From assembly GCA_002269645.1 (NCBI GenBank), contig NIVC01000517.1, positions 373,253 through 437,252 of the forward strand: a stretch of 64,000 nucleotides of DNA, in the 5' to 3' direction. This DNA comes from Macrostomum lignano (lineage: Eukaryota). This document shows, piece by piece, positions 1 to 64,000 of this stretch (its first letter is position 1; each line of letters begins with the position of its first letter). A program made the position numbers and the translations under genes. The notes below the pieces were generated by a model. It searched no databases and had not been told where the DNA came from. It worked only from the letters and a program-made list of their open reading frames with translations.

Positions 1-33
1 TGAACAGTTGCTCGAATCGAAGTTGCAAAATAT

Positions 34-1005
34 TTATTCCTTATAGATGAGGAGCTCGAAAGTCTTCATTGAGACGTTGAGATTCGGCACGGTTCCAGAG
101 TCGTAAAGGTAGTAGAATATGCCATCGTACTTGCCATCAGAGTACATCTTGTAGACTCCGTTCGGGTTGATGGCCGCGCAGTGTCCATACCACCAGCCGG
201 CTGACTTCTCGGCAGCGCAGCTGCCATAAAAGTGTGCGTCATTGTCATATTCGGGCGTGCTGAACTGATGGTCATTTGGCAAATAAAGTGCTTCAGTTCG
301 CTGTCCGACGCTTGACCTGCTCGCGTCCAGTGGTCCCATCGAGCACCTGTACTTATCGGCCACTGGGCTAACAGAGAACGGAGCATTCTCAGCCCAGTAC
401 CAATTGCCGTTGAAGTCACTGAACTCCCAGCGGACTCTCCACACTCCAGTGGCGGTCAGCTGGTGGAGCTGCTCCAGTCCCATCCAGTAGTTGAGTCTCT
501 CGCCCTGACCGAATCCATTCACGTAGTCCCCCCAGTTCCGGTCGAAGCTGACGGAGCCGTCGACTCTGTGCTGGAACGTCGTCCAGCAGCTCAACGGTTC
601 CTTGAACTGAAATTAACAAGAGATGAAGTTCGCGCATGAGAACTCAGCTACAACTCGACAGTATCCTGATCACTGAGCTGTGCTACTCACCCACAGCTTC
701 GCCAGGCCAGGATCTCCCTCGTGCCGGCACTTTTGGCAGGCGTCCTTGCTGCCTCGGTTGCACACCAGCAGGGTGCAGTCACCCGACTCAGAGCTAAATG
801 AGACAGCGTGAGCAGCTTCGGCTCTGCTCAGACAGTCGATCTTGCTGTCACTCTTGAGCACTCGCAGCACCCTGTACTCAGAGATGTCACTGGACTGCAG
901 CTTCCAATTCGAGAGGGAATTAGAAGAGTCAGCTGGCTCAGCAACCACAGCCAAGGCGATTGCAAACATCCAACAAGTACATGTAAGTCGCAGGTTGGGA
1001 CTCAT
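34..1005 (-). CDS. Secreted fibrinogen-related protein (signal peptide + Cys-rich PAN-like region + fibrinogen C-terminal domain); join(1005..691,606..34)
   Basis: FBG motifs WTTFQHRVDGSVSFDRNWGDYVNGFG, YWMGLEQLHQLT, FSTPEYDND, GWWYGHC. Hydrophobic N-terminus in ORF 670..1005. An 84-nt GTGAG...TTTCAG intron (690..607) joins the two ORFs in frame (KLW|FKEPLSCW). Confidence 0.88.
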
Positions 1006-1597
1006 TCTGTAATTTTATTGATGACTGTCAGAGCTTTATATTGGGTTGCCAATATCGAGAGGATACCGATTGGAGATCTTATGAGCTGTGTTCGCACCTC
1101 GCAAGCGAGTTTTCCCCTGCAAAATTGACTTGTATTTATACATAGGGATAAATGCAACTGAAAGCTTTTCATTGTGAATCTGAATGCCGATTGTGTCCCA
1201 TTAAAACCCCCGACAAAAAGGCTTCCAAACTGGGACCGATAGCTTCATTTGTCTTTTTCTGCTCTGTCGCGCTTGCAAATTTCTGCAAAGAAATGCTTGC
1301 GCCACTGACGAAGCTGTGGAGATGTTTGGCTATTATGAAAAATTGCTCATCCACGAGGCGTTTGAAGCTGCGATGCTTTGAATTCGTTTCCAGCTCTCAG
1401 AGAACAGGCAGCAGTTCCAGCTCATTACCTGTTTAGATAGAAACTCCATTGTTGAGCTGCAATGTGCAGTTCCGTTATTGTCTTCTTGTAGGCTGTAACA
1501 GTAACAGAATTCAGCTCTTTTTAAATGGAGCTCGACACAGGTTCCTGCAGTTAGAGATGCAGGGGATCTGGGAGGGTGGCGATGGTGGGATACCTAT

Positions 1598-1672
1598 CTA
1601 TCTATCTCTGTCCTGTCTGTCTGTCTGTCTGTCTGTCTGTGATCTGTCTGTCTGTCTGTCTGTCTGTCTGAC
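1598..1672. repeat. (TCTG)n/(TCTA)n microsatellite
   Basis: Directly visible tetranucleotide run. Confidence 0.95.
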
Positions 1673-1721
1673 ATAGAGGAGAGTGTCTGTCATGACAGTC
1701 TGTTATGACATCCACGAAGAG

Positions 1722-2340
1722 ATAGTGGCACCCACCAAGAGACAGTGGCACCCACCAAGAGACGGTGGCGCCCACCAAGAGACAGTGGCACCCACCAAGA
1801 GACAGTGGCGCCCACCAAGAGACAGTGGCACCCACCAAGAGACAGTGGTGCCCACCAAGAGACAGTGGTGCCCACCAAGAGACAGTGGCACCCACGAAGA
1901 GACAGTGGCGCCCACCAAGAGACAGTGGCGCCCACCAAGACACAGTGGCGCCCACCAAGAGACAGTGGCACCCACGAAGAGACAGTGGCGCCAACCAAGA
2001 GACAGTGGCGCCCACCAAGAGACAGTGGCACTCACCAAGAGACGGTGACACCCACCAAGAGACAGTGGCACCCACGAAGAGACAGTGGCGCCAACCAAGA
2101 GACAGTGGCGCCCACCAAGAGACAGTGGCACTCACCAAGAGACGGTGACACCAACCAAGAGACAGTGGCACTCACCAAGAGACAGTGGCACCCACCAAGA
2201 GACAGTGGCGCCCACGAAGAGACTGTGGCACCCACCAAGAGACAGTGGCGCCCACCAAGAGACAGTGGCACCCACCAAGAGACAGTGGCACCCGCCAAAA
2301 GACAGTGGCACCCACCAAGAGACAGTGGCGCCTACCAAGA
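1722..2340. repeat. 20-bp minisatellite (GAGACAGTGGCACCCACCAA)n
   Basis: About 30 tandem copies; explains all overlapping repetitive ORFs. Confidence 0.97.
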
Positions 2341-3492
2341 CACCAAGTGTTGGCACCCTTCAGGTTTGCGGTTACCCTTCAATCAAAATTAATCAGACCC
2401 ACCGGCTAATATACTTGATTTTCATTTAGACGCCTTGGTATTTTATATACAATTGCTAGGTGACAAAGTTTAAAACGAATATGTACTCGCGCGTAAACAA
2501 TTCAAGAAACTAATTCTTGAATTGTTTACAAGAATTACATGTCATTATGAAGGCAGTGTGGGGTGCCAAGCAACAATCGAAATAATTAAGATAAAGTGAA
2601 CATTTTACAACAACTTTTGAACTGATATTTTCAACTGATATTTAAAAAATCTAAAATTAGAAAAAATGAATATTTCCAGAATATTAGCAGCTTGCTGTGG
2701 ATAAATATATAGAGTGAATAATGGCTTTGCAGCAGAATAATGCATAGTCTGAATCTATACACAGTTTCATTTTTGGGCATTATTGTCATTCGAATTGTCC
2801 TGTGACTCATCGTCTGGGTCTCCTCCTCGTTTGTCCCCTCTTTCGTCTTGAGCGTCTTGCAGCCGACCGGTTTGTGTTTCAGCACTGATCTGCCTAAAAC
2901 TATCCAAATAACGTAGCCGGCTGGCCAGTATAGCGCTCCTTGAGTTGTACTCGGATGCCTTAAAGCGGCGAACGGATCATATAAATGGTATTTTGTGCTC
3001 GATTTGGAACAGTGAAAATTGGATTTGTAAACCTATTGCGCAAATCTCTGGCATCCAAGCACTTGTCTAGATTTAGCCATATATTTTGAGGCTAATTGCA
3101 TCAAACTGCTAATAAATCATACATATGCAAGCCAGGTGCAAAATTGCATGCTCATGGACACCTGCATTTGAAGTGAAACATTTTGGCTCTGAAACACTTC
3201 CATCCAATCTGAATGTTTTACCAACCAATGAATGCTCCAACTAGCAAAAGCCGAGGTCGACGTCACCACCCAATGAAAAAGGATATGCACTATCGAAATT
3301 ATTGACCATTGCGAGACTGTTGTTTTATCAAGTAAAGTCAGTTATTTGGCTCTCGCATTGATAATCAAAAGTGATTATCAAGCTATAGTGGTGTGAGAGT
3401 CCAGAAGACCAAGGACACTCAGCATAAAATACGCTGAATTTCAAATTCTGATGGCTGCAGCGCTAGTTTTTATTTCATTTTTGCTTAACAAC

Positions 3493-5265
3493 TTAACACG
3501 ACTTGAGTGCTCTGGGGAGTGAACCGAGGTCATTTCCTTTCCCAATAACCAAACAATTCCAGATCTCTTGTGTGCTCACATTATTCAAGTAGATTTTTGC
3601 GCATCGGGAGCCGGAAGCTGAAGCTAAAAGCACTTGCTGCTTCGTCACTTTGAAGCCGCACAGGTGCTTCTCAATCAAAGACACAACCGGTCCGAATTCA
3701 TTTACCAGCTTCGGGCAGTCCACTATTTGGCCGTTTGCCGCTGTGACACCCAAGCAGCGAGTCTTGACAAGCTTGTCCACAGCTAGCGACTTGGCCGAAG
3801 CCACCGTCAGCGAGTTGTCATCATCCTCGGACACCGAATATAGCCAGCGACGCACCTGCTGGGTCGCCCTCCAGCTCGGGTGTGACAAGCTGACCCATTT
3901 TGAAGAGGGCAGCGGCTCTGATGTAGGCTTTGCCGACCTGAGCGGTGTCTGGAATCTGACGCTCGACGTCCAACAAAAGCTGAGTCAATCTGCCAGACCG
4001 AGACCCGACCGGAGCTTCACTCCTGATGCTTAAACAAAGCTCAGTTGCCGTGTTCATTGTGGAAACGTGCTTCGTAAAGCTGAAATCACTGCATTCCAGT
4101 AACTCTACTGATAGAATGTAGTAAGAAAGAAACGAAAGGAGAATCACGTTGACAGAAAATTTAGGCAGAGACTCAGTGAACGGTTTCAGGTCGCTGAGCA
4201 GGTTGTCTGCTGACTGACGGACGGCTGCTACAATCCTCGATTTTGAGTCGTGGTCTCGCTTGAGGAAAACACGGGCGTCACGCAAGAAAAAATGTCTCAT
4301 GCAGACGTCCTCGGAGTCTGAGCTCTCCATCATTGCCACGAGAATGTCCAATGACTGCTGCACCAGCGCCAGCAGGTTGTCCGGGTTCCAGTCTTTCGCC
4401 GGTGTCTCGTCAAGCATGTAGAACAGCAAGTTTTTGCCAACGTACGTCTTCAGACCGCTCACTCGGCTGCTGATCACCCTCTTGATGAGGAACTTGACGA
4501 GGATGAAGAACTGGCCCTGCACGCTGGTAAGATTGTGCATGACGGACCTTTCCAGCAGGGTTGTGCTCACTCGAAGTCGGCTGCCTCCAGACCGGGCGGC
4601 GCACTGCTGACAGCGTGGCACCTTGGCGACTCGCCCAGCACCTCTTCTCTCAGCGCTCTCATGATGTCATCGGACATGCAAGTCCTGTATCCGGCTCCAA
4701 CAGCTCGATGTGAGGGTAGCGGCAGCAGGAATGCGCCAAAATCAGATCAATTGCAGGCATCAGCTCCGACTCTTCGAATGCGATATTCGGTGCTAAAACT
4801 GCATTTTGAGGACACGTGTAGATGATAAATTACGTTTCTGTGTGTAATTTTGGATAAATTATATGCCATTATAACGAGAATTTCCTTACTGCGAACGTGT
4901 GCCTTGACGTGCCCGTCCTCATACTCCGCAGGCTCGATCTGCTCGCAGCCGTTGCGTCGAAATCCGGCCTGCTGGCCGTCAGCGACTTGCTGGTGAATGT
5001 GGATTTGCTGGCTCGCGTCTGTCATGATGTACGTCACGTCGATGTCGGAATCTGGAGCGACGCTTCCATCGATGCAGAAAAGGTTGGCGCCCCAGCCGTC
5101 AGCGTAGCTGCCGAAGATGTGTAAACTTTTAGCCAGCAGTCGGAGCAGGTCCTCAGCTGCCATTGCGAAGCCGCTCTGCACCGCTGCGTTGGTTGAGCGA
5201 AACCCGGCAGTTCTCATGGCTGATGACAGCGATGCGCTGTGAGCTGCGAGCTCACGGTGAGCCAT
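3493..5265 (-). pseudogene. cGAS-like receptor / Mab-21 family nucleotidyltransferase, frameshifted (pseudogene or assembly errors)
   Basis: GSYADG...DSDIDV catalytic motif, third acid in PAIDLILA, then CHAVSSAPPG, RLRVSTTLLE, LKTYVGKNLLFYMLDETPAKDWNPDNLL and MRHFFL (Mab-21 C-lobe). Probable intron 4889..4799 (GTAAGG...TGCAG). Single-base frame breaks near 4690 and 4587, and probably another near 3890. Confidence 0.8.
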
Positions 5266-6273
5266 ATTTACCGCTCATACAGAACTTGCGAAATTTTTTT
5301 GGAAACCATCCGAGGCGAATACCTTTTGTTGTTAAACTTTTATACATTAATTAAAGAGCTCTGGATTGTACCATATCGGGGGTCCAGGGCACAATTTCTG
5401 GTTATTTACTTATAACTGGCAATTGTCCTATTTTTGAGTGCTTTGCAAGGTTCCTTATTAAGAGGTTGCTTTCACTAACGCAAAATTTCACAACCGCTAA
5501 ATCATCTTTTTTTCATAAACGCGAAACTCAGGCCCTTGGCCTGGCCCCCAATTATGAGCTGGATAGGCGATGCCCTTGGGGTTGTAGCAATAGAGGTGTA
5601 GCTATGTCCGCCTGGAGTCTTCCCCTCGGAAACAAGCCTTCCAGACTCACTCCAATAGTTAGCCCTTTCCAAGACTTCTGGGTTTCCCGCTCTTGGACGG
5701 CTTTTCAGTAAAAATCCAATTCTGTTTTTCGCGCACTCCGAGGACCTGTCTGCTGGGGGTAGCCTGGGTGGACTCGGTCCTAGCACCGTCCCTGATTCCA
5801 CTGTTGGGTTGGCGGTGTCTTGTACCGTAGGCTTGAAGTCCCTCGCTCTTTCCCTAGCTTAAGCTGGGGCCCAATTCCATGTCTCGGGGTATCTCGGGCC
5901 CTGTACTACTAATGTCTGGGCCCCTGGTAGTGCCCCTCTGCGGCAGAGCCCCTCCCAGGGCTGATCCGCGGGTAGCCAAGCTTCCCACCCCCGTTTAACA
6001 ACAAACTCAAAAATCACAACTGCTAAAATAACTAAATGTCAATTATGATTTGTTCTCCTCCTTTGCGCTTAACTGTCAATTTTCGTAACACTTGAAGCCT
6101 ACTGCCTTATCCAAATGCCTAAAATATAATACTACTTTGACTCTTAGTGCTAACCGAGCTTTCACGGCTTCTTGCTCCCTATTCTGGGTCTCTACGACCT
6201 CGATAACTCCCTATTTCATGCAGATTCCTACTCAGGGTCTCTATGGTCTTTATAAAGCGCCGCAATGCCGGGC

Positions 6274-6970
6274 AGGCACTCATTTTGGCGCCGCAGGTAC
6301 TCATTTTGGCGCCGCAGGCACTCATTTTGGCGCTGCAGGCACTCATTTTGGCGCTGCAGGCACTCATTTTGGCGCCGCAGGTACTCATTTTGGCGCCGCA
6401 GGTACTCATTTTGGCGCTGCAGGCACTCATTTTGGCGCTGCAGGCACTCATTTTGGCGCCGCAGGTACTCATTTTGGCGCTGCAGGCACTCATTTTGGCG
6501 CTGCAGGCACTCATTTTGGCGCCGCAGGTACTCATTTTGGCGCTGCAGGCACTCATTTTGGCGCTGCAGGCACTCATTTTGGCGCTGCAGGCACTCATTT
6601 TGGCGCCGCAGGTACTCATTTTGGCGCTGCAGGCACTCATTTTGGCGCTGCAGGCACTCATTTTGGCGCCGCAGGTACTCATTTTGGCGCTGCAGGCACT
6701 CATTTTGGCGCTGCAGGCACTCATTTTGGCGCTGCAGGCACTCATTTTGGCGCCGCAGGTACTCATTTTGGCGCTGCAGGCACTCATTTTGGCGCTGCAG
6801 GCACTCATTTTGGCGCCGCAGGTACTCATTTTGGCGCTGCAGGCACTCATTTTGGCGCTGCAGGCACTCATTTTGGCGCTGCAGGCACTCATTTTGGTGC
6901 TGCAGGCACTCATTTTGGCGCTGCAGGTACTCATTTTGGCGCTGCAGGCACTCATTTTGGCGCTGCAGGC
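6274..6970. repeat. 21-bp minisatellite (GCAGGCACTCATTTTGGCGCT)n with 7-monomer higher-order structure
   Basis: About 33 copies; the same monomer occurs inside MITE-like elements at 25.8 kb and 35.6 kb. Confidence 0.97.
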
Positions 6971-8399
6971 GCTATGTTTTGTCGCCCTGCAGCAAAATGC
7001 ATTCATTCAAAGCTGCAAAAATCAAAAATAAGCAGAAAGTCTACATTTTTAACTTAAAATGTGGAGGGGCTAGATACTAATACTGCCCCCCCATTTTAAA
7101 AAGTTGGGGGGCATGACCCCACTGTCCCCCCGTTCCTACCGCCTATGCAAATTGTTAAAGAAACTCGAGCTCATCGAAAAAGTTAAGAGTTCTGGTCTAG
7201 CTATTTGGCTTGAGCTAGCGCCTTCATATAGAATTTTTGGATGGATCATAAGCGGGCCGCTATTGGTGTTGGCACAATTAAATTAAATATACGGAAAATT
7301 ATAACAAAGAAAAAAATAAAACAAAAGAGGTACAGTGTAACATTCAAACAAAAGCATAGAAATTCGGTGATTAGCTGGGGGATTAATATGCAAAACCAAC
7401 GCTACTAAAAGTATATTGCGAAATATTAAGCCCTACTATAGCCCCACATTGAGAAAATTTCTTGCACAAGAAATTCATTCTATAATATGGCTACTCTTGT
7501 TGTGAAGAAAAACTAATTAGGCTGAATGGCCCTTTGCCATGTTTTTCCGGCCCAGACGGCTTAGTGAGCGGCGCTTACCTTACCATAGATCGACCATATC
7601 TGCAGCCTGTCAGAGGGAGCGCACCTTCACGACAACAGACAGAGAGCTGTTTGTTCTGAAGGGTGTGGGTCAACGGCTGCAAGAAAAGTTCTTTCTCGTT
7701 GTTCTCGAAATGCTAATAAATGTATTCACAGGCGCAGCTCGGATCAACAGCAACAAGAGAATACACTGTTAGCGTCACAGGGCGCGCTTCAAGGCCATGT
7801 CGCGAATGAACGCCACGCCACCGGCCGAATCCGGGGCGCCGGCGTCAGCCAGAAGGCAGTGCGCGCCTGCCCCCGCCGGTAGGGTGCCTGAAGCTGATGC
7901 AAATTAATCCTGTTTTAACTGCGATTTGAAGGTGCGAATGACTTATATGGCGGCCATATGGACCGGTGCAACGTACTATAGCCGCTTCAGAATGCATTTG
8001 ACAGGGAGTTTTAAAGATTCAAGTTTTGACTTCAGAAAGTGACGGGTTTTTTAATTTGATCCTTGTATTAGGATCTGTCACTGTTTTTGTTTTTTTATTA
8101 GAGGCAGGGGGGGTTGTGTGCACCCTGGCGCACTTTAAGCGACATCAACACACAACCGGCGAGAGGCATTACTTGCCCATTCCGCCGACTTCCCTGAGCA
8201 GGCACACAAGCGCGCGGATACGTACGCAGGCACACACTCACACAGGAGTGTACAGCGGCCCTAACTTTATTTTATCGCTAGGCATGTACACTTCACTGCG
8301 CCTTGGGGGGTTGGCTCTCAAGGCCGTTAATTGCACGAGCAGAGCCAAGCCGAGATTCAAATTCAATATCAGGATGCTGATATCGGCAGGCATTTGTTT

Positions 8400-8895
8400 C
8401 AATGACCGTGGGCGATCGGTGCGTTTTCTCCTATATTCAGAGCACGCGACACTGCATTTTTGCAAGGGCTTGTCCCGTTTCATCTCCAGGTAGCGCGGGA
8501 CGGTGCTCTCGGACTTTTGACCCATAATAGCCATGATCTCGCTCATTGAATGCCCTTCCGATTCCAGGTCGCACACCCTGCCAACTCTAGTCTAGAACGG
8601 AGCAGGAAACAAGACCAGGGAAATTCAAATTATTTTCAATCATACAAACAAGCACATCGGAAAAGTCACATATACTTTCATCGACCCACTAACTCAACGC
8701 GATGCTGATTTGTGTATTCCTTCGGCAGCTGGACTTCTTTACTCAGCGCCTTCACGAAGGTCCTTAAGTGCGAGGTAGTTGATTTTCTAGGTAGAGAGCT
8801 AGCTAGGTGCGAGGTAGAGAAAGAATTCCTCGCTTCTTTCTGCTTTGAAAAAAATGCCTGGTGCCTCCGACAATCGTCGTCAGTATCACTTTTCT
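8400..8895 (-). mobile_element. Degenerate tyrosine recombinase (Crypton/DUF3504-like) C-terminal exons
   Basis: Translated pieces NSF(Y)LAP, FVKALSKEVQLPKEYTN and TRVGRVCDLESEGHSMSEIMAIMGQKSESTVPRY resemble the YTNHSxR...GHxS...Y tail of Crypton-type YRs. The pieces are separated by an intron with a pyrimidine-rich acceptor and contain small indels. Confidence 0.62.
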
Positions 8896-9017
8896 CCAAG
8901 AAAGTGCAAGTTCAATATCATTTGAAAGGTAAGTTAGAGCATACAAAAATACAAAGAGAAAATTACAATATATAAAATGGAGATTCCATACTTTGATTGC
9001 AGTTGGCATGTTCTATT

Positions 9018-9600
9018 TCAAGCAGGCGCATTCAGACAGCCGCAGGCCCCAAGGAGCTGCTGGGCTGTGCGCGTATCGTTGTCGTACTCATTCCAAAACC
9101 GCACGAACTGTTCCTGTCGGCGGCGGATGTCCACCCGCTGCAGGCGTCGAACTCCTCCCTGGGCAAGCAGCTGCACCTCAACAGTGACAGGTCGCCCTTC
9201 GTCGTGCAGCAGCTTCAGAAGCAGGTAGAACTGGAGCTGGCCACGCTGCGCTCGGTGGTTCAGCTTGCGGTGCCAGCCCTCTGTATCGTTGTTAGTGCGT
9301 ATCGCATGACGATAGACCGATAGCTCCGCGGTGGTCCAGATGCTGCTTCGGATCCAAGTTGACTGCACATAGTCACACAACTGCTGCAGTCGCTCCGAAT
9401 CCACACTTGCACGCAGCTCATAGAATGCTCGTGCGATGTTTCCACCAGCTGGCAGGAATGGCAAACCCATGAGCTTACGACAGAAGCTCTGTGTGCGGGT
9501 TATGCCTGTTGGAGTCCAATGGCCTGAACATGCCGCCACACAGCCTGGGTATAATGGAATGCGCAGCCACGAAGAGAAGACTCAGGGAATAATGAGAAGT
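9018..9600 (-). mobile_element. MULE (Mutator-like) transposase fragment
   Basis: FPESSLRGCAFHYTQAVWRHVQ (CxxH motif), FCRKLMGLPFLP, YVQSTWI, RTNNDTEGWHRKLN (third catalytic E). Frame break near 9500; N-terminal D-D region absent. Confidence 0.85.
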
Positions 9601-10147
9601 CGAAGCCTTTGATATTTGTATATTCAATATACGCGATATCCGTGTCTTATACATGTATGTGTGTCATTTGCACATATTGGTGTTCCTTGCCTTTGTGCAT
9701 TTGTGCAATATGCAACATGATTGGCTGTTCACTGAAATCCAGGCAGAGCACAACGTGTCATTCGCACACACGGTATTCCTTGCCCTTGGCATTGCATTGT
9801 GCAATATGAACGTTAACCTCTGTATTTGTCAATTATGTACATTGCTTACATGTGTGCATTCCTTACTCTGTCCCCAGTAAGATGTACGGAAGACCCAGTG
9901 CCTTTGCATGGTGTTACTAATCGGTGAACATGCATCATTTTGTCCAGTGTCTCGACTCTCACCCATGCACTCATACGTATTATAGCAGGAGAAATGTGTA
10001 GAAATGGATATAAATTATTGTACATATTACAAGTTGAAATTTAATATCAAACATTTTACTTCACTTAAACAAATGCATTCAGCTCGTAGGCCTAGTCAGG
10101 AAAGGAATGCATAACGAATGTATGCAATCAAGCGAGTCAAGCAAAAC

Positions 10148-10232
10148 CTTTCGCCGAAATGGCTTCGCCGAAATGTCCTTTCGCCGAACTGCCTTTCGCC
10201 GAAATGTCTTTTCGCCGAAGTGACTTGAAGCC
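10148..10232. repeat. Five TTCGCCGAA motifs ending in GTGACTTGAAGCC; possible terminal repeat of the MULE remnant
   Basis: Motif array visible upstream (on -) of the MULE fragment; partner TIR not found in the window. Confidence 0.4.
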
Positions 10233-10457
10233 GTGTTGTCTCACCTACTTTATTTTGTATAGCCTGGTAGCTAATTGCTGAACTAGATTTTGTACAGAAA
10301 CTGCCGCTAATGGAATTTCTTTCTGCATAATAATATAATAAATAGGCTGAACGAGAGGCTTAATTTAAGTTAGCTATTTGTGATTAGGCCTGCTCAGTCC
10401 TAAGAATAAGATTAAGCTTAAAATAAAGTTGTGCTTTTTAATAGGCCTAGATTAGTC

Positions 10458-12910
10458 ATGGCCCCTTGTGGAATTTTTTTTACTGACAATGGTACAATGG
10501 AATCCTTAATTTGGAAGAATCTGAATTTCTTTTGCTATGATAATGCATTGTTTCTTGCTGAACATCTTTATGCACAAGATAAAACTGAATCAAGTGCATA
10601 TATATTAGCAACATGTTTCCATAGGTGTAATCGGCCAAATCAAGCTAAAAAGCTTTTGCAATGTTCTGCATTAACACAGCCTTTGACAAGGTAGGTTAAA
10701 GAACCTAATAATTTAATATTTTTAAGCCTAGAATTTAGTCTTTGTGTAAATGTAATGTCATGAGTAGGCCCTATTTGACTTGATACTTGAAAGTCTAGGC
10801 CTAATACTTGGCCCTATTTTTCATACTTAAAACTATTGAGAAATTTTTTAGTAGTTAGATAGTTTCTAAAGCTGATTCAACTAGTAGATAAATAACAAGT
10901 TTAATAATAACTTATAATATTATAAATATATATATATATATATATAATATAATAATATATCAATCCAGACTTGAGTCACTACCTATCTCTACCTATAAAA
11001 ATCAAAACTCTGTTTGTCTGTCTGTCTGTGGACAAATTACTTCGCTATGGACTTCAAAACCGCTCAACCAAATTACACCAAACTTATTACGGAGAATGTC
11101 TTTGGCTACCTTTAAATTTCCTAGACTCAAGTCTTCCTACCTAAAAGTACAAAAAACTGCTCAAAATGTGCAATTTTTTTCACTAGATCCTCCATAGCGC
11201 CGCTCCACTTCTATCGATTTTCTTCAAATTTGACATAGATAATCTTAAACTTGGCACAACTTAAATTTAAACTTAAATTTTGGCACAATCATGTAAAATT
11301 TCGAGTTTCAAAGTTAATCCTAAGCGGTGCTATGCACTTTTAAAGTTAGGCTGTTTTTTTCAGTGTAGCAACCACCCCAACCTCCGCCCGCCTGCCTCTC
11401 TTTCCCGATCTGGGCCCAGATGTGTAAAAGGGTTTCAAAATTGACTAAATTTCAGCTGCCATAAGTTTGCTCCACGTAAAGCAATTTATGTCAAACCTGA
11501 CACAGTTCTTCATTAACCCATTCTCTATCTAAATGTAAAGTTTCAACTCTGTAACTCAACTGAAAAAGAAACTGTAAGCATGTGATATTTGTCTGCTTTT
11601 TCTGTTGTTTGTGCCATTCACTCACTCATTCCCCCAGAGCCAGACGAAGGGTCAGGCGATAGGACTGAATGTACATAGCAAATGTACAGTGTTTTGGAAT
11701 AATTTTATTTATAGCCTTCTCTGCACCCCGAGAGTAGAAAGGCTACATTTAGCCATAACAATTTAGTGAGAAATTCTAACCACTGTCCTAGCTCTGTATT
11801 GGCAAACTCTGCAGTAGTTTAACAGTGGATGGCAATTGGCAATTGGCAAATAGAAAGAATCCACTATCCAGCATGGTTTGTAAAAGCGAAAGATTTATGA
11901 AAAGGCGATGCAATGCAATGCAATACAACCCTACTAAATTAGGCATACCATAGAAATTTTAGGTTTTGTTTAAAGGTACTATGTAAATATTAAATGACCT
12001 CCTAAGAAATGCATATTTCCTTGGTTGTTAGACTGATGCAGACTGCAGTGGAGCTGAAAATACACAAATTCCTTTCAGGGCTGCAAATTGGCAAGAAAGA
12101 TGACATGATCAAAGCATGAGAACAACCATGAGAGTACTATGTCCCACAAACTGGCTTTCCAAGCAGGGATGGGCAGACTTTTACCTCAAAGTCCAGATAA
12201 AGAATCTAGCTCATAGCTGAAGGGCAGATGAAAGTGGAAAGAAGAAGGAATAGACGATTCGAGGAGAGGCAACAGAGGGGATAAAAGAAAAGATAAAAGA
12301 TAATAGGAGAGATGAAGGGGTGAGGACGATGAGAGAGGGAGAGGGAGAAAAGAGGGGAGAGAGGAAAAGCAAGAGGAGAGAATAGAGATGAAAGAGCAGA
12401 GAGCTGCAGATGAGAGGTGAGAGGAGATAGCAGAGAGGAGAGCAGAGAGGAAACAGGTGAAAGAAGAGATGAGAGAGTAAAGGGAAGAGAGAAGAGATAA
12501 AGATACATCTCTACATCTCTAAGGTTGTAGAGATGAGAGGTGGAAAGAGAGATGAGAGATGAGAGATAATGGAGAGAGGAGAGTGGAGTGAGAGAAGAGA
12601 GGGAGACAGAGTATAGAAAAGGGAAGAGAAGAGAAAAGAAGAAAGGAGAAAGGAAAGTGAGTAGTCAAAAGAGGGGAAAGAAAAGAGTACAGAGGAGAGA
12701 GGTGAGAGAACATATAAGACATAGATGCGATATTAAAGAGGGGATGAGAGAGCAGAGATGAGAGTGAACAGATAAAAGATGGGAGAGTAGAGAGAACAGA
12801 GGAGAGGTTACAGAGACAAGAGGAGAGAGGAGAGACAAAGGTAGAGAAGTGAGTGAGGAGAGAGGAGAGGAAAGAGGAGAATGGAAAAGGGAGAGATAAG
12901 AGAGAAAGAC

Positions 12911-12948
<38 letters not shown>

Positions 12949-13055
12949 GGCGCCTCCAATTTCAGGCATGGACGCGGTACATGTAAAAAGGACAAACAAG
13001 TCAAGTTGATTTAAGTTGCCGATATTTCAAATTAGGTAAATTCTTTGTCAGGGCA

Positions 13056-13149
<94 letters not shown>

Positions 13150-16100
13150 GAGGAGTAGAGAGAAATGAGAAAAGATAAAAGAAGAGAAAGGAAAGATGAG
13201 AGAGCAAAGACGAGAGAGAAAAGAGGTGCAGGAAGAGACGAGAGAAAAGGGGAGAGATGAGAGAGTAGAGGCAAGAGTTAAGAGAAGAGAGAAAAGAATA
13301 GAAAGGAGAAGGAAGATAAGAGAGAAGAGGGGGTGAAAGGAGAAAGGAGAGGAGAGAGAAAAGAAGAGACAAGAGATGAGATAAGAGAGATCAGGGAAGA
13401 TACAAGAGAAGAGGGGAGAGACGAGAGAGGAGAGATGAGGGATGAGAGAGATGAGAGGAAACAAAGAGACGATAGAAATTTTTAAGGATCCAAGGGATGT
13501 AGGGAGAGTTAGGGAGAGACCAGAGTTTAGCAATATATGTTTTAGAGTCAGACAGACATTGCCTAACATTCTGCGCAATACCCCAGCCAACAATGTCTCA
13601 AACCCTAATTTTAAACAAATGTGCTCCATTTTATGTCTACCTCTATCCTACTAACTATTAACAAGTATTTGTTTGTGTATGGCCTTAGATTTCAGAATAA
13701 ATGCAAAAGTAGTTCCGGGTATTGGAATTCCCCGGGTTCAAAATCTGCGGGTTTCAACAGCTTGTTATATATAATAGTGACTCAAGTCCAAAATCCAATA
13801 TTCAAAGAATATTTGCTAAATTTATCATCCATAGTTCAGAAGGCAAAATGTATGCTAGGATTTCCTTGGGTACAACAAGGCCAAGGATCTTACTATTTTT
13901 TGTGTATATCAGGATATATCTAGACATATATGACATAGCAGATATATTATTATTATGTCAAATGAAAAAAATTGTTTTGGTGCACAAACCTGGTGTATAA
14001 ACAAGGTCTCGTCATTTTTTTCCAGTATTAAACCCAGCCTATACTAATACTATGGCTTTTCATAAATAGGGCCTAGTTTTAGCTTTCTATCAATTTGCAC
14101 TAAACTAAAGCCAAGGCATTTTCATTGTATATAAAATATTTATAGGCATAATGTTTTTGTTTTTTCTTTATTGTTGTAGCTTATTAATATATATACCCAT
14201 AGGAAGATGTTTTTTTCATGGAAAATTTTGGTACAAAAGGAGATTAGACCTGCACTGCATTGGCAAATACTAGTGCGATAGTAGGCAAAAGAGAAAAATC
14301 TGGCACAGTATGGCACAGGACAAAAATTGGCATAATTTTATACAAGACAAAAGCTTCTGACAAGACAATATTTTCTCTGACAGAAAATTAGCATGTAATT
14401 TTTAGACTTAGTTATATAGATTTCTTTTTATTAGCACTTTTGTTTGCCACAAATTGCCGACATATTGACAGCTTTTTAAAATTAATTTATGTTAACATTG
14501 CATTTTTTATGAAACAGATTCATATACAAGTTTTACCAATATTTTTCAAATAGAAAATTACTGCTTTTTCATTTTTTCAAAAAGTTGCAATACATAGTGC
14601 AAGCAAACTTTTTGATAAAAAATGATTTCTGGCACATGGTGCAAACAAACTTTTTTGATAGGATCTTTACATGTAATGTTTGACAAATAGTTCTCAAATG
14701 GAAAGATAGAAAAATGGGAAAGATTACTATACTGTGTGACAAATTCATGCAAATACAACAAAATATACATAATTGTACACTGTAGCCATTTCAACATAAA
14801 TTGATCTAGCCTACTCAACAAAAAGTTTGGGGCACCTAGTTTGAGACAAGTGAGTTGTGCCCCATGACCTTGCAGATGAAGGCTCTAGCCAGAGCATCAT
14901 AGACAAACTTAATACCATGAAAATGCACATTGAAGGGTAAGTGCTTGAATAGAGGCAAATAGAAAACCTTTGATTTTGCTGCAGAAGTCACTTAAGTACT
15001 CATATAGTTGTGGTTTGCTCAAGCCAGCAAAGATAGCCACCAGAAAAGGCTAAAGTGAAACAGCTGATCTTTATGAGAATGGGCCAAATTTGGAATTTGG
15101 AGGACTTATAGACAGGCATCCATATTAACTGTCACATAAAACATATGCACAGTTCTCAATTAGGTAGAGTTTTTGTGCTGTTCAGTTCCAGTAGGTTCTT
15201 CTTAATTAAGTAGGCTAGAGTTTTCTGGATAGACAGGTAGGCAAACCATCCTTCATTCCTACATGAGAAGTGTTAAACAAGAGCATGTATTGAACTAGGA
15301 CATCATTTAGGGTGTCCAAGCTCTTTCTCTCAGGCTCATACAAGTCACTATTGGTGTCTGATAGCGGATCCAGATCCTCATCAAAGCAGTATGTAGGCTC
15401 CTTGGCATCAGCTTCGCAGAAATCCACTTCTTCCATTAACCTAAAGTTGTCAATCTCCATCGCCTCGAAATTCAGTGTGCTTTTTCTAAATGTTAAATGT
15501 TAAATAATGTGATAAATGACAAAGCAGATACCTGTAATGGTGTTATATTACATACATGCGCAACCTTGGGAATCACCTGGCCGTTTCTATTGGCAACACA
15601 CACATGTAAGTCGCTATTGGCTGAGAGCAGTCACGTGACTACTATTCTGTCCAATAGCGACTTACATGTGTATGTTGCCAATAGAAACGGCCGGGTGAAT
15701 TCCTAAGTTGCGCCCAAGCATGTGTTATAATGTCAACTAAGTGCATACATGAGTTTTTGAATTGGCCACCATAACGCCAACTGGCCATTGAATGGCCACC
15801 GATGGCATGAGCCAACATTACTTGCATTAGCATAGTAAAGTGGCGAGATATATCAAACTATTTAGCAAAATAGTCAATTCAATGCCTTAATATTCTGAAT
15901 TCCTGATTTGTGATGCACACACTATCATATTGTGGGTCATACATGCGCAACAGTCGGCCGAGTCGGCCGATCTGGCCGACCGATTTGGCGACCAACCAAG
16001 GAAGTCGCAAAAATTCCCACCCGAAAAAATACCAAAGTAGTAGTACTAAGTAGCTGACGAGGCATTTTGACTTAATAAGACAGTCATAGTTACTCCTGCC

Positions 16101-19100
16101 GTTTATCCAAAGTTGCGTTAATTTTGAGTCAGGGTTTTTTTATATGTAAGTCGCATTTTTGGCCAAAAACTACGTCGCATTTTTGTTAAAATGAAGTCGC
16201 ATGGCCGACCGAATTTTGGAGGTTGCGCATGTATGTTGTGGGTATATATGTGCATATGACTATGATTATGGTGTTAAGAAATGCAGTTATAAGATGCTTG
16301 CCTGTCTCCCATACCCCAGGTACCTTTACGCCCAGTGCTGCCTAGAGACTGGCGACCTGAGCGCAGCAGAGGACGCCTTGATAAACAGCCGAACTGGCTT
16401 AGCATTTGCCACTACTCAGCCACAGGCTCAACAGACGCCAATTCAAACTGGATTGAATACCAATGACGATCTATCTAGACTCTGCAGAGACTTTGGCGGC
16501 GATAATTCGGAAGATTCCACAGCTGTTGGATTTGCTTTGAAACTTCTCGGCGACGTTTATCGTCGTACAGATCGAAATGAACGAGCCGCCGAGTGCTATA
16601 GGAGAGCGTTGGGCTTTAATCCTTATCTGTGGACCTGCTACGAGGCATTGTGCAGCCTGGGCGAGGCGCCAGATCCTGCTGTCGCGTTTCCGGTAGCTAT
16701 ACGATTTGCTTTATATTTGCCCTATCCATTGTTGAGTACATGGACCACTAAATAAAATAGATGTGACTTGCATTGTAGTGTCCATGGACCACTAAGTACT
16801 CGTATAGTAAATGTGTGACCTGTATTTTATGGTTCATGGACCACTAAGTGGAGTAGATGAGCATGCTTGGGCGCAAGCTAGGGATTCACCCGGCCGTTTC
16901 TATTGGCAACACACACGTAAGTCGCTATTGGACGGAATAGTAGTCACGTGACTGCTCTCAGCCAATAGCGACTTACATGTGTGTGTTGCCATTAGAAACG
17001 GCCGGGTGAATCCCTAGGTTGCGCCCAAGCATGCTCATCTACTCCACTTAGTGGTCTATGGACCACTAGGTCACTCATCTACCATGGACCAAGGTTGCGC
17101 ATGTGTGGTAGATGAGTGACCTGCATTGTTGGTTCCATGGATCGACTATCAAGTGGAGATAAGCAGTGTCCATGGACCATTAAGTAAAGTAGATGCGTGT
17201 GACCTGCATTGTTAGGACCATGGATCACTAAACTGATCGACACTGTTTCTTGGAAGCTTTTAAAGGCTCACCTTAACCCTAGAATTCTTGAGAATTATAG
17301 CGAATTTTAGTTAAATATTAAAAATACTTTAAATTATGCCCTCAGGTGCAGACAGCAACAGCAGGTCTGGACACCTCCTCGGCTTCCTCGTTGTCAGCTG
17401 ACTGCGGTGGCTTAGGCGGTGATGCCAGTTCAGTTGGTATAGCTAATAATAACAGCAATAGTACTCGACAGTTCTCAGTGGAATCGGCGGCGTCCACGGA
17501 TGCTTCTGGTTGGTTTGAATTTAATATAATAGCTTTATTGATGTTCCCTGACTTTTCTTATCTGGACTGGAGGCCCTGAATTCGACACTCTTGAACAAAA
17601 AATCTGGACTGGAGTCACTGAATTCGACACACTTAAACAAAAAATCTGGACTGGAGGCCCTGAATTCGACACTCTTGAACAAAAAATCTGGACTGGAGTC
17701 CCTGAATTCGACACTCTTGAACAAAAAATCTGGACTGGAGTCCCTGAATTAGACACCTTTAAACATAGATTCTGGATAGAAGTCCCTGAATTCGACACTC
17801 TTGAACAAAAAAATCTGGACTGGAGTCACTGAAATCGACAATAGACACCCTTAAACATAGATTCAAGATTCTGGATAGAAGTCCCTGAATTCGACACTCT
17901 TGAACAAAAAATCTGGACTGGAGTCCCTGAATTCGACACTCTTGTACATAAATATTGGATTGGAAACCCTCGGATTACTAATCACTTATCACTGAACTGA
18001 AGACAAATGCTAACATAACATTTCTCTCTTATTACCCCAAACATAGTTTCTGGCGCTGGTTTCGCTACCGTTTCGGTTGCCTCAGCCACCGCCGCCTCAG
18101 CTGCAGCTGCCACTCCAGCCGTTAGCGGAGTCATCCCGGCGCCGCCAGCCATCGCCGACGCGCCAATGCGACGAAGACCTAGAAGCGGTCGGCAGCAGCA
18201 GCAGCAGCAGATTGCTCCAGGAGCCGATTCGGCCGTTAATTTCCCCTACATTCTAGACTCTGCCTATTCAACTCCTTTGCCTTCGTCTATGGCTGCGTCC
18301 ACCGCTGCCGCAGTCGCCGCCGTCGCTGCGACACCCGCGGCATCCGCGGTAGCGACAGCAACGGTTCTCCCAGTGTCGACGCCTGTAGCGCAGAACTATC
18401 GTGCGCTGGCCATGTCACCACTGGGCGCCAAGGAGAACAATCAGGGAGTGCGAACGCGTGCCCAGACGCGATCGCTGATGTCATCGCGGGCTGGCAATAT
18501 TTCTAGGCGGAGTCGGTCGTTCCGGAGCAAAGATAATAGCTCAATGGAAGACGAGGTGAGTAGAAATTTTAATTATTGCTATAATAGATTGCATGCATAG
18601 CAGTTGACTTGAGACATAGGTATTAATAGCGGCAACGGAGATTATTAGACTGACGAACATACCAGGTAGAGTGACGGAGATTACAGGTAGAATTACGCAT
18701 ATTACAGGTAGACTGACAGACATTACTGATATTATATGTAGAGCTACAGATATTACAGGTGGAATTACGGCTATTACAGGTGGAAATACGAAAGTTACAG
18801 GTAGAATGACGGAGATTACATGTAGAAGTACTGATATTACAGGTAGCCTGAAGGAGAATGGAGATCACAGGTAGGATCACAGCTTAGAGGTAGACTGATG
18901 CAGAATACAGGTGGATTGAGGAAGATTACAGGTAGATCGGCGGAGATTACAGGTGGATTGACAGAGATTACAGCAGGTAGATTGAAAGAGATTACAGGTA
19001 GATTGGCGGAGATTACAGGTAGATTGACAGAGTTTACAGGTTGATTGACAGAGATTACAGGTAGATTGAAAGAGATTACAGGTAGATTGACTGAGATTAC

Positions 19101-21843
19101 AAGTAGAATGACAGCTTACAGATAGACTTATGAAGATTACAGGTAAAATATTACAACCACCCTATTAGATTGATATACAGTGAGGTGTATTCCCTTAATT
19201 ATAAATATACCCTCAGCCCGAGAACAAGCCTCAGCAGCAACAGCAGCAGCAGCAACAGCAGGTTTCGTCGCTTCTAGAAGAGCATAATCCAGCTGTCTCA
19301 GGCATAATTGGTGGCGATCTTCATCAGCAGCAACACAAACAGCAGCAGCGATTAGCTTGGCTAATACCCCAGCTCCATCAGCTAGCCAGCGCCTACCGGC
19401 ACCTATCCAATTGCCAATGGTCTGACGCGGCTAAACTATTGGAATCTCTGCCGCCCAAACTGCATTACAGCGGCCCGGCATTGCAGTGGCTGAGCAGGGC
19501 CTATTACGAATTAGAGGATTATCACGGTGCTTGTAGGCTGTTTAGCGAGTTGCGCCAGAGACAGCCGTGGAATCTGCGCGGAATGGACGTGTACAGCAGC
19601 ACGCTGTGGTATCTGCAGAAAGAGGCCCAGCTGAGCTCGCTAGCTAGAGATCTGCTAGATTTGGACAGGTGCGCCGCTGTTGAGCCTTGGTGCGCTGCCG
19701 GCAATTGCTTCTCTTTGCAGAGGGAGCACGAGATTGCTTTGAAATATTTCCGACGGGCTACTCAGGTGAGTAGTATATTTTGGAGTGTTTAATGCTAAGA
19801 ATCGACTTGAATAATTCCCCCTGTAGCCTTAAATACCCCTTGATTGAATAATACCCTCGTAGCTCTAGATTACCTGATATAGGAATACCCCCGTAGCTCC
19901 AGATTTCCTGATATAGGAATACCCCCGTAGCTCCAGATTCCCTGATATAGGAATACCCCCGTAGCTCCAGATTCCCTGATATAGGAATACCCCCGTAGCT
20001 CCAGATTTCCTGATATAGGAATACCCCCGTAGCTCCAGATTTCCTGATATAGGAATACCCCCGTAGCTCCAGATTCCCTGATATAGGAATACCCCCGTAG
20101 CTCCAGATTCCCTGATATAGGAATACCCCCGTAGCTCCAGATTCCCTGATATAGGAATACCCCGTAGCTCCAGATTTCCTGATATAGGAATACCCCGTAG
20201 CTCCAGATTTCCTGATATAGGAATACCCCCGTAGCTCCAGATTCCCTGATATAGGAATACCCCCGTAGCTCCAGATTTCCTGATATAGGAATACCCCCGT
20301 AGCTCCAGATTTCCTGATATAGGAATACCCCCATAACTCCAGATAACCAACATGCAATGTAGGAATACCCTGTAGCTTAAGATTCCCTTATATAGGAATA
20401 CCCCCGTAGCTCCAGATTTCCTGATATAGGAATACCCGGTGACTTTCCTTTAAAAATTCCCTAGAACCCTTGAATTTTCCCGTGACTTAACACCCCAGAT
20501 ACGGAATACCCCTCGTGGTTTTAAACTACCTCAAGGCTATAAATTCTTAAACAGTCTAACTACCCCCGATAACCTCGCTCCATCATTTGCCCAGGTAAAT
20601 CCTAATTACGCATACGCTTACGTACTACTAGCCCTGGAGTACACTTCCATAGACCAGCTGGAGAAGGCTCTGGCAGCATTTCGCACCGCCGTTCGACTCG
20701 AACCGCGCGCTTACAACGCCTGGTACGGCATTAGCAATGTATACTTTAAGCAGGAGAAGTTCGCCCTAGCCGAGTGTCACTTTATAAAAGCTTTGAGAAT
20801 CTATCCGAATTCGGCCGTGTTGCTAACCAATTTCGGCGTCACTATGGCCAGGATGGGCCGTCTAAGCGAGGCGCTGGACTTGTTCACCAAGGCCAAGTCT
20901 TTGTCGCCAAAAATGCCGCTCTGCCGCTATCAGCGCGCTTCGGTGCTGTTCACGCTTGGTCGTCACCAGGATGCCCTCCAGGAGTTGAATAGTTTGCGTC
21001 AGCTGACGCCTAAGGAGAGTCGGGTGTTCTTCCTGCTCGGTCGGGTCTATAAAGCTTTGGATCAGGTGAGTGAATTTTTTATTTTTAAAAACGGCCCTTT
21101 TGAGGCACCGTTTTTGTATTATAATATTAATTGTATTCTACTAGTTAGTATTCCTAATACTACTAGTACATAAACATTTGACGGTGTTTTTATGCATAGG
21201 AATTTTTACGATCGATAATAATTGATAGAAATTATGTTATTATATATGTTCATCTATATTTAGTTAAAACGGCCTTTTTCGGGCCGTCACGATTTTCGAT
21301 CGTGAATCTCGATTGTACTATTTTGATATACGAGTAAACTATTAGTTTTGTGTTGTATCGCTAAAACGGCCCTTTTAAGGCGGACCAACATTGAAACACT
21401 TTTTAGTCTTCGTTTAGTAGACTGCTTATTAAATTATAATCGAGCTATTAGCATGATTATAAAGCCACTTTGACGATTCTAATAAATTCTAATAAAACTA
21501 TTTTGTTCAATCTGCCTTCAAAACGGTCCTGTCAAGGGCCTATCAAGGATATAAAAAATGAGCTATTTAATCTCCACTGTAGGATAATCAAGCCATGGTG
21601 TTCTTCAACTGGGCTATGGATTTAGATCCGCGCGGGGTTAATCTGCAGCTTAACGACACCCTGGACATTGTCGCCGGTGGAGGAGGCGGCGGAGGTACCG
21701 ACGCGGGTGCTTCGGAGAGCGACACAACTATGGACGTTTCCATGCAGCCGCCGCAGCAGCAGCAGCATCCGGGCTATCACATGGTAGCGCCCAGTGCAAT
21801 GATGATGGACGAAATACTGTCGGATCAGTCTTCTGTTGATTAG
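10458..21843 (+). CDS. CDC27: Cell division cycle 27 / APC3; exons 10458(or 10497)-10690, 16320-16692, 17346-17508, 18047-18555, 19217-19765, 20595-21065, 21583-21843
   Basis: N-terminal IWKNLNFFCYDNALFLAEHLYA, TPRs (WCAAGNCFSLQREHEIALKYFRRA, VNPNYAYAY, AYNAWYGI), C-terminal FNWAMDLDPRG. All junctions GT-AG and in frame (~839 aa from 10497). Confidence 0.95.
10985..11670. mobile_element. Possible non-autonomous Helitron-like element in CDC27 intron 1
   Basis: 5' CTACCTATAAAAATC followed by (GTCT)n and AACCGCTCAACCAAATT, and a short GC hairpin near 11640. The resemblance to invertebrate non-autonomous Helitrons is from pattern memory only. Confidence 0.3.
12220..13460. repeat. GA-rich low-complexity tract with pure (GA)n runs
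   Basis: Pure (GA)n at about 12914-12944 and 13058-13141; source of the L/S-rich spurious ORFs. Confidence 0.95.
14540..15460 (-). mobile_element. Decayed CMC/EnSpm-like DDE transposase remnant
   Basis: Ordered motifs on - strand: KDGLP (~15245), VAIFAGLSKP...EYLSDF (~15020), FVYDALARAF...GHNS (~14890), YSNLSHFSIFPFENYL (~14700). Stops and deletions lie between them. Confidence 0.7.
15551..15722. mobile_element. Palindromic (hairpin) MITE, copy 1
   Basis: Arms GGCCGTTTCTATTGGCAACACAC...AAGTCGCTATTGG inverted around a ~30-bp core containing AGTCACGTGACT; left end CATACATGCGCAAC. Confidence 0.8.
15938..16235. mobile_element. hAT-type MITE (298 bp), 14-bp TIR CATACATGCGCAAC, 8-bp TSD TTGTGGGT
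   Basis: Perfect TIRs and TSD read from the sequence; second copy at 44590-44886. Confidence 0.92.
16836..17107. mobile_element. Palindromic MITE copy 2 with inverted duplication of flanking DNA, inside a ~47-bp degenerate tandem repeat
   Basis: Inverted arms run from about 16836 to 17059. A further small palindrome with a TIR remnant GTTGCGCATGTGTG ends at 17107. Confidence 0.8.
17575..17965. repeat. ~42-bp minisatellite (GAATTCGACACTCTTGAACAAAAAATCTGGACTGGAGTCCCT) in CDC27 intron 3
   Basis: About 9 tandem copies. Confidence 0.93.
18640..19145. repeat. 21-bp minisatellite (GAGATTACAGGTAGATTGACA) in CDC27 intron 4
   Basis: Degenerate tandem copies. Confidence 0.92.
19845..20440. repeat. 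34-bp minisatellite (GTAGCTCCAGATTTCCTGATATAGGAATACCCCC) in CDC27 intron 5
   Basis: About 16 tandem copies. Confidence 0.96.
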
Positions 21844-22059
21844 TGAGTGCGAGCTGTGCTGGCCAAATATAGAATGATGCCAGTTAATTCGGCTCACGAC
21901 TCCGCTCACGAATCACGTGACTTCTCTCGCTCCTTATTTTGCCTTTATTGCTATTAGGTGCACAGCTTTAAAGGCGTTGCTTTTATTTTAATTGCCTTTA
22001 AATCCCAATTACCTGCAAACCTTGCGCTGTCAAAGTAGTTGATAAAAATTCAACAATTA

Positions 22060-23185
22060 AAATAGATATGGATATCCATGGACATAGATTCTGGATTGGA
22101 AGCTTCGATTGAATTGGATATCCATAGACATAAATTCTGCTTGGAAACTTCGATTGAATTGGATATCCATAGACATAAATTCTGCTTGGAAGCTTCGATT
22201 GAATTCGATATCCATGATCATAGATTCTGGATTGGAATCTTTGGTTGAATTGAATATCCATAGACATAAATTTTGGATTGGAAACTTCGATTGAATTGGA
22301 TATCCATAAACATATATTCTGGACTGGAATCTTTGGTTGAATTGGATATCCATGAACATAGATTCTGGATTGGATTCTTCGATTGAGTTGGATATCCATG
22401 AACATAGATTCTGGATTGGAATCTTTGGTTGAATTGAATCCATGGACATAGATTCTGGATTGGATTCTTCGGTTGAATTGAATCCATGGACATAGATTCT
22501 GGATTGGATTCTTCGGTTGAATTGAATCCATGGACATAGATTCTGGATTGGATTCTTCGGTTGAATTGAATCCATGGACATAGATTCTGGATTGGATTCT
22601 TCGGTTGAATTGAATCCATGGACATAGATTCTGGATTGGATTCTTCGGTTGAATTGAATCCATGGACATAGATTCTGGATTGGATTCTTCGGTTGAATTG
22701 AATCCATGGACATAGATTCTGGATTGGATTCTTCGGTTGAATTGAATCCATGGACATAGATTCTGGATTGGATTCTTCGGTTGAATTGAATCCATGGACA
22801 TAGATTCTGGATTGGATTCTTCGGTTGAATTGAATCCATGGACATAGATTCTGGATTGGATTCTTCGGTTGAATTGAATCCATGGACATAGATTCTGGAT
22901 TGGATTCTTCGGTTGAATTGTATCCATGGACATAGATTCTGGATTGGATTCTTCGGTTGAATTGAATCCATGGACATAGATTCTGGATTGGATTCTTCGG
23001 TTGAATTGAATCCATGGACATAGATTCTGGATTGGATTCTTCGGTTGAATTGAATCCATGGACATAGATTCTGGATTGGATTCTTCGGTTGAATTGAATC
23101 CATGGACATAGATTCTGGATTGGATTCTTCGGTTGAATTGAATCCATGGACATAGATTCTGGATTGGATTCTTCGGTTGAATTGG
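22060..23185. repeat. 44-bp minisatellite (GAATTGAATCCATGGACATAGATTCTGGATTGGATTCTTCGGTT)
   Basis: Degenerate to about 22420, near-perfect afterwards. Confidence 0.97.
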
Positions 23186-23934
23186 CTATAAATAAACGTC
23201 GATCAGTACAAAATTGATTAGCCTATTTAAAAAATAACCTATTATATATACTATGTCACTTGTAACACGTACTTTAAAGCTCTCTAAAACTTTATGCATG
23301 TATTATAAAAAAATAATTAATGCCTTTCTGTACTACTGAAGTTCCGACAGGCTACATATTCTCGTGACTTTCACAACACGGCAGTACCAGCTTGTCAGTT
23401 TTTATTCCGTATAAATTTTTGTAAAATATTAAAGTAAATTTTTTTTTATTTCATTTCGTCAGTTTTACTTAATTTTCTTTTGTTGCTACTGACAACAGCG
23501 TATGAAGGCTTTTTTGTTTGTTTTTATGTAGCTAGTTAAGCGCATTGTATGCTCATTATAATTATATTTAACTGTATGTAACACTTTATGATTGACGTTT
23601 TAGTTTTTATTACTTATTTAAGGAAACAATTCGCATATTATATCACTCATTAGTAGTAAGCTCTCATTAATAATTTTCCATTTTCTTTAAACCAAAGCTC
23701 GTATTGGTGCAAGTGTTCGCAAATTTGAACAATTATATAATTTTATTGCAGTGGAAAACAATCAATAAATTTATTTCTTATACCACACCCGCAACTGCGT
23801 ATTAATAATTTGAATAATCAAATTAAAGTGTAAAAAGCTGCATCCTGCGATTATCTCTGTGCAATTGGTTTAGCTTGTTTGCCTCTGATCTCAATTTCAT
23901 ATTGCTAAAAAGTTAGAGCGAGTCATATTTACGC

Positions 23935-24510
23935 CTCTACCCACTTCTCCCACACCCCTCTCTACCTACATGCACTTCTCTCCGAGTCAACTCCACTTTC
24001 TACCCACTTCTCTCCCAGCCTCTCCCTCTCTACCCACTTCTGTCCCAGTCAACCCCCTCTCTACCCACTTCTCTCCCAGTCAACCTCTCTCTACCCACTT
24101 CTGTCCCAGTCAACCCCCTCTCTACCCACTTCTCTCCCAGTCAACCCCCTCTCTACCCACTTCTCTCCCAGTCAACCCCCTCTCTACCCACTTCTCTCCC
24201 AGTCAACCTCTCTCTACCCACTTCTGTCCCAGTCAACCCCCTCTCTACCCACTTCTCTCCCAGTCAACCCTCTCTCTACCCACTTCTCTCCCAGTCAACC
24301 CTCTCTCTACCCACTTCTGTCCCAGTCAACCCCCTCTCTACCCACTTCTCTTCGAGTCAACTCCCTTTCTACCCACTTCTCTCCCAGCCTCTCCCTCTCT
24401 ACCCACTTCTCTTCCACTCACTCCATATCTCTACCCACTTCTCTTCCACTCACTTTATATCTCTACCCACTTCTCTTCCACTCACTCCATATCTCTACCC
24501 ACTTCTCCCC
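23935..24510. repeat. 30-31-bp pyrimidine-rich minisatellite (CTACCCACTTCTCTCCCAGTCAACCCCCTCT)
   Basis: Tandem copies directly upstream of the small Tim gene. Confidence 0.95.
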
Positions 24511-24570
24511 GAAGGCACTGCGTATTCGTCAATGCGCCAAAAATAAAAAACAATTGCAGCCAACACAACG

Positions 24571-24843
24571 ATGGACGAAATTGAAGCGGCCCTTCAAACT
24601 GCCAGCATGCGCGAGTTTCTCACGCACTACAACCAGATGGTGCAGTCCTGCTTCAGCAGATGCGTGCACACCCTGTGGGACAGACGGCTGACTGATTCTG
24701 AGCTGAGCTGCAGCAATAATTGCATAGCAACTCTGATCGCTAGTCAGGGTCGCATCAGCCAGGCCTACCTGACAGCCAGCGGCAAAACCTTTGCTAGGCA
24801 GCCCGCTTCTGGTGCGGAGGATTCCGCTGGGACTAGTAGTTAA
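24571..24843 (+). CDS. TIMM10B: Small Tim mitochondrial intermembrane-space chaperone (twin CX3C), closest in pattern to Tim10b/Tim9
   Basis: REFLTHYNQMVQSCFSRCV...ELSCSNNC...LIASQGRISQAY. The family is clear; the paralog assignment is tentative. Confidence 0.8.
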   Translation: MDEIEAALQTASMREFLTHYNQMVQSCFSRCVHTLWDRRLTDSELSCSNNCIATLIASQGRISQAYLTASGKTFARQPASGAEDSAGTSS

Positions 24844-25267
24844 TCCCAGTGAATTAATCGCCATATAATCCCCATCCACAATCACCTTTCAAATGTGACT
24901 ATAAGCATATAATTAAACCATCAATTGATTTTTTAAGTATTGAATAATGAGATCAAAGTTCCCTGATTTCAAATAGTATCATTTTTATGTAGTTCACGCG
25001 CATGTAATTGTGTATATATTTGTTAATCATGCTACGAGTATTCTATGCATTTTACTAGTTAATTTAGTTAATTATATAGTCATGAGGGCACAGGTTTGTT
25101 TTAATGAGTAAATGAAGAAAAAAAGTTTGGCAAGATGCAAAATCTGTCATTGATTTTTTAATTGAAAAGGCAATATTTAACTTGAAGAAAATATAGCGCT
25201 ATATACATCCTGGAAGTAACAAGCCGTCTAGCTGCATCATCTCATCGCATTCATACATCTCAAATCG

Positions 25268-28200
25268 TCAATTTTTCGCCTTTCTTCTCGACGCTTTCGT
25301 CCGTTCATGTCGAATTGTCTCGGCTTCTAAAGCCGACATCTCCACTAATCGCTGTACGAACGATGCCGGGCCTCCGATGGCCGCCTCGGCGAATCGGTAC
25401 CTCTCCTCTGCAGTGATAGAGACCAGTGTTTAGGCTCAAGATTTCCTAGATATCACAGGGTTTTTTGTGCGATTCACACCTATAAGGGTCAAGATTTCCT
25501 AGATATCACAGGGTTTTTGTGCGATTCACACCTATAAGGGCCAACCTCTAAGTGTACACGCTTGACCAGTAGAAAGTCGGGGGACCGCTGTACACCCTGT
25601 GTGAGCGTGTGTATTATTGCGTGCCTGCGTACAGTATTGGCGCGCTTGTAGGTGTTCAGGTTTCGAGATGGATTTCGCCTAAGCCGTTACGCCAGGGTGC
25701 CCACAAATGCATGCACATTAATACAGTAATACATATACGTGTTGGACTGTTGAACTGACAGCAGTTCTCCAGGGACATGCCAATGCTTTGTCCTTTCCCC
25801 ACCCCACCTTGTGACTTTCTATGGAAATCGATCATTTTGCTTCAGGGCACCAAAATGAGTGCCTGCGGGGCTAAATTGAGTGTGCCTGCGGTGCTAAATT
25901 GAGTGCCTGCTGCGCTAAATTGAGTGCCTGCGGGGCTAAATTGAGTGCCTGCTGCGCTAAATTGAGTGCCTGCGAATGTACACTTGACTTTCTAATCGTC
26001 AGGCTCATAAGTGTGGCTTCGCACTGCTGTCTGTTCACGCAGGGAGCCACAAATTCTCACCATCTGAGTTGGCCTGCTGATTCAGTCTCGAGTTTTGCCC
26101 GCCGCCAGTCTGCTGTAGCCTGGCGTAGCTTGGCCGCTGCAGAGCTCTTCTGTTGTTGCTTAACGCCTGTTTGTGCTGTTGTTGTTGTTGCTGCTGCTGC
26201 TGCTGCTGCTGGCTGGTCGGAGCGCCCATCATCTGAGAGTCGCTAATTGGCGGATAGCTGGCGGTCTCTTCTGCAGTTGAAGTGTCCCCTGTTGCGCCTG
26301 TAACTGCTGCGTCGCCTGATTGGAATTTGTGGTTTTTTATTATCAGCCTGTGTTGCTTTTGCGTGCAATCTCACCTGTCAGACAAAACCAGCTGACAGAA
26401 TCACACCTGTCAGACAGAACCAGCTGACAGAATCACACCTGTCAGACAAAACCAGCTGACAGAATCACACCTGTCAGACAAAACCAGCTGACAGAATCAC
26501 ACCTGTCAGATAGAACCAGCTGACAGAATCACACCTGTCAGACAAAACCAGCTGATAGAATCACACCTGTCAGACAAAACCAGCTGACAGAATCACACCT
26601 GTCAGATAGAACCAGCTGACAGAATCTCACTTGTCAGACAAAACCAGCTGACAGAATCTCACTTGTCAGACAAAACCAGCTGACAGAATCTCACCTGTCA
26701 GACAGAACCAGCTGACAGAATCTCACCTGTCAGATAGAACCAGCTGACAGAATCACACCTGTCAGACAGAAACAGCTGACAGAATCACACCTGTCAGACA
26801 GAACCAGCTGACAGAATCTCACCTGTCAGACAGAACCAGCTGACAGAATCACACCTGTCAATGGAACAACACCCGTGATGAGGAAATGCTTTACAACTCA
26901 CCAAACACGCTGGAGTCCCGAAGCCCCATTGCTCGTTGCGAGCTCGACTGCTTTGGATTTTTCCCTTTATTCCACAGCCTCCACTGCTCGGGGGTGCCGC
27001 TAGCCGCCATCGCGGATCCATTTGCCAGTCCGAAGCCGATTCCAGCGAGGTCCAGGGTTCGATTGGTGCCCCTGAGCAGCACTCGGGAGTGAGTGGGCGG
27101 CGGCGGAGGGCGCTGAAGAGTCGCCTGCTGTTGCGGCGCGTTGGCCATTCTGTGAGACGATTTTGCGCCATCGCCTTTGATCAGTGCTCCCGAGCTTGAA
27201 AAATAATTAGGATTTGAATAAATTATAGTTGGATTGCGAAATTTGTGTTTCCATCGAAAATCTACTTGATTATAGAAACTTTGGGTAAGTGGTAGCTTAG
27301 TTGATATAAGCGTGTACTTTTAATGGCTTCTTGATTTCCGAAATTACTGGTTTTTTATTTATCGTAATTATCCCAAACTACATGTAATTGGCGATAACAA
27401 TAACTTGATCTATTATTATATAGTTATAGTAACAGGAATTGTTTGTTGAATTAGATAGCAATAATGCGATCGGTGGCGGCAAAATGGGATCGGTGGCGAT
27501 AAAATGGGATCGGTGGCGATAAAATGGGATCGGTGGCGATAAAATGGGATCGGTGGCGATAAAATGGGATCGGTGGCGATAAAATGTGATCGTTGGCGGC
27601 AAAATGGGATCTATGGTGCCAAAATGGGATCTATGGCGCCAAAATGGGATCTATGGCGCCAAAATGGGATCTATGGCGCCAAAATGGGATCTATGGCGCC
27701 AAAATGGGATCTATGACGCCAGAATGAGATCCTGCGCCAAAATGGGATAGTGGCGCTTAAATGGGATCTATGGCGCCAAACTGAGATCGGTGGCGCCAAA
27801 AAAATGGGATCTATGGTGCTAAAATGGGACTGGGGGCGCCAACATGGAAACTATAGCTCCAAAAATGGGATCGCTACATGACGCCACAAAAAATGGATGC
27901 TTTGCAGGGGGGGTCCGTGCTCACAGCGCCGTTAAACTGTCTTCATCAGCTGGTTCACCAGCAGCGGTGGCAACTTTCTGGCCAAACAGTCGAGTCACCA
28001 GCAAGCTGCCCACCAGCAGCCGGCACTTGCACTCGATTGTAGCCTCCTGCACCGTCATCTCAGACTGGCAGCACAGTCTGTGGTTCTTCTCTCGAATTTC
28101 AGGCAACCAGCCACTAGCAGCTGATAACTGCTTCTGCTCAATTGCAGTTGTCGAGCTCATCATCATCTCCAGATGATGCTGATAGCCAATTAGCTGAAAT

Positions 28201-31200
28201 CGTCGACCTTTTGACGAAGCCATTCTTTTGCTTGTGCTGAGTCCGTTGAGTCTGGGATTGGCACATATCTTATATATTCCACATCTATCAGAGCCAATAT
28301 TCCGCATTAATATTAACCAAAGAGTCACGTCTCATGAACTATTCATACTGTACATATACGGATTGCTCAGGACTTGCATACGGCAGTTAGGAGCTTAAAG
28401 TTTCTGGTAAGAATAACTGACTATATAGCTTGCACTTTTAGGTAGCCACTAGCAACAGTGATGACGGCGGCTTCGGGACACGAGATTAAGTCTGTGGTAA
28501 AACTCCCGTTTGATCCAGGGGCGGTGGATACGATCTTTCGTTTGAGGAGCGCCATTACATTCGAGGGGGGCGCCATTTCGATCATTTGAGACGGGCGCCA
28601 TTTCATTTGATAATGGCGCCATTTCATTTGAGAGGGGCGCCATTTCTTTTGTGAGGGGCGCCATTTCTTTTGAGAGGGGCGCCATTTCATTTGAGAGGGG
28701 CGCCATTTCTTTTGAGGGAGCGCCATTTCATTTGAGACGGGCGCCATTTCACTTTAGAGGGCGCCATTTCTTTTGTGGGAGCGCCATTTCTTTTGAGGGA
28801 GCGCCATTTCTTTTGAGAGGGGCGCCATTTCATTTGATAATGGCACCATTTCTTTTGAGAGGGGCGCCATTTCTTAGGAAGCGCCAATTCTTTTGAGGTA
28901 GCGCGATTTCTTTTGAGGGGGCGCCATTTCATTTGAGAGGGGCGCCATTCTTTTGAGGGAGCGCCATTTCATTTGAGACGGGCGCCATTTCATTTGAGAG
29001 GGCGCCATTTCTTTTGAGGTAGCGCGATTTCTTTTGAGAGGGCGCCATTTCATTTGAGAGGGCGCCATTTCTTTTGAGAGGGGCGCCATTTCATTTGAGA
29101 GGGCTCCATTTTTTTAGAGAGGGGCGCCATTTCATTTTAATGGGCGCCATTTTTAATAGGAGGGAGCACCATTTTTGAGGGGGCGCCATTTCATTCCAAG
29201 GGGCGCCATTCCGTCTATTGGTTAGCTTAGTTATCAATGCTACGCTCTCCCAAACAATACAGCCAGGTGTACTGAGGAAAAAAAGCTACGGAGCTACGAC
29301 ACTGCTTCCTCTGAAAAGCCATCAATTTTTTTACGTTTTTGCTACAATGTGCCGTCAGGTAAAATGAAATGACGTTTCATGCAAAAGAAAGTTTGCATAC
29401 ATAAATATTGAGAGCCAAGATTCTTGAGTGCACCGGTTGTATGCGATATTGCGTGAAGTCAAAGCACGGTTGACAGTGATTGATGAAGGACGGAGGAACA
29501 AGCATATTGTGTCAGTAGGGACTGCAACCTCTTTGAGCTCTCTACAAGTCTAGCATGCATATCCAGCTGGTCATAGCGATTTGTAAAGCTAATGTGGGTT
29601 AATTGCAGATTGAAAATTTGAATTAGGGGAGGGAGAGACTTGATTGGTTGATAGAGAGATCGACAGATTGATTGTGAGACTAATGGATTGGTGGATTCAT
29701 TGATAGATTGGTAGATTGATAGATATATTGATTGATTGATTGATTGACTGATTAATGGAAAGATTGATAAATTAATGTAGATTGATAGATCATTTCATTG
29801 ACTGATAGCATGGATAGATTGATTGATTGATTGATAGATGAGAGATTGATTTATTGATGGAGATTAATGGTTTAGTAGTAAAAATAATGAAATAATATAT
29901 AGATTGTCATTGACTCATACAGACATTGATAGATTGATAAAGAGATCAAGAGTTTGATAGAGATTGACGAATTGATAGATTTATACAGAGATTATTTGAT
30001 TAATTGATTGATATTAATATATTGAAAGATTGATTGACCCAGATTGCAGGCTGTTGCAGAAAAAAAGGCAGGTTATGCCTTTTACAGATTTCCCTCACCA
30101 TAATTTTCCTTTGTTAGCAAGGCTCAAAGAGGCCACACTGCTGCCTTCATCTAGATCGATCATCTCCGAGAGGTTAGCGTCATCTTCGTCCGGCTGTCTG
30201 TGGGATGTGACATCTTCGCCGACCTCAGCTGTCGCAGCCGCCGCAGCCAGAGTGGCCAACCGTCTACGAAAGTCAGCCAGCAGCCTTCGATATTCGCGCG
30301 ACTCTCCATCATCCGCTTGATGGTCGGCCTCGTCTTCTTCGACTGTTGGAGAAGGATCGAAATGAAGTCTCCGGGATCTGCGCAACTGCACCGACTGGAT
30401 AATTAATGCCGAATTGCGGTCGCAGGTTCGACTCGTGCAAGTGGTCTGACTGCTTCCCGTAGACATTAATTAGCACCTCCGGGATGGCTCAATATATGGC
30501 TGTTTTTCCAATTCCCAAGTCGGAACAGCGGAACTGCCTTTTCTGCCTCCGGTGCTTCTCTCCAACCTTTTCCCATTGCTTTTATTTCCATCTGTTCCTC
30601 TCTCTCAACCCCCCCTCTTTTCTTTTGTTTTTGCAGCCTGCCCTCATTGGAGCAGCAAAATGCATGCGAGAAGGGGTGTAGAATAATACAGAATTGTATC
30701 CAAGGAAATCGTAGACCAGAATTGGGAGTTGCATTTCTATTTTTAAATCACCATTTTCCGGCGCTAAAGTCTCAACTGTGGCGCCAAATTTCTGACGCTA
30801 AATTTGCGCTAAAATATGATAACTTGGGGGGGGGGTGGCTCACGAGACAGCCCTGCAGAAGAACACAGCAGAATCTCGTCCATCTGCTGACGGTAAACTC
30901 CAGATCCTGGTTCCCAGTCTCTTTGGCTGCTACACGTAAAGAGCTTTTAATTGCCTATGCGGCCTTCCGACTACAATGGGCTGCTTAGGTAAGTACGCGC
31001 TTAGATTGGTTAATGGTTTCCTTCATGCAGTGTTTTGCTCCATCCTAAAATCGTCATGCCGTTTGAAACAATTTCTATGGGAGCTTAAAAAGAACACTGT
31101 ATTCACATAGTAATTATAGGACTTCTCTCCATTGAGCCTATTGCTGATTTTTCTGTCCGTCCAAAATGTGTACTGTTACGCAATTGAAAGTACAAATATG

Positions 31201-33953
31201 GACAACTGCAAGAGCAGGACTGTAAAACACATTAAGCGAGACACGAAGCTTTTTTCTCAGCTAGCTGTTCCTAATCTAAAGTAGTAAAAAAAAGACTAAT
31301 TAATTAGAGTTTGTTTGGGCAAGGGCCCAAAATGAGTAATATTTATAAGGCATATTGAGATTTAATTAGAGGGGGTTCAGTGTAGATAAGACAAAGAGGG
31401 GTGGAGTGGGCGACGAAAAAAGAGGCGAGATCGAAGAGCCAATCAGAAGGCAGCGAGGGAGAGAGAGAAAATAACAAGACTGAGCTAGACAGAGCGGGAC
31501 AGAAATCAGAGTAAACAGAGACAAGTGCAGATGAACTAAGAAATGAATAATTGTATAGAGTCGCGGTCGCAGATTTTTCTTGGGCGAATTCGTCTATGGC
31601 AAAACCCCATTCATCGTTAAGCCAGAAAGCTAATTTTCGCAGAACCCGCTTAGAAAACGCAACTTTTGATACTTTTCCAATTATTCTTCTCGATTAGGTA
31701 ATCCGGTAAAACAAATCGGATGAAAACTTCTACATCTTGCCAATGCATTTTTGTGTAGCTTTATATCATGAGGAAGAAACTTCAGAAAATTTGGTTAGTA
31801 GCTATGATTTTTAGACACTTATTATAAGATACAAAACTTCAGATGACGGTTGGTTAATATAGTTATTAGTATTCTTAAATAAATTGTGTAGTAAAAGTTA
31901 TTAATTAGTTAATTTCATCTCAACCTGTTAATACTGTCAATTTATTTTACCTGGACAGTAGCAACGAATCGCAACGCTTTTTAAGCTCTTCAATTTCTGT
32001 TTCCAATAGAGAATCGCTTCCATCAGTTGTGAGAAGCGATCTGAAATCTGTACAAAAATTAAATAACTACTTTAAATTGCATCTGAATGAAATCGTCTTG
32101 CGTGCAGCTTTTAAATTAACATTTAGTCAGTATAGCAGTGCTGATTGGTGATCAAATGAATTTGTGCTTTTTGAGGATAAATAACGAAAAAAATGTGCTT
32201 TAGCTGTACAAACATTTACACCGTGACATGCATGCAGGCATAGATAATAAAAGCATTAAAAATACACTTTCTTCATTATAAATCGCTTCCTCCCATTATT
32301 CTCTGATGCCTTGAGGACCACCCTCTCCTAGTTATTTTAGACAGCCACCCCTCCTCCCCAGTTATTTTTGACAGCCACCCCTCCTCCCCAGTTATTTTAG
32401 ACAGCCACCCCTCCCCAGTTATTTTTGACAGCCACCCCTCCTCCCCAGTTATTTTTGACAGCCACCCCTCCTCCCCAGTTATTTTTGACAGCCACCCCTC
32501 CTCCCCAGTTATTTTAGACAGCCACCCCTCCTCCCCAGTTATTTTTGACAGCCACCCCTCCTCCCCAGTTATTTTTGACAGCCATCCCTCCTCCCCAGTT
32601 ATTTTAGACAGCCATCCCTCCTCTCCAGTTATTTTAGACAGCCACCCCTCCTCCCCAGTTATTTTAGACAGCCACCCCTCCTCCCCAGTTATTTTTGACA
32701 GCCACCCCTCCTCCCCAGTTATTTTTGACAGCCACCCCTCCTCCCCAGTTATTTTTGACAGCCACCCCTCCTCCCCAGTTATTTTAGACAGCCACCCCTC
32801 CTCCCCAGTTATTTTTGACAGCCACCCCTCCTCCCAGTTATTTTTGACAGCCATCCCTCCTCTCCAGTTATTTTAGACAGCCGTCCCTCCTCCCCAGTTA
32901 TTATAGACAGCCACCCCTCCTCCCCAGTTATTAAAGACAGCCCCCCCCTCCTCCCCAGTTATTATAGACAGCCACATCTCCTCCCCAGTTATTATAGACA
33001 GCCACCCCTCCTCCCCAGTTATTATAGGCAGCCGGCCCTCCTCCCCAGTTATTATAGACAGCCACACCTCCTCCCCAGTTATTATAGACAGCCACCCCTC
33101 CTCCCCAGTTATTATAGACAGCCACCCCTCCTCCCCAGTTATTTTAGACAGCCACACCTCCTCCCCAGTTATTATAGACAGCCACCCCTCCTCCCCAGTT
33201 ATTATAGGCAGCCGGCCCTCCTCCCCAGTTATATTATACGGCAGCCGCCCCTCCTCCCCAGTTATTTTAGACAGCCACCCCTCCTCCCCAATAATTTTAG
33301 GCAGGTGACCCTCCACTGCCATTTATTTTAGAAAGCTACCCCTCCTTGCTTTTATATTATAACCAATTTTAACGACCATTCTCTTAAGGAGTGAGTTTTC
33401 TGGAGCAAAGTAAAATAAAAATAAAAAGATGTGCTTGCAATACATACAAAAATGAAGTCTTATTTTTAAGAGCAATGCGCTATTCAAGACTTCGTGCGTT
33501 TAATTTTTTTAGGAAGCAGAAAGCGTAGTTTCTGACCAGCATACTTACATGTACCATTAGTTATCTGGTCAGATTGAAAGTACATATAGAACTGTAGATT
33601 TTCGCTGCAAATTATTATTGTGTATAAACTTCTCAATCGCTGATAATAAAAGCGTATCAACTACTTTGCTGTTTATTGACCAAGAAAATCAAACTGCATA
33701 TTGTTAACTCACTTCTATCTGGCACAGGCGGCGGCAGCAAGCGAGGTCTTGTTCGATTTGTTGCCATACTCGACGCAGCTACCTGCTGAGATCCGTAGTC
33801 GTTTAGTAGTAGAAGCCGATGAGGATGAAGCTTGCTTGATGCAGAATCCTTAACTGAGAATGGGTCGTTTGAGTCGTTCAAGCAATCGTTCTCGCCAGCT
33901 CTCTGCTGCTCCATGCGGACAGTGACTAAAGTTGCTCGCAGCTGCGCTCTCAT
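25268..33953 (-). CDS. Unrecognised ~555 aa low-complexity protein; exons 33953-33713, 32047-31951, 30929-30844, 30342-30099, 28236-27925, 27194-26902, 26315-26061, 25407-25268
   Basis: Eight GC-rich exons chained with GT-AG sites and consistent phases (1668 nt). Ordered-looking C-terminus EERYRFAEAAIGGPASFVQRLVEMSALEAETIRHERTK. The 28.2 kb acceptor is the weakest junction. Confidence 0.6.
25775..25975. mobile_element. Truncated copy of the minisatellite-bearing MITE at 35441-35850
   Basis: Shares ACATGCCAATGCTTTGTCC...CCACCCCACC...ATGGAAATC...TTTTGCTTCAGGGC and 21-bp GAGTGCCTGC monomers. Confidence 0.75.
26370..26860. repeat. 32-bp minisatellite (CACACCTGTCAGACAAAACCAGCTGACAGAAT)
   Basis: About 15 copies; each monomer has an internal CTGTCAG/CTGACAG inverted repeat. 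Confidence 0.96.
27468..27890. repeat. 20-bp minisatellite (GGCGCCAAAATGGGATCTAT / GGCGATAAAATGGGATCGGT)
   Basis: Two sub-blocks of variant monomers. Confidence 0.93.
28548..29210. repeat. ~21-bp minisatellite (GGCGCCATTTCATTTGAGAGG)
   Basis: About 30 variant copies. Confidence 0.95.
29640..30035. repeat. Degenerate (GATT/GATA)n tract
   Basis: Directly visible. Confidence 0.9.
32310..33310. repeat. 30-bp minisatellite (GACAGCCACCCCTCCTCCCCAGTTATTTTT)
   Basis: About 33 copies; source of the EEGWLSKITG ORFs. Confidence 0.97.
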
Positions 33954-34941
33954 TGGTTGCTGCTGCTGCGATTCTGCCTTCTGATCAGTCTGCAATTTGC
34001 CGAAATATACGCTTGAAAATATCCCTTTTTACTACTAAACCGAAGCCAATAGTCCAGTAGTACTATTAAAAGGAAATTGAAGGGACATACGAGCGTAAGT
34101 CTAAATTTCTCGTGAAGTCAATAGTGTGCGTGAAACAGCATGGTGTTGGGGCAGGGAGAAAGGTGGTAACATGGGGTGTTGGGCAGGGGGAGAGGAGGGT
34201 GCATGGGGTGTTGGGGCAGGAGGTGAGGAGGCAAGGGGTGTGAGGTGTTGGGGCAGGGGTGAGGAGGAACGGGGTGTTGGGGCAGGAGGTTCAAATTCAA
34301 ATTGACATCTCATTTTAGCATTTTAGCAGATAAGAAAAATCTATAAGAGCGCAATAAAGGCGCAAAAAATCTTTAAAGTCCATTTTAAGCTTTGTTATAA
34401 AAATGTCTTTCGCAAAATAGAGAAAATAATACCAAGAAGAGGACAGCAGATGATACAAAAGAAGATTCTAATACCGCATCAATAAATTGTCATTTCCATT
34501 ATACTGGTAAATTTGTAATCTAGAGCAGAAAATTGAATAATTCGTACAACCATACAGCTACTATAGATAAACATCCTACAAGGTCCACAACAAATCGTGA
34601 TGATAAATTAACCTTTGAAAAATCAAATCTCAAATGAACCTGCCCTTTGTAATCTTAAATTGGACCGACACTGGCCTCTCTTTGATCTTTAAATGGGCCG
34701 ACACCAACCCTCTTTGATCTTTAATTGAGCCGACATCACTCCAGAGACTAATTAACGTAACGTAACGTAACGTAATCTTCTAGTGGTCCTTGCATCACTA
34801 TTCTTTGATCTTTAATTGGAGCCGACATCACCTTAATTTGATCGTCAATTTGACTGAATTTTAGCCTTACTTAGATTTCATGCAAACTATGGTTTCAGTT
34901 TTTCAAGCGTCACTGCACTAATCGTTATTTTTTATAGTTCG

Positions 34942-37900
34942 TTATGGTTCGATATTTTTTGTTAAGCGTCTTTTGTCTTCCTCATCCTCCGTAGCCACAT
35001 CGATTGCCTCTCCGCTTGAAGCTTCAACATTTAGCCAACGAACGGTTCGACGATCAACCGACTTTGCGCTGAGCCAAGCCTGGCATGGGAATCTTCGTCG
35101 CTCGCCAGATGGCTCGACAATGTCCACCGACTCCAGAAACCAGTGCGCGTAAGCTGAATCTCCTGGTCCATTAGCTAAGTGCTCAACTTTGATGCGTCTC
35201 AACTGGCCCACGTTTGGCAAGCCGGTCAGAAAAAACTTGTCGGTGCGACCTCGGGCAAACTGGCGTCGGTGGGTGCGGCTGTTGGACAGAAGTACCGGCT
35301 GCAACATTCGGGGGGAATGGTAGCGGAGCTCGGTTCTAATGCCAAATGTCAAAATAACAAACCATCAAAACCCATCGATCAGGGGCTGCTAATAGCTAAG
35401 CGATGACACGTCCAACCCTTAAGTCGAAAACGTACATAGCCGCAGGGGCGTCGCCACCGGTGGGGGGGGGGCAGGAACATGCCAATGCTTTGTCCCCCCA
35501 CCCCACCTTTGTTGACCTGTTATGGAAATCAATAATTTTGCTTCAGGGCGACAAAAATGGGGCCTGCGGCGCTAAAAAATAAGTGCCTGCATGCGGCGCC
35601 TAAATAAGTGCCTTTGGCGCTAAAAGGAGTTCCTGCGGCGCTGAAATGAGTGCCTGCGGCGCTAAAATGAGTGCCTGCGGCGCTAAAATGAGTGCCTGCG
35701 GCGCTGAAATGAGTGCCTGCGGCGCTGAAATGATCGCTGACAACACAGATTCTGCAAAAGATATACATGTAGAAACTTAGTCATGTAAATGTACGTGCAG
35801 AATTCTTGGCTTTGTCCCCCAACCATAAAATCCATGGCGACGCCCCTGCGTGTAGGCTCTAGAAATTTTCAGAGATCTGGTTCACTTTTTCAGCATTTTT
35901 ATTTTCAGCATTTATAACTCTCTACGCTAAGCTTCAATCGCTGCGTTTACTTTGCGCCGATATGTATCGATATTTTACTTCAGAATTAATTTAAAATCAC
36001 TGGATATCGAAATTTAAACAGAAGCAGCCGGCCGCTTACCTGCGAAGCGCCTCGATCTCCACACAGAGTGAGCCGCACCGGGTGCCTCGTACCGGCGCCA
36101 ACCCGATCTCCGGTAACCACGGTGACGGTGTAGTCAAAGCAATGAGGACCAGGAGCCGAAGCCGGAGGATCGTTATAGTAGTTTTCGAAATCGTCAGATC
36201 CGCCATTAAGTGACGATGCTGCATCCTCTGGTGGCGCTACGATGTGCACCACCTGTGGCTCCCCGTCTGCGTAAACCGAAGCTTCCGAACTTTCTCCGCG
36301 ACGAAAACCGTCGCCGTCGCCTTCTTTGGTGGTTTTACGACCGCCCGACTTTTTTCTACCGGTTGCTGCAACTTCAAGAGTCTCCTTTTTAGCCAAGCCG
36401 GCCCTCCCGCCCGACTGTCTGTCGCTGCCATCGGCCCCGCCGCTTTTGCCGTCCACATCTTCGGAGTCGCCGTCGGCGGCCAAATAGGTGAGAATTTCGC
36501 CGCTGCTTCGCACTAGGAAGCCGCGCTCTCGCCGACTGCACGGCATTGGCGGCGCCGACCGCAGAAATCCGTTGCTGCCCGCTGAAGTGTGGGATTTTCG
36601 TGCGGGATTTTTTTCCGATTTGGGGATTTTTTGCGACTTGGGGATTTTTGTGCGATTTGGGGATTTTTGTGCGATTTGTGGATTTTTGTGCGATTTGTGG
36701 ATTTTTGTGCGATTTGGGGATTTTTGTGCGATTTGGGGATTTTTTGCGACTTGGGGATTTTTGTGCGATTTGGGGATTCTCGTGAGATTTGGGGATTTTT
36801 GTGCGATTTGGGGATTTTTGTGCGATTTGGGGATTTTTTGCGACTTGGGGATTTTTGTGCGATTTGGGGATTCTCGTGAGATTTGGGGATTTTTGTGCGA
36901 TTTAGGGGATTTTGTGCGATTTGGGGATTTTTGTGCGATTTGTGGATTTTTGTCCGATTTGGGGATTTTTTGCGACTTGGGGATTTTTGTCCGATTTGTG
37001 GATTTTTTGAGCGATTTGGGGGATTTATGTGCGATTTGGGGATTTTTGTGCGATTTGGGGATTTTTTGAGCGATTGGGGGGATTTATGTGCGATTTGGGG
37101 ATTTCTGTGCGATTTGGAGATTTTTTGAGCGATTGGGGGGATTTATGTGCGATTTGGGGATTTTTGTGCGCTGGAGAGGACACAGATGAGTATGGAGAGG
37201 ACACAGTAGGGATGGAGAGGACACAGTGGGGATGGAGAGAACACAGTGGGATGGAGAGGACACAGTGGGATGGAGAGGACACAGTGGGGATGGAGAGAAC
37301 ACAGTGGGATGGAGAGGACACACTGGGGATGGAGAGGACACACTGGGGATGGAGAGGACACAGTTGGGATGGAGAGGACTCAGTGAGGATAGAGAGGGCA
37401 CAGTGAGGATAGAGAGGACACAGTGGGGATACAGAGGACACAGTGGGGATGGAGAGGGCACAGTGGGGATAGAGAGGACACAGTGAGGATAGAGAGGGCA
37501 CAGTGAGGATAGAGAGGACACAGTGGGGATACAGAGGACACAGTGGGGATGGAGAGGACACAGTTGGGATGGAGAGGACATAGTAGGGATGGAGAGGGCA
37601 CAGTGGGGATGGAGAGGACACAGTCAGTGGAAATATAGAGGACACAGTTGGAATGGAGAGGACACAGTTGGGATGGAGAGGACACAGTGAGGATGGAGAG
37701 GACACAGTGGGGATGGAGAGGACACAGTGAGGATAGAGAGGACACAGTGGGGATACAGAGGACACAGTGGGGATAGAGAGGACACAGTGAGGATGGAGAG
37801 GACACAGTGGGGATGGAGAGGACACAGTGGGGATAGAGAGGACACTGTGGGGATGGAGAGGACACAAGTGGAGAGGACACAGTGAGGATGGAGAGGACAC

Positions 37901-38470
37901 AGTGGGGATGGAGAGGACACAGTGGGGATGGAGAGGGCACAGTGGGGATGGAGAGGACACAGTGGGGATAGAGAGGGCACAGTGGAGAGGACACAGTGGA
38001 GAGGACAGAACACTTAGCGGAAACGGGCACTCACATCCACCGCCTCTCAGGGAATGCTTTGGCCTAGGCTGGGGTAGCACAAGTGGCCGTTGGCGATCCA
38101 ATCTAGCTTCGATGCGCTTAGCAAAGTTAACCGAGCTGGTCGCGGTTCGCTCGCTTCCCCGGTGACTGTCAGCCTGACTTTCCCCTTCCTCCTCGACCTC
38201 GTCTGCCGTTTTGCTGTGGCTATTTCGGCTCCCCTCGCTAGGATGCATCCGACGTAGTCGCGACCGAAGTTGCCGATCGCTGAACTGATGCTTTAACGGT
38301 TTGTCGTGTAGTCTACGAGCGCTGATGAGGCTGCCAGACGCGTCCCACAATGGCGGATGCAGCGGCGCCGGGTTCAGTGTGCCCGAATGGTCGAAGCCAT
38401 CTTCAAGGCGTTGCACGCGTAAGTAGTGATCCAGCTGTCTGGACACAGCGCGAACAATCTCCTTAGACAT
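34942..38470 (-). CDS. Single PLAT/LH2-domain protein (~444 aa); exons 38470-38035, 36581-36040, 35298-34942
   Basis: PLAT motifs YTVTVVTGDRVGAGT...VRLTLCGDRGAS and QFARGRTDKF...VGQLRRIKVEH...WFLESVDI...FPCQAWL. GT-AG junctions in frame (1335 nt). Confidence 0.85.
35441..35850. mobile_element. MITE with 16-bp perfect TIR (CGCAGGGGCGTCGCCA) carrying a 21-bp minisatellite
   Basis: TIRs at 35441-35456 and 35835-35850, internal GAGTGCCTGCGGCGCTAAAAT copies; no clean TSD seen. Confidence 0.82.
36590..37170. repeat. 19-21-bp minisatellite (GGGGATTTTTGTGCGATTTG) in PLAT gene intron 1
   Basis: Tandem copies starting right at the acceptor. Confidence 0.95.
37171..38000. repeat. 20-bp minisatellite (GGATGGAGAGGACACAGTGG) in PLAT gene intron 1
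   Basis: Abuts the previous array with an abrupt switch. Confidence 0.96.
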
Positions 38471-39610
38471 GCTTTCTTTTCGTTTCTGTGCTAGCTTAGC
38501 TGGAGCTGAAAGGAAAAAAGCAAAGGATATTACTTGTATTACTGTATTGTACCTTGATCAGTTTCTTTTGCCAAAAAAGCTATATAGACCATATTAAGCA
38601 AAATCTATTGGACTAGATTATCGGTCTTTTTAGTGTGCCAATAAAACGTTTAACCTTACTTGTAAATGCGGTTATAGCCTGGTTTTTCGGCGCAGAAGCC
38701 CAAATAGTCTAGTCTAGAAAAAAATAGAAAACTTAGGTTAGGTACTTTTTGTACCTAAATGTATTTTTAACACAAATCTAATTACGTTTAGGGATTCGAT
38801 TTTCAAAAAAGCTACAGTTTGTCAATAAACTGATGTGGTAGTTTCGAACTAAACTTAGAAACTAAACTTTACATTGAAAATCTCAGCTAGTAAAAAGTGC
38901 ATATATCTTTGCGTGGCCTGTCTCTGTTTGAAAACAGATTAATCAAGCAGCTATCAATTACTAAATCATTGCCTGATTTGATATTAAATGCATAAAATTT
39001 CTTAATTTAAACGACAGAAATGGCACAAATTCAGCACACTTGATTGAAAATGAGATCGACTTATAACCAAGTGCTAACTATTCCGTTTAGTCCTAACTAA
39101 TTCTCGCTTTGACGAGTATAAAATAAAAGGAGAAAGTGAAGTTAAAATTATAAACCGACTCAGTCAAATAGCTTAGCAGTTTTATAGTTTTAAATTTTGT
39201 CGACGATATAATTGTTTATTAACTTCATAGCTTACAAAAATAAAATTTTTAGTGAAAACCTCAAAACAATACAGTTTAATTTGTTAAACACATAAGAACT
39301 TACAATTTTTTTGAATCATTCGCGTGATTTGCTCCAATTGATTTTGAAGCACCCCTATGCTATAAAGCTCGTTTAAATTAAGTAAAGCAATTAAATAGTG
39401 AGAAGGCCTATATTGCAATACAATTCTTACCTATTTAGTCTGGTTTAGTAACTTTTGTTTTTAGAATTAAACTTTGTATCCAAAAATTAACATCACAATT
39501 TACACAGCTTATTAAACGTTCTTATAACTTCTGCTTTTTGTACAATTAGCCTTGGCCTGTAATTTATTTTTTTCTTGCCATTAAAAAGTTTTTTTATTTT
39601 AGTAAATACA

Positions 39611-42600
39611 ATGAGTGATCAGTTTGTTGTTTTATCAGGTGACTTTGTTACCATTAAAATTACTGGAAGTGCAAGCGATTTCACAAGTGAAAGACGCTTT
39701 CCAAAAGGCATGACAATATTTGAACTCAAGGTAGGCAGATTTGGCTGATTTGTAAATATGTTGTTTATTGGTAATTAATTTTCTTTGCTATTTCACTGAC
39801 CCTTTTGGCTCTAAATATTAATTGTTTTTAAGTATACCTTATATGCTTTATTGAACAACAATATTAGGCCTACCTGATTTCTAATTGAATAGTGCATTTT
39901 AGAATGTATATAAATTTGGCCAATTGGTTTTTATTGACAATGACATAAAACCCATAGTCTGGATCATGGCAGGGTATATGCCAAACTAAAACTTGATGGA
40001 TCCACAGTTTATACGTCAATGTATACCAAATTTTTTCTGCCTTCCCTAATTGTATGCCACTTCTACAGGTACAAATTTCTTACTTCAAAACTATTTAACA
40101 AAAAATGGAGCATATCACAATTTAAATACAGTTACACCTATGTTATATATATCCCTGTTATACTGCAAGCAAGTAAAATATGTATTATGCATCTAGCAGC
40201 AGGTTTTATTAGAATATTAAAATTATTCAATAGAACAATAGATAGGAATATATTTTGTTAAGTGAGTGTGTTTCTAACATAAATTCCATTTTTTAATTAT
40301 CGTGCAAATTCCTAAAAAATACCGATGTTTATGTACATTACATTGCAAGTTGCAACAGCAACAGCGTATACGCCACTCATACCAATAGGTAGGGCCTAAT
40401 TTTTTGGTTGTATGCCAATGTACACCAATAGGGTTAGCAAGGGGTGACTGTATGCCAAATTGTACGCCAAATTAATTTGGTATACAGGCCATGATCTGGA
40501 CTATGGCATAAAACCAATGTTAAAATGTACATAATGGGAGTGAGATGGCTGCCCATTTGATGACAAACAAAATGAGGTAGCTGACCAAAGGGTGAGACTA
40601 AGGGGTAAGCAAATCATTATGCTAAATTCTATCATTTTCTTATGTAATATATGGCTTACAATTAATTATACATTACATCATTAGCTATATACCATACAAC
40701 TTTATTTAAATTTTAACAATTCAATGTCAGTAAAAACCAATTAGGCTCATTCCATATAAGATGGACATTTTTGGAAAATAGAAAAAAGTCAATATTTTTG
40801 CTTGCCATTGCCTTATCAGCCAATTTTTTTACCAAATGTTTTTTATGTGTAATATCTACAATCTAAGAATAAATGAATGATAAAATGTTAGATTAGTATG
40901 CTATCAAGTGGCAAAAAGTCATTTTTGTAAAAATTTAGACATTTTTCTAAGCAAAAGACATCATTAAGTTTGTGTACCTTTTAAAAACAAATAGAAAGCT
41001 TTGGAAGGTTGAAACAAACTATAGATAAAAGTATAGTACTTGCATCATCAGATAAAAGTATTGGTGACCAAATAATCTATTATATTTTTAATATATTGGT
41101 ACCTCAAAGTTACTGAATTGACAGAAAAAAATATGTTACGACCATAATGTTACGACCATAAGGCTGCCTTTTCTTTTGTATCTTTGTTGCCTTTTTGAGT
41201 TTATATATTCTACAAAAAAAGTATGATTACTAAAGATGTTCTTAGTCAAATTTTAAAAAATGTATTGCAAAATATCAAAAATAAAAATGTTATAAGACTT
41301 TTACCTTTTAGTTTCTGTATGTCAAAAATCCTGTTGTTACGACCATAAGTGCCATTCAAGGTTTAATAGCATCTATACTAATGATGATATCTACATGAAA
41401 CTCTATAAAAATATTTTTGACAAAATTATCTTTTATTTAAAATATTGGTTTAGTATATTCTATTATTATATTTCATTTTATAAGTAAAAATAGCCTGTCA
41501 TGTTACGACCATGCTTATATGGAATGAGCCATTAGATTTTTTGATATTGATCATATGAATATTAATAAACCATTTTTAATATACCATAGTCTTGAATATG
41601 CACTGTGTATGCAGGAACATCTCCTGGCTATGCATGCTACACGCAGAGGGGAAGAGGCCGGGAAGGTAGGTCCATGTCGCACATTGACAGACTGGGAGGG
41701 TCTGCAGTCTATGTTATGTGCAGACAGACCAGGGAGTGACTTGGATAAATATATAAACAAATACCCTCTAGGCTTCACAGCGTGTCATAGTCACAGCATA
41801 TCATAGCATGATGATTCACGAGTTGTTGCCTGCAGCAGCCTCTTGGTTGGCCTTCAACTTGGACTCAGGCTCTAGCTCTAGCACCAGTGGGTGGCCAATG
41901 AACAGGCAATAAATTTAGTAGTAAACTTATCTACTTAGATCACTTATCACTCTCCTATCTGGTTTCCTAGACTCTTTGTCCATCAACAAATTGAACAAAC
42001 TACTTTAAACTACATTAAATAAAATACTTTCTTGTAACACAAAAGAACAATATTTTGTCTAAAGTAAACATTAAAACCTATAAAATTTTAAAATACTTGT
42101 ATCTTTCCATTTTAAAGCACATTTTCTGTAAGCTAGTTTTTGTTTTTTAATTTTTAATTTTCTTGTCATTGTTATTATTATTTTTTTAACTTTGAAGTGC
42201 TGTGTGGTGTGTGCAGTATCCAATGTGCCATGCCTGTGTGTGCATTGCATAGTGCACACCATGCACACAGTGCGTGTGGTTCACACTATGCACATGGCGC
42301 ACGCCAGCCCTAGACCTAGTTGTGTGCGAGAATAACCCCCACAGAGTAACATACTTGGGAATGTTGTTAATATAGGCCTATAGGTATAATATATTCTATA
42401 GTCTAGAAAGTAAAGGTTGGATATGATCATAATTGTGATCATAGTTTTGTGAATTCATGACCATTTTTTCACCATTGTGATTTCCTTGAAACCTATTTAT
42501 AGTGTTGTGAATTTTTGCTTACTTTTTTATTTAAATTAGGGCACATAACTTTTCTATTTGATTTACTAAAATAAAAATGTGAACATAAATGTGCAAAGCA

Positions 42601-45600
42601 ATAATAAATTTTACATTTAATTGACTTGACAATACTACTGAGTATCTATTGCTTAATATATAATTATAGAGGGCCTAATGGTTTCTTGTTTTGTTATTTT
42701 TTATACTTGAAACTTTTGAACTCATAATATATGTATACATAGTAAATAAAGGAGAAATTCACATTCACAATCACACCTGACTTTGAAAATTTCATTAATG
42801 AAATTTGCTTGAAATTAAAAAAGGATAATTATAGTTTCTTAAAAAGAAATAGATGCATTATAATTTATTAAGTCTTTGTTTTCAAAAGAATTTATTATAA
42901 AAAATATATGCAATATGTAATCATCTTTAATGTTAGTATAAAAATTTCTCTTTCAATTTACTTTAGCATAGAATTAAAAAAATAGACTTTTGCTTGGTAT
43001 GATCTAGATTTTATGTTATATTGTATTGGTTGCCACTATATTATGGCTCATTCCATATAAGATGGACATTTTTGGAAAAAAGAAAAAAGTCAATATTTTT
43101 GCTTGCCATTGCCTTATCAGCCAATTTTTTTACCAAATGTTTTTTATGTGTAATATCTACAATCTAAGAATAAATGAATGATAAAATGTTAGATTAGTAT
43201 GCTATCAAGTGGCAAAAAGTCATTTTTGTAAAAATTTAGACATTTTTCTAAGCAAAAGACATCATTAAGTTTGTGTACCTTTTAAAAACAAATAGAAAGC
43301 TTTGGAAGGTTGAAACAAACTATAGATAAAAGTATAGTACTTGCATCATCAGATAAAAGTATTGGTGACCAAATAATCTATTATATTTTTAATATATTGG
43401 TACCTCAAAGTTACTGAATTGACAGAAAAAAATATGTTACGACCATAATGTTACGACCATAAGGCTGCCTTTTCTTTTGTATCTTTGTTGCCTTTTTGAG
43501 TTTATATATTCTACAAAAAAAGTATGATTACTAAAGATGTTCTTAGTCAAATTTTAAAAAATGTATTGCAAAATATCAAAAATAAAAATGTTATAAGACT
43601 TTTACCTTTTAGTTTCTGTATGTCAAAAATCCTGTTGTTACGACCATAAGTGCCATTCAAGGTTTAATAGCATCTATACTAATGATGATATCTACATGAA
43701 ACTCTATAAAAATATTTTTGACAAAATTATCTTTCATTTAAAATATTGGTTTAGTATATTCTATTATTATATTTCATTTTATAAGTAAAAATAGCCTGTC
43801 ATGTTACGACCATGCTTATATGGAATGAGCCTTATGTATATTATCTTTCCATTGAAAGGAACCCTAAAGCAAAAATTAACTAAAAAATAAAGAAGTAACT
43901 ATAATTGTCCTTTTAAGGCTAAATACTTTTTCAGCTGATTAGTATGTAATAGACATGTAATTACTATGTCTATATTTTTAGATAGGCATTTTTGCAACTT
44001 ACCTTGGCTGGGCTCCTTGCTAGCTAGCTAGGTTGGCTGGGTATTGCACATGTATTAGTGCATTCTAATGTTGGATTTAAAACTGCATTATAATTTTCAG
44101 CTTTAGGTGCCTTTTATTCAATTAGGAAATTAGGTTGGGTATACCAATATTAAAATTGCTGGAATAACTAGATATGGGGTTATCTAGTTATCTTGACATA
44201 TGGGGTTATCTAGTTTCTAGACATAGTGTTAAGAATAAAAAACAAGAATTTAACTCAATGTACACAAGTAAATGCAAGATGGATGAATTTCAGTCTAGAG
44301 AGCAGTAAGGAGAGAGGTCAAAGTCAGACAAAAAACTCAGCCTAAGTGGGGTAGGCCCAATCCATCTCAGCCAATCAGAGAGCAGTAAGGAGAGAGGTCA
44401 AAGTCAGACAGACAAAACGCAGCCTAAGTGGGGCAGGCCCAATCTAGCTCAGCCAATCAGAGAGCAGTACGAAAAAAGGTCAGTCAGACACGAGCAGGCA
44501 AGAGGCAGTCTAACTGGTTATTGGCTTATTACACGCACTGAGTTTGATGCAGGTGAAGATTCGATTTTTATGTGTTTGCTAGAGGCAACCATACATGCGC
44601 AACCTCCAAAATTCGGTCGGCCATGCGACTTAGTTTTACTTGAAGTAACAAAAATGCGACGTAGTTTTTGGCCAAAAATGCGACTTACATGTAAAAAAAC
44701 CCTAAAGCAAAATTAACGCAACTTTGGGTAAACGGCAGGAGTAACTATGACTGTCTTATAAATCAAAATGCTTCGTCAGCTACTTAGTAGTACTACTTTG
44801 GTATTTTTTCGGGTGGGCATTTTTGCGACTTCCTTGATTGGCCGCCAAATCGATCGGCCGACTCGGCCGACTGTTGCGCATGTATGGAGGCAACTGTTGC
44901 AGATTCAAAATATATCGTGTACAGTTTAGTAGATTCATTATATTAGACTATGCCGGTGTAGAATTATGCTAATTACCAAGTCTCTTACCCGACTGCGCAG
45001 AGCAAACTCGAACTAGTGACGGGATGCTCCTGCTCAACAATGACCCTAGAACTATACGACACCGAGGACAAACTAGTATGCACCCTATCTAACAATGACG
45101 CTATGCTGGGCTCCTATCCAGTCGAGGACGGCATGCGTATTCATGCCAACGATCCGGCTTCCAAGGGTGCTTTTGATTTTGCCGCTGCCGGAGCTTCGGC
45201 AGACGGTAAACCGCTCTACACTATGAGCGACGAAGAATACAGAAAGAAGGGCGACACATTTCTGCAGTTTAAAAAGGCCAATAAATTGGGTGAATTTGCT
45301 GAAGTCGATCCCGAAGCAGAGCGAAAGAACCGCGAAGCCGAAGCGGAGGAGAAAGCTCTAGCCGAGACTATCACTGTTGGCAGTCGGTGCGAGGTAAACA
45401 GTGATCCCAATCTACTGTTTATTTGCATTCTTCATATGATAGTTAGTTGTTGCTTTTGTACAAATCCTTACTTATTCGAAATTTAAATAAACTTAACAAT
45501 TGACATCCCAGTCTTCATTGGCCCGAAACCCATGAATTTTTGTTGGCTGACACCAGTCCTCTCCCTGAACCTTCAGCTGACACCTATCCCCTCCCTGAAC

Positions 45601-46816
45601 CTTCAGCTGACACCTATCCCCTCCCTGAACCTTCAGCTGACGCCAATCCTCCCCTCGAACCTTCAGCTGACACCAATCCTCTCCATGAACCTTCAACTGA
45701 CGCCAATTCCCCCCAAAACCTTCAGCTGACGCCAATCCTCTCCCTGAACCTTCAGCTGACGCCAATCCTCTCCCTGAACCTTCAGCTGACGCCAATCCTC
45801 TCCCTGAACCTTCAGCTGACGCCAATCTCCTTCCTGAACCTTCAACTGACGCCAATCCTCTCCCTGAACCTTCAGCTGACGCCAATCCTCTCCCTGAACC
45901 TTCAGCTGACGCCAATCCTATCCCTGAACCTTCAGCTGACGCCAATCCCCTTCCTGAACTTTCAGCTGACGCCAATCCCCTTCCTGAACCTTCAACTGAC
46001 GCCAATCCTCTCCCTGAACCTTCAGCTGACGCCAATCCCCTTCCTGAACCTTCAGCTGACGCCAATCCCCTTCCTGAACCTTCAGCTGACACCTATCCCC
46101 TCCCTGAACCTTCAGCTGATGCCAATCCTCTCCCTGAACCTTCAGCTGACGCCAATCCCCTTCCTGAACCTTCAGCTGACACCTATCCCCTCCCTGAACC
46201 TTCAGCTGACGCCAATCCTCTCCCTGAACCTTCAGCTGACGCCAATCCTCTCCCTGAACCTTCAGCTGACGCCAATCCTCTCCCTGAACCTTCAGCTAGC
46301 TCCAATCCTCTCCCTGAACCTTCAGCTGACGCCAATCCCCTTCCTGAACCTTCAGCTGACGCCAATCCTCTCCCTGAACCTTCAGCTAGCTCCAATCCTC
46401 TCCCTGAACCTTCAGCTGACGCCAATCCTCTCCCTGAACCTTCAGCTAGCTCCAATCCTCTCCCTGAACCTTCAGCTGGCTGACGCCAATCCCCTCTCTG
46501 AACCTTCAGCTGGCTTCATCCCCTTAACTCGTCAATATTTAACCCAGCCCCGCTGTCACCCCCTCCCCGTCCGCAGGTGTCCGTGCCCGGCCAGGCCTCC
46601 CGTCGCGGCGAGGTGGCATTCGTCGGCCAGACGAGCTTCAAGCCCGGCTGGTGGATCGGCGTCCGTCTTGATGAGCCGTTTGGCAAAAACGACGGCAGCG
46701 TAGCCGGCAAGCGCTACTTCCAGTGTCCGCCCAAATATGGTGGCTTCTTCAAGCCGAAAGATGTCGCCATTGGCGACTATCCCGAATTGGGATTAGACGA
46801 ATTAGATGAGATTTAA
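39611..46816 (+). CDS. TBCB: Tubulin-folding cofactor B; exons 39611-39730, 45001-45393, 46577-46816
   Basis: Ubl domain ([16 protein letters not shown]|SKLELVTG...LELYD...[13 protein letters not shown]) and CAP-Gly ([27 protein letters not shown]). GT-AG junctions in frame. Confidence 0.95.
39952..40506. mobile_element. Non-autonomous TIR element (555 bp), TIR CCATAGTC(T/C)(G/A)GATCATGGC, 8-bp TSD CATAAAAC
   Basis: 17/19 TIR match and exact 8-bp flanking duplication. Confidence 0.82.
40744..41530. mobile_element. 787-bp TIR element copy A, 17-bp TIR GGCTCATTCCATATAAG, 4-bp TSD ATTA
   Basis: Perfect TIRs, internal TGTTACGACCAT motifs, near-identical to copy B. Confidence 0.92.
43045..43831. 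mobile_element. 787-bp TIR element copy B, 4-bp TSD TTAT
   Basis: Same TIRs as copy A, different TSD and flanks. Confidence 0.92.
44297..44500. repeat. ~80-bp tandem repeat, about 2.5 copies, containing AGCCAATCAG
   Basis: AGAGAGCAGTA restarts at 44297, 44377 and 44459. Confidence 0.8.
44590..44886. mobile_element. hAT-type MITE (297 bp), TIR CATACATGCGCAAC, 8-bp TSD GAGGCAAC; inverted relative to the 15938 copy
   Basis: Perfect TIRs and TSD. Confidence 0.92.
45545..46515. repeat. 30-bp minisatellite (CCTTCAGCTGACGCCAATCCTCTCCCTGAA) in TBCB intron 2
   Basis: About 32 copies. Confidence 0.97.
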
Positions 46817-47125
46817 GCTAGCCCTAGAAGACTGGATCAATTGGTATTGACTCCGCTCATAGTAGCCTAATAGTAGCCTCCAATTCCACGTCTTGCTTTT
46901 TTGCTTCTGCTGGCTATTTTTGTTAAAATATGTTTTTAAAGCTTGTAATTTAATTTGCTACTAGAGTAAAAATATATAGGCATAGAAAATACACTACTCT
47001 ATAAGTAGTAGGCTTTGATTTTGATTTTCTTTTTTTTCCTTTTTTCAGAAAATTGTTCCTTTTTTGTCAACTTCTTTATCATAAGTATTGAAAAACTAAC
47101 ACATATAAATTTCAGTCAAGAATAA

Positions 47126-50100
47126 ATGGCAGTTTTGTGCGAATTTGAGCTGCAAATAATTGGCAAGTTCAATGAAGCGGCAACATCAAAGGGAAGCGAT
47201 GGAGATGGACCTGACTGTCCGGAGAATTCTACATTCTTGGATGAGTTAAGGGTGGAAATTTGCGAAAAGTAAGGAAATCCTTCTTGATTCACTACTTTAA
47301 ATGGAGTAGCGGGACCCGCTCAAGGATCGGGAAGGGTGTCGGGACCCGCTGAAGGATCGGGGAGGGTGTCTGGATCCGCTGAAGGATCGGGGAGGGTGTC
47401 GGGACCCGCTGAAGGATCGGGGAGGGTGTCGGGACCCGTGGAAGGATCGGGGAGGGTGTCGGGATCCGCTGAAGGATCGGGGAGGGTGTCGGGATCCGCT
47501 GAAGGATCGGGGAGGGTGTCGGGACCCGCTGAAGGATCAGGGATGGGTAGCATTGACCCACTGAAGGATCAGGGATGGGTAGCATTGACCCACTGAAGGA
47601 TCAGGGAGGGGGTGGTATTGACCCACTGAAGGATCAGGGTGGGGTAGTATTGATCCACTGACGGATCAGGGTGGGGTAGTATTGATCCACTGACGGATCA
47701 GAGAGGGGGTAGCATTGACCCACTGAAGGATCAGGGAGGGGTAGCATTGATCCACTGACGGATCAAGGAGGGGTAGCATTGACCCACTGAAGGATCAGAG
47801 AGGGGGTAGCATTGACCCACTGAAGGATCAGGGAGGGGGTGGTATTGACCCACTGAAGAATCATGGAGGGGTAGCGGTGACCCACTGAAGAATCATGGAG
47901 GGGTAGCGGTGACCCACTGAAGGATCAGAGAGGGGTTAGCGGTGACCCACTGAAGGATCAGGGGGGGGCAATAGCACCTATTGTAGGAACTCAAAGATTT
48001 GCTCATACAAGTCGCTAATCGATAGTGCAATACCTTAAATTTCCATTATTTGCAGGCACGGCAGTGTAGAGAATTACCTGGACCATCTATTAGACAGCTA
48101 CATCCAGAGCAACTACTTGGGTCCAGTCGCGTCTGAGGCGGCTTCTGACACGCCTGGTTCAGTCAATAAGAAGTGCCAGGCCTACCTTCAGTCAGTCTGC
48201 TCCGAGCCCGTATCTGTCAAGTCGAAGCATTTGCACTTTTTAGCTCTTGGCCAATTTATTGTCGACAGTCTGCTGCTGCCGGCATTTCAACCAATGCATT
48301 GCTTGTATTCGGCTAGGCTAATAAGCTTGCTGCAAGATCTGTTAGAAGATAAAGCTCCGGCTCTTCATAAGCGTCTGATGAGTATCGTTGAGAATGGTGT
48401 TCAATTAGACGGTTAGTTGGTTTCAGTGGTGCAACTTGATCGAATTTATTGCTCTTAGTTCAGCACACATCGAAATTTCCCTGTTGCTAGGGTAGCTCAT
48501 AGCTAAACCGTTAGTTGTTTATTGTGGAGGCTGGCCCGTTGCTAGGCAGTTGTTAAGTAACTGTTCTGTTGCTAGACAGTTGCTAAGGTAGTTTTCCGTT
48601 GCTAGACAGTTACTAAGGTAGCTGTTCCGTTGCTAGACAGTTGCTAAGGTAGTTGTTGCGTTGCCAAACAGTTGCTAAGTTAACTGTTTCGTTGCTAGGC
48701 AGTTACTAAGGTAGCTTTTACGTTGATATGTATTTGTTTCGTTGCTAGGCAGTTACTAAGGAAGCTTTCAGTTACAGTTACAGTTTGTTCCTAAGCTGCT
48801 GATCTATGACTAAACAGTTCGTTGCTAAGGAAGCTGATCCGTTGCTAAGCGTTTTGTTGCTACATAAGCTATCCGGGTTTTGTGTTGTTACCTGGTTTCT
48901 TATGTTGCTAACCCGCTTCTATGCAGCGTCTCATTTCTGTTGCTATGCGAGCTTTCGCTCGTCGCTAATCTAAAATTACTGCTCCATCATGCAGACCCAG
49001 ACGACGATTTGACCAGCTCGCCAGAAGCTGTCGCCAAATTCGAACGCTACTTCGAGCATCAGCTCCTGCTAGCGCAACTCTGCTTAGCCTATTTCGAATC
49101 TCGTCATGCTATTCGAATTGTGACCGAGTGCCAGGCCCGCCTGGGATTGACAGCCAGTCTGAGCGGGGCTGCCGGAGTTCGAACTCGATTTCAGCAGACC
49201 AGTCACGCCCAACTGTACCTGTCTATCGATGCCAGGCATGCCGGACTGCGGGATTATCAAGCTGAGCTGGAGGCCTCTGGATCCCAGCTTCCTAGAGATG
49301 TTGCCCCTACAGATGACACTTTGTTGCCAACAGTGAAATTCTCGGAGACCGATTCGGACGCCGAGTTGGCTAGATTAGCCGCCTCTAATCTGTCGCCAGT
49401 TGAGCAGGTCTGCCTGTTGGCCGCTTCGGACTGTCACAGGCGAAGTCGCGCTTCTGACGGCATTATCGAAGAGGAATTATTGGCCTACGCTAATGCCCTG
49501 TTGATTAGGCCAACTAGTTGGTCTGCGACTGCTGCGGCCTTGCTGCGAAGGAGTCGCATTGAACTGGGACTGCTGGGTGAGCCATTACCTTCGGAATTCA
49601 TCTCGAAGCCTTTAGAGATTCCAATTCCAAAATCCCAATGGGGAGAAATCTCATTTAAAAATCCCAATGGGAAGAAATCTCATTTAAAAATCTCAATTCC
49701 AAAATTCCCATTGTGAGAAATCGCCTTTAAAAATCCCAATTCCAAAATTCCCATTGTAAGAAATCGCCTTTAAAAATCCCAATTCAAATTAATATTGAGA
49801 GAAATCTCATTTAAAAATCCCAATTCCAAAATCCCAAGGGGAGAAATCGCCTTTAAAAATCCCAATTCCAAAATTCCCATTGGGAGAAATCACCTTTAAA
49901 AATCCCAATTCCAAAATTCCCATTGGGAGAAATCACCTTTAAAAATCCCAATTCCAAAATTCCCATTGGGAGAAATCGCCTTTAAAAATCCCAATTCCAA
50001 AATCCCAATGGGGAGAAATCTCATTTAAAAAATCAAAATCCAAAATCCCAATGGGGAGAAATCTCATTTAAAAATATCCCAATTCCAAAATTCCCATTGG

Positions 50101-53100
50101 GAGAAATCGCCTTTAAAAATCCCAATTCCAAAATCCCAATGGGGAGAAATCTCATGTAAAAATCCCAAATCTAAAAACCCCAAAGAAACTATGGAATATA
50201 AAATGAATGTCAACTTAAACTCCGCAGGCGGATCCGGTGGCAGCGGTGGCGCTTCATCTCGCCGTCTGGAGCGCGCCCTGCACCAGCTGGAGGAGCTGTC
50301 CAATCAGCTGGCAAAGCCCGACCCGGAATTCTACCCGTTTAGGCGTAGATTATTTTTTGCTTGCAGCCTGCCGCCAGTCTGGCGACTTCAGCTGGATTTA
50401 GCTGACGCACTGGTAGCTGTTGGAGCCGTGAGCTCAGCCTTGGATATCTATCTGCGCTGGGATAGCTATTCTCAAATTATTGCCTGCTATCAGAAATTGG
50501 ACAAGCCCGCTTTAGCGGAGAAGATTATTAGAGATCGATTGGCTGAGTCTGAGACGCCCGAGCTGTACTGCGCGCTTGCCGAGGTTACAAGGTGAGAAGA
50601 GACGTTTTTTGAGAACGATATGACCGATGCAGGATCAAGGATAGTGTCCAGCGTCAAGAATCTGACATTAAAGTGTTCCCAATCTATTAGGTGCCATTTC
50701 CGATCTTTTAGGTTTCATTTCCGATCCATTATATTAGGATGCCGATTCTGATCTATTAGAGTTCCATTTCCGATCTATTAGGGTGCCATTTCCTATCTAT
50801 TAGGGTGCCATTTCCTATCTATTAGGGTGCCATTTCCGATCTTTTAGGGTGCCATTTCCGATCTATTAAGATGCCATTTTCGATTTATTAGATGCCATTT
50901 CAGTTCTATTAGATGTCTTCCGATTTATTAGGGTGCCATTTCCGATCTATAAGGGACAGGGTGTCAGTTCCGATATATTAGGTGCCATTTCCGATCCAGA
51001 GGTTCCATAGAGACATTGTTACTCACCCCCATGCCACTCCCACTGCCAGAGACTGGAACCACCTGCACACTGCCTGGCGCCTATCCAACGGTCGATGCGC
51101 TCGTGCCGCTCGTTCCCTAGGCTACGTTGCCATGGTAGCCGGGCAATACGCCGAAGCTATGCGCCAGTTCGAGCTGGCACTAGCCGCCAATCACCTGCAG
51201 CCGAAGGCCTGGTTCACCTACGGCTGCTGCTGTTTGCAAGCTGGCGAAATTGAAAAAGCCGAGCTTGCATTCCGCCGCTCCGCTCAACTGGAACCGGACA
51301 ACTACGAGGCCTGGACCAATTTGGGCACCGCTATGGTTCGTCGGGGCAATAAAATTGGCGCCTGTTCGGCGCTCCGCGAAGCGCTCAAATCTAATTGGGA
51401 ACAATGGCGCGTCTGGGATAATTATCTGGCTGTATGCGCCGATACTGGTCAGTTTAATGAGGCCATGCGAGCTTATCATCGATTATTGGAACTGCGGCCC
51501 AAATATTGGGATCCTCACTCTGCCGGGGTGCTCATTCGGGCAGCTTCTTCTGATGAGGAACTGATTGAGGATTCCGCTGCAAGGGAAGACCTGCGCAGGC
51601 GCCTGTTGACTCTGTTTGCTCGGGTGGCTGCGCAGTCCAGCGGCGATGCAGAGTTCTGGTGGCTGTACGCTAAGCTGCTGAGTCTGACTGAAGAGGGAGA
51701 GACAGGTGAGTGACTGGGGGTGACATGTTTTGACATGTGAGAGTCAGGTAGCTGATAGAGTGAGAGTCAGGTAGCTGATAGAGTGAGAGTCAGGTAGCTG
51801 ATAAAGTGAGATTCAGGTAGCTGATAGAGTAAGAGTCAGGTAGCTGATAAAGTGAGAGTCAGGTTGCTGATAGAGTGAGAGTCAGGTAGCTGATAAAGTG
51901 AGAGTCAGGTTGCTGATAGAGTGAGAGTCAGGTTGCTGATCGAGTGAGAGTCAGGTTGCTGATACAGTGAGAGTCAGGTTGCTGATAGAGTGAGAGTCAG
52001 GTTGCTGATAGAGTGAGAGTCAGGTTGCTGATCGAGTGAGAGTCAGGTTGCTGATAGAGTGAGAGTCAGGTTGCTGATACAGTGAGAGTCAGGTTGCTGA
52101 TACAGTGAGAGTCAGGTTGCTGATAGAGTAAGAGTCAGGTAGCTGATAAAGTGAGAGTCAGGTTGCTGATCGAGTGAGAGTCAGGTTGCTGATCGAGTGA
52201 GAGTCAGGTTGCTGATCGAGTGAGAGTCAGGTTGCTGATAGAGTGAGAGTCAGGTTGCTGATACAGTGAGAGTCAGGTTGCTGATAGAGTGAGAGTCAGG
52301 TAGCTAGTGAATGATATGTGAGCTGAGAGTCAGGTAGCTGATAGAGTGAAAGTCAGGTAGCTAGTGAATGAGATGTGAGGAGAGAGTTAGGTAGCGGATA
52401 GAGTGAGAGTCAGGTAGCTGATAGAGTGAGAGTCAGGTAGCTGATAGAGTGAGAGTCAGGTAGTAGAGTGAAAGTCAGGTAGCTGATAGAGTGAGAGTCA
52501 AGTAGCTAGTGAATGAGATGTGAGGTGAGAGTCAGGTAGCTAGTGAATGAGATGTGAGGTGAGAGTCAGGTAGCTAGTGAATGAGATGTGAGGTGAGAGT
52601 CAGGTAGCTAGTGAATGAGATGTGAGGTGAGAGTCAGGTAGCTAGTGAATGAGATGTGAGGTGAGAGTCAGGTAGCTAGTGAATGAGATGTGAGGTGAGA
52701 GTCAGGTAGCTAGTGAATGAGTGAAGTGAGAGTCAGGTAGCTAGTGAATGAGTGAGGTGAGAGTCAGGTAGCTAGTGGGTGAGATGTGAGAGTCAGGTTG
52801 ATCCACCCCATCATCATCAGGCAAGGCCAGTCTGAACGCGGAGTTAAAAGGCCGCATCCTGCAGACGCTGCAGAAGTGCCACCGCTGCGACACTCAACAG
52901 TCAGATTGGTTCAAGTCCTCAGCCGACAATCGAGACAGGGTGCTCAATAGGGCGGCCGATATTGCTCAGAGGTATTTGGATTTTGCCGAAGACTGCCCGC
53001 AGAGTCTGCTGTCGGCCAGGCTGATGCTTACCGGCCTGCTGGCTCGCCGGCTGGAAGATGGGCCGCCCATGCCGCCGCCTCCGGCTGAGCTGATGCAGCG

Positions 53101-53152
53101 TCTGCGAGAGCAACTGGAGTCGATCAATTCGCTGTTGAAGCCGGCGGTTTAA
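47126..53152 (+). CDS. TTC27: Tetratricopeptide repeat protein 27; exons 47126-47268, 48056-48411, 48995-49576, 50228-50591, 51050-51705, 52821-53152
   Basis: IQSNYLGP, LSGAAGVRTRFQQTSHAQL, RRLERALHQL, SARAARSLG-like TPRs, WTNLGT, WRVWDNY, CDTQ. 2433 nt in frame (~810 aa). Confidence 0.9.
47310..47965. repeat. 30-32-bp minisatellites (two CTGAAGGATC-core variants) in TTC27 intron 1
   Basis: Tandem copies; core related to the reverse complement of the TBCB intron 2 monomer. Confidence 0.93.
48480..48900. repeat. Degenerate GTTGCTAG/GTTGCTAAG repeat in TTC27 intron 2
   Basis: Many GTTGCTA motifs at irregular short spacing. Confidence 0.85.
49610..50185. repeat. 43-bp minisatellite (AAAAATCCCAATTCCAAAATTCCCATTGGGAGAAATCACCTTT) in TTC27 intron 3
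   Basis: About 13 copies. Confidence 0.94.
50690..50990. repeat. Degenerate 22-bp repeat (GGGTGCCATTTCCGATCTATTA) in TTC27 intron 4
   Basis: Same monomer as the array at 53.2-54.5 kb. Confidence 0.9.
51735..52800. repeat. 23-bp (GATAGAGTGAGAGTCAGGTAGCT) then 34-bp derivative minisatellite in TTC27 intron 5
   Basis: Tandem copies fill almost the whole intron. Confidence 0.96.
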
Positions 53153-53171
53153 GACTAAATATTGGCGGAGC

Positions 53172-54512
53172 CATTTCCAATCTATTAGGGTGCCATTTCC
53201 AATCTATTAGGGTGCCATTTCCAATCTATTAGGGTGCCATTTCCAATCTATTAGGGTGCCATTTCCAATCTATTAGGGTGCCATTTCCAATCTATTAGGG
53301 TGCCATTTCCAATCTATTAGGGTGCCATTTCCAATCTATTAGGGTGCCATTTCCAATCTATTAGGGTGCCATTTCCAATCTATTAGGGTGCCATTTCCAA
53401 TCTATTTGGGTGCCATTTCCAATCTATTTGGGTGCCATTTCCGATCTATTAGGGTGCCATTTCCAATCTATTAGGGTGCCATTTCCAATCTATTAGGGTG
53501 CCATTTCCAATCTATTAGGGTGCCATTTCCAATCTATTAGGGTGCCATTTCCAATCTATTAGGGTGCCATTTCCAATCTATTAGGGTGCCATTTCCAATC
53601 TATTAGGGTGCCATTTCCAATCTATTAGGGTGCCATTTCCAATCTATTAGGGTGCCATTTCCAATCTATTAGGGTGCCATTTCCAATCTATTAGGGTGCC
53701 ATTTCCAATCTATTAGGGTGCCATTTCCAATCTATTAGGGTGCCATTTCCAATCTATTAGGGTGCCATTTCCAATCTATTTGGGTGCCATTTCCGATCTA
53801 TTAGGGTGCCATTTCCAATCTATTAGGGTGCCATTTCCAATCTATTAGGGTGCCATTTCCAATCTATTAGGGTGCCATTTCCAATCTATTAGGGTGCCAT
53901 TTCCAATCTATTAGGGTGCCATTTCCAATCTATTAGGGTGCCATTTCCAATCTATTAGGGTGCCATTTCCAATCTATTAGGGTGCCATTTCCAATCTATT
54001 AGGGTGCCATTTCCAATCTATTAGGGTGCCATTTCCAATCTATTAGGGTGCCATTTCCAATCTATTAGGGTGCCATTTCCAATCTATTAGGGTGCCATTT
54101 CCAATCTATTAGGGTGCCATTTCCAATCTATTAGGGTGCCATTTCCAATCTATTAGGGTGCCATTTCCAATCTATTAGGGTGCCATTTCCAATCTATTTG
54201 GGTGCCATTTCCGATCTATTAGGGTGCCATTTCCAATCTATTAGGGTGCCATTTCCAATCTATTAGGGTGCCATTTCCAATCTATTAGGGTGCCATTTCC
54301 AATCTATTAGGGTGCCATTTCCAATCTATTAGGGTGCCATTTCCAATCTATTAGGGTGCCATTTCCAATCTATTAGGGTGCCATTTCCAATCTATTAGGG
54401 TGCCATTTCCAATCTATTAGGGTGCCATTTCCAATCTATTAGGGTGCCATTTCCAATCTATTAGGGTGCCATTTCCAATCTATTAGGGTGCCATTTCCGA
54501 TCTATTAGGGTG
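53172..54512. repeat. Highly homogeneous 22-bp minisatellite (GGGTGCCATTTCCAATCTATTA), about 60 copies
   Basis: Starts about 20 nt after the TTC27 stop codon. Confidence 0.98.
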
Positions 54513-55139
54513 CCATTTTAGAAACCTTATGTGCCATCTGAGGTGATAAAAAAATAATAATGCCCTTTTCTAAATCCGTATTAGACGAAATCCCTTAATT
54601 GCATTTTAAATGTGACGTGTCATCTTAAAATAAGAATGGCAATAAATATCTATTCGAAAAAACAGTGTCCCTCTTTCCAAAATGAGTGATTCTATTTAAA
54701 TTCGCATTTTTCTCCGATCATGCGCTACTTTGCAATGGCTGCTTAAGTTTGTCTATGTTTCTACTTTTAGTAGTTTACTATGAGCGCGTAGCTTACACTG
54801 TACCTTTGACTTTATTGCCTATTTTAAGACACTGAAACTGCCTTTAAAGTTAAATAGTTATAAACAAGATTTGGAGTGAAAATATTTTTTACAGAATTAC
54901 TCAGAATTGTATGTTTCTTTTGTTTTTAATTTTTGCTAAAAATGTTATGATTTAAACCGGGAATCAGTACTTGGTTTAGTCGATTAAATAGTATTTCACC
55001 TGTCCCATTGTGTCTGCTATATTTTATTAATAAAATATATATTACTAAGCCCTGAAATAATTCACCATTCCTTTATCTGGTTCACAATTAACTTAACACT
55101 GCTCATTGATTCGTTCAAATCGGTCAACTTTCACTGACA

Positions 55140-55520
55140 TAGTTCACCATTAGTTCACTGATTCACTTCCCTTCACAATTCACTCGTTTAATTTTCACCG
55201 ATTCACTCACTTTATTTTACCGATTCACACACTTAGTTCACCGATTCACACGCTTAGTTCACCGATTCACACACTTAGTTCACCGATTCACACACTTAGT
55301 TCACCGATTCACACGCTTAGTTCACCGATTCACACGCTTAGTTCACCGATTCACACGCTTCGTTCACCGATTCACACGCTTAGTTCACCGATTCACACGC
55401 TTCGTTCACCGATTCACTCACTTAGTTCACCGATTCACATACTTTGTTTAACGATTCACACACCTCGTTAGCTATTCACTCAGTTCACCAATTCACTCAT
55501 ATAGTTCACCAATTCACCCA
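55140..55520. repeat. 21-bp minisatellite (GTTCACCGATTCACACGCTTA)
   Basis: Ends just before an acceptor-like TTCCAG (55533-55538) upstream of RPS17. Confidence 0.93.
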
Positions 55521-55570
55521 CATGATTCACCATTCCAGCCGCTAAGTCCCCATCGTGAACAACCGTAGCC

Positions 55571-56602
55571 ATGGGTCGAGTCCGCACCAAAACTGTGAAG
55601 AAGGCCGCCCGGGTGATCATCGAGAAGTACTACACCAGGCTGGGCAACGATTTCCACATCAACAAGCGCGTCTGCGAAGAGGTCGCCATCATCCCGTCCA
55701 AGGCGTTGCGCAACAAAATTGCCGGCTTCCTCACCCACCTGATGAAGCGAATCCAGCGCGGCCCGGTGCGCGGCATCTCCATCCGTCTGCAGGAGGAGGA
55801 GCGCGAACGGCGGGACAACTACGTGCCCGAGGTGTCCGCTCTCGACGCCGAACAGCTGGAAGTTGATCCTGTCACCAGCCAGATGCTGCGGGCGATGGAG
55901 CTGAGCGTTGAGGTGCTCACTTATTTATGGCATTCACGCTGCCTGCATCTCGCTTTCCTGTGTCTGTTGGTGGCACTCAAGTCTCCCCCTCCCACCGTGT
56001 CACTGTCCACGTCTCGGAAATCCGGGGACTACTTCACCTCTTTCTGCTGTTCTCTTTGTGTCACCTCCCACTTTCCCTCTCTCACTCTCGCTTTCCTCTC
56101 CTCACATTCCTCTCCTCTGCCTCTCCTCTCACTCTCACTCTCCTCTCTCTCACTCTCCCTCTCCCTCTCCTCACCCCCCTCACTCCCTCTCCCTCTCCTC
56201 TCACTCTCCTTTCACTCTCCCTCTCACTCCCTCTTCCTCTCCTCTCACTCTCCATCTCACTCCCTCTCCTCTCACTCTCCCTCTCACTCCCTCTTCCTCT
56301 CCTCTCAATCTCCCTCTCACTCTCCCTCTCCTCTTCCTCTCTTCTCCCTCTCCTCTTTCTCTCCTCTCACTCCCCTCTTCCTCTCCTCTCACTTTCCCTC
56401 TCACTCCCTCTCCCTCTCTTATCCTTCTCTCTCCCTCTATCTTCTCACTCTCCGTCCCCCTCTCACTCTCCCTGTTCTCTCCTTCCCCTCTCCTGTTTTT
56501 TTCCCACTCATCCCACTGATCTAGGAACGTCACTCCTTTGCTCAATTTGGTAATTCATAGTCTAAAATACATTCAAATTTTCAGGTGACTGAAATCCAAT
56601 GA
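55571..56602 (+). CDS. RPS17: 40S ribosomal protein S17 (eS17); exon 55571-55912 plus probable short last exon 56585-56602
   Basis: [21 protein letters not shown]...[28 protein letters not shown]. The last exon is inferred from the TTTCAG acceptor; the donor GAG|GTGCTC is weak. Confidence 0.9.
56060..56520. repeat. CT-rich low-complexity tract in the RPS17 intron
   Basis: Directly visible. Confidence 0.93.
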
Positions 56603-56631
56603 GCATTAATTAGAAGACCGACTGTGCGACG

Positions 56632-56682
56632 GTTGCCATGGAAACGACTGTACGACGAGCGAGTCAGGAATGTTATATAAAG
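56632..56682 (+). promoter_or_regulatory. RFX X-box (GTTGCCATGGAAAC, 56632-56645) followed by TATATAAAG (56674-56682)
   Basis: Matches the GTTNCCATGGNAAC consensus; function not demonstrated. Confidence 0.45.
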
Positions 56683-57189
56683 AATTTGACGCTAATAACG
56701 TTATGTAACAATCTTAATTATATAGTTTGATTGGCTTGTTAGAGGAGTGCTTCTGTATCGGCTGATGGCTGTTAATGGAGCAAAATATCCTGAAATAGTT
56801 GAGGTTTTTGTTTTTTTCCTTTGTTTAATACATATGCACTAATCAGATGGCGAAGCATGCCCAAATGAAGTTGCAGCGATATTTACTCCCGCCGTTTACC
56901 CTGTCAGTCGCATGTAGCTACAAGAGTAGATCAGAGAGATCTGTCGAAACAGAAATGTAGCGTCTGTAAATATAGGTTAAACTATAGAAAATATATAATT
57001 TCTACGACTTTACTATCAGATGAGTATAGAACATTGAAGTCAGCTGTGCCGGGTGCCTTTTGATTTGCCTAGATAACATCCCCTCTCCTCACCCACAATT
57101 AAAACTTAGAAAATTAGTAGAATCAAAATGTATGGCGATCTGTCAAGACTTCGTCATCTGGAATTACCAAGGCCTACTAGTATATCTAT

Positions 57190-58005
57190 AAGTGTCCCTG
57201 GGGTAGCTACGTGTACCAAGGACGACTGGATAAAGTGTCCCTAGGGTAGCTACGTGTACTAAGGACAACTAGATAAATTCTTCCCGGGGGTAGCTATATG
57301 AACCAAGGTCAACTAGATAAAGTGTCCCTGGGGTAGCTACGTGTACCAAGGACAACTGGATAAAGTGTCCCTGGGGTAGCTACGTGTACCAAGGACAACT
57401 GGATAAAATGTCCCTAGTGTAGCTACGTGTACCAAGGACAACTAGATAAAGTGTCCCTGGGGTAGCTATATGTACCAAGGTCAACTAGATAAAGTGTCCC
57501 GGGGGTAGCTACGTGTACCAAGGTCAACTAGATAAAGTGTCCCTGGGGTAGCTACATGTACCAAGGTCAACTGGATAAAGTGTCCCTGGGGTAGCTACAT
57601 GTACCAAGGTCAACTGGATAAAGTGTCCCTGGGGTAGCTACATGTACAAGGACAACTAGATAAAGTGTCCCTGGGGTAGCTACGTGTACCAAGGTCAACT
57701 GGATAAAGGGTCCGTGGGGTAGCTACATGTACCAAGGTCAACTGGATAAAGTGTCCCGGGGGTAGCTATATGAACCAAGGACAACTAGATAAAGTGTCCC
57801 TAGGGTAGCTACATGTACCAAGGTCAACTATATAGTGTCCCTAGGGTAGCTTCGTGTACCAAGGTCAACTGGATAGTGTCCCTAGGGTAGCTACGTGTAC
57901 CCAAGGTCAACTGGATAAAGTGTCCCTGGGGTAGCTACATGTACCAAGGACAACTAGATAATTACTTCCCGGGGGTAGCTACATGTACATGTACCAAGGA
58001 AATGT
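57190..58005. repeat. 43-bp minisatellite (GTGTCCCTGGGGTAGCTACGTGTACCAAGGACAACTGGATAAA)
   Basis: About 19 copies, ending about 40 nt before the LTR. Confidence 0.96.
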
Positions 58006-58044
58006 ACACTGCGTGTCCATGTATTGCAGCCTAATTTTTACTAG

Positions 58045-58818
58045 TGTTGTGTAATGCAAAATCTCCGGGGGGCGGCTCGTGATCCTCGAGCAGCTACGGC
58101 CTCCTAAGACTAAATACCAGAGTACAAGTACCCCTTCAGGGTGGCGAGCCAGTGATGGCGTCCGACACTCCGACCGAGCTGCCGGTGTCGGGCGGTGCGT
58201 ACTATCGCTTCTCGTTCCTAGCCAGCAGCTCGTCCCTACGGCAGTACCCGATACAGTATGTCCCGTACCGAACAATGAACAACACAACGAGACTCAAGTT
58301 CTTACTGAGGAATGAACACGGCGGGAACGGCGGCGAAGGACTAGCCGGTAACGCGGATTCTCAGACGTTGCGTACCCGTAGGGGCGTCTCGGTTCTAATC
58401 GATATGGGCAGTGGAATCTCAGAGCTGAGTTGGGTTGGAAGGTAGCAGCCACAGTTGGTCCCTCACTGCCGCTACACCGCGCTAAATATATATTTGGGTT
58501 GGCCGGCTAGGCCGCGGGGAATCGCCCACCCGACCAGCCACACAACTAGCTTAGCACATTACAGCGAGAAAGCTGCTGATTGGCCGGTGCGTGAGAGAGG
58601 CGGCCCGTACCAATCAGCAGCTGCGCAAGAGACGGAAAAATTGGGGGGGGACGCGCTGAGAGGGGTGGCGCAGCCAGCCAAAGCCGGCTGGCTCAGACAG
58701 ACTGGGGTGGATGGTGCATACATGTAAACAACTGAGGAGGGAAAGTGCAGTGTCCCAGTGCGCCAATTAACTGCAAGCCTGAGATCGCTAGGCAGTGAAA
58801 GTACACTACGGCACAACA
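58045..58818 (-). repeat. 3' LTR (774 bp) with TGTTGTG...CACAACA termini
   Basis: 7-bp inverted termini. The - strand polypurine tract GGGAGGGGGAGGG (58831-58819) abuts the LTR start. TATA-like AAATATATATTT near 58490. Confidence 0.88.
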
Positions 58819-58967
58819 CCCTCCCCCTCCCAAAAGAGAAGGAAACAAAAATGGAAAAAAAATTACTATAAAGTACCATAGACGAACCATACAAAAGATT
58901 AATAGTGCAAGGACAGTGCAATGGCGAGACGAGCATTTGTAATTGCCTGCTGGCATTTTGCACACAG

Positions 58968-59540
58968 TTAAATATTATAAAATTCACGCGCAGCCGCAGC
59001 CAGTCGACCAGGTAGAGCCCCGTCGCTTCGCTCCTCAGCAAGCCAGGTCGCCGCCTTCCGGACATCAGTCGGCTTACCCGGGTTTCCCGCGAATGGTGCT
59101 GATGATGCAACTAGCAGCCGGTCGGACGGTATCTCTGCGACGCATCGGGCATGCCATCGGCTGTTGGAGACCCGGGCGGTGACTTCAAATTTCAGTCTTG
59201 GCAACGACGCTAGGTACAGGCTGAGGGTGTCTTTGGGCCAGTCGGAAGATTCGACAACTAGAATGCGACAGTTTGCAAAGTCCGACGACACTAGCAACCG
59301 TAAGAACTGGTGCCAGGCCGAGCCACCGGGTTCGACTGGGCTACGTCTACGCTCTCGCAAACGAACCAGGAGGGGTAGATCTTGTTTATTTGCTAGCCCA
59401 ACCTGTAGCTCCAGGGCTGCCATTTGTTGCTCCACACTGATTGCAGTATTCTGGACGTCCAACTCGGCTTCACCGACAGCCACTACCCTTGTCCATTCGC
59501 CCGCTATGAAACGCTGCAGGTCGGCAGCCAGCGTGGTCAT
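58968..59540 (-). CDS. Accessory ORF of the gypsy element, unknown function (~190 aa)
   Basis: Uninterrupted, non-repetitive ORF in element sense orientation just upstream of the PPT (MTTLAADLQRF...); no family recognised. Confidence 0.6.
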   Translation of the reverse strand: MTTLAADLQRFIAGEWTRVVAVGEAELDVQNTAISVEQQMAALELQVGLANKQDLPLLVRLRERRRSPVEPGGSAWHQFLRLLVSSDFANCRILVVESSDWPKDTLSLYLASLPRLKFEVTARVSNSRWHARCVAEIPSDRLLVASSAPFAGNPGKPTDVRKAATWLAEERSDGALPGRLAAAAREFYNI

Positions 59541-59663
59541 GAGCGGTGCCGCTGACGCCCTCAATCCGAGCGCAAAGTGGATCCGAGAGTCACATGAGCC
59601 GGGCAGTTGCGGGGTTTGACGGTCTCAAATAGAACGGTGAATTCACTACCGACACACAGGCTT

Positions 59664-60558
59664 CTACGCGACTACGCCGTCCAGGACAACTGGGGCAACT
59701 AGGGCATCTAGGTCTTCTTGAGGGCATTCTGGGTCGAGGAAATCCGCTTCATCGACGGCCTTCTCTGCCTGGTCTTTGGACTTCGAGTCCGGGGCCACTA
59801 GTACCGTTAGCTCTCGGAGTTTTGACAGGAGTGCCCCGCCGTTCAGCAGGCTCATTTTCTTGATGCATGTCATTACAAATCCGATTGATGCAGTCAGCGC
59901 TTCGTTCGACAGCACTCGAAGGCCCCGCCTAGATGACCCTGGGCGGCGCTTTCGAGGTGACACATCAGACGCTATGAAACTCAGCGCAACCCCTAGAGAA
60001 TCGGAGACCCATCGCCGAGATTCCAGGCCTGCCAAAAGGAACAGTTCTTCCAGTCCTGATATGCATTCCTGCGCCTGAGCGATCCGACCGATCCGCAGAT
60101 GCTGGGCCAGGTGATTCCGGAGGCTTCTGTATCTGACCTCAATCGACTCAGGGACTCTTGGTGGGCCTGATCGCGCGACCATTAAGACTCCACCCGCCGG
60201 CGCAATTGGGGTCGCATCAACGGCGGGAGGTTCGTCTTCATCGTCACTGATGACCACGATCCCCATGCTCTCGAGTCCGGCTCTTATTTCGTCCGGAAAA
60301 CTGACTCCGGGTGGCGGGCTGAAGAACTGCGCGTACGATAGCGTGTTGCTCAGGGCTGCTTAACCGAATTTGTCGTATAGCGCTTTATAAAACGGGTCGC
60401 TCAGGACTGAATACGTGAATACCACCCGTTGGTAGGCCCCTGTGCTTCGACGCCCACCTTGTCGGGGCGAAGTAGTAGTGAGCGCCGACGGAAGGCCACC
60501 TTTATATCTCTCGGTGAAGCTGATTGAGCTACGCCGAGCAGGTCGTACAGATCCGACA
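59664..60558 (-). pseudogene. J-domain (DnaJ-like) accessory ORF of the gypsy element, disrupted by one frameshift and one stop
   Basis: SDLYDLLGVAQSASPRDIKVAFRRRSLLLRPDK (frame 1), then GAYQRVVFTYSVLSDPFYKALYDKFG (frame shifted at ~60444). TAA at 60362-60360 is in frame with the 200-aa ORF 60266..59664. Confidence 0.82.
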
Positions 60559-60829
60559 CTGCAAGGCCAGCGTTCAACTTGCAGGCACCCCAAAAAATGG
60601 AACTTGCTAAACGCATGAAAATACAATTACAACTGTATGAAAATACGAACCCGTACTGTACTCAGCAACTTGGAGGCGCGATGAGAAGGGTGAGAAAATG
60701 CACATCCCAGAGCGATTGATGGACAGATTGGCTCAGATTAATAGAGGATTGGGTCTCCGAATCGACGTGGCGGAATTCCTCGATTCGCACGAACAGGGCG
60801 ACAATTGAAATCCTGCTCGGGAGGAGCGG

Positions 60830-63800
60830 CTACACGAGGCTGATGGTGTGTGATGCGCTGTGCCCAAATGGGCTCTGGGTCCAATTCAGCGTCACTGTTC
60901 TGCTCAGATTCAAAAAACTGGCATTGGGGATAGGAGCTTCCGGGCGGGAATATCGCTCACGTGACCTGGTTCCCGCCGTTGCCTGAGTCCTCCTTTGAGC
61001 AGGAACGTGGGACCTAGAGCTGGCATCGATTTTCCTTAGGTTGTTGAAATGGACTACCCTAGGCCTTCGCGCACCATCGTGCAGGATTCTGTAATTGACA
61101 TCGGAAAACTTTTTTAGGACTTTGGCCGGGCCTTTCCAATAGCGGTGGAACTTCGGGATTTCATTCGGTTTAATCACGGGATCGTATTCTAGAACAAGAT
61201 CACCTTCATTGATCTGAGCGCCACGAGCTTGGCTGTCATAAAGCTTCTTTTGCTTCCTCTGATAGGTTCTGAGATTCTCCCTCACAGCCTCGTGTGCTTG
61301 CTGAAGGTCTTCAGTCAGTCGACGAGTGAACTTGGAGAAACTCTCTGGCACCCTCTCAGTCGGATTCTCAATGTCGATCGGTAGCTGCATTTCCCTACCA
61401 AACAGAATGTAGTGCTAGCCTGTGCCTCTATGCACGCTAGAACGATAGGCTAGCAAACCGGGCGCAATGCAGTCTTCCCAATCCTTGTCCTCCTGCTCTA
61501 ACTGACACGTTAACATGTGCTTTAGAGTCCTATTAAAGCTTTCTGCTTGCCCATCCGCCATCGGATGATACGGAGTGGTTCGACACTTGCGGATGTCTAG
61601 CAGAGAACAAAGGTTCTTCATCAATGCTGACTCAAAGTTTGATCCCTGATCAGTGACTATCTCCTGTGGACAACCGAATGATGAAATCCAGTGCGTGAAG
61701 ATTGCACGGGCTACTGTTTTGGCACGCTGATTTGCTAACGGGATTGCACACGGCCATTTACTGAATGCGTCTTGGATTGTCAAAACAAATCTCGACCCAT
61801 GCTTGGACTTCGGCAAAGGACCAATGATGTCGCACATGATTCTTTGAAACGGAAATGAGCTCGGGATGGGTTGCAGTGGTGCCCTGCCTCTTGCGATGGT
61901 TTGCACTTTGAGCACACTAGACATGTTCGGCAGACTCCTCAACTCTACGAGACAGACCAGGCCACAAAAAGCGTTGCTTAAACTTTCCTTGAGTCTTCTT
62001 AACTCCGAGGTGGCATCCACTGACGCCATCATGAAGGATTTTGGCGGCTTCTTCGAACAGGGAATTTGGTAGGAGGATTCTCTTCTGTGAGTTCTCTGGC
62101 ACTGTCAGGAGCAGTAGCCCATCTTCTAAGACTATTCGAGTCCTATGGGCCCAGATCTCTCTCTCTCTCAACTAAACTACTGATCGGTTCATTTTGCAGC
62201 GCTTCACCTTCCAGTAACTGCCTTACTCGTTTCAGAGCTGGGTCAATTCTCTGAGCCTCTCTGATGCACTTGACGCTGAGAGGTGATGCTAACACAGCGT
62301 TCACTTGTTCAGGTGTTTGTGGCGAACTGTTACAGGAAGGGCACGACTCTTGGGCCCAATGCTTTCGAACTTTACGAGACACTGTCCGCATTCTGGTGAA
62401 AAATTCCTTTCCTGTGAACTATTTCAAACTCAAAACGCTGTAGCGTCTCTAGCCATCGAGCGCACTGTCCTTCCACATCTTTGAGGTTCGTTAACCATGA
62501 CAACGCACTGTGATCTGTTCGGATTTTAAATTTGCGCCCCAAGAGGTAATATTTGTAGGCCTTGACGAAGTGCACGATCGCAAGAAGTTCTAGTCTAGTC
62601 GTACAGTAGTTCTTTTCACACTCTGCCAGGGTCCTTGACCCATAGACAATCTCACTTTTTCGGAGCCGTCGGCTTGCACCTGAGACAGGACAGCTCCAAT
62701 TCCTATTTTGGAACTCGCGTCGGTGTCAAGCACATACTGTCCAGCTGTTTCGGAAAAATCTGGGTAAGCCATCACTCCAGTCGAAATCAGAAGTCTCTTT
62801 AATTCACAGAATGCTCCTTGCTGCTCCCGGCCCACTCGAACTTGGTGTTCTGGCGCAGGAGTTTGTACAGCGGAGCTGCTATGATCGAGAAATCACGGAT
62901 GAAATTTCTGTAATAAGAACAGAGACCAAGGAATGATTGTAGCTCTTTGACACAACTCGGAATAGGCCAATCGCTAATCTCTTTCGTTTTCGCTGGATCT
63001 GTAGCTATTCCTTCCGCTGAAACTACGTGGTCTAAAAACTTTGCCTCTTTGGACAGAAAATGGCACTTCTTTGCTTTCAGACGGATTCCTGCAGCTCGCA
63101 ATCGGTCGAACCGGTCGAACACGTGCTGCAGTCTCTTAAAATGCTCTTCATAGGACTTCGCAAAAACTATAATGTCATCAAAGTACACAAGGCACTCCTT
63201 CCATGACAGGCCAGTCATAACTAGGTTCATGAGCTTTACAAATGTGGCTGGGGCATTTTTCAGCCCAAAACTAACATAGCGCCACGCGAACTGACCGCGG
63301 TTTGGGATGACAAACGCTGTCTTCAACTGGTCTCTACGGTCCAGGGGGCACTGATGGTAGCCTGACGCTAGGTCCAGAGTGGAGAATACAGCGTTTCCTG
63401 ATAGAGCTTCAAGCGTCTCGTCCATCCTAAGTGGAGGGAAAGGATCAGGAACGGTGACGTCATTTAGCCTACTATCAATCTCCTTGTCGATCTCCGGGCG
63501 CAGATGAAGTGGGATGCGCCGCGGGGCTCGCGGGTCGGCTTCGCTGAGCCGGTGTCAATGGTGTGCATTGCTAAATCAGTGGCGCCTAACTCACTGTCAT
63601 CTTTTGCAAAAACGTCTCGATTTCGGCGAATCAATTCAGTGAATGAACCTTGCTGCTCTGGTGTCAAATCTGTTGACTCCCAGCTGCCGAGATTACTGAC
63701 TGGGTCCCAACTGGTGTCAAGGGTAACCAAGTTAGCCTGTGCTGCAGGTTTCACTTCCTGAGCAGGAGGTTGGTTATCGTTTACAGGGGTGAACCAACCA

Positions 63801-64000
63801 ACTTGTCTTCCTCTGGGCAGGGTCACTGGTTCGCCTAAGATGTTGGTTACTTTAATCGGCAAAAATCCTTCAGCTGATGGGATGCCAATGGCTCTGGCCA
63901 ATAACACTAATCCTTCATTCTGATAACGAGTCTCTGTTATTCCTGTGAACTGGAAATTCCGGACACCTTTTCGACTTAATTTGGCCTGAATGATTTGGGA
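60830..64000 (-). pseudogene. Gypsy pol polyprotein (RT, RNase H, integrase with GPY/F-type tail), multiply frameshifted
   Basis: FSTLDLASGYHQ, FGLKNAPATF, YFDD, LDTDAS, RTDHSAL, HxxxxxxHLG, CDIIGP, TDQGSNFES, TTPYHPMADGQAE, WKGP. Confidence 0.95.

What the first reader, a model, noticed from the sequence alone, without database searches (positions are those of the whole stretch)
58300..60561. Start codon of the J-domain ORF may be created by splicing from the LTR (A|TG)
Seen: the J ORF has no ATG at the domain start but begins right after an acceptor-like CCTTGCAG|TGTCGGATCTG (AG at 60560-60559). The LTR contains a donor-like CCTCA|GTAAGA (GT at 58305-58304 on -), about 185 nt downstream of the TATA-like box, with no ATG between them. 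Inference: if the unseen 5' LTR is identical, splicing gives A|TG TCG GAT CTG TAC = MSDLYDLLGV. That would be a subgenomic mRNA analogous to the spliced env mRNAs of insect gypsy elements.
Basis: inference. Interest (0 to 1): 0.7.

Follow-up and report, generated by a model that had tools for sequence, protein, structure and literature searches.

The report
Possible splice-made start codon in retrotransposon
A decayed jumping gene, probably of a flatworm, carries an extra gene (chaperone-like front, nuclease-like end) whose start codon may be pieced together by RNA splicing as in some fly retroviruses, but an ordinary start codon just upstream explains it almost as well and the splice itself is still unshown.

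Summary
The element is a decayed Ty3/gypsy retrotransposon. Between integrase and the polypurine tract lies a broken extra gene: J-like domain, unknown middle, TatD-like domain without its metal ligands. The donor alone is chance-level (GTRAG in 56% of shuffles); the donor-acceptor pair that gives a split ATG is about 0.5%, and split-AUG env splicing is known in fly springer elements (PMC12992720). The only relatives found, three Macrostomum lignano gene models, have a Met a few residues before the J-like start, just after their shared beginning. The junction could not be tested on confirmed RNA. A spliced subgenomic RNA is likely (~80%); the LTR A|TG junction ~40%; the genomic ATG ~33%. The extra gene itself is the less familiar part.

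The parts
60830..64000 (-). Decayed pol: RT, RNase H, integrase core and integrase C-terminal domain, spread over six reading-frame pieces; runs off the window
   Evidence: Pfam RVT_1 1.7e-25, RT_RNaseH 1.2e-22, rve 2e-12, Integrase_p58_C 1e-9; best PDB hits Ty3 RT 2.6e-45 and 1.9e-44; ORF pieces
60661..60665 (-). CTGAG, branch-point-like, 31 nt before the AG at 60634 (label from recalled consensus)
60633..60634 (-). Rival splice acceptor (TTTTTCATACAG), 6 T in positions -14..-5; the first ATG after it is the in-frame ATG 60616
60614..60616 (-). In-frame genomic ATG, 19 codons before the GTG; weak context (T at -3)
60559..60560 (-).
   Evidence: motif from PMC8629364 Results
60410..60559 (-). 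J-like domain, first part (helices I-II); no HPD motif; the frame changes before the last helix
   Evidence: PF00226 E 5.7e-7, profile 1-33 of 63
59664..60440 (-). End of J-like domain and middle region of unknown fold; stops at 60362-60360 and 59666-59664
   Evidence: no Pfam hit, no Atlas hit; collinear with P0001 at 28% identity, E 9e-36; the stop at 60362-60360 is also in X6 contig 24
58968..59624 (-). TatD-like domain; the Glu of the VAVGE strand is kept, the His and Asp ligand positions are replaced here and in the sister family
   Evidence: PF01026 E 2.3e-8, 34.2 bits over cut-off 27; alignment; 11 PDB hits, all TatD family
58819..58831 (-). Polypurine tract
58045..58818 (-). 3' LTR, 774 nt, TGTTGTG...CACAACA; no AATAAA, no heat-shock element
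   Evidence: loose ends at 58819 in 4 of 4 runs
58484..58492 (-). TATA-like box
58300..58308 (-). Donor-like TCA|GTAAGA; overlaps AGTAAG, the only poly(A)-signal-like hexamer seen after the TATA apart from ATTACA at the LTR end
   Evidence: unchanged in X6 contig 22
58268..58297 (-). G/T-rich tract, tied for highest in the LTR (0.8); fits either an intron start or a downstream poly(A) element

Best explanation
In intact members of this Ty3/gypsy family the extra gene behind pol (J-like + middle + TatD-like) is one reading frame made from a spliced subgenomic mRNA. Transcription starts in the 5' LTR about 30 nt after the TATA, a leader of about 155 nt without ATG ends at the A of TCA|GTAAGA, gag-pol is removed as an intron, and the acceptor at 60560-59 supplies TG, so the start codon exists only after splicing and the Met sits directly before SDLYDLL. 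Shown: motifs, phase, ATG-free leader, gene order, homology. Inferred: start site, the 5' LTR of this copy, use of both sites, translation. The copy in the window is dead. The product lacks HPD and the TatD ligands, so it most likely binds (nucleic acid or a host chaperone partner) and is not an enzyme; that part is a guess.
For: Phase and motifs exact. Pair rarer than chance: 0.16 x 0.02-0.034. Leader free of ATG. X6 contig 22 (58068-58497, depth 764) differs from the window at 4 letters and 1 gap, all listed and none at the donor, so the motif is not private to this copy. X16 contig 16 spans 58094-58819 and runs on into another flank, so a 5' or solo LTR covering the donor position exists. 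Both sites fit the top M. lignano motifs GTRAG and CAG/YTNCAG (PMC8629364 Results). Three sister-family gene models with unrelated upstream parts converge just before the J-like start, as expected if an exon begins there. [quoted passage not shown]
Against: In-frame ATG 60616 behind a more T-rich acceptor with a branch-like motif. The sister family has a Met 8 residues before DLY, preceded by a shared RT, with Thr before it giving A at -3, so there the start looks genomic. The donor alone is common (0.56); 2 of the 31 GT sites after the TATA match the consensus better (58375, 58117) and 8 tie on my crude score. The donor overlaps the only poly(A)-signal-like hexamer in a LTR without AATAAA, whereas the M. 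lignano id38 LTR shows AATAAA. Identity of the donor among copies 1-2% apart is expected anyway. A variant present in DNA lacks 59497-60617, acceptor included, so the gene is dispensable for some copies.
Confidence: 0.4

Rival explanations
1. Spliced RNA, but a genomic start: the acceptor at 60634-33 (or 60670, 60657) is joined to any upstream donor or to the host spliced leader, and translation starts at ATG 60616, giving 19 extra residues before the J-like domain.
For: ATG 60616 is the first ATG after these three acceptors and in frame; the 60634 site has 6 T in -14..-5 and CTGAG 31 nt upstream. Same layout as the sister family: shared start, two residues, Met.
Against: An upstream in-frame ATG arises in 39% of shuffles; weak context (T at -3); the 19 codons are U-rich and look intron-like; it leaves the 0.5% donor-acceptor coincidence unexplained.
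Confidence: 0.33
2. No splicing: an internal promoter in integrase or the spacer makes the RNA, as for Tor3b/4b env, starting at ATG 60616 or at a near-cognate codon.
For: Precedent in PMC4402516 (section 18 read). The 270-nt spacer has room.
Against: No TATA-like box noticed in the spacer; an out-of-frame ATG at 60705 with a long open frame lies upstream; acceptor-like sites cluster before the gene.
Confidence: 0.1
3. The host spliced leader, which ends in AUG in flatworms, supplies the start codon at a phase-0 acceptor (60657-56 CAG or 60579-78 AAG), resolving a dicistronic element RNA as for host operons.
For: 30% of M. lignano genes are trans-spliced and the leader ends in ATG (PMC8629364 Results); the leader AUG can initiate (PMC9851317 passages, citing Cheng 2006). 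The J frame is open from 60661.
Against: The only YTNCAG site of the 7 examined is 60560, which is phase 1 and would put a leader AUG out of frame; the phase-0 sites have poor pyrimidine tracts. The host is only inferred.
Confidence: 0.07
4. The LTR motif is not a donor but the element's poly(A) signal variant (AGTAAG followed by a G/T-rich tract). Compatible with the three rivals above.
For: No AATAAA or close variant after the TATA (variant list recalled); G/T-rich tract begins 9 nt later; CUCA...UUGAG closes a small hairpin over it.
Against: AGTAAG is two letters from AATAAA; U-rich tracts also follow donors; the region folds worse than shuffles (z +2.2).
Confidence: 0.2
5. Other copies carry a genomic start codon at the domain start and the acceptor look is an accident of this decayed copy.
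For: The copy has many breaks.
Against: No row at 60550-60570 among the 40 of 242 differences shown (rows not shown cannot be checked); it needs a change at one exact letter in a copy 1-3% from its relatives.
Confidence: 0.05

Closest known systems
Springer-subclade insect ERVs (gypsy, Springer): env from a spliced subgenomic RNA joined to an AU dinucleotide (PMC12992720 passage; PMC13097621 passages)
   Same: Ty3/gypsy order RT-RH-IN then a third gene; short AUG-free leader from the 5' LTR; GTAAG donor; start codon split over the junction.
   Different: Here the split would be A|UG, not AU|G; the donor lies inside the LTR, not 43 nt after it as in Springer; the third gene is not an F-type envelope; splicing is not shown.
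Tor elements of Oikopleura (PMC4402516, abstract and section 18)
   Same: Ty3/gypsy-like elements with a third gene in a host that trans-splices (recalled); some splice it from the 5' LTR.
   Different: Tor3a donors lie near the gag start and are non-canonical; Tor3b/4b use an internal promoter; the gene is env.
M. lignano gene models A0A1I8I457, A0A1I8I0H8, A0A1I8HEH7 ('J domain-containing protein', 'ribonuclease H')
   Same: Same J-like, middle, TatD-like order; 28-39% identity; no HPD; same ligand positions replaced; repeated (429 of 437 residues alike between two models).
   Different: A genomic-looking Met precedes the J-like domain; no DNA context seen, so a place inside an LTR element is not shown for them.
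RTEX-2_BF of amphioxus, DnaJ domain captured in ORF1 (PMC3597677, supplement passage)
   Same: A retrotransposon that took up a DnaJ domain.
   Different: Non-LTR element, domain inside ORF1; no TatD found in that paper's text or 4 of its 5 supplements.
TatD deoxyribonucleases (PF01026)
   Same: Sequence profile over 184 residues; VAVGE strand, LP..V and RLL motifs.
   Different: His and Asp ligand positions replaced; fused behind a J-like domain; inside a retrotransposon.

Membership tests
Ty3/gypsy LTR retrotransposon (Metaviridae) | RT, RNase H, integrase in that order | tested here: met
   Pfam; positions 63554-60830
Ty3/gypsy LTR retrotransposon (Metaviridae) | RT closest to Ty3-type RTs | tested here: met
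   Ty3 RT E 2.6e-45, ahead of caulimovirus-type, foamy and MLV RTs among 12 PDB hits; clade within Ty3/gypsy not tested
Ty3/gypsy LTR retrotransposon (Metaviridae) | PPT followed by a TG...CA LTR | tested here: met
Ty3/gypsy LTR retrotransposon (Metaviridae) | Two LTRs, PBS, gag, target-site duplication | not testable with these tools
   Outside the window; no genome held; 0 loci
Errantivirus-type split-AUG env expression | Third gene is an F-type envelope | tested here: not met
   Pfam gives DnaJ and TatD, no envelope family
Errantivirus-type split-AUG env expression | AUG-free leader, donor and in-phase acceptor that compose AUG | tested here: met
   (sequence only)
Errantivirus-type split-AUG env expression | Spliced subgenomic RNA with that junction exists | tested here: inconclusive
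   Only contigs of runs guessed to be RNA could be laid; contigs show presence, not absence
Errantivirus-type split-AUG env expression | No usable genomic start codon before the gene | tested here: not met
   In-frame ATG 60616; its use is unknown
J-domain protein (Hsp70 co-chaperone) | J-domain profile | tested here: met
   PF00226 30 bits over cut-off 27.8, partial; sister E 0.007, below cut-off
J-domain protein (Hsp70 co-chaperone) | HPD motif (recalled as essential) | tested here: not met
   Absent in the window and in P0001; other copies of this family not readable
TatD DNase | TatD profile / TIM barrel | tested here: met
   by sequence; single-sequence model too poor to search (pLDDT 41)
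TatD DNase | Metal-binding His/Glu/His/His/Asp set (roles recalled) | tested here: not met
   Against P0003 and P0004 only the Glu is kept, in both families; the N-terminal HxH part lies outside the aligned piece
HSE-bearing M. lignano LTR families (PMC12801592) | Canonical heat-shock element in the LTR | tested here: not met
   0 matches; 0 of 3 window motifs in the supplements

The most novel reading that the evidence does not exclude
A flatworm Ty3/gypsy lineage has replaced the env slot with a long-kept accessory gene made of a J-like domain and a catalytically dead TatD barrel, and gates its translation by RNA processing: the start codon exists only after an A|UG splice from a donor in the LTR (or after addition of the host spliced leader), so the protein is never made from genomic RNA. 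A dead nuclease barrel with a chaperone-like head could be a counter-defence or RNA-handling factor.
Probability: 0.3. Interest if true: 0.68.

Novelty: new variant of a known kind. Interest (0 to 1): 0.45.

Why it matters
If true it would extend start codons made by splicing from fly errantiviruses to an unrelated Ty3/gypsy lineage, with another phase (A|UG), a donor inside the LTR and a non-envelope cargo, pointing to a recurring way of keeping a third gene silent on genomic RNA. It also explains why such genes are missed or mis-modelled by gene finders. The cargo, a J-like/TatD-like pseudo-enzyme shared by two families about 30-39% alike, was not found in my literature searches and is testable in a tractable host if the host is Macrostomum.

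Tried and rejected
No genome held, so no 5' LTR or other copies could be read. Sequencing runs: no RNA holder listed; 20 of 24 rows hold the stretch or part. I laid 4 of the 24 (three guessed RNA, one guessed DNA; all contigs): 0 of 6 joints link the LTR to either acceptor, and 0 of the 24 loose ends shown (of 70) lie at 58306, 60558 or 60632; contigs drop rare forms and the RNA label is a guess, so this counts neither way. First reading of depth as hundreds of copies rejected: X6 contigs at depth 280-320 match the window at 0-2 letters and are probably this locus, so the family looks low-copy (inference). Protein searches: middle piece 0 of 7999 candidates, TatD-like piece 0 of 1587, sister region 1 of 8000, phmmer 4 hits of which 2 are true TatD; Atlas blank twice. 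Locus scans gave 0 loci: metagenomes, viral contigs. Selection test on the 17 shown differences inside the TatD-like frame: 8 silent, 9 not, expected 31% silent, p 0.13, not significant. AlphaFold single-sequence model pLDDT 41, not searched. RNA folds: LTR leader z +2.2, acceptor region z -2.1, 5 of 200 shuffles as stable, not interpreted. Heat-shock link rejected: no HSE. The second A|GTRAG at 58466 rejected as donor: it lies at the presumed start site and other copies differ at 58467. No second copy of the element in the window. Earlier scan notes: 0 hits, one unrelated. The Atlas, MaxEntScan-type scoring and Repbase/GyDB classing were blank or not on hand.

Full report
Observation. On the minus strand the AG lies at 60560-59 and is followed by TGTCGG; the GT lies at 58305-04 in CCTCA|GTAAGA; the one TATA is at 58492 and no ATG falls between it and the GT. 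The phases fit: A 58306 with TG 60558-57 is in the frame of SDLYDLL.

What the element is. The last 6 kb of the window are the 3' part of a Ty3/gypsy retrotransposon: RT, RNase H and integrase in six frame pieces, RT closest to Ty3 among 12 solved structures, a purine run at 58831-58819 and a 774-nt LTR with 7-nt inverted ends. All 4 runs laid show other flanks at 58819, which fixes that LTR edge and shows 5' or solo LTRs. Between integrase and the purine run lies a broken third gene: a J-like domain (PF00226, E 5.7e-7, no HPD), a middle without any hit, and a TatD-like domain (PF01026, E 2.3e-8; 11 of 11 PDB hits are TatD family). Against two true TatD proteins the His and Asp ligand positions are replaced and only the Glu is kept (roles recalled). 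It is broken by a frame change within the J-like domain, stops at 60362-60360 and 59666-59664, and a further frame change before 59624. X6 contigs 24, 27, 28 and 29 match the window at 0-2 letters, so these breaks are in the DNA and this copy is dead. The runs also show a variant lacking 59497-60617 and at least one other J-bearing copy about 97% alike; I read the family as low-copy (inference from depth).

Relatives and host. A full phmmer scan gave 4 hits: two M. lignano gene models (E 5e-21, 1e-18) and two ordinary TatD proteins. A third model came from 8000 candidates. The first is collinear with the whole extra gene (E 9e-36, 28%), so the fusion is old and shared by two families. The three models have unrelated upstream parts and converge at RT followed by Met, 8 residues before DLY. 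The simplest reading is a predicted exon start just before a genomic ATG with A at -3; I saw no DNA, so this is inference, and their place inside LTR elements is not shown. The host is probably Macrostomum (about 75%; from these names and a window that is 26% tandem repeat; the repeat-rich genome is recalled).

Is it more than chance? In 5000 dinucleotide shuffles GTRAG appears in the 416 nt after the presumed start in 56%, A|GTRAG in 16-17%; an in-frame YAG|TG within 36 nt of the domain start in 2.0-3.4%; the AT|G alternative in 6.7% x 2.8%; an open upstream ATG in 39%. So the donor alone means little, the pair is about 0.5%, and the rival ATG is cheap. Three things pull it back: the sister family's genomic Met; a more T-rich acceptor at 60634 with CTGAG 31 nt upstream whose first downstream ATG is 60616; and the overlap of the donor with the only poly(A)-signal-like hexamer of an LTR that lacks AATAAA and has a G/T-rich tract right after it, while another M. 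lignano LTR shows AATAAA. The best-covered LTR contig (X6 22) has all 4 differences and its gap listed, none at the donor, so the motif is shared; at 1% divergence that is not evidence of selection. For the acceptor and ATG 60616 only 40 of 242 differences were shown, none there; the rest cannot be checked.

Mechanism. Most likely (about 80%, inferred) the third gene is read from a processed subgenomic RNA entering through an acceptor in the spacer. M. lignano trans-splices 30% of its genes to a leader ending in ATG, with YTNCAG as top acceptor motif (PMC8629364, Results part 1 and passages read). The 60560 site is the only YTNCAG of 7 acceptors examined, but it is phase 1, so a leader AUG there would be out of frame. 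The junction itself remains untested on confirmed RNA; what was tried is under Tried and rejected.

Comparison with what is known. It works like springer-subclade env expression, where the env exon is spliced from an AU dinucleotide (PMC12992720, passages) with donor GTAAGTG 43 nt after the LTR and an AUG-free leader (PMC13097621, passages), but it is no errantivirus: no envelope, other phase, donor inside the LTR. Tor elements show both LTR splicing and internal promoters for a third gene (PMC4402516, abstract and section 18). DnaJ capture is known in a non-LTR element of amphioxus (PMC3597677, main-text passages and supplement passage; 4 of 5 supplements searched, TatD 0). The M. lignano LTR survey (PMC12801592, parts 1-3 of 6, supplement 1, part 1 of supplement 5, and a term search of all 5) covers heat-shock elements; this LTR has none and 0 of 3 window motifs were found there, though long alignment rows were cut at 400 characters. 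PMC11952523 (passages) and PMC9851317 (passages) were seen for background. Searches gave no paper on a J/TatD gene in an LTR element or on splicing of such a gene; the 2020 classification of M. lignano LTR elements, Repbase and subscription journals were not searchable, and appendix figures of PMC12992720 were not seen.

Verdict. Observation confirmed; interpretation partly supported and roughly level with an ordinary rival. New variant of a known kind; interest 0.45. If the splice-gated J-like/dead-TatD accessory gene is real (about 0.3) it would merit about 0.68.

Noticed in passing
window 58968-60559 (-): The extra gene is a J-like + unknown + TatD-like fusion with HPD and the TatD ligands missing in two families 28-39% alike; not found in paper searches. 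Probably more unusual than the splice question.
   Followed up: partly
window 59497-60617; joint table: A variant present in the DNA-guessed run and all three RNA-guessed runs lacks this 1121-nt stretch (acceptor, J-like, middle, start of TatD-like); its longest contig also has 558 other letters in place of 62417-62975 and diverges beyond 63110: a deleted, possibly recombinant subfamily.
   Followed up: partly
window 60504-60596; A minor DNA variant (depth 76) skips 93 nt including the acceptor and the J-like start, with 2 letters fitting either side.
   Followed up: no
window 58045-58818: The LTR has no AATAAA; CCTCAGT occurs twice (near 58737 and 58310) and resembles a recalled arthropod initiator; the poly(A) site is unexplained.
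   Followed up: partly
window 57131-57990: The element's 3' end sits beside a 43-nt tandem array; tandem repeats cover 26% of the window (85 arrays).
   Followed up: no
window 37-612, 3824-4666, 10422-10691, 16195-16752, 24547-24840, 34945-35364, 44962-46813, 50982-51710, 55559-55900: Host gene pieces by Pfam (10 of 12 pieces hit): fibrinogen C, Mab-21 C-terminal (cGAS-like family), APC3/CDC27-like TPRs, Tim10/DDP, PLAT, TBCB-like (Ubiquitin_2 + CAP-Gly), TPR protein, ribosomal S17e.
   Followed up: no
P0001, P0002, P0019: These UniRef M. lignano models look like chimeras of unrelated exons around the same repeated J-like/TatD-like unit; P0002 is named after a non-LTR RNase H that lies upstream.
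   Followed up: partly

Follow-up and report, generated by a model that had tools for sequence, protein, structure and literature searches.

Retroelements are thought to borrow the chaperones of their hosts, and, to our knowledge, the counter-defence proteins that animal retrotransposons encode themselves are poorly known. J-domains are found in viruses, such as the polyomaviruses, whose T antigens carry one, and in cellular proteins such as DNAJC9 and auxilin, in which a J-domain is joined to a client-binding domain; by established chaperone biology, an HPD motif on a J fold predicts recruitment of Hsp70. Among retrotransposons, cargo genes of cellular type have been described in bdelloid rotifers, where LTR elements carry a third open reading frame (ORF3) for a GDSL esterase or a DEDDy exonuclease, typically expressed from spliced messages according to the report (PMC5408684).

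Here, we describe an ORF3 of a different kind, carried by a clade of Gypsy elements in the flatworm Macrostomum lignano and very probably representing a real gene under selection throughout that clade. As in the rotifers, a captured domain of cellular type takes the env position in Gypsy-like elements of invertebrates and is accompanied by family-specific modules. The rotifer proteins, however, are enzymes with intact catalytic residues, whereas the ORF3 of M. lignano consists of a co-chaperone core, an unclassified domain and, in some families, a nuclease fold without most of its ligands; DnaJ, TatD and chaperones go unmentioned in the rotifer report (PMC5408684). The DnaJ proteins of giant viruses and phages likewise belong to mobile genomes and join the J-domain to other modules, but these are DNA viruses, and their matches to ORF3 cover the J-domain only (best E = 1.5e-3), with no match to the helical domain. 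Class C J-proteins, exemplified by SILENZIO in the available portion of its description, share the N-terminal HPD J-domain followed by a specific domain (PMC8616336), whereas ORF3 is intronless, lies within LTRs and has J-domains that group apart; the one DNAJC9-like exon tested shows no similarity to the helical domain. The TatD/YcfH/TATDN nucleases have the TIM barrel and a central Glu in common with ORF3, whose barrel has an incomplete or absent HxH motif, as judged against the accessible part of the nuclease study (PMC10085689), and, unlike the nucleases, is encoded by a retrotransposon as a fusion with the J and helical domains. Finally, heat-induced LTR retrotransposons bearing heat-shock elements share both the host and the heat-shock tie, but that work, as far as it is available to us, concerns promoters; its main text contains no mention of DnaJ, Hsp40, TatD, J-domain or chaperone, and DnaJ occurs in its supplements only in transcript annotation rows (PMC12801592). 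A perfect heat-shock element was found in none of the LTRs of the 14 elements scanned, not every one of which had both LTRs resolved. Cargo ORFs in the env position (PMC5408684) and viral J-domains are already known; of a J-domain or TatD ORF3 in a retrotransposon we found no report in the literature searched, the scope of which did not extend to Repbase, GyDB, subscription journals, figures and an earlier classification of M. lignano elements to which PMC12801592 refers, any of which may mention this ORF.

The element under study lies on the minus strand of a 64,000-nucleotide window (contig NIVC01000517.1, positions 373,253 to 437,252), the coordinates of which are used below. The 3' part of its pol (60738..64000), comprising reverse transcriptase (RT), RNase H and integrase (Pfam RVT_1, E = 1.7e-25; RT_RNaseH, E = 1.2e-22; rve, E = 2e-12; Integrase_p58_C, E = 1e-9), is interrupted by stops and frameshifts, and the 5' end of the element falls outside the contig, which terminates at window position 64000. 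The integrase stop that the initial annotation placed at 60830 is a frameshift product, since the pol-end motif of an intact relative maps to about 60740. A candidate splice acceptor (pyrimidines followed by CAG; 60559..60566), found at the same position in a sister family, abuts ORF3, which spans 60558-58968 and encodes a J-domain, an acidic linker, a helical domain and a TatD-like barrel. The J-domain (60363..60558; PF00226) reads RPD for HPD and is broken by a frameshift near 60445, with the first frame alone matching positions 1-33 of PF00226 (E = 4.2e-7) and the second giving no match. An in-frame stop (60362-60360) precedes the conserved extension of the J-domain, which includes a PPxG motif, and the acidic linker (together 60138..60362). 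These are followed by a helical-bundle domain of ~115 aa with a basic loop (59793..60137), which was delimited by alignment of homologues and stands outside the Pfam families; the frame 60359-59664 (231 codons) has no Pfam match. Comparison with a 94% identical copy uncovered a further lesion (59664..59702), in which 35 nt (59702-59668) replace ~126 different bases and are followed by a stop (59666-59664), the start of the TatD-like barrel being missing at this point. The rest of this TIM barrel, in which substitutions have removed most of the ligands for metal and phosphate, occupies 58968..59624 (218 codons; TatD_DNase, PF01026, E = 2.3e-8) and precedes a polypurine tract (58819..58831) and a 774-bp 3' LTR (58045..58818; TG...CA) with a candidate splice donor (58305-58300) preceded by A. 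The window copy, with three lesions in ORF3, is a dead, decayed Gypsy member. Beside the element, on the plus strand, lie host genes for ribosomal protein S17 (55559-55900; E = 1.6e-59) and, in several exons, a TPR protein (50029-53152), and arrays of minisatellite units 19-44 bp long are numerous between 1566 and 57877 (e.g., a 22-bp array from 53013).

A DNA search of the genome with the window element returned 29 matches. Three of these are 99% identical to it and have flanking genes in common with the window or with each other (RPS17; a 430-codon neighbour), indicating that they and the window copy are versions of one insertion; the LTR pairs of the three full versions are 96.4-97.6% identical. 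One 99% identical version carries the J-domain in a single frame (PF00226 positions 1-63, E = 8.1e-12), which bears out the initial reading of a minus-strand J-domain split over two frames behind a Gypsy pol; the base reported as missing near 60444 corresponds to the break near 60445, which is found in the window only and is absent from the 3 other versions. The RPD motif, the stop at 60362-60360, noted from the outset, and the replaced stretch 59702-59668 are present in all four same-site versions. Two copies that are 94% identical have HPD and encode the J-domain, linker, helical domain and TatD-like barrel in one frame, which a single stop interrupts; HPD is also present in a sister family (A'), 68% identical in DNA to the family of the window (A), whose linker contains one frameshift. 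This arrangement shows ORF3 to be one gene and the RPD of the window to be decay, as had been offered as one of two explanations; the other, a dominant-negative J-like protein, is unsupported for this copy, since its relatives have HPD and a stop interrupts the same frame. Because the helical part continues into TatD in one frame, both in the 94% identical copies and in the 68% identical sister family, the gene comprises ~560 codons, rather than the ~298 aa ending at 59664 that were proposed when the TatD half was overlooked. PF00226 matches natural single-frame copies (L002, L005 and L021), and the region is present in other copies of the element, so that the reading as a one-off insertion of a host DnaJ fragment fails. 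The suggested capture of a J-domain by the element holds on a wider scale than envisaged, being clade-wide, old and under purifying selection, with dN/dS of 0.08-0.13 between families A and A' across the three ORF3 domains.

An ORF with J and helical domains follows pol in at least 8 families (A, A', B, C, D, E, F and G), the family counts being lower bounds from protein searches of a redundant assembly with 1-5 stretches inspected per family; wherever an inspected stretch had an intact helical domain, the ORF lay behind pol sequence. The elements display the features of Ty3/Gypsy, namely, the pol order PR-RT-RNaseH-IN, paired TG..CA LTRs, a primer-binding site, a polypurine tract and gag with a zinc knuckle, and generate a 4-bp target duplication, exact in 7 elements and matching at 3 of 4 bases in a family A element. 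Young, intact members are frequent, with LTR pairs of families B, C, D, E and G being 98.6-100% identical. All families share the J-domain, its 35-aa extension and the ~115-aa helical domain with the basic loop, and the acidic linker is strong in all except B. ORF3 measures 293 aa in C, 315 aa in D, 283 aa in F and 327 aa in G, whereas that of E (328 aa) adds a chromodomain (Chromo, PF00385, E = 1.4e-12), which seems short of one cage aromatic, given what we take to be the cage positions. The TatD-like barrel occurs in A, A' and B; in the last of these, ORF3 (558 aa) combines a J-like domain without HPD with the helical and TatD-like domains, and 10 open frames (571-575 codons) were found among 48 matches. 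By place and frame length, ~60 of the best 150 DnaJ matches in the genome are ORF3 copies, which matters for annotation; 7 of the 16 stretches probed for weaker or unplaced J matches are J exons without a nearby pol and were treated as host genes. Three types of primer-binding site were read after the 5' LTR (L109, L113, L119, L121 and L125): A and B share the first, C and D the second, and E has the third.

Three relatives were found outside the assembly. P0012 and P0013 are full-length proteins with J, acidic and helical parts (E = 2e-60) and P0003 is a TatD-like fragment; their best identities to this genome are 46% (P0012, long matches), 43-45% (P0013) and 51-52% (P0003). Public M. lignano proteins 93-98% identical to ORF3 are mis-joined gene models, in which ORF3 is spliced into unrelated host proteins, and the ORF3 of family E stands in databases as a hypothetical protein. 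A full HMMER scan with the family B ORF3 yielded 9 matches (3 M. lignano gene models, 1 relative and 5 weak TatD/DnaJ matches), a profile search with the helical domain yielded 2, both from M. lignano, and a word-index search with the A' helical and TatD frame yielded none among 8000 candidates. In the ESM Atlas, family C returned J-domain clusters alone, at 0.86, and the helical domain had no usable match, a blank there signifying neither absence nor novelty. The 48 loci recovered by a metagenome scan with P0012 all match in the J-domain only, and a viral scan gave no match.

Families A, A', C, D, E, F and G, as well as P0012 and P0013, exceed the 27.8-bit cut-off of PF00226, and family B scores below it (18.0 bits). 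HPD is kept in seven of the eight families (A, in its 94% identical copies, A', C, D, E, F and G) and in P0012 and P0013; it is lacking in family B as well as in the window copy and the three other versions at its site. HPD is, therefore, the norm, and one young family is naturally without it. In an AlphaFold model of the family G protein, the J-domain with its extension (residues 1-104) and a five-helix domain (212-325) are confident and the linker is disordered; pLDDT exceeds 90 in the J-domain and lies mostly at 85-97 in the helical domain, except for its loop. The J part adopts the four-helix J fold (Z 11.6, rmsd 1.8 Å over 73 residues against J-domains), and the helical domain, queried within the two-domain model, resembles generic bundles (best Z 7.8). 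Foldseek searches with this model ranked J-domains first and, at E 0.001, found no match among PDB entries or viral structures. Pfam matches to the class A/B DnaJ features (G/F region, zinc finger and DnaJ_C) are lacking in all six intact ORF3s, and none of 12 sequences has a 19-residue window above 1.49 on the Kyte-Doolittle scale, as would be expected of a membrane segment.

The model of the family B protein contains a TIM barrel that is closest to TatD (6l25; Z 22.8, rmsd 2.8 Å over 231 residues; Foldseek E = 7e-7), the next non-TatD structure reaching Z 15.5. The alignment underlying this model included one canonical TatD row, and Pfam and phmmer agree on the family without that row, the TatD part of B being below the Pfam cut-off (22.4 bits). 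The TatD active site consists of HxH or (G/A)xN, His, Glu, His, His and an ETD motif, according to the available part of the nuclease study (PMC10085689). Aligned with canonical TatDs, the ORF3 barrels keep only the central Glu throughout; the first His of HxH is kept in A and A' only, and substitutions affect the ETD motif and each of the three remaining His. To judge from these substitutions, the barrel is likely to be catalytically inactive, although TATDN1 remained active after the loss of a single His or Asp in the same study (PMC10085689).

Elements with ORF3 form one group in the RT tree (18 of 25 rows, support 92/96) and in the integrase tree (15 of 22 rows, support 89/92), neither value being starred, and within both trees the TatD-bearing rows group at 100/99; the trees contain rows of this genome only, 7 of them from Gypsy elements without ORF3. 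No J, helical or TatD match was found in the 2.4-3 kb behind pol in any of five non-member Gypsy elements sampled out of 11 selected for comparison. In L138, which is one of the 7 rows without ORF3 and from the same family as one of these five, a remnant of a J-domain lies 2.1 kb behind pol; we tentatively read it as a neighbouring insertion. The ORF3 J-domains fall on one side of a J-domain tree (94/93) against 14 others (10 from this genome and 4 from outside), none of which can be named as the donor. Host TatD genes are present; the two exons tested keep the canonical motifs and are 15-19% identical to family B. We infer that the simplest history involves a single capture of the J and helical domains, with TatD gained later in the ancestor of A and B and the chromodomain in E.

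Selection on ORF3 was estimated by pairwise Nei-Gojobori dN/dS in the natural frames with our own script. Between A and A', the ratio is 0.10 for the J-domain, 0.08 for the helical domain and 0.13 for the TatD-like barrel, at dS of 1.7-2.2, near saturation, and between C and two older relatives it is 0.12-0.17. The value for G versus G' is 0.30 (0.18-0.50), and that within B is 0.32-0.33 (0.17-0.60), against 0.15 for the pol of B; the TatD part of B alone gives 0.46 (0.16-1.31), which is indistinguishable from neutral.

A young subfamily (6 contigs) is without the J and helical domains and retains a 181-codon TatD-like frame; its LTRs are 99.6-99.7% identical in the two resolved cases, and pol is open in stretch L126. 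This deletion argues that ORF3 is not needed in cis and, together with the thriving of family B without HPD, suggests that it is accessory or acts in trans, as counter-defence factors often do. The ORF3 sequences of the window family and the deletion subfamily are 95% identical, and their LTRs have no BLAST match to each other (L125 versus L126 versus L043); likewise, the A' RT is near that of the deletion subfamily (dS 0.11) and the A' integrase is saturated. Such mosaics suggest recombination between families. Among neighbouring elements, a compact Gypsy (L034:5054-9378) with short LTRs and a single 1311-codon frame, used as an outgroup, adjoins the C518 version of the insertion, and long intronless frames near an A' copy (L042:271-8882), one with viral-fibre-like short repeats, leave the mere impression of a possible Polinton-like element.

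Judging from its splice signals, ORF3 may be expressed from a subgenomic mRNA that joins it to the LTR. In D, E and G, the ATG of ORF3 follows immediately on a YAG; the YAG ends 7 nt upstream of the ATG in B and 16 nt upstream in C, with none within 20 nt in F; the background of YAG is ~0.04 per base, and the families are related and hence not independent. In each LTR examined, a GTRAG donor follows the TATA/polyA region, the best donor being preceded by G in B, C, D and E and by A in G. In A and A', ORF3 has no ATG at the start of the J-domain, the acceptor is followed by TG, and the GTAAGA donor common to the three LTR types is preceded by A, so that the joint of donor and acceptor would read as a start codon. 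A public gene model joins the family B LTR, at or near the best donor, to ORF3. Contigs of 4 runs, three of which were taken as RNA by guess, cover parts of ORF3, and no spliced LTR-ORF3 joint was seen in these contigs against the full element of the decayed family A, a blank that does not count as evidence about expression. In supplement 2 of PMC12801592, row 695 is a mildly heat-induced transcript with the sole annotation "DnaJ domain, score 65.2"; the family D J-domain scores 65.3, a likeness that may be coincidence.

Collectively, these features lead us to favour, tentatively, the view that ORF3 is an element-encoded adaptor bringing host Hsp70 to a nuclear nucleoprotein client. It would be an accessory gene that one Gypsy clade has kept for a long time, with the layout of a soluble class C-like J-protein, expressed from a spliced LTR-to-ORF3 mRNA, the joint of which would create the start codon in A and A'. 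Its J-domain, given HPD and the fold, is predicted to engage host Hsp70, and the helical domain, together with an exchangeable module (the chromodomain in E; the probably inactive TatD barrel in A, A' and B), may direct Hsp70 to the client, most likely silenced chromatin at element loci or the cDNA/integration complex of the element. By analogy with other domains, the acidic linker and the basic loop favour a nuclear client, as do the chromodomain and the barrel of nucleic-acid type, and we provisionally rank such a client above both the chaperoning of Gag or RT and a decoy function. Stimulation of Hsp70 cannot be the sole selected role, since family B is young and intact without HPD and below the Pfam cut-off. 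It is conceivable, if rather doubtful, that the clade possesses a modular Hsp70-targeting system, made up of the J-domain, a new helical adaptor and exchangeable readers (the chromodomain or a nuclease-dead TatD barrel), that redirects the chaperone onto chromatin or nucleic-acid defence complexes, i.e., an animal anti-silencing factor, with one branch turned into an HPD-less decoy and another provided with a splice-made start codon.

The alternative that survives best, although we consider it unlikely, is that ORF3 brings Hsp70 to the Gag lattice or RT of its own element in the cytoplasm, thereby assisting assembly, uncoating or RT activation. Auxilin acts with Hsp70 on clathrin uncoating and Hsp40/Hsc70 activate the hepadnaviral polymerase, which provides analogies for such a function. 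The same architecture and selection data fit this possibility, as do the J plus client-domain layout and the co-inheritance with gag-pol, and action in trans would account for the young deletion subfamily. However, a chromodomain and a nuclease-type barrel suit chromatin or DNA better than a capsid, and no such ORF lies ~2.4-3 kb behind pol in the sampled sister Gypsy lineages (0 of 5).

Less probable still is a decoy or inhibitor that competitively blocks silencing or surveillance dependent on host Hsp70 and J-proteins, with the HPD-less protein of family B and the ligand-poor TatD barrel acting as mimics. Family B does keep its 558-aa frame without HPD (dN/dS 0.33), the barrel is conserved though most ligands are gone, and a host J-protein, SILENZIO, works in plant transposon silencing according to the available part of its description (PMC8616336). 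Yet the HPD of seven in eight families points to productive contact with Hsp70, and the interval around the dN/dS of 0.46 for the TatD part of B reaches up to 1.3.

That ORF3 is a neutral passenger, a host DnaJ fragment acquired once and copied without function, is very improbable. The three lesions of the window copy, the lack of a spliced joint in the contigs of the 4 runs and the loss in one subfamily would agree with it, but dN/dS of 0.08-0.17 over saturated distances, open frames in six young families, a conserved novel domain and relatives in other data sets have already largely refuted it. A fusion or membrane protein of env type, which the location between pol and the polypurine tract and the splice acceptor might suggest, can be dismissed almost with certainty, being contradicted by the soluble folds and by the lack of a transmembrane anchor in 12 of 12 sequences.

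As an Hsp70 adaptor, ORF3 would mean that a Gypsy clade carries its own Hsp70 recruiter under selection, a prediction that draws on HPD and the fold. Natural comparisons (families with and without HPD, with a chromodomain, with TatD and with the deletion) are available in a laboratory flatworm amenable to transgenesis. For annotation, the practical consequence is that public models fuse ORF3 to unrelated host proteins.

The genome also contains an uninterrupted frame of 1449 codons (L171:226-4572; assembly G000, C575, and also C3488 twice, C1744 and C1901) whose sole Pfam match is a J-domain with HPD at the N terminus (E = 2.6e-13); it may represent a separate family of J-proteins that is mobile or has expanded. 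Additional ORF3-like matches to P0012 and P0013, all decayed and with 32-45% identity (G000 C543:344398, C2146:128665, C551:362292, C1319 and C2039), probably represent more families.
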